From a virus (Duplodnaviria; Caudoviricetes): 41,960 nt of DNA. Position numbers and translations under genes: made by a program. Below the pieces are notes generated by a model. It did no database searches. It saw only the letters and a list, made by a program, of their open reading frames with translations, and was not told the DNA's origin. How positions within the stretch are numbered: the first letter of the stretch is position 1; the number at the start of each line of letters is the position of its first letter. The DNA is taken from the IMG/VR virus record IMGVR_UViG_3300037235_000027, positions 1 through 41,960 of that record. The stretch is one strand, 5' to 3'. Shown here in pieces: positions 1-41,960 of this stretch.

Positions 1-31
1 AATAAGATCCCGGCTGCATAGATGGTCTCCA

Positions 32-208
32 TCAGACAGGATTTCTTTTACTCAATCCACCAGTACGAAGTTCTTCTCGCCCTTCATTATTATCTTGTTC
101 ACTCTCAGTTTCGTCATCATCCTTCTTAGGAGGAATTTCACAATCCTTCCCTAAAATTGCATCCAGCCTTGCATCCAGCTTCTTAAGATGTTCAGGAGAG
201 CATGGCAT
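32..208 (-). CDS. small acidic hypothetical protein (58 aa)
   Basis: Manual translation MPCSPEHLKKLDARLDAIL...NPV; ATG abuts the stop of 209..391, and its TGA overlaps the next ATG (METIYAAGIL..., which runs off the window). Confidence 0.6.
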   Translation of the reverse strand: MPCSPEHLKKLDARLDAILGKDCEIPPKKDDDETESEQDNNEGREELRTGGLSKRNPV

Positions 209-391
209 TTAGAACCTCATGTATCCTGAGAGGAGTAAAATAACCAGAACAATAAGAAGGATACCAACAATGCCAATACCTGTGTGCCCGTATCCGTAAC
301 CATACTGCCAGCGTCCAATATATGGACCGCCAATTCCTCCAAATAGAACGATAATAAGAATGACAATGAGTATTATGCCAAGTGGACTCAT
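209..391 (-). CDS. DUF3309-like small membrane protein
   Basis: Two hydrophobic helices around a G/Y-rich loop (LGIILIVILIIVLFGG...YGYG...GIVGILLIVLVILLL); ATGA overlap with portal stop. Confidence 0.75.
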   Translation of the reverse strand: MSPLGIILIVILIIVLFGGIGGPYIGRWQYGYGYGHTGIGIVGILLIVLVILLLSGYMRF

Positions 392-1959
392 TGGGCTTCA
401 GTCGTTTGTTGTGGAGGAAGGCGTCTTGCACGCAACTTTTCAACTTCAGTAAGATAATCAATAACAGCATCTTCTAATGAATCAATCTTTGTTCCACCAC
501 TTTTGCCTAGCGGACCCATCTTAAATGATGGTTTTTTAGCCCCTGGTGCGCCACCAGCTCCTTCTTCAATTGGAGGCTTAAATTTAGCCAATTTTTCATA
601 ATCAAGTATAAGCGGAGATGGAAAAAGTACCTTCAAATCGTTGAAATTGTCTGCTGCCCACTCATAAATATCAGCTTTATTGTCGTCATCAGAGACCGGA
701 AGCAGAATTTCAAGCATAGAAAGTATGGCGCGCAATTTAACATTGGCAACTTTAATCTTTTCTGAGTCAGGTTCAGTCAAAAGTGATGGCCAAATCGCAA
801 TGAAGTGATTTGACCATTCGGTAAATGCCTGATTGTAGCTCTTTTTTCCCCATTCTTCAGGGAAATCATTTTGAACTGTCTCGTAAAATTCGATATTCCA
901 AGCTCTATGTTGCACTATTCTAGTGAAAAAATTGTATAAACCCTGCATAGACTCACGTAATTTGTCAATATAACGTGCTATAGCTTTGGCATCTTCCTCA
1001 CCTTCAGCAAAGGCAACAGCTAATGTTTCAGAGTTTACTAATTTTGCTGGCATTCCCGCTGCTGCTGCTATATTTTCAAGTATGTTTTTTCGTGCTGTGC
1101 GTGATGAGTTGTCTATATTCTGTAAGTTTAATGATTCTACCTCTTCATCAATGCCGATATTCATTACGGAACCAGTCATCGCCTCCTTAAGCATACCACG
1201 CTTAATGCCAGCGATGCGCTGCATAACGTCATTTATGATAGAACCAGGCGCTTTTAGCTTTGCTATAATTACGCCAGCTTTTTTCGTTACCAAATCATCA
1301 GTAATCATCGATTGTAAGAATGATTTAAGTGGAAAAAGCGCGCGCTGATATACAGAGCGGCCAACATAACCCCAAGCTGAAGTAGTATAATCAAGATAAA
1401 TTGGATCTTCATTCTGATAAATACTGGTTCTGTTAAAATGATAAGATTGACCTTGTACAGAAATAGTTAAAGGCTTCAAAAATGTTGGAGAATTTGGATT
1501 TTGATTTAAAACTAAACTTCCTGCTGTATTTAATGGATCAAAAACGTTAAAAGTAATTGGTTTATTGGCTAAACTTGCAAAATCTAATGGTTTTGTAGGA
1601 TCTTCATTGGGAATCATCAACGCTACAGAAGCAATTCCATAAATTCTTGCTAATCTTACTACATTTGCAATAATTCTATCAGCATCTATTTTTTGCCATT
1701 CATCTGTAAATGCTTTTCTAACACGATCTTCAGGACTTCCTGGTATATTTATCTTTCTTCCTTGCGATTGTGCCAATTGTACTGGCACATCTACTAATTT
1801 TGCACCATAAGGATGATAAGAATAGATGAGTTTACAGAGTTCATAGCTCGCTGAAGAGCCTAACTCTATATTATCAGCCATCAAAATTTGCATCAAAGGG
1901 GTGCCTAGCGGCGAACCGCCAAACAATCCCCCTTGACTTTCTACGACTGCTTCAGCCAT
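388..1959 (-). CDS. phage portal protein (DUF1073 type)
   Basis: 523 aa downstream of TerL; motifs RLARIYG, GYVGRSVYQR, ENIAAAAGMP are typical of DUF1073 portals. Confidence 0.85.
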   Translation of the reverse strand: MAEAVVESQGGLFGGSPLGTPLMQILMADNIELGSSASYELCKLIYSYHPYGAKLVDVPVQLAQSQGRKINIPGSPEDRVRKAFTDEWQKIDADRIIANVVRLARIYGIASVALMIPNEDPTKPLDFASLANKPITFNVFDPLNTAGSLVLNQNPNSPTFLKPLTISVQGQSYHFNRTSIYQNEDPIYLDYTTSAWGYVGRSVYQRALFPLKSFLQSMITDDLVTKKAGVIIAKLKAPGSIINDVMQRIAGIKRGMLKEAMTGSVMNIGIDEEVESLNLQNIDNSSRTARKNILENIAAAAGMPAKLVNSETLAVAFAEGEEDAKAIARYIDKLRESMQGLYNFFTRIVQHRAWNIEFYETVQNDFPEEWGKKSYNQAFTEWSNHFIAIWPSLLTEPDSEKIKVANVKLRAILSMLEILLPVSDDDNKADIYEWAADNFNDLKVLFPSPLILDYEKLAKFKPPIEEGAGGAPGAKKPSFKMGPLGKSGGTKIDSLEDAVIDYLTEVEKLRARRLPPQQTTEAQ

Positions 1960-1974
1960 TTTCTTTTTGTTCTG

Positions 1975-2051
1975 AAAAAAGATGCGCGGAGGAAGCTGTC
2001 AGTCTCCCTTGCCAGTTCACAGAGTGTTAATTCACCCCGCCGCGCACCATC
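1975..2051 (-). terminator. terminator-like stem with large loop upstream of portal
   Basis: Minus strand GGTGCGCGG...CCGCGCATC followed by TTTTTT. Confidence 0.4.
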
Positions 2052-2057
2052 CCAGTA

Positions 2058-2774
2058 CTACCTGCGTCGCGTAGGATCAACTTCTGGTTGACCACCCGGA
2101 CCCGGACGTTGCGGTGGCCTTCCACCAATTCCACCAGCCGGCGGCTCTGGAATAGTGATCACGACGTAACGATAACCCACACCGGAAATAGCCACAAGTG
2201 CAATGGCTTTGCCAGCAGGGATTTCTGGAGGAAGCGGCGGCCAAATCGTGCCCGGAGGCGGATCAACCGGAGGCGGTTCCTCCCCATCAACCGGAGGCAA
2301 ACTGTTGTCAGGTCTGCCAGGAATTGACGGGAAAATCGGCAGACCATGGCCAGGACGTTCCGGTCTACCACCTACACCCCAACCAGGATCAATCGGAAGT
2401 CCAGCGCCGCCCGGAGGTCGTGGCCACGTATGCGGAGGCCGGGGAGGACGATTGCCAGGACGTTCCGGCCAGAAGTGACCACCACCAGGAAGACCTTGAT
2501 CAGGGTATTCACCTTCATCAACACCGTAATCAGGATCAGTCGGACGACCACCAAAACTTGGAAGACGACCGGGGCGTTCGCCTACGCCACCCCAACCCGG
2601 AAGATGACCAGGCCGCTCGGGGCGACCAGGACGTCCAGGAAGACCTTGACCGGGACGACCAGGCTCATCAATTTCAGGAAGTTCACCTTCATCAATCCCG
2701 TAATCAGGATCAACAGGGCGACCCCAACGGTCACGAGCGGGATGAACCCGCAACCAACCAGAAACTCTAGGCAT
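2058..2774 (-). CDS. Pro/Gly-rich repetitive protein
   Basis: RBS AAGGAGAA; internal repeats P[VT]DPDYG[IV]DEGE and ERPG[HR]xLP; GC-rich. Confidence 0.75.
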   Translation of the reverse strand: MPRVSGWLRVHPARDRWGRPVDPDYGIDEGELPEIDEPGRPGQGLPGRPGRPERPGHLPGWGGVGERPGRLPSFGGRPTDPDYGVDEGEYPDQGLPGGGHFWPERPGNRPPRPPHTWPRPPGGAGLPIDPGWGVGGRPERPGHGLPIFPSIPGRPDNSLPPVDGEEPPPVDPPPGTIWPPLPPEIPAGKAIALVAISGVGYRYVVITIPEPPAGGIGGRPPQRPGPGGQPEVDPTRRR

Positions 2775-2939
2775 TTCCTATTCTCCTTTGGTTTGCCCTT
2801 TTGGGCTGTTTAGTCTGGCTCTTCAAACGCTATGCGTCCCAGACAAAAGTGCAGGGCGGTATCTGATCGACGGGAGGCCGAGACTCACTCGATTGCCACG
2901 AGTTGGGAGGTGCTATGGCAATCTCTACCCTGCTGAAGC

Positions 2940-3869
2940 TCATTTATTACAACACGGAACACAAGTTTCTGGACCTTCTGGATATGGTGGCTCAGGCTCT
3001 GGTTCTGGAACTATATTACGCCCAGCAAACCAATCCTTATAAACCTGTTGCATGGCAACATCACGCGATAAACAATCAGTTGATTGTGCTTGACAACTCC
3101 AAGCATAAGCATATTCCATCATTGGAGTTGGAAGACGCTTATGCCACGTATCAAGTATTTTCTGTGTTTGAGCCACTGTAGGCATCAAAAATACACCACC
3201 AGTTGCTTCGGTGCGCCACCCAGAAAATGCTTGATATGTCGGAGCTAAATTGGCGGTAGGAATATGCTTTTCGGCAGCATCAACATATCTATCAACCATA
3301 GTCCAGTCGCATCCATCTTCTGTGCCAGGCTTGCCCACGAAATCAGAGCGACACATATATGAACCAACACCAAAAACATCAATTCCAGTATTACCAGGAT
3401 AATAATCATCATAGTTAGGGTTCTTTTGCCCATCTGAATTACCCATCTTGATGTAGGTTTTAGCAGTGGGCATAATTGATTTAATGTATCTAGTTTCAGC
3501 TAATAGATTGGCTGGAGGACACGGCGGTTTACCTCCATATCCATGCACGTAAGGCTCATCCATTAAATAAAAGCCCCATAATTTTTGATTATCTCTAAAT
3601 TGATCAACAAAAGCACGAAATGAACTAGTATCACCACCACAACCAATCGAACTTGATACATACACTAATCCCAATACTTTTTCTGGCAAACGATTAAGAA
3701 TACTCAGACTACTAACATCTGCCAAATTAAAACCTATTGATCCTGGTACATATTCGCCATTAACTACATTTCCACCTGAAGTAAAGTGCAAAGTTTGTGG
3801 CGTTTGTGCTAATGCTAATGTTGAAAACAATGCCAATAAAGTAATGATCAGCTTTCTCATTTTCATCAC
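2940..3869 (-). CDS. secreted glycoside hydrolase-like protein
   Basis: N-terminal signal peptide (MRKLIITLLALFSTLALA); GFYLMDEP resembles a TIM-barrel glycosidase acid/base motif; PE-repeat tail. Confidence 0.6.
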   Translation of the reverse strand: MMKMRKLIITLLALFSTLALAQTPQTLHFTSGGNVVNGEYVPGSIGFNLADVSSLSILNRLPEKVLGLVYVSSSIGCGGDTSSFRAFVDQFRDNQKLWGFYLMDEPYVHGYGGKPPCPPANLLAETRYIKSIMPTAKTYIKMGNSDGQKNPNYDDYYPGNTGIDVFGVGSYMCRSDFVGKPGTEDGCDWTMVDRYVDAAEKHIPTANLAPTYQAFSGWRTEATGGVFLMPTVAQTQKILDTWHKRLPTPMMEYAYAWSCQAQSTDCLSRDVAMQQVYKDWFAGRNIVPEPEPEPPYPEGPETCVPCCNK

Positions 3870-4034
3870 CTAAAATTGTCGAATTGGTCTACGTGAAGGT
3901 TGTTCTGGTTCTGGTTGTTTTGGTGGTTCTGATTGTTTTCTCGCTTGCTCAGCTTGATAATGAGTAGAATAAGCAATAGCTTTTCTGAGCGCAGGTTGTT
4001 GCGCCACAAATCGCTTCCTCTGCTCAAAGTTCAT
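3870..4034 (-). CDS. hypothetical protein (54 aa)
   Basis: Manual ORF MNFEQRKRFVAQQP...RQF fills the gap; ATGA overlap with the upstream gene. Confidence 0.55.
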   Translation of the reverse strand: MNFEQRKRFVAQQPALRKAIAYSTHYQAEQARKQSEPPKQPEPEQPSRRPIRQF

Positions 4035-4249
4035 AGTTTCAAATCCTTCTTAAGTTGTTGCCAAAATTCTTCACGTTCACCTTCAGCTCTTATCTTCTTA
4101 ATTTCAATATCTCTAATTATTATGTCAAAATAACCATCTGGTGCAATAGATGCAAGATCATCAATTAACCATAACGCACGATCATAATCATGATAGCCTA
4201 AAGCTATTATATGCTCTTCCCAAGTTCTTTTAAGACGGTCTATCACCAC
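4031..4249 (-). CDS. hypothetical protein
   Basis: Coupled to TerL stop and to the next gene. Confidence 0.6.
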   Translation of the reverse strand: MVIDRLKRTWEEHIIALGYHDYDRALWLIDDLASIAPDGYFDIIIRDIEIKKIRAEGEREEFWQQLKKDLKL

Positions 4250-5754
4250 AAATCCGGATCACCTAATGCGCTACAAACGCCATAACAAAACGCATCAACT
4301 AAATCGTCTTCTTGGTCCGGTACGCCAACATTAAAAGTATGGACCTGCTTTATTAAATGATTTGCGTGACGTTGTTTAAAGTCAACAGTCTTACGGTAAG
4401 CAAGTTCTGAATATTTTACTTTGCCAACGGAAACGTATCCACTAGCGTTAAGAGCACGCGGTTGTTTGCCAAGTTGTACCAACTTAGCGTCAATACCAGT
4501 TGCCAAAAGGTTGCGTCGATTACATTGTTGCAAAAGGACAATGCCAGAGCCCTTTTCTTCAATTAATGTACCGATTGACCCTCGCCTCGGATGACATTCT
4601 CTAGCAAATTCTTCAAGTTTCTTATAAACGTTTGGAATCCAATCTATCAATAAATCAGAAGGAACCTGCAATATATCATAATCTAAAATTGTTAATGGAC
4701 GATCTTGAATGTATTGATTCAATGCCCAATATATAACGGCTGTTGCATCATGTTTTGCATCAGCTTTAATGCCAGTATCAATAGTGGCAAAGACGCAATC
4801 ACACCACTCAGGAAAGTTGACAGGAGATCCGTCAACAAGTAAGTCTTTTTCCAGAAAAAACGTACCACCAGGCGGCTGCGGATTTTGCTGATAAAGCGAT
4901 TCAAAATCTCGAATCCCAACGATTGTGCGTTTTCGTTCAAGAGCAGCAGCATCTTCCCAAGATGGCCAGAGAGCCTCACCTACGCCTCTGCCAAGAGGAT
5001 CATCTGCCACTGCAAAAGCCGGAAGGCATATAATGGTCCACTGATCGCCACCTTTCTCCATTTCATGGAGAAGCATCCCACCTAAATCTTCTAAATGCCA
5101 TCTAGTTTGAATTAAAATAATTCTTGCGTCTGGTTTAAGGCGCGTGACAAGATCAGATTTGTACCATTCATATGTTTTAGCGCGAACTGTCTCTGATTCA
5201 GCATCTTCTCTTGACTTAACTGGATCATCAATAATTGCCAAGTCCGCTCGCCTGCCAGTAATTGCGCCTCCCACACCTGCCGCGAAATATTCTCCACCGT
5301 TAGTTGTTTCCCAGCGAGAAGCGGCTCTATTAGATTCATCTAATGAATACCCTAGAGTTGAAGCCTTCAATAATATCTTGTTGCGCACCCTGCGGCCAAA
5401 GCGTTCCGCAAGTTCACCTGTATGTGAGCAACCTATCACGCTTGAGCGTGGAAATTGTTTAAACCAAAATGGAGGAAGTAGTTCGCTGGTATAAGTAGAC
5501 TTTGCGCTCCCAGGAGGAGCAAATATCATCAAACGATCTGTTTCACCAGATACTACTTTTTCTAGGGCTTTGATAATAAGTCTATGGTGTGCTGCTGGTT
5601 TGAAACCAAAATCACCAACACACTCTGAACACCACGCCAATAAATTAGTTTGACATTTACGGCGCCAAGCAGCAGACCTAAGTTTAAAAATCTGAGCGCG
5701 GCGAATACGATCGAACTGGGACGGAGGCTGCGGCGGCTCAAATCCCATACTCAT
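4243..5754 (-). CDS. terL: terminase large subunit
   Basis: Walker A APPGSAKS, GRRADLAIIDDP Walker B, QTRWH coupling motif, LYQQNP, nuclease IDTG...DDLVDA. Confidence 0.95.
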   Translation of the reverse strand: MSMGFEPPQPPSQFDRIRRAQIFKLRSAAWRRKCQTNLLAWCSECVGDFGFKPAAHHRLIIKALEKVVSGETDRLMIFAPPGSAKSTYTSELLPPFWFKQFPRSSVIGCSHTGELAERFGRRVRNKILLKASTLGYSLDESNRAASRWETTNGGEYFAAGVGGAITGRRADLAIIDDPVKSREDAESETVRAKTYEWYKSDLVTRLKPDARIILIQTRWHLEDLGGMLLHEMEKGGDQWTIICLPAFAVADDPLGRGVGEALWPSWEDAAALERKRTIVGIRDFESLYQQNPQPPGGTFFLEKDLLVDGSPVNFPEWCDCVFATIDTGIKADAKHDATAVIYWALNQYIQDRPLTILDYDILQVPSDLLIDWIPNVYKKLEEFARECHPRRGSIGTLIEEKGSGIVLLQQCNRRNLLATGIDAKLVQLGKQPRALNASGYVSVGKVKYSELAYRKTVDFKQRHANHLIKQVHTFNVGVPDQEDDLVDAFCYGVCSALGDPDLW

Positions 5755-6042
5755 TTAAACGCCAAACGTCCTTTGAATTCTTTTCGGTTGGCTTATTTCA
5801 CGAACTATTTTTCTAACACAGAAATGATATTTTGGTACTCCACCTCTAACAATTTCACGTATTGTAAATGGAGAAATGTTATATTTCACAGATAACTCTT
5901 CATAAGATTTGAAACGTGCTTGTTCTTTTATTTCTTGTAAATCACTAATAAATATTCTGCTATCCGATTTTGGCTTTTTCCATTTTCCACGCAATCCAAC
6001 CTCCGTGGCTTTTTCGCCTTTTGATTTATTCCGTAGTACCAT
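5755..6042 (-). CDS. basic HTH-like protein
   Basis: SYEELSVKYNISPFTIREIVRG HTH pattern; abuts TerL start. Confidence 0.55.
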   Translation of the reverse strand: MVLRNKSKGEKATEVGLRGKWKKPKSDSRIFISDLQEIKEQARFKSYEELSVKYNISPFTIREIVRGGVPKYHFCVRKIVREISQPKRIQRTFGV

Positions 6043-6284
6043 ATTTAAAATATAACGGGGCCTGGACCCCTCTGGGCTGGGGGCTCTGTTAAAAGAAGGG
6101 TCCAGGTATTATTAATCTCAGCACGAGGGGATCAGGCTGAGATAGCGGCCATTGTGTTCCCGCCAGCTCGGTTGCAGGAAAGTGACACTGGCGAGCCTTC
6201 AAGGCTCGCACAAGATTATGTTTGAATTAAGGCATATGCAAGAATCGTGCCGAGTAAACTTTTATTACACATTAATGATATGTA

Positions 6285-6313
6285 TTTACTTTCATCTCTA
6301 TCTATGCTATAGT
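6285..6313 (+). promoter_or_regulatory. sigma70-type promoter
   Basis: TTTACT-17 nt-TATAGT with TGn extension, upstream of the NusG-like gene. Confidence 0.65.
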
Positions 6314-6346
6314 GTACGAAAGGGAAACAGAGGGCTGGAGCATCAA

Positions 6347-6874
6347 GTGCAAGATCTGTTTGATCAACAATCAGTAAATGATTTCCAATGGATAGTAGCA
6401 GTCTTCGCCAATACTGGTGCAGTAGATGTCATTAGAAAAGCTAACGAAGTTCCTCTCAAAACATTTTATCCCATACGTTTTAATGGACGTGGAGAACCAA
6501 TACCTATGTGGCGCCACTACTTATTCATCGAATTTCGCCAATTTATAACAGCTGAGATTTGTCGTAGTACAAAGAAGTTCATTAAAGTTATTACAATGCG
6601 TGATAATTTCGGTATAGAATATCCAGTGATGGTACGCAAAAATGCCATTGATGAACATATGGGATTATTATTAAGTGGCAAATTTAATGACAAATTACGT
6701 ATGAGGAGATTTTACGGTAAGGGTTCATTTGTTAGAGTAATCGAAGGAACATTTATTGATAAACGTGTAAAATTGGATATGGACATTACACCAGATATGC
6801 CAGGTAATAAGAAAGTGTTGATCGACATTAATGGGTTCAAAGGGCAGATCGAACTATGGAAGTTAAGCCTATGA
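6347..6874 (+). CDS. NusG-family transcription antitermination factor paralog
   Basis: NGN-like WIVAV...TFYP...PMWRHYLFIEF and KOW-like GSFVRVIEGTF...VLIDING; start reassigned to GTG 6347 behind GGAG. Confidence 0.8.
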   Translation: MQDLFDQQSVNDFQWIVAVFANTGAVDVIRKANEVPLKTFYPIRFNGRGEPIPMWRHYLFIEFRQFITAEICRSTKKFIKVITMRDNFGIEYPVMVRKNAIDEHMGLLLSGKFNDKLRMRRFYGKGSFVRVIEGTFIDKRVKLDMDITPDMPGNKKVLIDINGFKGQIELWKLSL

Positions 6875-7038
6875 ACGACAATAATGAAGACGAGGACAAG
6901 TATTACAATGATTTTGATGAAGGATATTCTCCTCCATACAGACATCCTTGGAGAGAAATAATTACATTCATTTTATTTATGTCAATTTTCTTTGCAGGTC
7001 TATGGTGGTTAATTTGGAAGATATATGAATGGCTTTAA
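6871..7038 (+). CDS. small membrane protein
   Basis: ATGA overlap with NusG-like stop; C-terminal TM helix. Confidence 0.6.
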   Translation: MNDNNEDEDKYYNDFDEGYSPPYRHPWREIITFILFMSIFFAGLWWLIWKIYEWL

Positions 7039-7070
7039 GAAGTAACGTCAATGGCTGGAGAGCATAGAAA

Positions 7071-7265
7071 ATGGACGCTGCTATCGTTGAAAATTTGGTA
7101 CAAGAAACCGTGTTTACAATATCTCCTCTCAAACTAAAGTTGGCAACAGATGAAGCACTAAGGGTAATGATTAATAGCGGTGTATTCTATCCACGAGAAA
7201 TAGCTGAAAATATCGCCTACGCTGTACTCAAAATTGTCTATCAGAATGGAGGTTTCATTGACTAA
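7071..7265 (+). CDS. hypothetical protein
   Basis: GGAG RBS; operon packing. Confidence 0.6.
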   Translation: MDAAIVENLVQETVFTISPLKLKLATDEALRVMINSGVFYPREIAENIAYAVLKIVYQNGGFID

Positions 7266-7521
7266 AGAGGAAGATTTCCCTCGTATGAGTGAACCTTATG
7301 TCATAGCGTGCCTGCGCATCTATGGCGCAGCACCAACAGAATCTTTAATGGGATGGTGTGGTAGATGCGGACACGATATTTGGATTGCCAAAAGCACTCC
7401 TCAAATTAAAAATGCTCAGTATATATGTCTCAACTGCGTTAACTGGAGTGAAGTTGACGATATTGAGGCGCCAACTCCAGAACAGATTGAAGACGTGCTA
7501 AGACATAGGAAGAGACAATGA
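7234..7521 (+). CDS. CxxC zinc-binding hypothetical protein
   Basis: CGRC...CLNC; start uncertain. Confidence 0.6.
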   Translation: MSIRMEVSLTKEEDFPRMSEPYVIACLRIYGAAPTESLMGWCGRCGHDIWIAKSTPQIKNAQYICLNCVNWSEVDDIEAPTPEQIEDVLRHRKRQ

Positions 7522-8015
7522 AACTTGAAAATATTACTAGTGAAGGTGATTTGCGCAATTGGCTCACAGATCAAGTCTTCGAGTGCGAAGGCCGACTAGG
7601 GTTGGAATGGATAGAACCTGCCAAATTTGGTTCCACTATTGGCGCGCCAGATTGTAAAATCAAATTTGGTATTAGCTCAATAGGTCTTGAGCTAAAATAT
7701 CTAATCAGTACGAAGAAAGGAATAAAATGGGCAATAAGACCTGCCCAACGACGCTATCATCACATGCTTGCTTTTCATAATGGTCGTAGTGCGCTATTGG
7801 CTTTCATTGCCGCCAAAGAAGAATTGTATTTAGTACGAGGTGACCATATTCCATTGCGAGACTATGCTTCTGATCCTCAATCTGGCTGCGCCAATAGATT
7901 AGTTAAGATGACACACTTAGATTATTTCAGTGTAGATCGTGATAGACAAGCTATGTTCCAACTAGAACAAAACTTGTTTGGTGACTTAGATTTTTGGGAG
8001 AAGAAACATGACTAA
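7518..8015 (+). CDS. PD-(D/E)xK nuclease (VRR-NUC/resolvase-like)
   Basis: E..L...GAPD...LELK...RPAQ motif order. Confidence 0.75.
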   Translation: MKLENITSEGDLRNWLTDQVFECEGRLGLEWIEPAKFGSTIGAPDCKIKFGISSIGLELKYLISTKKGIKWAIRPAQRRYHHMLAFHNGRSALLAFIAAKEELYLVRGDHIPLRDYASDPQSGCANRLVKMTHLDYFSVDRDRQAMFQLEQNLFGDLDFWEKKHD

Positions 8016-8307
8016 GGTTAAAATGGTACCACCACAATATAAAAAGGGTGGATCACGTTCTAAACCAGAGCCGTTCGATCTAGTGGACGCTCATAAATAT
8101 CAATATGATAATGGGCCAAATGACAGGATATTTCATCATTTTGTTGGTCAAACAGTACAAAAGATCAAAGGATATAAATATCCAGGTATCATCCTAGTTG
8201 CATTCAAAACATTAGATGGAAAGGCACGCTATGTCGTTGAAGCTGATCATCCTGATTTTCGTGGCATGCTTCATATATTCTCTGATAACGACATTGAGGA
8301 ACGATGA
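8008..8307 (+). CDS. DfrB/R67 DHFR-like SH3-fold protein
   Basis: GQTVQKIKG...GII...YVVEADH...GMLHIF aligns by eye with R67 GDRVRKKSG...GQI...YAVESEAHPGSVQIY. Confidence 0.6.
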   Translation: MTKVKMVPPQYKKGGSRSKPEPFDLVDAHKYQYDNGPNDRIFHHFVGQTVQKIKGYKYPGIILVAFKTLDGKARYVVEADHPDFRGMLHIFSDNDIEER

Positions 8308-8645
8308 TGAAATGTGAAAACTGCCATGGACATGGCCATGCATGGTCTTTATTAACTCAAGAATATCTCCTTTGCATGGAGTGTCATGGTAGTGGTATAA
8401 CATCATGCTGCGAAGGAAATCCGAATATGACTGATCCATTAAAGCCGCGCCAAATGTATGAATGTGACGTAGAACTTTACACGTGTCCATACTGCAAAGA
8501 AGATGTGGTTGTATATGTAGAACTTGATGGCACAGGTATCATTTCGCACGAGAGCTATGATTTAATAGCAAATTGGATCTATCATTCCAAATGCTGGGAT
8601 GAACAGATGCGCAGATTTCCACCAGGAGGAACTCATGTCGAATGA
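8304..8645 (+). CDS. Cys-rich hypothetical protein
   Basis: CxxCxGxG twice plus CPYC; may be two overlapping small genes. Confidence 0.55.
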   Translation: MMKCENCHGHGHAWSLLTQEYLLCMECHGSGITSCCEGNPNMTDPLKPRQMYECDVELYTCPYCKEDVVVYVELDGTGIISHESYDLIANWIYHSKCWDEQMRRFPPGGTHVE

Positions 8646-8958
8646 TCCAATGAAAGAAATCAGAGAATATAATGAACGGCGTGATGCTTTGTTCCGTAAC
8701 CCAACTACCGAAGGTGCTGTGGCAATCCTAAAGGAAATGGGTGTTACTCAATTTGACAGAGAAGATGTGCCATTGGCCACAGTCCACAAAGGAAGATTGC
8801 AATGGCTTGGCGCCACTAACGAAATGATAACAGAGAGCATAGCATGGCTAAAAGAACATGGTTATCAAACTACTTTTAAAGGAGCGCCACCACTCACACC
8901 TGAGCAACGTGACGCAGATCGCGTGACAATAGGAAAGAAACCACTGGGAGAAGAATGA
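8635..8958 (+). CDS. hypothetical protein
   Basis: AGGAGG RBS before ATG 8635. Confidence 0.65.
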   Translation: MSNDPMKEIREYNERRDALFRNPTTEGAVAILKEMGVTQFDREDVPLATVHKGRLQWLGATNEMITESIAWLKEHGYQTTFKGAPPLTPEQRDADRVTIGKKPLGEE

Positions 8959-9087
8959 TGCTTAAAAATCAATTTATGTGCTACATCATCGAGCAATGGT
9001 TCAAAATAGAAGGAAAATATTCTTGGGAAATCATCGAAGCATCAGATGGTTTACTTATATGGACTTTTAAATTAAGAAGGGAGAAGA

Positions 9088-9462
9088 ATGATGGGAGAAG
9101 CCAAACGACGAGGAATAATAGTTAATACTACCAGAACTCGTGAAGTTAGTGACTGTCTAAATTGCGGAGTAGAAATTGACGCAGCCACCAGTGTTGGCCA
9201 TAAACACTTGCCAAAAGAAGGTGCCATTGCCATCTGTATAGTATGCAGTCATATTATGGCTTATGATAAAAATCTCCATTTGCGAGAACTTACAGACGAT
9301 GAAATGCTAAAGATAGCTGGTAGTCCAGAAATCATCTTCCTCATCAATGGTCTAGGTGGCACAAAAGCAGCATGGGAGAATATACATGGCAAAGGAACGT
9401 GGGGTCAAAAAGCCAGGGAGAGGCTCGCGGAAATTCGAGCATCCAGGGCTCAGATTCAATAA
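9088..9462 (+). CDS. CxxC hypothetical protein
   Basis: GGGAG RBS; MGEAKRR start; CLNC, CIVC. Confidence 0.7.
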   Translation: MMGEAKRRGIIVNTTRTREVSDCLNCGVEIDAATSVGHKHLPKEGAIAICIVCSHIMAYDKNLHLRELTDDEMLKIAGSPEIIFLINGLGGTKAAWENIHGKGTWGQKARERLAEIRASRAQIQ

Positions 9463-9688
9463 ACTAAAAGGAGAATTAAAGAAAGGTGAATATGAGTGCG
9501 CTGCATGTCACGAAGTGTTCATTGCAGCAATAAGTGAAGAACAAGCCATAGCGGAAGCAGCAGAGAATTTCCCAACAGTACCAATTGAAGAAACATCAAT
9601 CGTGTGCGAGGACTGCTTCCAAAAGATGATGGCAGATGTCAAAGCCAATCCATGGGCATATCCGCCACTACCACCTAGGAGGAAGTGA
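9356..9688 (+). CDS. CxxC hypothetical protein
   Basis: CAAC...CEDC; start uncertain (overlaps the upstream gene). Confidence 0.55.
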   Translation: MAQKQHGRIYMAKERGVKKPGRGSRKFEHPGLRFNKLKGELKKGEYECAACHEVFIAAISEEQAIAEAAENFPTVPIEETSIVCEDCFQKMMADVKANPWAYPPLPPRRK

Positions 9689-9883
9689 TGCGGATCGACA
9701 TATTATGGATCATAGCTGTCATGTTTATGGTGGCCTATGGTGGCCAAATCATCATCAACCTACTAGGACTAAAATAATGGAGGATATGAACTACTTCTAT
9801 ATCACCACCGGCACAGTCCTGTGTATATTGGGATTCGTGATAGTAGCGCCAATCTTCATACTGTGGATGAACGGAGGTAGAAA

Positions 9884-10510
9884 ATGACAAAGAAAGATGA
9901 TAAGTTCAAGCGCCCAGGTTCTGGCGTAGCGCCACCTCCACTTGATAAGGTTGAGCATGAGCTCGTACTAGCAGACATGCGCTACCTCATCCAGAAAGAA
10001 AAAGAGAATGGTGATTGGGCCAAATGGGAGGAAAGCCAGAAGCCATGGAAGAGTATGAATAATCGTTTTGAAAGTGTTGAGGTGAGCATAGCGATAACAG
10101 TGCTAGATATTTATGGCAATCCAGTAGTCATTGCTGGCCCAGCTCCAATATCTGACGCGCTCTTTGAGAATCCACCAATCCCAGATGCTATTATGCAGGA
10201 GATACGCCGCACCTATATCAACCGTGACCCACCAGCCAGCTTTGATGAGTTCCAACGTCGCGTCAACAATGACCCAAATGCAGACCCACTTGCAGCCTAT
10301 CTCAGACCAGGTAGCATCACCGCAGAAATATTCACGTTCTATGTTGGCCGCGCACCAGAGAATGATGATTTGGTTCGTGCCAATTGTGAACATGCAGGTC
10401 AGCTAGGCCATTATGGATGTGGTTGGTGCAATATGTGCATGAAGCCAAGATTCATGTGCGGTCATGGTATTGGAATGACTTCCTCAAGTAATAATGGTGG
10501 TGTGACATAA
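9884..10510 (+). CDS. hypothetical protein with C-terminal Cys/His cluster
   Basis: GGAGG RBS; NC..AG..GH..CGWC..C..PRF.CGH. Confidence 0.7.
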   Translation: MTKKDDKFKRPGSGVAPPPLDKVEHELVLADMRYLIQKEKENGDWAKWEESQKPWKSMNNRFESVEVSIAITVLDIYGNPVVIAGPAPISDALFENPPIPDAIMQEIRRTYINRDPPASFDEFQRRVNNDPNADPLAAYLRPGSITAEIFTFYVGRAPENDDLVRANCEHAGQLGHYGCGWCNMCMKPRFMCGHGIGMTSSSNNGGVT

Positions 10511-10719
10511 TGGAGGATGCGCAACATGATGACCATATATGGGTGACCGTGAGAGGTGAAGCATGGGCCATAGCCGAAATATATAAAAGCTGGATATGGT
10601 TATGGAGAGGCTATTGGCCAAATATGGAAGTTGCGCTCCTAGATACAAATGGCATTGATTGGGAGGCATATACGCAGAGGGCTGTCTTTATGATGTATGG
10701 TGATACTGTTTGGTGGTAA
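10510..10719 (+). CDS. Trp-rich hypothetical protein
   Basis: TAATG coupling; last gene of the operon. Confidence 0.55.
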   Translation: MEDAQHDDHIWVTVRGEAWAIAEIYKSWIWLWRGYWPNMEVALLDTNGIDWEAYTQRAVFMMYGDTVWW

Positions 10720-11087
10720 TTTTGTGTGATGATATTCTACGTGGAATTTTTGTAGAATTATGGTTGTTGAATTTTTGACCAAAATGTCTTGACGGTGGCC
10801 ACCAACTGGTGGGCGCAAACAGGTGAATTTCTGATTCTCCGAAAGCGTCTCCGACGCTTCTGGCTAACCCTAGATCCTCTAGGAAGCTCTAGGAGCTGGG
10901 GGTTTTTTCTAGGCTAGTCGCATAGCTTGCACCGACGAAGGGCTGATGGACGGCCTTCCTAATGCGTTTAAACGCCTATCGCGTTTGCTATGCTGCAATG
11001 TGTCGCCGAGGGCGTTTGGGCCTATTTATTAGATGCCCATAGCTGTTTTTTATTCGCAAAAATCTTTGCTTCTCACGCAAATAGTTG

Positions 11088-11116
11088 TTGCTTTCCTTCG
11101 CGACTAGGAGTAGCTT
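11088..11116 (+). promoter_or_regulatory. sigma70-type promoter with TCCTTCGCGA spacer motif
   Basis: TTGCTT-17 nt-TAGCTT; spacer motif shared with two other promoters. Confidence 0.65.
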
Positions 11117-11181
11117 GTTTCTTGTCGAGAGCGATTGTCGCCCTCGCGGATGGGGCAAGTCCCCGATAGGAGTAGTAGTAA

Positions 11182-11658
11182 ATGGTTGCGAAAAAGGCCT
11201 CCCTAGAGGAGAAGATTGCTGTGGCTGTTGCGCAGGCTCTTGCGCTAAAGACACGCAAGGTGCGCGAGCCGGTGGTTCCAGCAGACGAGCCCGAACACGA
11301 GCGCGTGGCGCGTGTCCTCCGCATACAGAAGGGTATGCGCGGGCAACTGTTGCGGCACCTCATCCGCAAGGGTCCGGGCGTGTTTACCTTCGCGGACATT
11401 AACGCGGTGGAAGGTCTCGACTGGATTTCCGCGTCGAATGTCGGGGCATGTTTCGCGCATATCGCGTGGAAGATGCAAGGCGGGTCCGAGGTTGCAAGCA
11501 AGGCGGTGGCGCCGTGCGGGTACACCCTCGCCGTCGATGGGACGGGCGTTAACGTGCGCGCTATGCTTACGCGCACAAAAGTGGCGAAAAAGGCGCCTGC
11601 GCCGCGCAAGGCTAAGGCTTTGCCCGCGCCGGTGGCAAAGGACACGGACGCCGCGTAA
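11182..11658 (+). CDS. Ala/Lys-rich hypothetical protein (possible DNA binder)
   Basis: AGGAG RBS, own promoter and downstream hairpin; basic AKKAPAPRK tail. Confidence 0.7.
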   Translation: MVAKKASLEEKIAVAVAQALALKTRKVREPVVPADEPEHERVARVLRIQKGMRGQLLRHLIRKGPGVFTFADINAVEGLDWISASNVGACFAHIAWKMQGGSEVASKAVAPCGYTLAVDGTGVNVRAMLTRTKVAKKAPAPRKAKALPAPVAKDTDAA

Positions 11659-11663
11659 AAACT

Positions 11664-11688
11664 GGGAGGGCGCAAGCCCTCCCTCTTT
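11664..11688 (+). terminator. GNRA hairpin, weak terminator
   Basis: GGGAGGGC-GCAA-GCCCTCCC-TCTTT. Confidence 0.6.
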
Positions 11689-11725
11689 CTCTACCCTCGT
11701 ATCTCACTCACCAGGAGTCACCAAA

Positions 11726-11905
11726 GTGGCACACATCTACTCAGGCACCAATAGCCAGCATCGCGAGCCCATCGACCATCTAGAGGATGGCTGGGTGGTC
11801 TACGTCAGCGACGACCAGGTCCAGATCCTTATCATCATGGTTCTTGATGATGAGACTGAATCTGAGTATGAAGCGCGGACTGATCGCTTATCATACTACG
11901 AATAA
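11726..11905 (+). CDS. small acidic protein (59 aa)
   Basis: CAGGAG RBS, GTG start, followed by a terminator. Confidence 0.6.
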   Translation: MAHIYSGTNSQHREPIDHLEDGWVVYVSDDQVQILIIMVLDDETESEYEARTDRLSYYE

Positions 11906-11908
11906 GAT

Positions 11909-11935
11909 GGGGTGGCGCAAGCCACCCTTTTTTTT
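11909..11935 (+). terminator. intrinsic terminator
   Basis: GGGGTGGC-GCAA-GCCACCC followed by T8. Confidence 0.85.
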
Positions 11936-11944
11936 ATCATTATG

Positions 11945-12075
11945 GGTGATATCTGAGAGATGGCGTATGATGCGCACCATTTCTCATATGTCACCACACC
12001 ATCATCATTGGTGATATGTGATATCTGATATCTGACTGATGATATATGATTCCTGATGATATCTGAGATGATATG
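11945..12075. repeat. TGATATCTGA-type degenerate tandem repeats
   Basis: Multiple GATATCTGA/TGATAT copies in non-coding DNA. Confidence 0.65.
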
Positions 12076-12120
12076 TTCTCGGTTTGTTCTCAATTGAAGG
12101 CTGAGGAACAAAAGGCGAAC
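12075..12120. promoter_or_regulatory. two alphaproteobacterial LexA (SOS) boxes
   Basis: GTTC-N7-GTTC at 12075-12089 and GAAC-N7-GAAC at 12106-12120. Confidence 0.65.
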
Positions 12121-12214
12121 ATTCATTTATCAATGATGGTGATTTCTGATTTTCCGCTTTTGGTTTTTGGTGCGCACCAGAATATCATTATACCATTTAT
12201 CTTAATTGTTTTTA

Positions 12215-12395
12215 AATAAACAGGACAGGAAAAAGCGTTATATATCAATGACTTAGGTGCTTCAGTCCGGTTTGTCTTGTTTGTCTTGTTTATCATAGAT
12301 CAATATTACGTAAACTCAAATATACGCCTAATGCCCTTCAGCAAACATTTATCATTTGGTGGAGCACTTTTATCAATAACTTCAATGACTTACGC
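12215..12395. other. candidate replication origin (IHF sites, short direct repeats)
   Basis: TATCAATGACTTA matches WATCAA-N4-TTR; second TCAATGACTTA; GTTTGTCTT repeats; just downstream of the helicase gene. Confidence 0.45.
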
Positions 12396-12437
12396 CTGAA
12401 AGTTAATGTAAAACATTAATCGGACAATTCTACAGAT

Positions 12438-13988
12438 TTAAAATAGATTGGCGTGTGACATTATATTACGTTCTGTGAATGTAGGATATTCCCAATTATC
12501 ATCCATATTTTCCCAACCAAAATTGGATTTTATCCTGAAATCCATCAGCCTTCTACATACTTCCAATTTCGGAATAATATAAACATTCAAACGTTCATTG
12601 CCAGATGTGTATTTATCATTACCGTTTATCATACTAACAGTTTTACCATTCTTATAAAATTGGGGCTTACCATTATCAAGCTTAGGTATCAATTCTACAA
12701 ATCGCATACCAAATGCACGTGGATCATATCTATTCTTATCATTTACCAATCTTTGCGAATTACAAAAATCCATATATAGTTTCTCTTTCACTACCAAATA
12801 ACCTCTTTCATCTTGATGCACAAATGGCAATTGTCCGCTTACCAATAGATTAAACCACCACCGTTCTACACCACTCATAGTTTCAGTTTTCTGTTCAATT
12901 TGCGCCTCAGTCACCAATGCTGTTCTCAAATTAACATCAATTTTCCAATTCATCAATACATACATGAATGCTTCCAATCCACCATATTCAAGTAATTCAT
13001 TCTCAAGAGCATCAAAATACTCTTTGACATCTTTCTGGGCGCTGCTAACATTCAAAACAAAGAAGCGCCTTTCATCAAATGATGCTGGAACTATCCAATC
13101 AGCATTGCCAATTATGATACTACGAATGTAATTATTGACAGTTCTACCTGGCAAATTCTTTGGATTGACAAATAATGTATTCTCAGATATGATTGTTTTA
13201 AATGAACTCTCATTTTGTTTGTCGCCAGCCCACAATGCCTCTTCCCAACACAATAATATGATCTTCTCCAAATGATCATTATGAGGTCCAAATATGCTTT
13301 GTCTACTGGATACAACCAAATGAATTTTCTGTTTTCTGACGTGGCCAGGTTTGCCATCCATTAGCATGCCCAGAACTTTATTTAAAAATGATTTACCTAT
13401 TCCCTTGATTCCTTTCAATACCAATGCTGTTCCCAATTTGTTCCATGGCTCTTGGAACATCTGTGCTATCCAACACATAAGCCAATGATAATGTTGTTCA
13501 TTACCACTGCATATAATATTTTTGATATAGTCCAATAATAATGGACACTCACCTTGTTTTGGTTCAATAGCGAAACCAGGCCAAGTATTATATGCGCCAC
13601 TGCGCATTGTTTTAGAATCGAATTTCCATTTGGGATCAAATACAATTCCTAATTCATATGTGCGCCTCAATGGCCATTCTAGCCATAATTTAGAGCATGG
13701 AACTGATTTTTGATTTCCTTCTTCATCTGTTATTGTTATTCTTTCATTTTCTAATAAATCTATAAAATCCTTTTTACTCATTAAATGAAATTCACCTGGT
13801 ACTCTCTCACTACCTATCATAAACTTACCTAATATTGGCGTAACACAGAATATTGAATCTACCCATTCATTCGAATCTTTAGTTGACCTAATTTCTGGAC
13901 GCTCAGCTTTCTTTTGCTGTTGCACACCAAATAGTGGATTATTTCTGAGCTGATTGAGACGAATGATGTTGTCATCATCTTCTGACAT
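12438..13988 (-). CDS. primase-associated helicase (DUF5906 / NrS-1 / D5-like SF3)
   Basis: YNTWPGF, WIAQMFQEP, Walker A GIKGIGKS, LLCWEEA, ERRF. Confidence 0.85.
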   Translation of the reverse strand: MSEDDDNIIRLNQLRNNPLFGVQQQKKAERPEIRSTKDSNEWVDSIFCVTPILGKFMIGSERVPGEFHLMSKKDFIDLLENERITITDEEGNQKSVPCSKLWLEWPLRRTYELGIVFDPKWKFDSKTMRSGAYNTWPGFAIEPKQGECPLLLDYIKNIICSGNEQHYHWLMCWIAQMFQEPWNKLGTALVLKGIKGIGKSFLNKVLGMLMDGKPGHVRKQKIHLVVSSRQSIFGPHNDHLEKIILLCWEEALWAGDKQNESSFKTIISENTLFVNPKNLPGRTVNNYIRSIIIGNADWIVPASFDERRFFVLNVSSAQKDVKEYFDALENELLEYGGLEAFMYVLMNWKIDVNLRTALVTEAQIEQKTETMSGVERWWFNLLVSGQLPFVHQDERGYLVVKEKLYMDFCNSQRLVNDKNRYDPRAFGMRFVELIPKLDNGKPQFYKNGKTVSMINGNDKYTSGNERLNVYIIPKLEVCRRLMDFRIKSNFGWENMDDNWEYPTFTERNIMSHANLF

Positions 13989-14003
13989 GAACGTTTCCCC
14001 AAT

Positions 14004-14228
14004 TTATGTTAATCCAGGCACATCTTCAGGTTTACCTGGTTCTGGTATTAATCCATGATCAATAAATTGATAATATTGTTCTCTGAGCATGAGTTTTGTA
14101 GAACCATCTTGATGTTTATAAAATACATACCATTTACCTTCAACTCTAGTGGATATTATTTTAGAATGAATAGATTGAAATGGTTTATCTGGATCTACAA
14201 TTATAAATCTTGGATTAGTGGGTTCCAT
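14004..14228 (-). CDS. hypothetical protein
   Basis: GGGGAG RBS before MEPTNP. Confidence 0.6.
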   Translation of the reverse strand: MEPTNPRFIIVDPDKPFQSIHSKIISTRVEGKWYVFYKHQDGSTKLMLREQYYQFIDHGLIPEPGKPEDVPGLT

Positions 14229-14382
14229 TATCTTTCTCCCCAATTTTATTGATTTCTACCCAAGAACCATTTTCTTTCCACCAATCAGTTTTACTTGGAG
14301 GTAATTTGACTTTTCTTTTCTTATTGATTCTCCTTTTTGGTGGTGCTGCAAATAAATCTTTGAATTTGATTTTCTCTGACAT
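14215..14382 (-). CDS. small basic protein (55 aa)
   Basis: Manual ORF MSEKIKFKDLFAAPPKRR... with GGAGG RBS directly after a promoter. Confidence 0.65.
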   Translation of the reverse strand: MSEKIKFKDLFAAPPKRRINKKRKVKLPPSKTDWWKENGSWVEINKIGEKDNGTH

Positions 14383-14411
14383 GTGTGCTACCTCCAGTAT
14401 CAGAACTTAGT

Positions 14412-14439
14412 AGTATAGCACATCGCGAAGGAAAGTAAA
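14412..14439 (-). promoter_or_regulatory. promoter of the helicase operon
   Basis: TTTACT-16 nt-TATACT with TGn; spacer contains TCCTTCGCGA. Confidence 0.65.
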
Positions 14440-14513
14440 GCATAATAATTAGATACCAGCATATCAAAATCAGATGCCTTAATTTCGACACATTCAGATG
14501 CTATTAATCATAT

Positions 14514-14756
14514 ATGATTAATGAACATCCAGAAACTGCTCGCCAACGTGCAGCACGTATATGGCGCAATCATCAAATTCAGAAATCCATTACCCAAGAA
14601 CCAGAAGTCACTATACCAGAAGTCACATTGAATGAGATTGAGGCGCGATTCAGAAAAGAAATGAGAGATGCACTCCAACAACACAATAAAAACAAATCAC
14701 TATTACAATATCTGATATTGAAGCTAAAGCAAAGGAAGAGTAAAGATGGCAAGTAA
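14514..14756 (+). CDS. hypothetical protein
   Basis: Overlaps TerS-like start. Confidence 0.6.
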   Translation: MINEHPETARQRAARIWRNHQIQKSITQEPEVTIPEVTLNEIEARFRKEMRDALQQHNKNKSLLQYLILKLKQRKSKDGK

Positions 14757-15390
14757 TGCGTACCATCCTGATGATCAACCAGCCATGCGCGCTGAAGATT
14801 GGGAACGTATGAAATTTGAGCAGCGCCAACAAGCTGAACAAGAACGTATCAGAAAAGCTCAGCAAGATGAAATCAATTGTGAGCTCCATAAAGAACAAAT
14901 TAAAATAAAGGACAAGATCAATTATACTGAAGAATTGGCACAAGAGATATGTGAACGCATTGCTGCTGGTGAATTGCTCATTAATATATGCAAAGATGAG
15001 CACATGCCCACTGTGCGCCGCTGTAATGTGTGGCTGAAGGCCAATGATGATTTCCAAATCCTCTACAGAGATTCAATAAATGATCGCTTATCCATATTTG
15101 AAGAGCAGGTGATCAGTATAGCTGATGATGCGGCGCATGATTTTAGGGAAATAGTGAAAAATGGAAAGACCATCAAAACACAAGATGCTGAAGTGATTGC
15201 CAGAGCCAAGTTGCGCGTCGAAGTGAGATTTAGACATCTCAAAGCTGGTAGGCCAGGCAAATGGGGTGATACCTCAACTCTTATCACTAAGAGTGAAGAT
15301 GAAGCTGCCATTGACAATATGTCAACAGAAGAAATGGAAAAGAAGATTGCTGATCTTGAAGAGAAGGACAATATCATTAAAGTGGTGTAA
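14746..15390 (+). CDS. terS: terminase small subunit-like protein (Sf6/P22-like)
   Basis: YTEELAQEICERIAAGELLINICKDEHMP...W...IADD...ARAKLRVEVR...PGKWGD. Confidence 0.75.
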   Translation: MASNAYHPDDQPAMRAEDWERMKFEQRQQAEQERIRKAQQDEINCELHKEQIKIKDKINYTEELAQEICERIAAGELLINICKDEHMPTVRRCNVWLKANDDFQILYRDSINDRLSIFEEQVISIADDAAHDFREIVKNGKTIKTQDAEVIARAKLRVEVRFRHLKAGRPGKWGDTSTLITKSEDEAAIDNMSTEEMEKKIADLEEKDNIIKVV

Positions 15391-15407
15391 CGAAGTTACG
15401 ATGTTAC
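15386..15407 (+). repeat. 22-bp inverted repeat, left copy (GTAAC/GTTAC iterons)
   Basis: TGTAACGAAGTTACGATGTTAC; 21/22 match to the reverse complement of 16478-16499. Confidence 0.85.
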
Positions 15408-15438
15408 GACCCCTGCGGCAATCCTTCTTACTGGCGCG

Positions 15439-16455
15439 TCAGATGAATCTGTCCCACATTTCTTGGAAGTCTTCTTTGAACCAACATCTGGTAACTACTC
15501 CACCTTTATATCTGTGAGGCTTGTTTCGTATTTGGAATTCACGTAGCATATTGCTAATCATGTTCTTTGTTATTTTGCGTCCTGAATAGTCAATCTCCAA
15601 CTCACCATCTTTGTCCTCTTTTAATTTTGAATAGAGGACATCGTTTGGTATTAAGTCAGTTTTGTACCTATCGAACACTTTCTTGGTATCGCGCAGAACT
15701 GACTCTTTGATATCTGTATCATCATTCTCGTCCATAAAAGCGAGCGCCGCGCTTCTTGCCATTGTACCAGCATTGAATGAATCAGCAATAGCTATAAGTG
15801 GGCGCCACTTATCTGCATCACGTCCTCCTAACTTAGCTGGCATCCATGGATCTGGATTCAAATCCACTTGTTTAGCCCACTTATAGAGTTGTGATGCATA
15901 GTATTGTTCTGCTTCTATGAACCGTTCCATTTTCTTAGTAGAACGATACAGCCTGATGACGAGTGATCGACTCATCAATTGGGATGGCAATCTCCCAATT
16001 CCAGCAAGAGCAACTGGGCCATATACTGGATAAGATATGACTTCACCATCTTTTCCAGTTCTTGTTACTGCTCCACCTCTGCTATGCCCATCATTTAGAA
16101 TAGCTCTCATATTCTTTACGATTGACATGTTATCCACTTCGTCAAGTAATAGTGTATGATTATTCGCTTGACGAAACAGAGATGCTACACTTGGATCAGC
16201 AGTCTTTTTGGGATTCCATACCATTGCAGCAAGTATATCCAAAACTGTGCTTTTTCCACAATTTTGGACCGGACTAAGAATGGCCAGTCTGGGTGACTTG
16301 CTATATTGATGGAAGATATGAGTGTGTAGCGCCCATAAAGCTATTCCCACCAAATAGTGTGGTTTGGTATCCAAATGTCTGCCGAAAACACCTACCAATT
16401 GCATAAGGCCATTTGCATCGCCTTGAGCAGTGGGTTTTCTCTTCGCCACTTCCAT
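15439..16455 (-). CDS. DUF3631-family P-loop NTPase
   Basis: ALWALHTH...PRLAILSP..NCGKST, TLLLDEVD, ILNDGH, GPVALAGIG, SRS. Confidence 0.8.
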   Translation of the reverse strand: MEVAKRKPTAQGDANGLMQLVGVFGRHLDTKPHYLVGIALWALHTHIFHQYSKSPRLAILSPVQNCGKSTVLDILAAMVWNPKKTADPSVASLFRQANNHTLLLDEVDNMSIVKNMRAILNDGHSRGGAVTRTGKDGEVISYPVYGPVALAGIGRLPSQLMSRSLVIRLYRSTKKMERFIEAEQYYASQLYKWAKQVDLNPDPWMPAKLGGRDADKWRPLIAIADSFNAGTMARSAALAFMDENDDTDIKESVLRDTKKVFDRYKTDLIPNDVLYSKLKEDKDGELEIDYSGRKITKNMISNMLREFQIRNKPHRYKGGVVTRCWFKEDFQEMWDRFI

Positions 16456-16477
16456 AACGGTCTCTCCTAAATAAGAT

Positions 16478-16499
16478 GTAACATCGTAACATCGTTACA
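16478..16499 (-). repeat. 22-bp inverted repeat, right copy
   Basis: GTAACATCGTAACATCGTTACA on the + strand. Confidence 0.85.
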
Positions 16500-16552
16500 T
16501 CATTGGCACTATTGCCTAAAAGGATGAAACCGCCTCACAGGTCTATTCACAA

Positions 16553-16564
16553 TGTCAAACAGCA
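16553..16564 (-). promoter_or_regulatory. boxA-like antitermination sequence
   Basis: TGCTGTTTGACA on the minus strand, in the leader of the DUF3631 gene. Confidence 0.5.
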
Positions 16565-16607
16565 AGCCTGATAGTGTTCTCGTTTTGTTTCTTTTGGCCT
16601 AGACCCT

Positions 16608-16636
16608 ATTGTAACATACTTTCGGATCTGACGCAA
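16608..16636 (-). promoter_or_regulatory. sigma70-type promoter of the DUF3631 gene
   Basis: TTGCGT-17 nt-TACAAT; shares TTGCGT and GAAAGTATG with the ligase promoter. Confidence 0.7.
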
Positions 16637-16740
16637 ACCCAGCATAAATAGTGGCGCAACAATGGTGATGATATCTGATAATTGAACATGAGAGATTTGT
16701 GCATGGATTTTGAATCGCCAGAATGCGTCGAAAAAAAGGC

Positions 16741-16769
16741 TTGCCTTCCTTCGCGATTTCGGCTAGACT
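16741..16769 (+). promoter_or_regulatory. sigma70-type promoter of the long rightward operon
   Basis: TTGCCT-17 nt (TCCTTCGCGA...)-TAGACT preceded by an A-tract. Confidence 0.7.
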
Positions 16770-16777
16770 ACCCTCTA

Positions 16778-17333
16778 GCCCGCTATAGGCGCGGGCGAGG
16801 ACTATTTGATCTGACTTCTACTGCGGTTACACTTGACATTCCGCCGAAAGCGGTTCCTGCGGTTTTTGACAGATCCTACTACATGCTGTTTGAAATTCGA
16901 GAGTAGACTTATGCTGGCCGGGCTCGTCCGTGTTCGGGGCCACATTGCTGCGTGAATCAACGCGCAGCAAGTTGTAACGTGAGCAGTAAAGCTATTACTT
17001 GTGAAAGAGCGTAAGTATCACGGGGTTGCGAAGAACAACGCTCTGATACGAAAGGCAAGCGCGCGACAAGTTGCCTGAGGATGTTTGACCAGCCTTAGAT
17101 GCAGGAAAACAGATTTGACGAACTCATGTAACACCCTGTTGAGCCACAAGCAAGAGACAGTGTTTTGAGGGTGCAAACTGGACGGGAACAAAAACCGTAC
17201 GTGGCGAGCAAGGGAACATCCGAAACCCAGACATTGTGCGATAGTGTCTGGTGACCCAAGAATCAAAGACAGCAATACAGAGCACAGCGGGATGAAATAA
17301 CTCCTGCTGTGTTCAATAGTGCTGTCAGCACTA
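16778..17333 (+). ncRNA. large structured leader/ncRNA of unknown class
   Basis: No credible ORF; about ten helices found by eye, including long-range GGATGTT/AACATCC; starts at the predicted +1. Confidence 0.6.
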
Positions 17334-17348
17334 GAAAGGAGAATCAAA

Positions 17349-17786
17349 ATGTCTTATAGAAGTAAAAAGATTCAGAAAGAAAAGCATGAATCGTATTCTG
17401 CGTCATTGCGACAAATAGTTCTCTCAACAACGAGAGATCGTCTGCCACAACAAGACGGATATATTGTGGCCAACAGCGCAAGAATGAAGCGTTCTAAGTG
17501 GCGTATAGCAATTGATCCAGAAAATAGCAAGAAAACGCGAAAGGTTTCAGGATTCAGAATTAAGGTTAAGATTAAGGATACTGATAAAGTTCATAAATAT
17601 AGAGATAACGATCAGAATTTAGGATATATCAGCAAAAAGAAGTATTATGGTAGATTTACAACTAATCCAAAGACCACAGGGCGCGTCTTAGCAGTTATTG
17701 AACAACCAAAGCAAGCTGCGCCTCAAGATTCAGAATATATGCAGATTGATGGTATAACCATCGAAGCAGAGTACACTGAGGAGTAA
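17349..17786 (+). CDS. highly basic hypothetical protein
   Basis: AAGGAG RBS before ATG 17349; K/R-rich. Confidence 0.75.
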   Translation: MSYRSKKIQKEKHESYSASLRQIVLSTTRDRLPQQDGYIVANSARMKRSKWRIAIDPENSKKTRKVSGFRIKVKIKDTDKVHKYRDNDQNLGYISKKKYYGRFTTNPKTTGRVLAVIEQPKQAAPQDSEYMQIDGITIEAEYTEE

Positions 17787-17945
17787 GTAACATGCGTGTG
17801 AAACACTTCGTGCCTTCTAATCAACCTGAGCAGAAGCGCACCAAAATAGAGATTGAACTGCGAATGATGAATAATCGCAGAAAGAAGAGAGGACCCATAA
17901 CACTAAAGCAACTGAACTTCACAAACAAACAACAGGAGAAGTAAA

Positions 17946-18278
17946 ATGGCCGTATATGCGTTTGGACACCCAGGAAAATGGTGGGCCGATGTAATGGGTA
18001 CCAGATACCCTTGCGTTGGCGCAATGCGAATAAAGGATAACCACTACCAACAAGCGTATTCTCTTGATAAAGAGAAGTCGTGGAACCTCATAGAGCAAAT
18101 TGAGGAGCTTCAAAAGGTTATAGTCAGAGAGGAAATACTGCAAGCCAATGGCATCTATAAAGTGATAGGGTATGTTGGCTTATTTCACGTACTCAATTTT
18201 ATAGTAACAATTACTGATACTCACAAGATCGTTGACTTCGATCTTGGTCCGAAAATTGTTACGATCAAAAACCGCTAA
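17946..18278 (+). CDS. hypothetical protein
   Basis: CAGGAGAAGTAAAATG initiation motif. Confidence 0.75.
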   Translation: MAVYAFGHPGKWWADVMGTRYPCVGAMRIKDNHYQQAYSLDKEKSWNLIEQIEELQKVIVREEILQANGIYKVIGYVGLFHVLNFIVTITDTHKIVDFDLGPKIVTIKNR

Positions 18279-18293
18279 CCACAGGAGAGTAAA

Positions 18294-18533
18294 ATGAACA
18301 TCGCAAAGCAACTGACTGAAGACCAAATGTTAGCATACCTTACCCTAAAAGGTGAGGGTAGGCATATCTCACAGGAAATAATTAATGAGATAGGCCGTAA
18401 AGCTGCAGTGAAGCTTATGAAGTTCAGAACTATCCTAAATAAGGATCAGGATTTAGGATGGAAGATTGAAAGTGATGAATCTGATCCCGCCAACAAGTAT
18501 CCGCGATATTTGATATTCACCAAAACAAAATAA
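18294..18533 (+). CDS. hypothetical protein
   Basis: CAGGAGAGTAAAATG initiation motif. Confidence 0.75.
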   Translation: MNIAKQLTEDQMLAYLTLKGEGRHISQEIINEIGRKAAVKLMKFRTILNKDQDLGWKIESDESDPANKYPRYLIFTKTK

Positions 18534-18590
18534 GATCGAAACAGCCAGTGCGATTGGCTGTCCTAGCGTTTGGCGCTAGCTGATGAGATC
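18534..18590 (+). ncRNA. hammerhead ribozyme type II (HH1)
   Basis: GATC-GAAA-[CAGCCAG/TTGGCTG]-TC-[CTAGCG/CGCTAG]-CTGATGA-GATC; GUC cleavage after 18562. Confidence 0.93.
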
Positions 18591-18608
18591 AGTAGCAGGA
18601 GAAGTAAA

Positions 18609-19028
18609 ATGAAGATAGACCTTAACATACACATCATGTCGTGGATGTGTCGCGAAGATGATGTCATCGACCCAGATCTTATCCAACTAAAGAACAATCA
18701 CGAACAAATGATTGTGGATGTTACAGAAAGGATATCAATAAGATTTGATTATCCGCTTTCACATTCTGTTTTGCTACAGTTTGATGGCAAGAAGCCGTGG
18801 AGACTAGCAGATATAATTGATGCTATCTGCGCAGGATATGTGAAGATATATGACGAAGAAGATGAAACAAGAACGCTTCCAGCTAGTGCTCCGTTGGATT
18901 CGATTCTGGTTAATCGTCCGAAAACTGACGGCAAGCACGGCATCTGGGGACACATTCTTAATGATCTCTATATTGAGAGCGTGTACAAAGGATCAGACGG
19001 TGTTTGGTTGCTTGATATTGGATCATAA
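18609..19028 (+). CDS. hypothetical protein between HH1 and HH2
   Basis: CAGGAGAAGTAAAATG; C-terminal GIWGHILNDLYIE. Confidence 0.8.
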   Translation: MKIDLNIHIMSWMCREDDVIDPDLIQLKNNHEQMIVDVTERISIRFDYPLSHSVLLQFDGKKPWRLADIIDAICAGYVKIYDEEDETRTLPASAPLDSILVNRPKTDGKHGIWGHILNDLYIESVYKGSDGVWLLDIGS

Positions 19029-19089
19029 GACCGAAAGGGTGGCGCCACAAGCGCCATTCTCCTAGCGTTAGGCGCTAGCTGACGAGGTC
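19029..19089 (+). ncRNA. hammerhead ribozyme type II (HH2)
   Basis: GACC-GAAA-[GGGTGGCGC/GCGCCATTC]-TC-[CTAGCG/CGCTAG]-CTGACGA-GGTC; CUC cleavage after 19061. Confidence 0.93.
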
Positions 19090-19108
19090 AGTAACCAGGA
19101 GTAGTTAA

Positions 19109-19324
19109 ATGGCACAGGTATATTGGAGCAGCAAATTGCCGTCCAAAGACGATTTTGGTGACACATATGTTGGCATCATGATCGACGGTAAAACTAAAAT
19201 GGGACCATGGGCTAACATGACTCCTACAAGTTGGAAACGTCATGGTATTGGCCGTCTCGGAACTGGCTATGGCCAGAAGTACAAGAGGCAGGCTGATGGC
19301 CGCTGGCTCAAAGTGGAGGGTTAA
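19109..19324 (+). CDS. hypothetical protein
   Basis: CAGGAG RBS; DGKT..GPWANM...GLG.G.GQKY pattern. Confidence 0.75.
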   Translation: MAQVYWSSKLPSKDDFGDTYVGIMIDGKTKMGPWANMTPTSWKRHGIGRLGTGYGQKYKRQADGRWLKVEG

Positions 19325-19325
19325 A

Positions 19326-19676
19326 ATGGCAAGCGTCAAAGTTAAACGAGGATCTGAAGGTCCAGAACACGATCCGTATGCTTTTACGGAGATCACTTTC
19401 TACTTCACCGATCCTGAACGATCAAAAGTCGTTTATCACAGAGGATTAGGTGAGTGGCTCAAATATGATGGTCGAAAATACGACGAAAGTGACGATTGGT
19501 TACCATCGTCAATTGACTATCTATTTAAGCACATAACTGGACTTTCAGTTAGAAAGGCTGAAAGCATTCCAGATATGCTGTTTGAGCGCTCCATGCGGAA
19601 ATATTCCAAAGAAGAGCGCTGGCAGATTATGGAATGCATCGAAGCCGATGAAGCCATGCTCAGAAATTGCTATTGA
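19326..19676 (+). CDS. hypothetical protein
   Basis: GGAGG RBS before ATG 19326. Confidence 0.7.
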   Translation: MASVKVKRGSEGPEHDPYAFTEITFYFTDPERSKVVYHRGLGEWLKYDGRKYDESDDWLPSSIDYLFKHITGLSVRKAESIPDMLFERSMRKYSKEERWQIMECIEADEAMLRNCY

Positions 19677-19680
19677 AATA

Positions 19681-19728
19681 ATTGAACTTAGTGGCGCCAC
19701 AAGCGCCACTCTTTTAGGCAATTTTGCC
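19681..19728 (+). repeat. two-hairpin intergenic element, copy 1
   Basis: ATTGAACTT-[AGTGGCGC/GCGCCACT]-CTTTTA-[GGCA/TGCC]. Confidence 0.75.
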
Positions 19729-19745
19729 AGACTGAGGAGAGTAAA

Positions 19746-20051
19746 ATGAGATACGTTGTTATCAATAGAGCATGTGATGGTACCCATGTTTCAACACATG
19801 CTACGCTTAAAGGAGCGCAGAAGCGTGTGGAAAATATGGTTGGTAAAAGAGAAACGCCATTTCTAGTTGATGTGTCGTATATCTCTGATTGGGGTAATGT
19901 CCTCACAATCGAGGAGCGTCCAGGCAATTGGACTGCGAATACTGAGCGGCGTGTTTCCGAAGCTTTTGATGCTAACGAATGTGGTTTTGCAACAAAAGCT
20001 CAGATCAGGTTGTTGCATGATAAGGGCTTTTTAAGAGAGGAGACTGAATGA
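19746..20051 (+). CDS. hypothetical protein
   Basis: AGGAGAGTAAAATG. Confidence 0.75.
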   Translation: MRYVVINRACDGTHVSTHATLKGAQKRVENMVGKRETPFLVDVSYISDWGNVLTIEERPGNWTANTERRVSEAFDANECGFATKAQIRLLHDKGFLREETE

Positions 20052-20260
20052 ATAATAATCAAGAGTTTAGTATTTGGATGTCAAAGGTAGAATTTTATCT
20101 AGAATCAATGATCAAGAAGTCGTCGCCAGAGTTTGAGTCATACGATTATCATGGCGACTTCAAGAGAGGGGTTCTACCTGAAGATACGGCAACTATCATA
20201 ATACAAAGGAGTGTACAAAATGGCAAAGAAAGATCCATGGATAATATGTCCAGTATGTGA
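20048..20260 (+). CDS. hypothetical protein
   Basis: ATGA coupling, GAGGAG RBS. Confidence 0.6.
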   Translation: MNNNQEFSIWMSKVEFYLESMIKKSSPEFESYDYHGDFKRGVLPEDTATIIIQRSVQNGKERSMDNMSSM

Positions 20261-20519
20261 AGGTGAAGGAAAGACAGTCAATCCGAATATTGACGCAAAC
20301 GGATTGACTGCGGAAGACTTCAATGAAGATCCAGACTTCAGAGAAGACTATATGAGCGGCGTATATGACATTACGTGCGCTGCATGTGGTGGTCAACGCG
20401 TCATCAAGAAGCAGCGAATGAAAGAGCTTGCGCAAAATGCTGAAAATCGTCGTTTGGCAGCGCGCGAAAATGGCGATTATGAAAGCTACAGCGTAGCGCA
20501 TGATTGGAGGTATGGATAA
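20220..20519 (+). CDS. CxxCxG zinc-binding protein
   Basis: CPVCEGEG...GVYDITCAACGG; AAGGAG RBS. Confidence 0.75.
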   Translation: MAKKDPWIICPVCEGEGKTVNPNIDANGLTAEDFNEDPDFREDYMSGVYDITCAACGGQRVIKKQRMKELAQNAENRRLAARENGDYESYSVAHDWRYG

Positions 20520-20698
20520 TGCATATTTTCCTTACCATAATTGTTATCATTGTAATAGTGGTTGTTTTTAGCAACCTAAACCAACAAGGAATGATAACAG
20601 CTTGGAAAGGCCCAAATAACAATCTTGGTTGCATACCATTATTGTTAGTATTCATATTTACTATTTGGGTCCTATGCCAATTACCAGTAATACATTGA
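20519..20698 (+). CDS. small two-TM membrane protein
   Basis: TAATG coupling; two hydrophobic segments. Confidence 0.6.
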   Translation: MHIFLTIIVIIVIVVVFSNLNQQGMITAWKGPNNNLGCIPLLLVFIFTIWVLCQLPVIH

Positions 20699-20747
20699 AC
20701 TTGGTGGCGCTCTTGTGGAGCGCCACTCTTTTAGGTCATTTAGGACC
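20694..20747 (+). repeat. two-hairpin intergenic element, copy 2
   Basis: ATTGAACTT-[GGTGGCGCTC/GAGCGCCACT]-CTTTTA-[GGTC/GACC]. Confidence 0.75.
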
Positions 20748-20764
20748 GTAACCAGGAGAGTAAA

Positions 20765-21022
20765 ATGGATAATCCTACAGTAATGATAGAAATAGAAGTG
20801 GATGCAGTACAAGAAGCTATCCAAACAATCCGAAAAATCAATGGCAAGATTTCTTGGGTTTTGGAAAATAATCCACCATCCAATCAAAAGGATCTTGATG
20901 CTCTACAGTATCGCAACGCCAATCTTACTTTGGTTGAGTTGCGATTGACCAAAGCATTGAGCGATAGAGCTTTGGCCAATCAAGCCAATGGCAATGTCGT
21001 TAGGATGGGAGGCAAGAAGTGA
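20765..21022 (+). CDS. hypothetical protein
   Basis: CAGGAGAGTAAAATG. Confidence 0.75.
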   Translation: MDNPTVMIEIEVDAVQEAIQTIRKINGKISWVLENNPPSNQKDLDALQYRNANLTLVELRLTKALSDRALANQANGNVVRMGGKK

Positions 21023-21264
21023 GAAAGGCTCTATTGGCAGAATATAAAGTCAAGCCAAACGGCACTAAACTCCTTGATGATTTCAGAGGAGACAGAATTT
21101 ATGGTAATTGTTATATTATCATAAAGGCTGGCGTGGAAATCTATGAGGTTATTACCTCAACGCTGGGTGATTGGTGTAATTGCCCAGCCGGACAACATGA
21201 GAAGAAGTGCAAGCATCTTCTTATGGTTTATGATTACAAGGAAAAGGAAGAAAAGGTCATATGA
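21019..21264 (+). CDS. SWIM zinc-finger protein
   Basis: CNCP...CKH. Confidence 0.7.
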   Translation: MRKALLAEYKVKPNGTKLLDDFRGDRIYGNCYIIIKAGVEIYEVITSTLGDWCNCPAGQHEKKCKHLLMVYDYKEKEEKVI

Positions 21265-21485
21265 AATACAATGCGAGGTGTACGCTCCAAGCAGTACACA
21301 TGAAAACTGGTAAAGTAATCGAAGTGTGTCAATTTGATTCCGAAGTAGGAACAAATCCAATTCTTATCGAAGCTGAATCGCAAGAAGAAGCAGATGAGAA
21401 ATGGTCCAAAAGATGTATGCTTGAAGCAATGACAACAGGTGCGCTCCAAGCAAGAAAAGATTTCCAGAAAGGAAAATGGAAATAA
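21261..21485 (+). CDS. hypothetical protein
   Basis: ATGA coupling; TAA abuts HH3. Confidence 0.65.
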   Translation: MKYNARCTLQAVHMKTGKVIEVCQFDSEVGTNPILIEAESQEEADEKWSKRCMLEAMTTGALQARKDFQKGKWK

Positions 21486-21545
21486 GACCGAAACTGGCCG
21501 CAGTGATGCGCCCAGTCGTTGCGTATTGCGCAGCCTGACGAGGTC
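21486..21545 (+). ncRNA. hammerhead ribozyme type II (HH3)
   Basis: GACC-GAAA-[CTGGCCGCA-GTGA-TGCGCCCAG]-TC-[GTTGCG/CGCAGC]-CTGACGA-GGTC; GUC cleavage after 21517. Confidence 0.93.
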
Positions 21546-21565
21546 AGTAACCCAAGGAGACGTTA

Positions 21566-21709
21566 ATGGGCGACCCAGAAGAGCATAAAGAGGAAGAGTT
21601 GACTGTAAAATCTGATGCTCCAAAGGAAGAAGGTCCAAAAACAGAACCAGAAGAAAAAGAGGCGGATCCAGTTCGCCCAGGAGAAGGCGGACAACCTGAA
21701 GTAGCGTAA
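21566..21709 (+). CDS. acidic disordered peptide (47 aa)
   Basis: Manual ORF MGDPEEHKEEEL...PEVA, AAGGAG RBS. Confidence 0.65.
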   Translation: MGDPEEHKEEELTVKSDAPKEEGPKTEPEEKEADPVRPGEGGQPEVA

Positions 21710-21717
21710 AGCGAGTC

Positions 21718-21758
21718 AACTTGCCGCTCCCACGCTCCCGTGTGGGAGCGGTCTTTTA
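21718..21758 (+). terminator. AACTT-hairpin-CTTTTA element
   Basis: GCCGCTCCCAC/GTGGGAGCGGT followed by CTTTT. Confidence 0.65.
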
Positions 21759-21771
21759 CTAGGGATGGAAA

Positions 21772-22023
21772 ATGATAAACATAAAAGAAATCACTTCTAT
21801 GAAAGAGTTTGCTATCATAAGAAGTGCTCTGGAACTATATGTTGCTACTCTGAGTGAAGAGTACGACAGTAAGCAAACACGCCTCAAACTTAAAAAACTT
21901 GAGAAAGCGCAAAAGTGTCTGAAAGACTTCAAACAACTAGGAGAACAAAATGGTAAGACTGTATCAGTTGACACTAAAGCCCTGCCATTGCGGCAGCGGA
22001 CTGGAAAGAGAAGCGCGTTATGA
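21772..22023 (+). CDS. hypothetical protein
   Basis: Operon packing. Confidence 0.55.
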   Translation: MINIKEITSMKEFAIIRSALELYVATLSEEYDSKQTRLKLKKLEKAQKCLKDFKQLGEQNGKTVSVDTKALPLRQRTGKRSAL

Positions 22024-22216
22024 TGCGCGCGGTATCTTCCTCACATACGTGTGCGAGAAGTGTGTGGAAGAAAAACTTGGCAAGTTTCGCCCGGAAGTTC
22101 TAACTGATCCTAATTATGATCTTATGGGAGAAGAGTTAGATGATGATGGAGATATCGCAGATTCTGATATTCATCGTAATCTTCCGGATTTTCCAGATCC
22201 GAATGTTAAGAGATGA
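21950..22216 (+). CDS. Cys-containing hypothetical protein
   Basis: AGGAG RBS; CHCGSG...DARGI...CEKC. Confidence 0.7.
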   Translation: MVRLYQLTLKPCHCGSGLEREARYDARGIFLTYVCEKCVEEKLGKFRPEVLTDPNYDLMGEELDDDGDIADSDIHRNLPDFPDPNVKR

Positions 22217-22563
22217 AAACTCTCACGCTGATATGTGCGCTGCTTATCACAAGTAGCGTCAAAGCGCAAGCAATATGCGATTTTGAGCATAAATGCTACA
22301 ATGGTGCGCCACCACCGCAAGTATATCATAATCTAAACGGAGACGTGATACCGCCTCCGGCTCCTCAATATCCAAAACCTGTTCCATCTTCGCCACAGGT
22401 TACAATATCAGGCAATATTTGCAAATTGGCTAAAATAAAAGAAGGGCCTGATTTACCAGCACGTATTGTTGAGATTTGCACGATGTCTGATGAAGAAGAA
22501 AGAGCCTATCGTGAAATGGCTCGTATGCGTCAGGCATCAATTCCTAGGTTCCAACCGTATTAA
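22213..22563 (+). CDS. secreted Pro-rich hypothetical protein
   Basis: Signal peptide MKTLTLICALLITSSVKA. Confidence 0.65.
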   Translation: MKTLTLICALLITSSVKAQAICDFEHKCYNGAPPPQVYHNLNGDVIPPPAPQYPKPVPSSPQVTISGNICKLAKIKEGPDLPARIVEICTMSDEEERAYREMARMRQASIPRFQPY

Positions 22564-22620
22564 AGGATCACCTGGTCTAATTCAACAGCCCCCCGGTTGT
22601 TATAGGCCAGGTGTAGACTT

Positions 22621-22657
22621 GCCGCCAGGATTTGTAATGAGTACCTGGCGGTTTTTT
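22621..22657 (+). terminator. intrinsic terminator
   Basis: GCCGCCAGG/CCTGGCGGT followed by a T-tract. Confidence 0.75.
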
Positions 22658-22676
22658 GTCAATTTAGGAGGCAGTA

Positions 22677-22889
22677 ATGGCAACCTATTACTATTCAATG
22701 TTAGGAATGGTAAGAGTTAGACAGCTTCCAGATAAATGGGTGCTTGAAGTATCTTACAAGGATGAAGATATTCAGTCTGGACAATATAAACATGACCAGA
22801 CATGGTACCCAGCAGGTGAATGTAAAAATCTCATAGAAGTAGGTGAACTCGTTTTGAGCCTGTGCAAAGAGGAGACCAAACGTGTTTAA
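22677..22889 (+). CDS. hypothetical protein
   Basis: AGGAGG RBS. Confidence 0.7.
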   Translation: MATYYYSMLGMVRVRQLPDKWVLEVSYKDEDIQSGQYKHDQTWYPAGECKNLIEVGELVLSLCKEETKRV

Positions 22890-23098
22890 ATCAAGGAGGA
22901 AAGAAAGTGGTTGAGCAAAGGCGTTATATGAGTATCGTAATCGCCATCCTCAGAGAGGAAGGTTTGTACAGTATTGCCATGTCTAATGATCTGTATATGT
23001 GGATCAATAAGCGTATCAGTGAGAACCATCAGAAAGGTCTCACTGTACTAGAATGTGTGAAAAATATCAAAAAGGAACTGCAACATGCCAGAGCATAA
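22862..23098 (+). CDS. hypothetical protein
   Basis: Operon packing; true start likely a GTG near 22907 behind AGGAGG. Confidence 0.55.
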   Translation: MQRGDQTCLNQGGKKVVEQRRYMSIVIAILREEGLYSIAMSNDLYMWINKRISENHQKGLTVLECVKNIKKELQHARA

Positions 23099-23453
23099 AC
23101 TGCCAAAGCGTTTAAAGCTTCCAGTAGTTCCGATAGAAGGTAACTTCATGTTTATAATTAAACCTGAAGATACCCAATTTGCTGAAGGGAAGATATTGGA
23201 GACTTTACCAGATGTTGATATGCTTACATTTGGAGTTGGCGGTCTATTAGAAATCATACCTTTGTTCACTAAGTTTGGTGGACGTCCATGTGTTGCTTTC
23301 TGTAATGAAGAAGGCAAATTATATGGACTTCCTCCTAATCATCTAGCCCATATGCTTTGGGAACAAAACTTGGGGCGCATCATAACTGAGGATCAACTTG
23401 TCGGAAATGTGGTGGTTGTTGTAGGCTCTCCGTCATTTCTCAGGAGGATGTGA
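23085..23453 (+). CDS. DUF3846-like protein
   Basis: VGGLLE...CNEEGK...LPPN..A...LVGNVVV. Confidence 0.75.
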   Translation: MPEHKLPKRLKLPVVPIEGNFMFIIKPEDTQFAEGKILETLPDVDMLTFGVGGLLEIIPLFTKFGGRPCVAFCNEEGKLYGLPPNHLAHMLWEQNLGRIITEDQLVGNVVVVVGSPSFLRRM

Positions 23454-23755
23454 TGAAGAAAATCTTTATCATAACTCTAACCATAGGAATGATAAATGCA
23501 GCAAATGCTCATTGTTACTCTCGCTGGTATTATCCGTTCCCTCAAAATTGTGGAGTCGCTTATCGCAGCCACTCCCACCAAATGGCTTTATTACAGCTTG
23601 ATACCATTCCTCCTGTTCGTCCTGTTCTTATTGATTTCCCATTACCTGATTTGAGCGGAATTTGGATCAATTCGACAGAAACTCCAGAACAATTAGAATT
23701 AATGGAAGCAATGGATAGACTCAAAGCTATTAAAATATTATCAAATAATAATTAG
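23450..23755 (+). CDS. secreted hypothetical protein
   Basis: Signal peptide, then HCYSRWYYPFPQNC. Confidence 0.65.
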   Translation: MMKKIFIITLTIGMINAANAHCYSRWYYPFPQNCGVAYRSHSHQMALLQLDTIPPVRPVLIDFPLPDLSGIWINSTETPEQLELMEAMDRLKAIKILSNNN

Positions 23756-23778
23756 CCAATTTGGCAAGGAGACTAGTT

Positions 23779-24111
23779 ATGGATAAGAAACAACTCAAGG
23801 TAGTTGCTGATGCCAAAGGAGAAATTGAGGATGCAAAGGAGAAAGTTTCCAATTTTATCGATGAAATCATAACAAAGACAATAGATCCAATGATAGAAAA
23901 CATTGGAAATCTGCAAGATGAGCTGCAAGCACAGTTTGATGAGCTTTCTGAGAAGCAACAGGAGGGTGACAAGGGGACTAAGCTCACAGAAGAGATCGAA
24001 GCTCTTGGTGAACTTAAAGATGAACTTGATACGTTCAAAACAGAGTTTGATGACACTGCGTTCGACGATATCATCGCTAAGTTTGATGATGTCCCAGGAA
24101 TGTCAGAATAG
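23779..24111 (+). CDS. acidic coiled-coil protein
   Basis: AAGGAG RBS; FDELSEKQQEGDKG. Confidence 0.7.
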   Translation: MDKKQLKVVADAKGEIEDAKEKVSNFIDEIITKTIDPMIENIGNLQDELQAQFDELSEKQQEGDKGTKLTEEIEALGELKDELDTFKTEFDDTAFDDIIAKFDDVPGMSE

Positions 24112-24191
24112 TTTTGCTTGACGTACCAGCCTAAAAGTTACCCCCTATTAGGTTGGCGTTGATATAGCACAGTCAACGAAAGTCAGGCAAT

Positions 24192-24234
24192 GGGTGGGAG
24201 GGCGCTTTTCCAAAACCGGCGTCCTCCCATTTTT
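24192..24234 (+). terminator. intrinsic terminator
   Basis: TGGGAGGGCGC/GCGTCCTCCCA followed by T5. Confidence 0.65.
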
Positions 24235-24246
24235 ATGGAGAAGAAA

Positions 24247-24477
24247 ATGAACACACTCGATATTCTGAAACAATATAAGGATGGATTAGTAATAAAATGG
24301 AATAATTCTATATGGGTTGTTAGAGCAGATGGAGATCAACCATCTTTATGGCCTGTTGCAATTGTTGAGCGCAACGAACATGGCCAACTAAAATATATAA
24401 TTCCCAAAGGAACTGATATTGCTAACGCCAATGCAGTTCTTGCTTCTATCACCGGAATAAATGACTTCTTCGCATAG
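24247..24477 (+). CDS. hypothetical protein
   Basis: GGAG RBS. Confidence 0.65.
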   Translation: MNTLDILKQYKDGLVIKWNNSIWVVRADGDQPSLWPVAIVERNEHGQLKYIIPKGTDIANANAVLASITGINDFFA

Positions 24478-24486
24478 GAGCGCCAC

Positions 24487-24729
24487 ATGTCTGAAGGTCC
24501 AGGAAGATATGACGCTGAAGCCTCATGGGTACAGAAGCGCACCAAAGCACATGGTGTGTTATTAATGATAGTAGGCGGTAATAAAGGGAATGGTTTTTCA
24601 TTAGCTAGTTATGATATCCAAGCAACATTGGAAATTACATTATCATTACCAAAATTATTAAGAGAAATGGCAAATCAAATCGAATCTGACATAAAGGAGC
24701 AAAGTTTTGGCAAAAACCAAACCAACTAA
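24487..24729 (+). CDS. hypothetical protein
   Basis: AGGAG RBS. Confidence 0.7.
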   Translation: MSEGPGRYDAEASWVQKRTKAHGVLLMIVGGNKGNGFSLASYDIQATLEITLSLPKLLREMANQIESDIKEQSFGKNQTN

Positions 24730-24946
24730 CGAACAGGTACAATTCAGATTGATACAAATGCCATGTTGTGGCATATTAATATGTTGGGTCAATCCACGCA
24801 GACCAATGTATTGTCCTGAATGTGGAACAAGAGTATTCAATCATTTCCCTAAAGGAGAATGGGATACGTACTTTTCAGTAGCTTGGTTACACGTCGAAGA
24901 TTATGATAAAGCAACATGGGACAGAAGAAATGAAAAAGAAATCTGA
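24707..24946 (+). CDS. Cys-rich hypothetical protein
   Basis: PCCG..CWVNPR.P.YCPECG. Confidence 0.7.
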   Translation: MAKTKPTNEQVQFRLIQMPCCGILICWVNPRRPMYCPECGTRVFNHFPKGEWDTYFSVAWLHVEDYDKATWDRRNEKEI

Positions 24947-25172
24947 GCATGACGAAAAGACATGCTTTCGTTGCAGACTTCACGCACTATTTGAAGAAAT
25001 ATATCCAAAAGGTATTGGTGATGATGAAAGATTTATATTGACTACACTTGCTGAAGCAGTAGGTCAACTATTAGCGAATAAGGATGAGCGTGAAGCAGCA
25101 TACTTCATGTTTGCAGTAATGAAGTTTATGCAAGAAGATGAAGAAGACGACGAAACACCCACCGAACACTAG
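24930..25172 (+). CDS. hypothetical protein
   Basis: Operon packing. Confidence 0.6.
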   Translation: MKKKSEHDEKTCFRCRLHALFEEIYPKGIGDDERFILTTLAEAVGQLLANKDEREAAYFMFAVMKFMQEDEEDDETPTEH

Positions 25173-25181
25173 GAGAGAACA

Positions 25182-25469
25182 ATGTCACTGTTTGAAGAAT
25201 CAACAGACGATTCTGAACGGCTTACATTTCATCCAAATGGAACAGCAACAGTAATTAGACTGTCACCATGGACTGGTAAATTCAATAAAATAACTCTTCA
25301 ACTTACTGAGGAACAATACAATAATTGGCGCAACAAACGCATGTTGATACAAGATGCGATGCCTCATCTTGATAAGGAGGAACGTGAGTTCCTAATGACA
25401 GGATATACGCCTACCGATTGGGCGACAATATTTCCTCCAGACGAAGACGAGGATGATAAAGACGTTTGA
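25182..25469 (+). CDS. hypothetical phage protein
   Basis: AGGAG RBS; LIQDAMPHL...EREFLMTG.TP..W. Confidence 0.75.
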   Translation: MSLFEESTDDSERLTFHPNGTATVIRLSPWTGKFNKITLQLTEEQYNNWRNKRMLIQDAMPHLDKEEREFLMTGYTPTDWATIFPPDEDEDDKDV

Positions 25470-25480
25470 TGGGGGAATAG

Positions 25481-25681
25481 ATGAAAACATCTCCATGGAA
25501 CAGAAAACTCCATAAATATTTAATGGCTAATAGATATAAATACACTCAACATTATCGTTACGATAGATATGACAAAGGTAAGATAACCATATTCTATTAT
25601 ATCAATAACTATATAATGATTCTAGAGGGAGGAGAACCAGCATCAAAAGAGATAGTACGTGAAATAGAAAATGTACTCTAA
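25481..25681 (+). CDS. hypothetical protein
   Basis: Operon packing. Confidence 0.55.
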   Translation: MKTSPWNRKLHKYLMANRYKYTQHYRYDRYDKGKITIFYYINNYIMILEGGEPASKEIVREIENVL

Positions 25682-26705
25682 CCAGGAAACTAAAATGTAT
25701 CTCATGGATCATATAATAGAAACAGTTCACGAAGCTAAAAAGAGACGATTGTTGAATCATCCAGTCATAAGTGTCTTCCCAATATTGGAAGAGAAACTGA
25801 GAGGATGTCCACGTTTCTTATTTGATGAGAACTCAATACATACAGCAGTTGAACTTACTCTGGGGCGCCCCAAAGTGCTCAGAGAAGCTATGGCGCACCT
25901 TACCATACCTTATTCAAGAATGTGGATAGAATGGCCAGAATCTGGCAGAGAAAGATTGAGGCAAACATTCTCAATAGATGCTTTTGAGCATCCAAATAGA
26001 CCTTTACCAACACGTCTTGGCTTCTTGTTAGAAGCAGATGAAGCTGGTAGAAAAGGAATGGTTACTTGGGTATGGAGTAATCATTTTATCAAAAAGGGAG
26101 AACCACCTAATGTGTGCCCAATATCTGCTTTCTTTGATCTCGATTTTGATTACGGAAAGTTATCCAATTCGCATATGTCAAGTTTTTTGGATGCAAACTT
26201 AGCACATATTTGGAGAAACAAACCAATTCAGTTAGCTGCGCTCCAGAGTATATGGGATACCGCAGTACACAAGCCATCCGATTGGGGTATGAGATTTCTG
26301 GAACTTCCTACTCCAACATCTCCGTTTGGACACACCAATAGTGAAGTGGCCAATTTCTACGCAGATGTTTATGGTGAATATATTATGGTTTGGTCTTGTT
26401 TAATGCTTCTTACCAGTTCTAGGAAGATCATAGATCTAGAAGAAGTTGACATGTCTAAACTTAATCAGATTCGTAAAAGAATGAACAAACCTGTAAAGCT
26501 GGACCATACTGTAGTGAGCATGTATATTAATCAAGATGTTCATATACACAAGCCAGGTGTGCCGTTAGGATTTGATAGAAAGAGTCCTCGAATTCATATG
26601 GTTTCTCGCTATCTAAATAGACGTGGCGATAAACATTGGATAGTGGAGCCTTTCTGGCGCGGCAAAGGTGAAGTCATTAGCAGACATGTGAAGGTTAAAG
26701 TTTAG
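25671..26705 (+). CDS. hypothetical phage protein (344 aa)
   Basis: Long ORF; PY..MWIEW and C-terminal SPR.H.V...W.V.PFWRG. Confidence 0.8.
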   Translation: MYSNQETKMYLMDHIIETVHEAKKRRLLNHPVISVFPILEEKLRGCPRFLFDENSIHTAVELTLGRPKVLREAMAHLTIPYSRMWIEWPESGRERLRQTFSIDAFEHPNRPLPTRLGFLLEADEAGRKGMVTWVWSNHFIKKGEPPNVCPISAFFDLDFDYGKLSNSHMSSFLDANLAHIWRNKPIQLAALQSIWDTAVHKPSDWGMRFLELPTPTSPFGHTNSEVANFYADVYGEYIMVWSCLMLLTSSRKIIDLEEVDMSKLNQIRKRMNKPVKLDHTVVSMYINQDVHIHKPGVPLGFDRKSPRIHMVSRYLNRRGDKHWIVEPFWRGKGEVISRHVKVKV

Positions 26706-26714
26706 GAGCGCAAC

Positions 26715-26990
26715 ATGACTTATGAAGTAGTATCATTTACCGGCGATTTCCCATTAGCGCATCAGCCTAATTGGGATGTCCAATATGTAACAAGAGCAGA
26801 AGCTATCAAAGAAGGTAGACTTCAGCATGAACTGTTCAACATAGAACAACATAATGAACATTATACTATGGTGTTAGATTTAGACAAAAATGAAGAAGAA
26901 GAAGTAGCATGGATAATTTATCAAGATAAAGAATATGTAGGACTTAAAGCTCAAAGACTTGCTGATGATTTAGCAGGAGAATGTACGTGA
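26715..26990 (+). CDS. hypothetical protein
   Basis: AGGAG RBS. Confidence 0.7.
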   Translation: MTYEVVSFTGDFPLAHQPNWDVQYVTRAEAIKEGRLQHELFNIEQHNEHYTMVLDLDKNEEEEVAWIIYQDKEYVGLKAQRLADDLAGECT

Positions 26991-27187
26991 CAGCAGACGA
27001 ATATGAGTATTTTATCAAACAAATAAATCCTAATTGTTGGAAAATCTATAAGGTGGATGGACATTATAAAGAACCAACTGATACTTATACAGTTATGCTA
27101 ATACGAGGCAGTTATCATTGTGATTGTCCATCACCAAGGGCATGTAAACATATGGAAATGGTCAAACCCAAGAAGGATCTATTTTAA
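26981..27187 (+). CDS. SWIM zinc-finger protein
   Basis: CDCP...CKH; ends KKDLF. Confidence 0.7.
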   Translation: MYVTADEYEYFIKQINPNCWKIYKVDGHYKEPTDTYTVMLIRGSYHCDCPSPRACKHMEMVKPKKDLF

Positions 27188-27420
27188 TGAAATGTCCTTA
27201 TTGTAATGGAACTGGAGAATTAATAAATCCTGAAGTTGGCGCACTCATTCTTTTGGCGCGCCAAGCTAAAGGCATGACACAAGAACAATTGGCCATAGGC
27301 GCAAGCTTATCACGAGCTCAAATAGCTAATATTGAAACTGGTAAATCAGATATACCAACAAAAACTTTAGCTCGAATTGCCCAAACACTCGGTGTTTCTA
27401 TGAAGGATTTAGTACCGTGA
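27187..27420 (+). CDS. XRE-family HTH regulator
   Basis: RQAKGMTQEQLA...LSRAQIANIETG...IAQTLGV. Confidence 0.85.
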   Translation: MKCPYCNGTGELINPEVGALILLARQAKGMTQEQLAIGASLSRAQIANIETGKSDIPTKTLARIAQTLGVSMKDLVP

Positions 27421-27926
27421 AAAGACAATGTGGTGACTGTACTCTGTGCTGCAAGTTAGTTCCAGTCAAAGAGATAGATAAGCCAGCTAATACCCGTTGT
27501 AAGCATCAACGTCAGATAAAAGGTTGTCTTGTTTATCATACAAATAAAATGCCATTTTCTTGTCATGTTTGGAATTGTCGTTGGCTTGTTAATGATGATA
27601 CGCACAATTTGGCACGCCCAGATAGATCGCATTTCGTCATAGATATAATGCCAGATTTTGTTATTGCCTTAGATGGTGATAAGAAGATTCAAATTCAAGT
27701 AGTCCAAATTTGGTGTGATGCTAATTATCGAGATGCTTGGAAAACTCCAAGTATGCATGACTATATGATGCGCCGTGGCGCAGAAGGAATTGCATCTATG
27801 ATTCGTTATGATTCATACGATGCAATCATTGTTATCCCTCCTAATATGAACTCCGAAAAGAAATGGATGATTAGGTCGGGTGACATGCGAGAGAAGACTG
27901 AGTTAGTCAAACTATTGGAGAAATGA
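27417..27926 (+). CDS. YkgJ-like cysteine cluster protein
   Basis: CGDCTLCCK...C.H...GC..Y...P..C..W.C.WL...RPDRS. Confidence 0.75.
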   Translation: MKRQCGDCTLCCKLVPVKEIDKPANTRCKHQRQIKGCLVYHTNKMPFSCHVWNCRWLVNDDTHNLARPDRSHFVIDIMPDFVIALDGDKKIQIQVVQIWCDANYRDAWKTPSMHDYMMRRGAEGIASMIRYDSYDAIIVIPPNMNSEKKWMIRSGDMREKTELVKLLEK

Positions 27927-28372
27927 TGGTAAAGTATAAACGAGGTTATGAACATTTATACAGGAAACATCCACGTCATTATAGTAATCAATTACCAGCA
28001 TTAACTGGTGAAATTTCAAACGAAACTATGATTAGAAGAAAAAATAGAGAATGGTTATATTTAAGAGAGCCTCCAGAAGATAATGAAGATGATTGGTATT
28101 TTTGGTGTGATTTTCATAAAGTAAAATTATGGACAGATCTAATATTTTGTCACAATTGCAATAAAATAATTAATCCAAACCATCATTATAATGGGAGTAT
28201 GGTACCAAATTTATTGCCAGCAAGAATACGATATTCAGTACCTGAAAAAATTCTCTGTCAAAGTTGTACAGCAAAAGAAAATTATCAATATTACCAAATG
28301 GAAGAGATTACGAAACTCACTAGGGAGATTCGTAATATGACGAGGAGAAGCAAACGTGGGAAAAAAGAATAA
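27923..28372 (+). CDS. CxxC hypothetical protein
   Basis: CHNC, CQSC; AT-rich. Confidence 0.6.
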   Translation: MMVKYKRGYEHLYRKHPRHYSNQLPALTGEISNETMIRRKNREWLYLREPPEDNEDDWYFWCDFHKVKLWTDLIFCHNCNKIINPNHHYNGSMVPNLLPARIRYSVPEKILCQSCTAKENYQYYQMEEITKLTREIRNMTRRSKRGKKE

Positions 28373-28607
28373 TAAACCAAGACAGATCGTAAATGACACT
28401 CGTGGTTTACGATGGTTACTTCTAGTCTGTATAGATGATCTTGCGAACAGCAGGATCACACCCAACAAGGCAAACGCAATGTCCAATGTTGCAAATTCTA
28501 TCATGGACACAATGCGTTTAGAGATGGTATCCACTAGGATTGGCAGTTCTGATGGATACGCACCTCTGATTCTAGCTAACGTTCCAGAAGAGATCGAGGC
28601 TAGTTAA
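28356..28607 (+). CDS. hypothetical protein
   Basis: GAGGAG RBS, GTG start; convergent overlap with primase. Confidence 0.6.
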   Translation: MGKKNNKPRQIVNDTRGLRWLLLVCIDDLANSRITPNKANAMSNVANSIMDTMRLEMVSTRIGSSDGYAPLILANVPEEIEAS

Positions 28608-29841
28608 AGAGGTCTCTGACCCCCTGAGAGACAGGCAAAATCTTTTCTCCAAGCTCTTTTGCCTGTCTCTCAAATTCTCCTTCCCATTTGACTTCGTTTA
28701 TCCATGGAAGTACCATCCCATTTTGTTGCGCTGCAAAGATTAATCCGCCAAGACTTTTAGTCCCATTTCTAGGCAGTTCTGGCCGATGCGATTTCCATTG
28801 TCTTGTAAAATATCCTTGGCCTCTACCCATAGTTCCGTAGCGTGCGCCTCCTGATACTGCTTCTAAGAATAGTTCAAATGCTTGATCTATTGTTAGTTGA
28901 TTAGCTTCGTTGTCATCATGTATCGCACCTATTAATGGTAACATAACATTGAGTGTGTACCATTCGTTACTATCTGCTAATCCTTTTTCACGAATGTATT
29001 CTATGCAAGCTTCAGCTTTCTTATATGCAGTCCACTTTGAATCTTTTCGGGGGATATATGGGGTACGAACTGTTTCTCGCTGTACTGACATCTCTGGTAC
29101 TAGGCTGCGTAGCTTACGTATATCAGTCTTATGATAGTATTCCTTTAAGAGGTGAGCTAACGCTGGTTTTTGTCCTTTTGCTATCTTTTCTAATTTTGGA
29201 TAATTGACAGTACCAGGTAAGCGCATAACACGATCAACGTTGGACATGTTGTCTACTTTGACAGGTAAATCTTGGAATATGTTGCGCAACATAGCTTCAA
29301 AATCGTGGGATAAATTAGTTACGCCAGAACGAAACTTTATTAGTTCATTATTTATTTCTTTTTGCACTTCATCATTAGCTGGACGGAATAGCTGAATATC
29401 TATTGCCTCAATAAGAAAATACACAAGCTGAAAACCACCTCCAGAATTAATAACAACTGATGGACAAATATCTCCTATTAGTTTCTCATCTATAAAGGCT
29501 GCAATTTGATCTGCATCTCGTTGGAAAGATGTAAAATCTATATCAAAAGCTAAAGCTCTGATAGCAATTATATCGTCAATATTATTCTTGCCCCACCAAC
29601 CTTGTCTTTGGGATACTTTGCATGGTCTATTGACGCTATAATATACATTTGATTTACGATCCTGTCGTTCTTGAATATCTTGGATGAGCTGTTTCTGTTG
29701 TTGCGCCTCAAAGGTGCAACCTGGTTCCCATCTAGGACCGTTTTGTGGACCTCCGAATGGAGCTTCGCTTGCAATAGTATGGCGACCTCCTGGATCCAGG
29801 AGGTCTAGAAAATACAGGCATTGCTTGATATTTAGTTCCAT
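28600..29841 (-). CDS. RepB-type archaeo-eukaryotic primase with PriCT-like C-terminus
   Basis: NVYYSVN, AFDID, PSVVINSGGG.Q..Y, RVMRLPGTVN. Confidence 0.8.
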   Translation of the reverse strand: MELNIKQCLYFLDLLDPGGRHTIASEAPFGGPQNGPRWEPGCTFEAQQQKQLIQDIQERQDRKSNVYYSVNRPCKVSQRQGWWGKNNIDDIIAIRALAFDIDFTSFQRDADQIAAFIDEKLIGDICPSVVINSGGGFQLVYFLIEAIDIQLFRPANDEVQKEINNELIKFRSGVTNLSHDFEAMLRNIFQDLPVKVDNMSNVDRVMRLPGTVNYPKLEKIAKGQKPALAHLLKEYYHKTDIRKLRSLVPEMSVQRETVRTPYIPRKDSKWTAYKKAEACIEYIREKGLADSNEWYTLNVMLPLIGAIHDDNEANQLTIDQAFELFLEAVSGGARYGTMGRGQGYFTRQWKSHRPELPRNGTKSLGGLIFAAQQNGMVLPWINEVKWEGEFERQAKELGEKILPVSQGVRDLFN

Positions 29842-29842
29842 T

Positions 29843-30064
29843 TTATTCCTCCTCGTTGCTTGGACGAAAATTGACTACATTTTGTTTCTCCAATTTTACT
29901 TCTTGTTTTTGGAATTTTTCAAAAGCATCGTTAAGTTCTTGTTGAGCTTGTCGTAGAATTGAAAATGTATCTTTATAAAGTTTAACTGCATCATCAAACC
30001 TCTTTTTAGATGTTTCCCATTCCTTCTTCGCAGATTCAAACTCTGCGGGAAAAAGTTCTGGCAT
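29843..30064 (-). CDS. coiled-coil hypothetical protein
   Basis: AAGGAG RBS before ATG 30064. Confidence 0.7.
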   Translation of the reverse strand: MPELFPAEFESAKKEWETSKKRFDDAVKLYKDTFSILRQAQQELNDAFEKFQKQEVKLEKQNVVNFRPSNEEE

Positions 30065-30094
30065 TACCAACTCTCCTTTTTTACTTTCTTGCCC

Positions 30095-30151
30095 TAAGTA
30101 TAGCGCAAGTAGAGGCATAAGTATAGTGCAATCTTCGCAAGTATAACGTTA
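30095..30151. promoter_or_regulatory. direct repeats in a divergent intergenic region (operators?)
   Basis: TAAGTATAGCGCAA, TAAGTATAGTGCAA, CAAGTATAACGTTA. Confidence 0.55.
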
Positions 30152-30175
30152 ACTCTCACAACAGGAGCACAACTA

Positions 30176-30523
30176 GTGGCAAACTTCACGTACAAATCAT
30201 ACAACTTTGTGGACAAAGATCCTATAATTGATGAAATAAGGACTGTGTATCAACAGTCCGGTGTGAATTATAGGTGGATTGAAGAGAATTCTGGTGTAAC
30301 TGCGGCAACATTGTCTGCTTGGTTTAATGGTAAAACTAGAAAACCTCAAGCAGCAACCATAAATGCTGTGTTAAGATCATTAGGCTTCAAGCTAGGAATA
30401 GTTGAATTTGGAAAACAAGTTCAAGTATTCCCTATAATGGAACAGCCAAAAACCTCTACTAGACATCAAAATGTCGTAACAATCCAGAAATATAACAAGT
30501 TCAAGAAAGCTAAGAGAAGATGA
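30176..30523 (+). CDS. Cro/CI-type HTH regulator
   Basis: SGVTAATLSAWFNGKTRKPQAATINAVLRSLG; CAGGAG RBS. Confidence 0.8.
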   Translation: MANFTYKSYNFVDKDPIIDEIRTVYQQSGVNYRWIEENSGVTAATLSAWFNGKTRKPQAATINAVLRSLGFKLGIVEFGKQVQVFPIMEQPKTSTRHQNVVTIQKYNKFKKAKRR

Positions 30524-30528
30524 GGAAT

Positions 30529-30770
30529 CCCACCGAGGATACCACCCCGGCAGCGGACGCGTGATTACCGGCTAGTGATGGATAACAGGATTGTGACCAG
30601 GACATGGTCAGACGTAGCAATAACGCCGTCGCATGTGGCATAGTGGGCTGCCTGTTGTTTTGGCACTACAAGATGAGATTCAGGTCTTCGGTGGGTGTGC
30701 AAACATTGCCTGTGAAATCTCATAACATCACGTATTGGGGTTGTCGTTGGAATGGGCCAGCGGCAACCCC
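30529..30770 (+). ncRNA. structured intergenic RNA candidate
   Basis: 12-bp long-range helix 30529-30540/30684-30695, internal hairpins, 14-bp terminal hairpin. Confidence 0.5.
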
Positions 30771-30800
30771 TCTTATTACTCAAACATCAGGAGAAGTAAA

Positions 30801-31217
30801 ATGAAATATAAGATAGAGTTCTCAGGTCAAGCAGAAGTTATGTTCGCTATGATGGCAAAACTTTTGCCAGATGATCTTAATGTACACGTGGAAGAAATTC
30901 CTGATATACAATCAGGCAAATCTTCTAAGGTTGCGCAGCAAGTGATAGCTGCATTAGGTCCACCACAATTGGAAAAGCCAAAACGAGCAAAACATTTTAT
31001 ACATCCTAGTGGAAAATCATCGTCTGATTTTATTCTTGAATATTTACAAAAACATCAAACAGGACGATGGAGAGATATGAGTAAGCATCTTGTCAATATT
31101 GGTTATAATAAAAGTACAATCAATAATTCTATAACCAGATTAAAGAGTAAGAAAATTATTGAACAAACAGGCATTGGTATATATAAATTGATAAATAAAC
31201 AAGCCAAAGCCTCTTAA
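30801..31217 (+). CDS. winged-HTH protein
   Basis: CAGGAGAAGTAAAATG; ILEYL...STINNSITRLKSKKIIEQTG.G.Y. Confidence 0.7.
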   Translation: MKYKIEFSGQAEVMFAMMAKLLPDDLNVHVEEIPDIQSGKSSKVAQQVIAALGPPQLEKPKRAKHFIHPSGKSSSDFILEYLQKHQTGRWRDMSKHLVNIGYNKSTINNSITRLKSKKIIEQTGIGIYKLINKQAKAS

Positions 31218-31247
31218 TCACATGTAAGTCATGTGTTATTATTCTGC

Positions 31248-31276
31248 TTGCGTCTCGTAGGAAAGTATGCTATTCT
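31248..31276 (+). promoter_or_regulatory. sigma70-type promoter of the replication operon
   Basis: TTGCGT-17 nt-TATTCT with TGn. Confidence 0.7.
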
Positions 31277-31297
31277 AACCGTAGGAAGGAATGAGTA

Positions 31298-32440
31298 ATG
31301 GAATTGGCGAAGTTGTACAAGAAGGATGCGTCTGGTAATACTAGAGTTTGGTGGGCAGAAGTAGGTGAGCATCCGAATGAAGGTTATTGGCGCACCCATT
31401 CTGGTCGTATAGATGGACAAATATCTATATCAGAATGGAAATGGGCTGATCCTAAATCCCAAGATACTGCATACAATCAGGCACTGTTTTATGCCAAATC
31501 AGCTACGGAAAAAAGATTGAAAACTGGAGACTATAAATCTGACGAAGACAATATTGGAGAGCAACGCTCCAGTACAATTAGTCCCATGCTTGCTCAACCT
31601 TACGTAGGTTGGCAACGTACTTGCTACGATCAACCTAAGCTAGATGGTATACGTTGCCTAGCTAATAAAGATGGACTATGGACGCGCACCAATAGACAGA
31701 TAGTCTCAACACCGCATATTGAAGGAACATTGAAGCCATTTTTTATGATATGGCCAAAAATTATTCTTGATGGAGAATTATATAATCATAGTCTACATGA
31801 CAATTTCAACAAGATTATCTCACTCGCTAGAAAGACAACTCCAGACTTTGCAGAGTTGGAAGAGAGTGCAGAGCTTATTGAATATTGGATCTTCGATATG
31901 TACGATCCAGATTATCCTGATTTTACATTTGAAGAGAGATGGTTTTTTCTTCAACTACAAGTATTTGATCTTCATCTTCCTAAGATAATGGAAGTACCAA
32001 CTAAATTAATCAAGACAAAAGACGAACTTGATATACATAATATGGAGTTATTAACTGACGGTTATGAAGGCCAAATTGTGCGCCACAATACACCGTATGA
32101 GCAGAAGCGCACCAATAATCTATTGAAGAGAAAAGAGTATGTAGATCAAGAATTTGAACTTAAAGATATATTGGAAGGGCAAGGACAATGGACTGGCTAT
32201 GCCAAAATAGCTGTGTGTTCTTTAGCAGATGGCAGAGAATTTAGAGCTGGTATAAGTGGCACTCAAGAATTCAATTACCATCTTCTACTGAATAAAGAAA
32301 AATACAAATCAGTTACAGTTAAATATCAGGCATTAACGCCTGATGGCATTCCACGTTTTCCTATTGCGATTAAATTCTATGAAGAATTGTTTGGTGGTTT
32401 AGAAGAGAGAATCAAACCGCGAAAGGATCTGTTCGCATGA
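31298..32440 (+). CDS. lig: ATP-dependent DNA ligase
   Basis: PMLA, QPKLDGIRC (KxDG), LDGELY, IFD, EGQIVR, LLKRK, PRFP. Confidence 0.95.
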   Translation: MELAKLYKKDASGNTRVWWAEVGEHPNEGYWRTHSGRIDGQISISEWKWADPKSQDTAYNQALFYAKSATEKRLKTGDYKSDEDNIGEQRSSTISPMLAQPYVGWQRTCYDQPKLDGIRCLANKDGLWTRTNRQIVSTPHIEGTLKPFFMIWPKIILDGELYNHSLHDNFNKIISLARKTTPDFAELEESAELIEYWIFDMYDPDYPDFTFEERWFFLQLQVFDLHLPKIMEVPTKLIKTKDELDIHNMELLTDGYEGQIVRHNTPYEQKRTNNLLKRKEYVDQEFELKDILEGQGQWTGYAKIAVCSLADGREFRAGISGTQEFNYHLLLNKEKYKSVTVKYQALTPDGIPRFPIAIKFYEELFGGLEERIKPRKDLFA

Positions 32441-33264
32441 GTGACGCACACGCTAGAGACATTATGAATACAGCATCATCTGGTAATATTGTACTAGATG
32501 ATGAACTCCTAAAATTAGGAGGATTGGGAACAGAAAATGTCAAAGCTAAAGATGTTGTCATTCCTCGCTTGGTCATTTTGCAAGCACTATCTCCACAACT
32601 CAATAAAAAGAAAGCTGAGTTTATCGAGGGCGCAGAGATTGGTGATTTTTGTAATGTTGCTACTGGTGACATTTATAAAGAATCAATTCTTGTTGTTCCT
32701 TGCCATTTCGCTACCGCATATATGGAATGGACAAAGAACCGTGGTGGTCTAGCTGGCAATCACGGAGATGATCCTTCAATCTTATCCAAGACAACTCAGA
32801 ATGACAAACGAGAAAACATATTGCCTAATGGCAATGTGATTCAAGAACAAGCACAATGGTTTTGTTTAGTACAAAATGGTGCGCAATGGCAGCGCTCATT
32901 TCTGCCATTAAAGGCAACCAATCTAAAACATAGTCGAAAATGGCTTACTCTTTGCCAAACGGAAACAGTTCAACTTCCGAATGGAGAGTTCTGGAAGCCA
33001 CCTCTTTTTTGGCGTTCTTGGAAGCTCATTATTGTTGACGACAGTAATGACCAAGGAGACTGGGCAACATTCCGTCCAGAAAAAGGTGAATTAATAATGG
33101 ATATTGATCCAAATCGCCAACTTCTTAGAATGTGCAAATCATTCTATGAAGATATTAGAACCGAAAAGGTTAGGCCTGATATTGAACAAACTCAGGACGA
33201 AGGTGGTCCTATTATTGAAGGTACTAGGGCTAAAGGCCCTGATGACAAAGACATACCATTCTGA
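32437..33264 (+). CDS. ssDNA-binding/annealing-like protein
   Basis: IPRL.ILQALSPQ N-terminus; acidic DDKDIPF tail. Confidence 0.6.
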   Translation: MSDAHARDIMNTASSGNIVLDDELLKLGGLGTENVKAKDVVIPRLVILQALSPQLNKKKAEFIEGAEIGDFCNVATGDIYKESILVVPCHFATAYMEWTKNRGGLAGNHGDDPSILSKTTQNDKRENILPNGNVIQEQAQWFCLVQNGAQWQRSFLPLKATNLKHSRKWLTLCQTETVQLPNGEFWKPPLFWRSWKLIIVDDSNDQGDWATFRPEKGELIMDIDPNRQLLRMCKSFYEDIRTEKVRPDIEQTQDEGGPIIEGTRAKGPDDKDIPF

Positions 33265-33275
33265 AAGGAGAAAGC

Positions 33276-33707
33276 ATGTCTGAAGAAAATGTTGAGCGCG
33301 CAACACTAGAAATTGAAAGCCTAATCAAAAATGAAGCGACTAGGCCAAGATTTCTACGCCAAATAGAGGCAATACCAATTAAAGAACCGGAACCAGTGCC
33401 ACAGCCTAAACCTGTAAAAATAGACCATACATACCTGCCTTTGGATGCTCTTGAGGAAGTATCACGTTCTCTTATGTATGGCGCCGCAAAACGAGAAGCA
33501 TGGAACTGGGCTGTAAATCCAATTAGTTGGACAGAACGTTTGGCTAAGGCGCAGCGCCACTTGTTTGAGTTCCAGAAAGGACATAATATTGATCCTGCTT
33601 CTGGAGAAGCGCAGCTTCAGCATCTTGCGTGCGCAATAACTCAACTTATGTTCTTGCAGTCATATGTTATAAATGACGCAGGAACGGACGATAGATTCAA
33701 GCGGTAA
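33276..33707 (+). CDS. dATP/dGTP diphosphohydrolase (DUF5664)
   Basis: LP.DAL.EV...L.YGA.K...NW...RHL..F..G..ID..SG...HLA.A. Confidence 0.8.
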   Translation: MSEENVERATLEIESLIKNEATRPRFLRQIEAIPIKEPEPVPQPKPVKIDHTYLPLDALEEVSRSLMYGAAKREAWNWAVNPISWTERLAKAQRHLFEFQKGHNIDPASGEAQLQHLACAITQLMFLQSYVINDAGTDDRFKR

Positions 33708-33820
33708 TATTTATGGCGCGATCAGGCTACAGAAGCTTGGTGAGTGGACCTTATGCTTCGAGGACTAATTCCAGGAAAGTGGGAGGCAGCTTTCACTGGC
33801 GCGCCTATTTGGAGGTTTAA

Positions 33821-34042
33821 ATGGATCATCATGAAGAGTTTGAATGTGAAGATTGTCATTGCCGTGTGTTTAGATGGCCACTCATTCCCAAACCAGAAAG
33901 TGGAATCAAACATAGCGCATTTAATGGAGATCGCTGTGCCGTTTGTCAATGGATACATGATCAACCAAATCTGACTGAAAAAGAAATAGCTGAGATACGT
34001 TTGATCACTGCTACACCAATCTTGGAGAAGAATGATGACTAA
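33821..34042 (+). CDS. CxxC hypothetical protein
   Basis: GGAGG RBS; CEDC, CAVC. Confidence 0.6.
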   Translation: MDHHEEFECEDCHCRVFRWPLIPKPESGIKHSAFNGDRCAVCQWIHDQPNLTEKEIAEIRLITATPILEKNDD

Positions 34043-34772
34043 AGAGGCTATATCAAAGTCTTATATGGATGCGCAAAAAATTCTCCATTCTGGAAAGCAA
34101 ACTCCGCCATTGATTGAAAGACTAATTGCAGTTACTGGCGCAGCCAAAGAGGGATCTATTGGTGAAGCTATCAAAGAAAGATTCACTGCTAAATCATTTG
34201 ACATAGAAGATGTTAGAGATGGAGAATACGATTTTACTGGTTTTACAGATTTAGTTATGTGTCATGGATACACATATATGGATTGGTTAGAAGAAGTTCC
34301 TGATGAGGAAGCTGAAAATATCATCAACATTAATTTATATGGATCTATAAGAGTGATCAAACAGTTTGTTAACCAGACTATAGATGAGCCATTTCGCAAA
34401 AAGATCATCTCTATAGGTTCAATGGCATATAATCATGTGCTTAATGGAAGTGCAGCATATTGCGCGTCCAAAGCAGGGTTGAATCATTACATTAGATGCG
34501 CTGCATGGGAGTTAGCGCCAAAAGCATATGATGTCTATTGCATTAATCCTTCCAATGTATTAGATAGTCCTATGACAAGAGATACTATCAATCATCTTAT
34601 GAACTATAGGCAATTAACTCTGGAACAGGCATTAGAATATTGGGGTGCAAATAATCCAAGAACAGTGTTTTTGACAAAGAATGAGATTGTAGATACAGTT
34701 CAACATTTGCTGTTTGTTGATAAAGGCTATCTTTCTGGAAATCCTATTGATTTAGCAGGTGGACAACGCTAA
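34032..34772 (+). CDS. short-chain dehydrogenase/reductase
   Basis: VTG...SIG, INLYG, IGS, YCASK (YxxxK), INP, G..I...GG. Confidence 0.85.
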   Translation: MMTKEAISKSYMDAQKILHSGKQTPPLIERLIAVTGAAKEGSIGEAIKERFTAKSFDIEDVRDGEYDFTGFTDLVMCHGYTYMDWLEEVPDEEAENIININLYGSIRVIKQFVNQTIDEPFRKKIISIGSMAYNHVLNGSAAYCASKAGLNHYIRCAAWELAPKAYDVYCINPSNVLDSPMTRDTINHLMNYRQLTLEQALEYWGANNPRTVFLTKNEIVDTVQHLLFVDKGYLSGNPIDLAGGQR

Positions 34773-35332
34773 TGTCTGATACAGAAGATGTCCGTGATAT
34801 GTTCGGATTCATAGCTCCGTCAGAGGCGCAGCTATCATCTATTTCTAAATGGGCACAAAAAGCCCTAGAGCTTCATGCTGAGATAGAACAAGCTGAAGCG
34901 CACCTTAAGGAGTTGAATAGAGAATTAGCCCAAATAGAAGAAATTGATCTGCCTAGAGCTATGATGACAGCAGGCTCTGCCGAATTCAAAATGGTAGGTG
35001 GTGGTAAGATAACTATTAGTGATGAGATTCAAGGCAGTCTTGCCAAAGGTGAAGAGAAACGAGAATATGCTATTGATTGGGTAGCTAAAAATGATGGAGC
35101 AGATCTTATTAAAAGGCATTTTGAAATTGACTATACAAGAGGTCAACTTTCCTATGCTACAGCATTTCGTGAACTTCTGCAAAAGAATCAAGTGCATTTT
35201 GATGAGTTCGAATCAATACATACCAGCACATTTAAGTCGTTCTTACATGAGAAGCTAAGAAAAGGTGTAATGCCACCTTTTGATAAGATGGGCTTTCGCT
35301 ACTTCAAAAAAGCTAACATCAAGACAAAGTAA
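34772..35332 (+). CDS. conserved phage replication-region protein
   Basis: Coiled coil, LP..M...G, IH..T..SF..E pattern. Confidence 0.75.
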   Translation: MSDTEDVRDMFGFIAPSEAQLSSISKWAQKALELHAEIEQAEAHLKELNRELAQIEEIDLPRAMMTAGSAEFKMVGGGKITISDEIQGSLAKGEEKREYAIDWVAKNDGADLIKRHFEIDYTRGQLSYATAFRELLQKNQVHFDEFESIHTSTFKSFLHEKLRKGVMPPFDKMGFRYFKKANIKTK

Positions 35333-35341
35333 GAGCTAGTC

Positions 35342-36223
35342 ATGACAGAGATCCATATAATCGGTGCGGGTATGGCAGGACTATTGGCAGCCAATATTCT
35401 GAGGCGCCACAAAGTAACTGTACTTGAAAAACAAAAGGAATTGCCTAACAATCATCATGCTGTATTGCGCTTCAAATCAGATGAGATTGGACATCTATTG
35501 GGTATTACATTTAAAAAAGTTAATATGATCAAGACAGTTGCATCATATACTAACAATATAGTGGCAGATAGTCTGTCCTATTCAAAGAAAGTAACTGGCA
35601 AATATTTGTCAAATAGATCAATTATTGATGGAACTGTTACTGCTGAGCGTTGGATTGCTCCAGAAAATCTAATCGAACAGATGGCAGAGACTGTTCTTAT
35701 TTCATTCAATACAGAATGGACACCTAGAGTAAAAGCTCAAATTCCAATTCCTGTTATATCGACTATACCTATGCCACAATTAATGAATATACTAGGTTAT
35801 GAATGTAAAGAATTTTTCACAAATATACCAGGTATAGTATTTACTGGTACAATACAAAATTGTGATGCTTATTGTTCTATTTTATTTCCTGGACCAGAAC
35901 CATTTAGTCGCGCCACTATTACTGGAGATCAATTAATAATAGAATTTCCAGGTATGGAAGAAGTACCAGAAAGTTTGGATATAGCTAAAGCCTATTGGCA
36001 ATTAGGTTTTTCTGATGCTGTTATTCTTGACGCAGAATTCAGTAATCAGCCATACTTCAAAATTACAGAGATAGATGAAGCAGAAAGAAAAGCATTCCAA
36101 CGTTGGGCAACTGTCACGTACGGGATCTATTCTCTTGGTCGCTACGCGACTTGGAGACCAAAATTACTACTTGATGATCTCGTAGATGATATTCGCAAAA
36201 TAGAAGGATGGATCTGCAAATGA
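35342..36223 (+). CDS. FAD/NAD-binding oxidoreductase (UDP-galactopyranose mutase-like ends)
   Basis: IIGAGMAGLLAA Rossmann motif, ISTIPMP, SLGRYATWR. Confidence 0.8.
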   Translation: MTEIHIIGAGMAGLLAANILRRHKVTVLEKQKELPNNHHAVLRFKSDEIGHLLGITFKKVNMIKTVASYTNNIVADSLSYSKKVTGKYLSNRSIIDGTVTAERWIAPENLIEQMAETVLISFNTEWTPRVKAQIPIPVISTIPMPQLMNILGYECKEFFTNIPGIVFTGTIQNCDAYCSILFPGPEPFSRATITGDQLIIEFPGMEEVPESLDIAKAYWQLGFSDAVILDAEFSNQPYFKITEIDEAERKAFQRWATVTYGIYSLGRYATWRPKLLLDDLVDDIRKIEGWICK

Positions 36224-36483
36224 AAAAACATGGTCTAGGCGACGGTCCAATAGAACCAGAATATAAACAGAAAATGAATGAACTAGCTATGTTCATTGAT
36301 AGATACTTTAATGAGGATCCAAAAGATAAGAGAGTAGGTTTTTGTCTGATGGTCTTCAATTTTGGTGGAGGTCCTGGGCGCGCCAACTACATCTCCAATG
36401 CTGTTCGCAAAGATGTAGTCACATTGCTTAAAGAACAATTGGCTCGTTTTGAAGGTATGCCAGATCAAACAGGGAGAGCGTGA
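36208..36483 (+). CDS. hypothetical protein
   Basis: GF.L.VF.F...NYISN..R; operon packing. Confidence 0.7.
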   Translation: MDLQMKKHGLGDGPIEPEYKQKMNELAMFIDRYFNEDPKDKRVGFCLMVFNFGGGPGRANYISNAVRKDVVTLLKEQLARFEGMPDQTGRA

Positions 36484-36686
36484 TGACATTCGAGCAACTA
36501 CTAAAGAAAGCTGAAGAAGAAGCCAACGAGCATGAGTTGGTAACATTAGATGTTAAACAAATAAGAAGTTTTCTTGATGGACATAGTGTATTGGAAGAAC
36601 TTGATAGTGCTTTAGATTGGGCGCAAGGTGCAGTCCATTCTAAAGAAGTGAGAATTTCTTACATTCTTATCAAAGTAGTAGAATAG
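36480..36686 (+). CDS. hypothetical protein
   Basis: GTGA coupling. Confidence 0.6.
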   Translation: MMTFEQLLKKAEEEANEHELVTLDVKQIRSFLDGHSVLEELDSALDWAQGAVHSKEVRISYILIKVVE

Positions 36687-36695
36687 GAGGCAAAA

Positions 36696-36944
36696 ATGAT
36701 CAAAGCTACCGCAAAACAGGCTAATGGAAAAGATCTATTGATAATTGGTCTAAGTTTTGGAAACCTTGATAAATTCCGTGCTGAGCCAGGAGATACATTC
36801 ATCAAAATTCTTGGTGAAAATATGGGCATATCTATGGATGTTCTGATATTCTCTGGTCAAACTGAAGCACATATGCAAGGTTTAATGTCAAAAGTGATCG
36901 GACCAGATACTAAAGTTCATATTGATCCAAAACTAAAGAGCTAA
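36696..36944 (+). CDS. hypothetical protein
   Basis: AGGAGG RBS. Confidence 0.7.
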   Translation: MIKATAKQANGKDLLIIGLSFGNLDKFRAEPGDTFIKILGENMGISMDVLIFSGQTEAHMQGLMSKVIGPDTKVHIDPKLKS

Positions 36945-36956
36945 TGGAGGTAGCAA

Positions 36957-37700
36957 ATGCGAGTGACTCTATTTGATGGAACAGGCTTTGGCTCTCCAAA
37001 TCCAGAGCGCCACGCAGCTAATGTGATTGTCTTCACGAGAAACACTCGATTAAAAATGACTCCGGAAGGTATGGCTTCTATTCAAGAAAAGCCAGATTAT
37101 GAAATTTTAAAGGAACTCAAAGAGGCAGCTAATACGCTGCCTTCATCATGGGAATTTGTGACATTCTCATTTTTAATCCAAGGTGTCACAAGAGCGTTTA
37201 CACATCAATTGGTGCGCACCAGACAAGCTGGTTATGCTCAACAAGCTCTGCGCATTGTAGAAGTGTCAGATTTTGAATACTCAACAGGACCAACAATAGC
37301 AAACGATAGATTGATAAAAGGTGCATATCATAATACAATGGATAATGCATTTCAATGTTATAAGTTCTTGATAGAAGCAGGTGCCAGTACTGAAGATGCA
37401 CGTGGTGTACTACCCTTGAATATACATACAAATATTTGTATGTATATCAATATGCGAAACTTCATTAATCTAACCAGAAAGCGTGTCAGTAAACGAGTTC
37501 AAGATGAATATAGAGGTGTACTTGATGCTTGTATAATGGAAATAGAAAAAACATATCCATGGTTCTATCTATTCTACAAGAATGACGCATTCAAAGCCAG
37601 AAAAGATTTGCAGGATATGATATGGGAAAATAAGTATCTTACTCCTGAAGACAAAACAAACATGGTCAAGAAGCTCGATATAATGATGCCGGACTTGTAA
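36957..37700 (+). CDS. thyX: flavin-dependent thymidylate synthase-like (atypical motif)
   Basis: EF.TFSF.I.GVTRAFTHQLVRTR, EDARGVLP, N.R, R...R.Q.E. Confidence 0.85.
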   Translation: MRVTLFDGTGFGSPNPERHAANVIVFTRNTRLKMTPEGMASIQEKPDYEILKELKEAANTLPSSWEFVTFSFLIQGVTRAFTHQLVRTRQAGYAQQALRIVEVSDFEYSTGPTIANDRLIKGAYHNTMDNAFQCYKFLIEAGASTEDARGVLPLNIHTNICMYINMRNFINLTRKRVSKRVQDEYRGVLDACIMEIEKTYPWFYLFYKNDAFKARKDLQDMIWENKYLTPEDKTNMVKKLDIMMPDL

Positions 37701-37701
37701 A

Positions 37702-37887
37702 ATGCCAATACCAAAACTAAGTTGGTCAGAATCAAAAGCACTAGATGTTTCAGCTTGCTATCAGATGGGAAAGATGGCTCGCCAAAGGAAAGTGCCAAAG
37801 GAAGATAATCCTTGGATGCCTTTATCTCAATTTGCTATATATTGGGATAAAGGCTGGGATGATGAGGACAATCTAATCAATCAATGA
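37702..37887 (+). CDS. Rmf/CrpP-fold-like small protein
   Basis: YQMG..A.......NPW......W..GW. Confidence 0.5.
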   Translation: MPIPKLSWSESKALDVSACYQMGKMARQRKVPKEDNPWMPLSQFAIYWDKGWDDEDNLINQ

Positions 37888-38312
37888 TAATATTGGTTGA
37901 CATTGATCATACTGTTAGCAACGCCTTCTGGCGCGACGGTATGATTGGGACTGAAACATGGGATTACTATCACGAGCAATCTAAGTTTGACAAGCCATTT
38001 AAGAACGTAGTAAATTTATTAAACGCTTTATCCAATTCTGGATATAATATAATGGGCATTACAGGAAGAAATGAAAAGAATAGACAATTGACTGTTGCTT
38101 GGTTAGTACAGAACAAAGTAGATATAGATGAGCTATTGATGCGCCCAGATAATGATTATACTAAGAATGGAGAACTAAAGGTTAAATTGATACAGGAACG
38201 TTTCAAAGGAGACTTCAAAAATATACACTTCCTTATTGACGATAATGAAGATGCAATCCTAGCGTTTATGGCTATTGGTATCGCAACACTCCAGATAAGG
38301 AACATAAAATGA
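37884..38312 (+). CDS. HAD phosphatase (PNKP C-terminal type)
   Basis: DIDHT, ITGR, LLMRP, K, IDDN. Confidence 0.85.
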   Translation: MIILVDIDHTVSNAFWRDGMIGTETWDYYHEQSKFDKPFKNVVNLLNALSNSGYNIMGITGRNEKNRQLTVAWLVQNKVDIDELLMRPDNDYTKNGELKVKLIQERFKGDFKNIHFLIDDNEDAILAFMAIGIATLQIRNIK

Positions 38313-39187
38313 TGATAGTATTCGAGATGCCATGTCACAGAGGTCATCTATTAGCGCATATTGTTACTGTGGCAAGACATACTAAATCTGATAAAATTGC
38401 TTTTGCTGTTGCTACAAATGGCAAAGAAATGTATGGCAGAGAAGATTATAATATACTTACTCACAATTTTGCTTCTGAGTATATAGAAAACAAAATTACA
38501 GAACCTTGGGTTTCAATGGTAGAGTTGCGCGCCAATGCGAATAAGGTTGCCAATAAGTATTTTAATACTGAACTTAGAATTATGGCAGATCATAACTTTA
38601 TATTTAAGGATGGCTGGGAAGATTACATACTTGAAGCTGTAGATGATATGGCACGTTTCTCAAATCTAATTAAGCGTCCATGCTATATGGGAATGGGCGG
38701 TGCTTTTGGATCATACGGACACGGACGAAAAGCATTTATTGGACCACAACCTATTTTTCCATGCGGTAGAGGGATCATCTATAATATGCCATTTGTTTGG
38801 GAATTTATGCAAAAATTGCCTTGTGCTGGAGAAGAACAATATATGACATCAATTCTATTTAAACGAGGTCATGTTCCTCTTAGAAAGATGATGAGTCCAA
38901 TTCATCATACGATGAACACAAACCGTTCTATATTGGATAATATAAATGCTGATATATACAATCCTGAGCTTATTAGACAAATTTGGAATGATCCTAATTG
39001 GATGTTTACGCCCAAGTATTCTAATACAATCAGACCTCCTCCTGGGCGCTACTTTGCTCATTGCCCAAGAAATGCTATGAAAGAAATGGCAAAATTAAAA
39101 GCATTTCTATTAACACTTCCAGGTGTAGAAGAATTCACTAGACCAGACTATGGAACTAAACTAAAAGGAAAGGATCTGTTTGTATGA
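38309..39187 (+). CDS. GT-A glycosyltransferase-like protein (degenerate DxD)
   Basis: ELR...IMADHNFIF...GRG.I...GEE; similar in layout to 39933..40751. Confidence 0.5.
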   Translation: MMIVFEMPCHRGHLLAHIVTVARHTKSDKIAFAVATNGKEMYGREDYNILTHNFASEYIENKITEPWVSMVELRANANKVANKYFNTELRIMADHNFIFKDGWEDYILEAVDDMARFSNLIKRPCYMGMGGAFGSYGHGRKAFIGPQPIFPCGRGIIYNMPFVWEFMQKLPCAGEEQYMTSILFKRGHVPLRKMMSPIHHTMNTNRSILDNINADIYNPELIRQIWNDPNWMFTPKYSNTIRPPPGRYFAHCPRNAMKEMAKLKAFLLTLPGVEEFTRPDYGTKLKGKDLFV

Positions 39188-39936
39188 TTCTTCTCGAAGA
39201 AGAAATTCAACCTTTATTCTGGACTCCTAGTCGTCTTGATAAAGATAGTTCTTGGTGGGGTCATGTGCCATTTGCACATTGGTTAGTATCAATTTGTAAG
39301 CCGCGCATCTTAGTTGAATTGGGAACTGAGAAGGGTGTATCTTATTCAGCTTTTTGTGATGCAATAGTTAAGTCATATATTTTTAAAGCTGAGCTTTTTG
39401 CTGTCGATACTTGGAAAGGAGATGATCATACAGGATCATATGATGATAGTGTTTATCAAGAATTATATGAATTTAATGATACTCATTATCCTATTTTCTC
39501 CAAATTATTACGTATGACTTTTGATGATGCGCGCGATTTATTTTTCGATCATACAATAGATATTCTACACATAGATGGATATCATACGTATGATGCTGTT
39601 AAACACGACTTTGATCATTGGCGTCTAAAACTTTCTGATAGAGCAGTTGTATTATTTCATGATACTAATATACGTAATAAAGAAGATTTTGGTGTTTGGA
39701 AATTTTTTGAAGAATTAGAGAAAGAATTTCCAACCTTTAATTTTCTTCATTCTTATGGTCTTGGTGTTGTTGTAATAGGAAGTAATGTACCACAACCAAT
39801 AGAAGATTTATGTTTTATGACAGAACATAATATAGAAAAAGTCAGAAATATCTTTTCACATTTAGGAGCGATTTGGGTTGGTGTAAATCGTTCTTATCGT
39901 TCATTAGATCTTCTTAATGGTGGGAGTATAAGATGA
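39184..39936 (+). CDS. class I SAM methyltransferase (Methyltransf_24-like)
   Basis: VELGT..G.S, AVDTW.GD, IDILHIDG.HTY, FHD. Confidence 0.85.
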   Translation: MILLEEEIQPLFWTPSRLDKDSSWWGHVPFAHWLVSICKPRILVELGTEKGVSYSAFCDAIVKSYIFKAELFAVDTWKGDDHTGSYDDSVYQELYEFNDTHYPIFSKLLRMTFDDARDLFFDHTIDILHIDGYHTYDAVKHDFDHWRLKLSDRAVVLFHDTNIRNKEDFGVWKFFEELEKEFPTFNFLHSYGLGVVVIGSNVPQPIEDLCFMTEHNIEKVRNIFSHLGAIWVGVNRSYRSLDLLNGGSIR

Positions 39937-40751
39937 GACTAGCTTTCTGTTTCATATCTAATAAAAAAGATAATCTTTTGAAATTAATGACTCATTTTCA
40001 TTATAATAATGATTGGAGTTGTATTGATAGTTTTACCACAAATGTACTAATTAATCCACCAATACAGAAGGATTTTCCACAACAACTATTTCTTGGTCAT
40101 GATTGGAATTTTAAATGGAAATCATATCATATGTCGCCATATATAGATTTCTTTTGGCTTAGACAAGATGCTATATCTATGGCAGATAATGCAGATTTTA
40201 TTTTTCTAGGTGATGATGATATGGTATTTAAGAAAGGCTCAACAGAAATTATTAATGAATGCTGTCTATATATGAAAGAAAATCCAGACTGTGGTGCAAT
40301 CTACCTAAGTGATAAATTTGGTGACGAATATAAGACTCATGATGAGAAAATTTACATTATCAATTCAGGCCATATAAGTATCAATCGCGGAATATTGGTG
40401 CGCAACAGAGAGATTGTGATGGATAATCGTTTACATTCTGTTGGGGCATGTGATGATTGGGCAGTAGGCTTTACTGCTATGATGCAAGGATACTATTTGG
40501 CGCGTAAATTGTATGTGCCAATTGAACATCCTGTTGTGACAAGAATTGGTAAAATAAGTGAAGGAGGAGTTAATATAGGATCAGATATAAATTTTCTGAA
40601 AACACAAGGTATCTTTTCTAAGATTAATGAGGTTATAGGTCCAATCGAAGATCCAGGTATATGGCCCAAAAATATATTTAAACTATATCGTCAATCAGCG
40701 ATGTTGAAAGGGTTCGTTCCCAAGTACGATGTTGAAGGGAGTGTGTTATGA
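39933..40751 (+). CDS. GT-A glycosyltransferase-like protein
   Basis: ADFIFLGDDDMVF DxD motif; G.CDDW. Confidence 0.65.
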   Translation: MRLAFCFISNKKDNLLKLMTHFHYNNDWSCIDSFTTNVLINPPIQKDFPQQLFLGHDWNFKWKSYHMSPYIDFFWLRQDAISMADNADFIFLGDDDMVFKKGSTEIINECCLYMKENPDCGAIYLSDKFGDEYKTHDEKIYIINSGHISINRGILVRNREIVMDNRLHSVGACDDWAVGFTAMMQGYYLARKLYVPIEHPVVTRIGKISEGGVNIGSDINFLKTQGIFSKINEVIGPIEDPGIWPKNIFKLYRQSAMLKGFVPKYDVEGSVL

Positions 40752-41230
40752 CTGCAACGCGACAAGAAATCGTATCTTTGGTTGTTGGTGCATTTTTTGA
40801 TGCGGAGAAATCACCAGCACAAAGAAAACTCAAAAAATTAGCTGAAGAAGATGGTGTTGATCTTCAAAACAACAGAATGGCTTTTGCTGAATGGCTAGGA
40901 CAAAAGTTAAATGGTCAAACTGAATCTCAATCTCAGCAAAGACCAAATAGTAGAGTGAAGGACAGATTCAAGAAATATTCTCCAAGAGAATGGATAGATA
41001 CAAAGATGAAAGATAGCCCATGGGCTAAAGCAGGTTTTCAAGGTATGAATAATAGAGATGAAGCACAAGATGTTATTGATGGAAATGATGCCATATTAGG
41101 TTTTCCATCATATAGAGATTGTACATGGGAGGAATTAGAAAATGCACCAGGTAATAGACCTGGATTTCTAATTAAGATGATCGTTGCACTTGAAAACTTC
41201 AACGAAAAATACTCATATATGCGACGATGA
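40748..41230 (+). CDS. hypothetical protein
   Basis: ATGA coupling on both sides. Confidence 0.65.
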   Translation: MTATRQEIVSLVVGAFFDAEKSPAQRKLKKLAEEDGVDLQNNRMAFAEWLGQKLNGQTESQSQQRPNSRVKDRFKKYSPREWIDTKMKDSPWAKAGFQGMNNRDEAQDVIDGNDAILGFPSYRDCTWEELENAPGNRPGFLIKMIVALENFNEKYSYMRR

Positions 41231-41760
41231 TAGCCGTAGTCTTTGATACAGAAACGACCGGATTGATCATCAATCCAGCACGTTCTCTTGCGCTGCAACC
41301 AGAAATCATCTCTTTTGCAGCGCAAGAGTTTGATCTAATGACTGGTGAAAAATTTAATTCATTTTATAGAATATTTAAGCCAACTAGACCGATTAGTGAA
41401 GAAATAACAAAGATCACAGGATTTACTAATGAGCAGCTTGCCATAGAACCTCCAATAAAAGACAGTTTAGATGAGATAACTATAATGTTGGAGAAAGCAA
41501 ATTTACTTATCGGTCAGAACATTACATTTGATAAGGGTATGGTGGAACTTGAATTAAAACGATACAATAAGAAAATTTTATGGCCTATGTCACTAGACTT
41601 AGTTGAACATACTATCTATCTTAAAGGGTACAGATTATCATTAACCAATTTACATTTAGAACTTTTTGGTGTAGGATTTGAGTCTGCGCACCAAGCTAAT
41701 GTAGATGTTGATGCAACATATCGTTGTGCTGTTGAATTATATAAGCGAGGGTTACTGTGA
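41227..41760 (+). CDS. dnaQ: DEDDh 3'-5' exonuclease (Pol III epsilon-like)
   Basis: FDTETTGL, QN..FD, AH.A..DV. Confidence 0.9.
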   Translation: MIAVVFDTETTGLIINPARSLALQPEIISFAAQEFDLMTGEKFNSFYRIFKPTRPISEEITKITGFTNEQLAIEPPIKDSLDEITIMLEKANLLIGQNITFDKGMVELELKRYNKKILWPMSLDLVEHTIYLKGYRLSLTNLHLELFGVGFESAHQANVDVDATYRCAVELYKRGLL

Positions 41761-41960
41761 GGATCAGATCTGAGTATAGCTTTCGCTATGCTTATGGGAA
41801 ACTACCAGACGTACACAATCGCGTTCTGGAGATGGATTGGAGTGCTTGTCCAATTAGTGACAGGGTAAGCACATTCAGCTTTACCTCTTGGAATTTACTG
41901 TGCGAACAAGTAAAAATGAAGCCAGTATTTGGTGTAGAATTGGGAGTCACATCTCTCTTA
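41757..41960 (+). CDS. dnaE: DNA polymerase III alpha-like, N-terminal PHP domain (partial)
   Basis: Manual translation MRIRSEYSFRYAYG...ISDR.STF...KPVFGVEL; GTGA overlap with dnaQ; truncated by the window. Confidence 0.75.
   Translation, partial: MRIRSEYSFRYAYGKLPDVHNRVLEMDWSACPISDRVSTFSFTSWNLLCEQVKMKPVFGVELGVTSLL

Follow-up and report, generated by a model that had tools for sequence, protein, structure and literature searches.

Few large RNAs of ornate structure occur in bacteria; among these, ROOL, GOLLD and OLE have recently been shown to form RNA-only assemblies. ROOL and GOLLD are described in PMC12286853 as large, abundant, phage-borne ncRNAs with many helices, predicted loop-loop pairings and a variable internal segment; for bridge B3 of OLE, section 8 of that article describes an intermolecular palindrome switch of the same kind as the one discussed below. 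The DNA-virus motifs listed in PMC10690425 are 29-151 nt long, and clustered type II hammerheads are reported to cut prophage polycistrons (PMC3088659). The region analyzed here, located at the head of an operon in a virus record of 41,960 bases (hereinafter, the window), is a real, strongly conserved and expressed non-coding stretch of ~490 to 550 bases and likely a new large folded ncRNA, of a family absent from Rfam (Table 1). It resembles ROOL and GOLLD in being large and phage-borne, with many predicted helices and loop-loop pairings and a variable insert. Literature searches, which match words and not sequence, retrieved no description of this RNA.

Table 1. Features of the RNA region and the downstream operon (window positions)
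Feature	Positions	Strand	Basis or remarks
Sigma-70-type promoter, alphaproteobacterial style	16738..16777	+	Sequence; predicted +1 near 16777
5' hairpin	16778..16796	+	RNA contigs start inside the loop, at 16788
RNA-supported body of the ncRNA, ~485 nt	16788..17270	+	RNA contigs, 4/4 runs
5' domain	16794..16915	+	Prediction of a long helix (16794-16807/16901-16915) that stacks on 16808-13/16870-75
Variable insert	16942..17008	+	One hairpin, of a different sequence in the relative, and another small one
Conserved core	17009..17254	+	Four predicted helices, pseudo-twofold, GAAA and UGA linkers
Loop of helix B	17059..17070	+	Palindromic tetramer 17062-65: CGCG here, CAUG in L002
Very stable 3' hairpin	17268..17333	+	17268-17326, with alternative palindrome 17317-33
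145-aa basic protein	17349..17786	+	RBS 17336-41; small unnamed family, motif NLGY..K..GRFT.NP
Type II hammerhead motif 1	18534..18590	+	Predicted cut after 18562; kept in L154
Type II hammerhead motif 2	19029..19089	+	Predicted cut after 19061
Type II hammerhead motif 3	21486..21545	+	Predicted cut after 21517

Genomic setting and promoter

The window is ~50% complete and a related record, G001, is 65% complete; at this completeness, neither contains any tRNA genes. Among the genes of the window are those for the terminase, portal, primase, ligase and ThyX. Cultured phages are remote, with terminase identity of 27-34% among the best 25 matches listed. The search stretch matched 24 sequencing runs, 23 of which are labelled soil metagenome, most of them with only a small share of the stretch; two DNA runs contain 0.99-1.00 of the words of 16700-17800 and may represent the source sample. 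The ncRNA region is flanked on one side by a DUF3631 gene, which is divergent, and on the other by a series of small plus-strand genes.

The promoter consists of a -35 box TTGCCT (16741-46), a 17-nt spacer and a -10 box TAGACT (16764-69), in agreement with the first-pass annotation, which had predicted a good promoter at this position, and all 40 of its bases are identical in the relative L002; it is absent from the list produced by an E. coli-type promoter scan. These boxes resemble the alphaproteobacterial consensus elements given as cTTGcc in PMC9549626 and as GCtAxA(a/t)C in PMC5324124, and this resemblance is the one basis on which the host is likely to be an alphaproteobacterium. No credible ORF lies inside the region, as had also been noted: the longest plus-strand frame within the region has 40 codons and a TTG start, with no Shine-Dalgarno-like site, and a minus-strand frame of 109 codons is not kept in the relative.

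Several other features of the window deserve mention. The DUF3631 gene (15439-16455) is 62% identical to its counterpart in L002 (1100-2113), compared to 84-97% for the flanking genes, a divergence pointing to a putative exchange directly beside the invariant promoter. Short repeats containing TGATATCTGA are present at 11935-12068, where an intergenic gap precedes the primase end, and one similar word is found at 16650-16680, upstream of the RNA promoter; these repeats are possible protein-binding sites. A second promoter of the same style (36026-36056, plus strand), conserved and also present in L354, precedes an unannotated gap before ThyX. The gene cluster at 32437-41760 encodes a dATP/dGTP diphosphohydrolase, a short-chain reductase, an FAD-type oxidoreductase, ThyX, a methyltransferase and an exonuclease, which is suggestive of a DNA base-modification pathway. 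Two GC-rich islands, 2058-2774 (minus strand) and 11000-12000, have a GC content of 56-57% against ~40%; the former is a repeat-rich ORF between the portal and terminase genes that is 67% alike in the relative.

RNA coverage and conservation

Expression was examined over 14500-22000 in four of the five RNA runs, from four studies (X20 was left out); the query by which these runs were retrieved, 16700-17800, spans the promoter and the 145-aa gene as well. In all four, contigs occur only on 16788-17272 of this 7.5-kb stretch. The five contigs are at least 99% alike and have depths of 3.6 to 12.4; neither strand nor level nor a true end can be read from contigs. In three runs the cover stops at 17272, and in two it starts at 16788. 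Neither the promoter nor the 145-aa gene has contig cover, which is not proof of silence. Transcription of the region, one of the proposals made from the letters, is borne out by these soil metatranscriptomes; the proposed length of ~570 nt is not, given that the RNA-supported body comprises ~485 nt; the first hairpin and the two final helices fall on or outside its boundaries. In run X5, adapter letters directly follow 17272, and the adapter starts with the same two letters, so that the true fragment end would lie near 17270. At each of the two contig edges lies a hairpin, which could influence where library fragments end; hence the full RNA may span ~16777 to 17326, with its ends lost in library making. 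The plus strand is indicated by the promoter, by the G-U pairs and by folding that is better than that of the reverse strand.

Three distinct copies of the RNA were found, namely those in the window, L001 and L002. The window and L001 differ by one base, a G-C to G-U change in helix B, and L151 is identical to L002 across the RNA and was not counted separately. Compared with L002, differences are found in 5 of 98 columns at 16778-16875, 47 of 133 at 16876-17008, 13 of 266 in the core (17009-17270) and a single one of the 65 columns of the 3' hairpin. In six neighbouring genes, 54 of the 240 fourfold sites differ from the relative, a total that leaves out the DUF3631 gene because of its greater divergence (32 of 78). 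The low column differences, set against these fourfold sites, imply that this non-coding stretch is under strong purifying selection.

Further searches for homologs added no new copies. BLAST against phages returned one record with 27 matching bases, and against plasmids, none. After screening, pattern searches of viral contigs (67, 6, 74 and 79 loci) led to nothing but the same copies, as did a pattern search of genome contigs (at least 120 loci, 36 of the 64 parts covered) and the protein-led scans, in which there were no distant loci; the candidate L152 was dropped, its likeness being limited to a single short peptide from an unrelated frame. Among the 401 whole genomes searched in the order of G003, one has a 29-base match that the model R1 did not score, and a further sample of five genomes gave no match. 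Two samples of 151 genomes each, searched with R1, a model built on near-identical sequences, yielded no hits.

Predicted fold of the RNA

All ten helix pairs named in the first-pass annotation are present at their places, including GGATGTT 17079/AACATCC 17215, CACCCT 17132/AGGGTG 17168 and CCAGACA 17227/TGTCTGG 17245, and the helix-GAAA-helix-TGA repeat occurs twice (17044-17078 and 17215-17254). The 568-nt stretch has a z-score of -3.25 (1 of 100 shuffles equally good) and the 3' hairpin reaches -8.07; the expressed body (16788-17270), at -0.19 (-0.45 in the relative), folds no better than its shuffles. The core (17009-17260) has a z-score of -2.28, and 120-nt windows in nearby coding DNA also reach -3 to -4. 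The folding signal comes from the separate 3' hairpin, not from the expressed body. The region is more than chance by conservation and by RNA cover, and only partly so by folding energy.

A model of 92 pairs is fully paired in all three copies, including two double changes. It was fitted on these same sequences, and its covariation as a whole, a proposed check on homologs, is insignificant (52 of 500 shuffles as good) because there are only three distinct copies, two of which are one base apart. Outside the replaced insert, 12 of the 30 differing columns fall in model helices, where all remain paired, and 18 in loops or linkers. The best local case for structure is the outer helix of the 5' domain, in which 6 of 13 pairs vary and all remain paired, two through changes on both sides; a 6-bp part with the two double changes was matched by 2 of 60 column shuffles. 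The helices of this domain enclose two further predicted stems. An 11-bp helix (16788-98/16924-34) that begins exactly at the 5' end of the RNA contigs is invariant and overlaps the outer helix, for which there is better support; it was kept as an alternative only. The variable insert is predicted to form a hairpin of 8-10 bp at the same place in each variant, with its own sequence.

The conserved core comprises the predicted helices A (17015-49), B (17053-76), C (17079-17221, branched) and D (17227-51). Tandem G.A junctions, as suggested for the linkers, are consistent with the sequence, which is invariant there in the relative. The change from CGCG to CAUG in the loop of helix B, at adjacent bases, accounts for the only two L002 changes between 17013 and 17143. 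This switch fits a 7-bp kiss with loop D (17234-40) and, equally, a 5-bp pairing with the insert (16961-65) or a self-complementary kiss between two molecules; given two adjacent base changes, a palindrome-to-palindrome outcome has a chance of ~1 in 3. Seen in one relative, the switch gives a hint of a possible intermolecular kiss.

The RNA contigs end at the base of the 3' hairpin, which carries no U tract and is likely to be a processing signal or the 3' boundary. A perfect 17-base palindrome (17317-17333), invariant in L002, lies just ahead of the RBS; it may serve as an operator in the DNA or, once the transcript is cut at 17270, fold as an alternative RNA hairpin.

Known RNA classes and alternative readings

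No Rfam family matches the window at the gathering threshold, and none matches 17000-17290 at E 10. The only match at E 10, MIR535 on the 3' hairpin (E 0.28), was dismissed as chance. With RNA contigs limited to the region, strong conservation and this outcome of the Rfam comparison, which had been set as a check, the designation of the RNA as a large unclassified ncRNA is supported; the statement that it is not a tRNA or tmRNA likewise agrees with the lack of an ARAGORN or Rfam call. RNase P, group I and II introns and HDV-like ribozymes were rejected for lack of Rfam matches and of core elements. Models of ROOL (RF03087), OLE (RF01071) and HEARO (RF02033) found no match at E 10, with no positive control signal in the single-family searches for ROOL and OLE, and the model of the conserved GOLLD 3' domain (RF02032) scored eight candidates, none at E 10. 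Like HEARO, or omega RNA, the present RNA is structured and lies directly ahead of a basic ORF, and two short HEARO words occur in the helix C domain. Unlike in HEARO, the downstream ORF has no IscB, HNH or RuvC match; with the HEARO core elements also missing, this candidate was rejected.

The three hammerhead motifs of the downstream operon carry the full core and three stems (GAAA, stem III, UH, stem I, CUGANGA and an open stem II), and each is located immediately upstream of an RBS, with ATAA and AGTA on its flanks. Motifs 1 and 2 are kept in the relative, and the pattern of motif 3 has no match in G001. The Rfam model RF02276 scored none of the three, even at E 10; because Rfam misses these textbook motifs, its silence on the large RNA is compatible with a remote kinship. 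The arrangement is like the prophage-operon clusters of PMC3088659 (RF02276), the large RNA itself being no hammerhead, and by this likeness the phage likely cuts its early transcript into pieces, which fits the release of a leader RNA. The stem III hairpin of motif 2 (19039-19065) recurs without a core at 19691-19717, and part of it (19702-19724) is found again at 20719-20741; possibly, these pieces are decayed or reused intergenic elements.

Taken together, the best explanation, with a probability of roughly 0.55, appears to be a leader-derived, free, folded RNA of a new family that possibly self-assembles. A host-type promoter would likely drive the region as the first part of the phage early transcript, which likely would be cut or stabilised at the base of the long hairpin near 17270; that an enzyme of the RNase III type makes this cut is a guess from substrate geometry. 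The freed RNA would then likely act as a folded structural RNA and may self-assemble through the palindromic CGCG/CAUG loop. We infer the strand, the start site, the cut, the fold and action in trans. That the RNA is discrete and abundant is highly probable, and a trans-acting structural role is somewhat favoured; the least certain step, an RNA-only oligomer by analogy with ROOL, GOLLD and OLE, is possible but doubtful.

Rather than acting in trans, the region could work in cis, as a leader by which the early operon is controlled or stabilised; the observed RNA would then be a stable leftover. In favour of this, the region starts after the promoter and ends before the first RBS, the genes follow with no intervening terminator, and another fold available to the 3' hairpin adjoins the RBS. 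The absence of plus-strand terminators from 15500-19500 (both terminator-like sites in the scan are on the minus strand and located elsewhere) also leaves nothing to override and, with the 3' hairpin lacking a U tract, gives no support to the antiterminator leader envisaged in the first-pass annotation; moreover, the RBS is outside strong stems in both folds, and the conserved core is far bigger than a switch requires and accumulates without mRNA, which makes a cis-acting leader unlikely. The same annotation had raised the prospect of an RNP, in which the RNA would be a scaffold for the basic 145-aa protein that folds upon binding. The protein is indeed basic (31 K+R and 18 D+E of 145 residues; pI 9.9), its gene is adjacent to and co-oriented with the RNA in both phages, the AlphaFold model is mostly coil (pLDDT 61, pTM 0.21; too poor for a fold search), and a short motif is invariant across 13 aligned proteins (alignment A4, from which P0009, a 2576-aa protein with a 21-residue match, was excluded). 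Against the RNP, basic charge is common (the net charge of this protein ranks 4th among the 48 ATG frames of 100 aa or more), and the protein, with 84% amino acid identity to the relative, diverges faster than the RNA, so that this reading is rather improbable. Pfam and PHROG (at 0.001) assigned the protein to no family, the ESM Atlas gave no usable match, and it was found in none of the 301 genomes of a whole-genome sample.

The remaining two readings dispense with a structural RNA altogether or endow it with catalysis. A conserved DNA element, such as an origin or a protein-binding array with incidental transcription, would suit the location near the primase and DUF3631 genes, where the GC skew switches, and the perfect palindrome ahead of the RBS. 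Yet the changes keep G-U pairs, which is sensible for one RNA strand only, DNA carried over into the RNA libraries would also cover the flanks, and no iteron-like direct repeats are seen among the largest 20 of 39 repeat families; a DNA element is thus very improbable. The UGA-helix-GAAA units, with junction letters identical to the stem II side of the three nearby hammerheads, could reproduce the tandem G.A half of a hammerhead core in a new catalytic RNA that cuts its own end, as the sharp RNA contig ends would allow. Both junctions lack the CUGA half and a cleavable NUH triplet of the core consensus, the contig ends are away from them and no ribozyme family matches, which leaves self-cleavage extremely improbable.

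Altogether, the free structural RNA proposed here most plausibly works like the ornate phage RNAs, by analogy, even though their Rfam models do not match it. At ~485-550 nt, it is shorter than ROOL and GOLLD, with 574 model positions and over 800 nt, and it heads an operon instead of lying in a tRNA island, their usual setting. ROOL and GOLLD are discrete RNAs of high abundance; here, the contigs are confined to the region in all four runs and give neither level nor strand. The RNA is similar to OLE in size class and in having a palindromic tetramer that switches between variants (one switch in one relative); unlike OLE, it is phage-borne and unmatched by RF01071, and no known OLE partner genes are among the 30 and 35 proteins scanned. 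The lack of homologs lowers the value of the finding. A bolder reading, speculative and on balance unlikely, would see in this RNA the first example of an ornate phage RNA class that is new, with a pseudo-twofold tandem-G.A core, freed from a ribozyme-punctuated early operon and built into an RNA-only oligomer through its palindrome, perhaps loaded with the disordered basic protein of the adjacent gene, and serving host takeover or as a shield against the host early in infection. The RNA is short enough to synthesise, four independent libraries hint at where its natural ends lie, and the prediction is sharp: oligomers should depend on a four-base palindrome that is swappable between two natural variants. 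The set of ornate RNAs that includes ROOL, GOLLD and OLE would gain a representative that originates as an operon leader, in a soil phage whose host is likely an alphaproteobacterium.

Follow-up and report, generated by a model that had tools for sequence, protein, structure and literature searches.

Three complete type II hammerheads are present in a 41,960-nt stretch of phage DNA (IMG/VR record IMGVR_UViG_3300037235_000027, hereafter the window), where they lie between the genes of a small-gene operon. The explanation preferred for them, to which a probability of roughly 0.7 is given as a whole, is that hammerheads of this type punctuate the operon, self-cleave, insulate the gene blocks and lock their cores afterwards. 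A layout in which clustered hammerheads cut phage polycistrons was described in 2011, and the idea is not new. Added here are the description of a subtype, a predicted core-sequestering hairpin and an uncatalogued motif, motif X, which swaps with the hammerheads. Coordinates are collected in Table 1.

Table 1. Features of the hammerhead operon and its surroundings (positions in the window)
Feature	Position	Strand	Basis or remark
Candidate operon promoter TTGCCT-N17-TAGACT after A-tract	16741..16769	+	by eye; below promoter-scan threshold
79-aa ORF, ends at HH1	18294..18533	+	36% protein identity over 50 aa in relative G001
HH1 type II hammerhead	18534..18590	+	stem II GAUC/GAUC; predicted cut after C18562
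139-aa ORF between HH1 and HH2	18609..19028	+	predicted 499-nt single-gene message
HH2 type II hammerhead	19029..19089	+	stem II GACC/GGUC, CUC triplet; predicted cut after C19061
Nine small ORFs between HH2 and HH3	19109..21485	+	nearly all without known function
Motif X copy 1	19680..19745	+	AUUGAACUU, GC-rich hairpin, CUUUUAGG, small hairpin, RBS
Motif X copy 2	20693..20764	+	–
HH3 type II hammerhead	21486..21545	+	stem II GACC/GGUC; predicted cut after C21517
47-aa acidic ORF	21566..21709	+	hammerhead upstream in window and all five relatives
Divergent motif X or terminator-like hairpin after 47-aa ORF	21713..21770	+	copy in training set of motif X model
Invariant A 5' of stem II, last A of TAA	18533, 19028, 21485	+	conservation
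U1.7, predicted partner of that A	18569, 19068, 21524	+	conservation
HH1 alternative hairpin CUGAU-GAG-AUCAG	18580..18592	+	MFE fold and covariation in homologues
HH2 alternative hairpin CUGAC-GAG-GUCAG	19079-19091	+	MFE fold and covariation in homologues
HH3 alternative hairpin CUGAC-GAG-GUCAG	21535-21547	+	MFE fold and covariation in homologues

Structure and position of the hammerheads

All three elements run in the order stem II 5' arm, GAAA, stem III, UC, stem-loop I, CUGANGA and stem II 3' arm, with loops closing stems I and III and stem II left open, which is the type II permutation. The CUGANGA, GAAA and UH core is intact in each. Stems III, I and II hold 8, 7 and 4 pairs in HH1, 9, 7 and 4 in HH2 and 4, 7 and 4 in HH3, the seventh pair of stem I being U·G and stem III of HH3 being split by an internal loop. 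Hammerhead cores cut 3' of UH, leaving a 2',3'-cyclic phosphate and a 5'-OH; the cleavage-site triplets are GUC, CUC and GUC. An earlier sequence-only reading had proposed three full cores at these positions, and they were recovered by pattern and structure scans; the cuts it predicted agree with the structure.

In 200 dinucleotide shuffles of the window, loose hammerhead matches averaged 0.03 and strict ones 0, and none of the 200 gave a comparable element; a chance origin of the three hammerheads is excluded. A covariance model trained on 66 homologues, with the window copies left out, returned HH1-HH3 at E 6e-12 to 2e-9 and nothing else in the window below E 0.7. No other type I, II or III hammerhead was found on either strand of the window by the structure scan, nor any degenerate extra copy by that scan and the covariance model. 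Contigs of the public runs X2 and X4 span all three elements with zero letter differences, X2 possibly coming from the same sampling site as the window.

Every element begins directly behind a TAA stop, and downstream of it come AGTA, an AGGAG site and an ATG (18609, 19109 and 21566); the start codon lies 46-48 nt past the predicted cut in all three. This frame had been noticed from the sequence; it holds for the three copies and fails as a family rule. In 80/125 homologues the upstream stop is found at -3..+1 of stem II, compared to 1.2% of random positions, and the commonest arrangement among copies not selected for TAA is a TAG overlapping stem II. A TAA stop as a requirement was rejected, the sole invariant being the A adjoining stem II. 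The TAA and AGTA frame is a trait of this clade and not of the whole family.

The predicted cuts would release a single-gene piece of 499 nt and a nine-gene piece of 2456 nt, not one message per gene. On folding, the predicted products on both sides of each cut end in a stable hairpin, and the 3' products carry theirs at the 5' end, which supports the hairpin of the hairpin-capped 5'-OH end proposed earlier for the downstream messages.

Genes and relatives

The window encodes a terminase, a portal, a primase and a ligase. Matches of the terminase and a Pam3-gp34-like protein were at 26-34% identity to phages of unrelated hosts, and a search for cultured phages with similar DNA gave no real match. 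The 139-aa protein enclosed by HH1 and HH2 matched zero Pfam or PHROG families and only unnamed viral clusters; among genes flanked by other hammerhead arrays, 7/36 had a Pfam family. A phage-encoded RtcB ligase was found in 0/5 records, only one of which is near complete.

HH1 (57/57) and HH2 (61/61) are identical in relative G001, and HH3 is identical at 59/61 positions, G001 having one extra base after CUGACGA. The ORFs neighbouring the hammerheads in G001 are 147/265, 382/420, 161/227 and 305/351 identical (55-91%). The window and its relatives carry 3-7 hammerhead copies per record, and five relatives show changes of gene blocks at the hammerhead boundaries. F59 and F67 are separated by one hammerhead in G004 and by hammerhead, u82 and hammerhead in G005, and F12 and F14, separated by one hammerhead in G002 and G005, have two more genes and one more hammerhead between them in G003 and G004.

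Subtype geometry and conservation

The three copies belong to a large, widespread pseudoknot-less subtype that is mostly missed by Rfam. Its geometry is a 4-bp stem II and a 17-nt stem-loop I with a loop of 3-5 nt. The Rfam model RF02276 (Hammerhead_II) shares the permutation and core with HH1-HH3, but its stem II is 2 bp long and its loop I about 10 nt. An Rfam search had been suggested as a check of the elements, and it detected none of them: RF02276 gave zero matches at E<=1 in the window and none at E<=10 in 18400-21800. Across 20 related loci, Rfam recovered 3/70 subtype sites. As Rfam largely misses the subtype, phage hammerheads are undercounted at present. For one stem III length alone the estimate is about 700 stored viral stretches, and the subtype occurs in genomes titled as several phyla. 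No paper describing it or the core-sequestering hairpin was found in the open-licence literature.

No signal of a pseudoknot between loop I and the 3' tail was observed in 232 copies, the longest complementary run being 2.78 compared to 2.69 with shuffled tails (max 2.84), and the pairing of at least 4 bp between these parts that marks the pseudoknot type II was absent. U1.7 was near-invariant (114/118 homologues) and an A directly 5' of stem II was present in 168/170, each set having been chosen without regard to the base in question; a further count for these bases gave 229/232. All four copies that lose U1.7 have a changed length of stem-loop I, and two of them lose the A too. A purine lies on the other side of stem II, in the 3' tail, in 123/132. 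From this conservation and the description of the pair in PMC11875169 we infer a U1.7:A contact in HH1-HH3. The uniform geometry offers sharp point-mutant tests at U1.7, the upstream A and the AG tail, and the isolate genome of Caballeronia sp. LZ033 (L379), with three subtype copies, is suited to in vivo work.

Loci retrieved with sequence-only patterns mostly had the stems too (89/92, 115/129 and 122/125 viral; 38/44 genome). In the 66 aligned homologues, whose rows were pre-filtered for stems, 99.1% of cells pair and 376 two-sided changes occur compared to 107.5 in shuffles. Compensatory changes in all three stems across homologues support the hammerhead fold. The sequence-only reading had seen such changes among the three window copies themselves. 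For stem III this part did not stand, since the three sequences differ in length and compensatory change there can be demonstrated only among homologues.

A predicted core-sequestering alternative hairpin

In an alternative hairpin, CUGAN/NUCAG, that all three copies can form, the 3' arm of stem II and the AG behind it would pair with the catalytic core. The predicted MFE of all three copies is this core-sequestering fold (pair probability 0.57-0.95), with the active fold above it by 0.7, 2.0 and 0.2 kcal/mol, tertiary terms excluded. HH1-HH3 may for this reason be slow. A perfect complement of the own CUGAN was present in 32/129 homologues unselected for their tail, compared to 1/129 with N7 swapped, and in 17/95 compared to 1/95 after dereplication. 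A second register of the complement occurs in 8 stem II backgrounds, where 23 pairs comprise 21 Watson-Crick, 2 wobble and 0 mismatched. Complements of other near-core 5-mers or of CGAAA were not enriched (0-8/108, compared to 20 at the core start). The hairpin is missing in about three quarters to four fifths of the family, and its N7 pair is broken in 24/118 canonical-register copies, some within this clade. As N7 and its partner are few bases apart, the covariation could be overstated through shared ancestry, gene conversion or template switching. A refolding after the cut that hides the catalytic core is predicted.

Motif X

Motif X uses the slot of the hammerheads, between stop and RBS, and swaps with them ahead of orthologous genes. 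Both flanks and the second hairpin are conserved, and the downstream genes are without evident promoter. Two of three copies pass a scan for intrinsic terminators, in which a U-tract follows a GC-rich hairpin, but the tract here is only CUUUUA. A comparison with Rfam models gave only a weak overlap with MicC (E 7.1) and no match to a known ribozyme or RAGATH motif, and a motif X model matched only clade loci among 100 loci. Four loci matching the motif X pattern were rejected as AT-rich chance matches in which the hairpin is missing. The position of motif X is of the kind where new ribozyme classes were discovered. It is conceivable, though rather doubtful, that the clade punctuates the variable early operon by two interchangeable RNA processors: the self-locking hammerhead with its stop-codon A, which would be a natural self-resetting insulator and a possible ribosome sensor, and motif X, cut or self-cut at CUUUUA, both giving the same hairpin-capped ends.

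Function

The most likely function of HH1-HH3 is protein-free cutting of the polycistronic message. The elements would self-cleave within the long transcript of the small-gene operon, leaving an upstream piece that ends in the stem III hairpin just past its stop codon and a downstream piece that begins with a 5'-OH hairpin 46-48 nt ahead of its start codon. Without a pseudoknot, fast cleavage could depend on a U1.7:A reverse-Hoogsteen contact whose A is provided by the stop codon. After the cut, the 4-bp stem II would open and the core of the 3' product would refold into CUGAN/NUCAG; the cut would thereby become final, and a second hairpin would be stacked before a free RBS. The outcome would be a standard stabilised leader and gene blocks uncoupled from their neighbours, as with the synthetic RiboJ insulator, and units of hammerhead plus genes could thereby move in and out of the variable region. 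By the same analogy, cutting may bring a gain in stability or translation, and the elements may serve as ready-made, sequence-diverse, 60-nt insulator parts.

Other explanations were weighed. As the essential A and the stem II 5' arm overlap the stop, the ribozyme would be unfolded by a ribosome terminating there and the alternative hairpin could arise, so that cutting could occur mainly when the upstream gene is untranslated. Stops at -3..+1 of stem II in 80/125 homologues and folds only 0.2-2 kcal/mol apart fit such a translation-gated switch. It is nevertheless considered unlikely: genome compaction alone would press stops against the ribozyme 5' edge, HH1 of G001 has a 3-nt gap after the stop, and no link between hairpin and stop proximity was found, copies with the alternative hairpin not being more often flush with the stop (7/18 compared to 45/69). 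A lower probability still is given to cutting that destabilises or down-tunes parts of the message, as in a timed shut-off of early genes. Cleavage of glmS leads to decay, and PMC6765202 raises unequal stability of the cut products as a possibility, but a stable hairpin is predicted at the end of both products here and the downstream RBS stays free at a fixed 46-48 nt.

Two further readings are held to be very improbable. The change of gene blocks at hammerhead boundaries in five relatives could mean that the elements act mainly as DNA repeats for gene-cassette recombination, with cleavage incidental or weak; however, with a constant core the stems change freely and in a compensated way, so that RNA structure is preserved and the copies become less alike as DNA (74-91% identity, best 34 nt). 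Cleavage followed by ligation into circular or spliced mRNAs would suit the HH2-HH3 piece, where the HH2 3' arm GGUC could pair with the HH3 5' arm GACC, but the HH1/HH2 stem II arms are mismatched, the lock hairpin would oppose ligation, and neither circles nor spliced products were found by Perreault et al. 2011 (PMC3088659). Arm compatibility between neighbours in 22 arrays was at chance level (52/71 compared to 49.2±2.1), and selection for or against circularisation by stem II matching was rejected. Protein-free cutting followed by locking remains the preferred reading.

Comparison with known systems

The RNase III sites of T7 early mRNA also punctuate a polycistronic phage message between genes, as the window hammerheads do; they need a host protein and leave 5'-phosphate and 3'-OH ends. 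The closest system is that of Perreault et al. 2011 (PMC3088659), where clustered prophage hammerheads, including triple arrays in Agrobacterium, Azorhizobium and Clostridium scindens, are described. These triple arrays cleave in vitro and in E. coli, and mRNA processing was proposed for them. Protein-free cutting is therefore not new, and phage hammerheads are not known just as the isolated cases that the sequence-only reading had in mind. As there, the window has several hammerheads around single genes or short runs of small phage genes. The type II consensus of that study has a loop I/3'-tail pseudoknot, for which the window copies give no signal; its main text has 0 occurrences of stop codons or Shine-Dalgarno sites, and mention of a core-sequestering hairpin was not found in the passages and sections consulted. 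Some subtype members may sit in its type II alignment (Dataset S1 pp. 990-998), and U...R-A contacts were already scored for type II copies in its Fig. S5. In Desulfovibrio cells, cleavage is known for three type II copies (PMC8782182). According to PMC6765202 and PMC6155905, what self-cleaving ribozymes do for bacteria and phages has yet to be settled.

U1.7:A(L4) is the minimal tertiary contact in the type I/III hammerheads of sTRSV and Schistosoma (O'Rourke et al., as described in PMC11875169), and the U1.7:A reverse Hoogsteen pair is conserved (PMC6155905). The window copies share with these the 4-bp stem II, U1.7, an A by the GAAA-side strand and a purine on the other side. Unlike in them, stem II is loopless, the A comes from the 5' flank, often as part of a stop codon, and the 3' tail provides the purine.

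With RiboJ, mRNA rose about twofold and protein two- to tenfold (PMC6206723). In both systems a hammerhead cut, here predicted, leaves a fixed hairpin leader ahead of the RBS. RiboJ is engineered, sTRSV-derived and placed behind a promoter, whereas the window copies are natural, type II and intergenic and, unlike RiboJ, are predicted to cap the upstream piece with a 3' hairpin too.

Hammerheads of the window

The three type II hammerheads located by the sequence-only reading (HH1 to HH3) were found on the plus strand at exactly those positions, and the stop codon, predicted cut site, AGTA tail, AGGAG site and start codon of each are likewise as described there. A structure scan of both strands of the window returned exactly these three and no type I or III hammerhead; the average over 200 dinucleotide-shuffled windows was 0.03 loose and 0 strict matches. 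The Rfam search proposed with the original claim did not detect the elements at E<=1 in the window or at E<=10 in 18400-21800. Contigs from two public runs, X2 and X4, span all three elements with zero differences, and one run may be the source of the window; both runs containing at least half of the window's words are recorded as soil metagenomes.

Coordinates of the hammerheads and of a second intergenic hairpin motif, motif X
Feature	Position	Location	Predicted cut after
HH1	18534-18590		C18562
HH2	19029-19089		C19061
HH3	21486-21545		C21517
Motif X copy 1	19680-19745	intergenic	
Motif X copy 2	20693-20764	intergenic	
Motif X, weaker copy	21713-21770	intergenic	

The window (41,960 bases, completeness about 50%) encodes terminase, portal, primase, DNA ligase and thymidylate synthase. 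Small plus-strand ORFs, nearly all without a family assignment, form a run at 17349-28607. Upstream of it, divergent units are separated by a stretch of about 900 nt that has no clear gene (16456-17348), where a candidate promoter (16741-16769) is followed by a leader of about 580 nt. TTTGACA and TTTGAAA words, which we take to be boxA-like, occur at 16864, 16888 and, on the minus strand, 16560; a CTTTTAGGCAAT..TGCC word at minus strand 16522 resembles the 3' half of motif X. Genes for a dATP/dGTP diphosphohydrolase, a reductase-like protein, an FAD-dependent protein and Thy1 are grouped at 33276-37700, which suggests altered nucleotide pools or DNA modification. A stand-alone PNKP-type HAD phosphatase (PF25109), of an enzyme class able to heal 3'-phosphate ends, is encoded at 37884-38312 among nucleotide-metabolism genes.

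A pseudoknot-less subtype

Four sequence-only pattern scans yielded 92, 129 and at least 125 viral loci and 44 genome loci, and a structured type II hammerhead was present in 89/92, 115/129, 122/125 (among the matches listed) and 38/44 of them. For one stem III length, the third scan gave an estimate of about 700 viral stretches. Type I and type III hammerheads were also seen among loci retrieved with the type II patterns (L057, L058, L066, L093, L096, L114, L167 and L169).

The first two scans gave 232 distinct copies after 3 of 235 were dropped for short stems, and stem II was of 4 bp in 229 of them. Among copies unforced by the pattern, stem-loop I was 17 nt long in 97/118, position 1.7 of stem I was U in 114/118, and an A stood directly 5' of stem II in 168/170. 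All 4 exceptions at U1.7 had a stem-loop I of another length. Bystander copies outside both patterns (n=68) had U1.7 in 64 and the 5' A in 66 cases. The first tail base was a purine in 123/132 copies, and loop-tail complementarity, the signal of a pseudoknot, was no higher than in shuffles. When 66 of the 100 dereplicated third-scan copies (among the matches listed) were aligned, with rows pre-selected for stems, 13 of 17 pairs showed two-sided changes. The Rfam model RF02276 describes a 2-bp stem II with a long loop I, in contrast to the 4-bp stem II of the subtype; it recovered 3 of 70 sites across 20 loci.

A U1.7:A Hoogsteen contact is described for type I/III hammerheads in the part of PMC11875169 available. 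Since the 4-bp stem II, U1.7 and the A beside the GAAA-side strand reproduce that geometry, we infer that the contact is probably also made in the subtype, across the open stem II.

In a set of 125 copies with sufficient flank, unselected for TAA (30 without an upstream ORF by the rule applied), a stop codon lay within -3 to +1 of stem II in 80, compared with 1.2% at random positions. Stops at +1 were TAG in 34 of 35, the G being the first base of stem II, and those at 0 were 8 TAA and 5 TGA. The nearly invariant A beside varied stops indicates that the base is probably required by the ribozyme and that a stop codon is a frequent supplier of it. Stop adjacency as such is accounted for equally well by compaction and by regulation.

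A proposed lock hairpin

In the minimum-energy fold of all three copies the core pairs with the 3' arm of stem II plus AG (CUGAU/AUCAG in HH1, CUGAC/GUCAG in HH2 and HH3), forming a second hairpin that hides the catalytic core. The active fold lay 0.7 (HH1), 2.0 (HH2) and 0.2 (HH3) kcal/mol above the minimum, tertiary terms excluded. In the scan leaving tail, stem II and N7 (the variable base of CUGANGA) free, a perfect complement of the copy's own CUGAN was present in 32/129 copies versus 1/129 with N7 swapped, and TCAG in 36/134 versus 14.9 in shuffles; the dereplicated set gave 17/95 versus 1/95. The core start was the sole outlier in a 5-mer complement test (20/108). The complement was also seen in a second register just 3' of stem II, across 8 different stem II sequences; of its 23 pairs, 21 were Watson-Crick and 2 were wobble. 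The lock hairpin is absent from most of the family, the N7 pair is broken in 24/118 canonical-register copies, and linkage or template switching could contribute to the N7 covariation.

No tie to stop proximity was found (7/18 versus 45/69). The lock hairpin is read as an optional product lock rather than a ribosome switch. In the related record G001 (L401), the HH3 orthologue before the 47-aa ORF carries an additional U between CUGACGA and stem II and retains the lock hairpin.

Relatives and motif X

The suggested synteny survey gave 3-7 hammerheads in the same region of five related records. HH1, HH2 and HH3 are identical in G001 at 57/57, 61/61 and 59/61 positions, and neighbouring ORFs are 55-91% identical (up to 96% for the orthologous groups F3 and F14). 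Genes are gained and lost among the relatives as blocks of hammerhead plus genes, and a hammerhead precedes the 47-aa ORF in all six records, window included. Neighbouring stem II arms matched at chance (52/71 versus 49.2), and circularisation is therefore unsupported. In two further loci (L018, L099), 8 and 9 hammerheads, respectively, are clustered within 6 kb, mostly enclosing one gene each. The isolate Caballeronia sp. LZ033 has a genomic locus (L379:2998-4036) where small genes are flanked by three hammerheads of the subtype, which makes this locus a usable test system.

In order, motif X comprises AUUGAACUU, a GC-rich hairpin that covaries, CUUUUAGG, a second and smaller hairpin with GGCA/UGCC or GGUC/GACC pairing, and the RBS. 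It is present in all five relatives, with two-sided changes in 8/8 predicted pairs of the first hairpin, and is interchangeable with hammerheads before orthologues: F8 and F11 are preceded by motif X in the window and G001 and by a hammerhead in G003 and G002, respectively, and F9 by motif X in G003 and a hammerhead in G002. Copy 1 matches HH2, in its stem III and flanks, at 24/27 bases. Motif X had no Rfam match, and in the loci searched it was confined to the clade. It is tentatively taken as a leaky intrinsic terminator, at somewhat under even odds; a site for a host nuclease is a somewhat less likely alternative. Self-cleavage, as in the hammerheads that share its slot, is improbable, and so is any other function.

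Proposed processing and comparison with known systems

Judged from the sequence, the hammerheads most likely divide the operon transcript into four parts. Between the upstream and downstream parts would lie a piece of 499 nt with a single gene and one of 2456 nt with nine genes, and the predicted post-cut leaders are 46, 47 and 48 nt long. In the type II arrangement a closed hairpin would stay at each cut end, stem III upstream and stem I downstream. Decay that depends on a 5'-monophosphate starts poorly from a 5'-OH end, and the downstream product would be poorly accessible to it. The cleavage chemistry is established; we infer the purpose. The predicted leader resembles that of RiboJ, which raises mRNA and protein (PMC6206723, as far as available).

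Protein-free cutting of the mRNA, the main proposal of the sequence-only reading, is sound and was already known, since Perreault et al. 2011 (PMC3088659) described natural type II hammerheads, observed that in prophages they are often grouped around single genes or short blocks, and suggested that they process transcripts into mRNAs of operon or gene length. The accessible text reports in vitro cleavage of three tandem arrangements, the Agrobacterium one also in E. coli, and no circles found. The accessible parts of two reviews (PMC6765202, PMC6155905) give the same account and regard the purpose as open, and cleavage by three type II copies in Desulfovibrio cells is reported in PMC8782182, likewise seen in part. 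The available portions of PMC10085705 and PMC13725137 add nothing further on the pseudoknot-less subtype, and no description of it with the lock hairpin was found in the literature searched. The subtype may lie partly within the PMC3088659 data, where Fig. S5 scores type II copies for U1.7:A-like contacts. The finding is real and its layout already known; the pseudoknot-less subtype with the lock hairpin is a variant.
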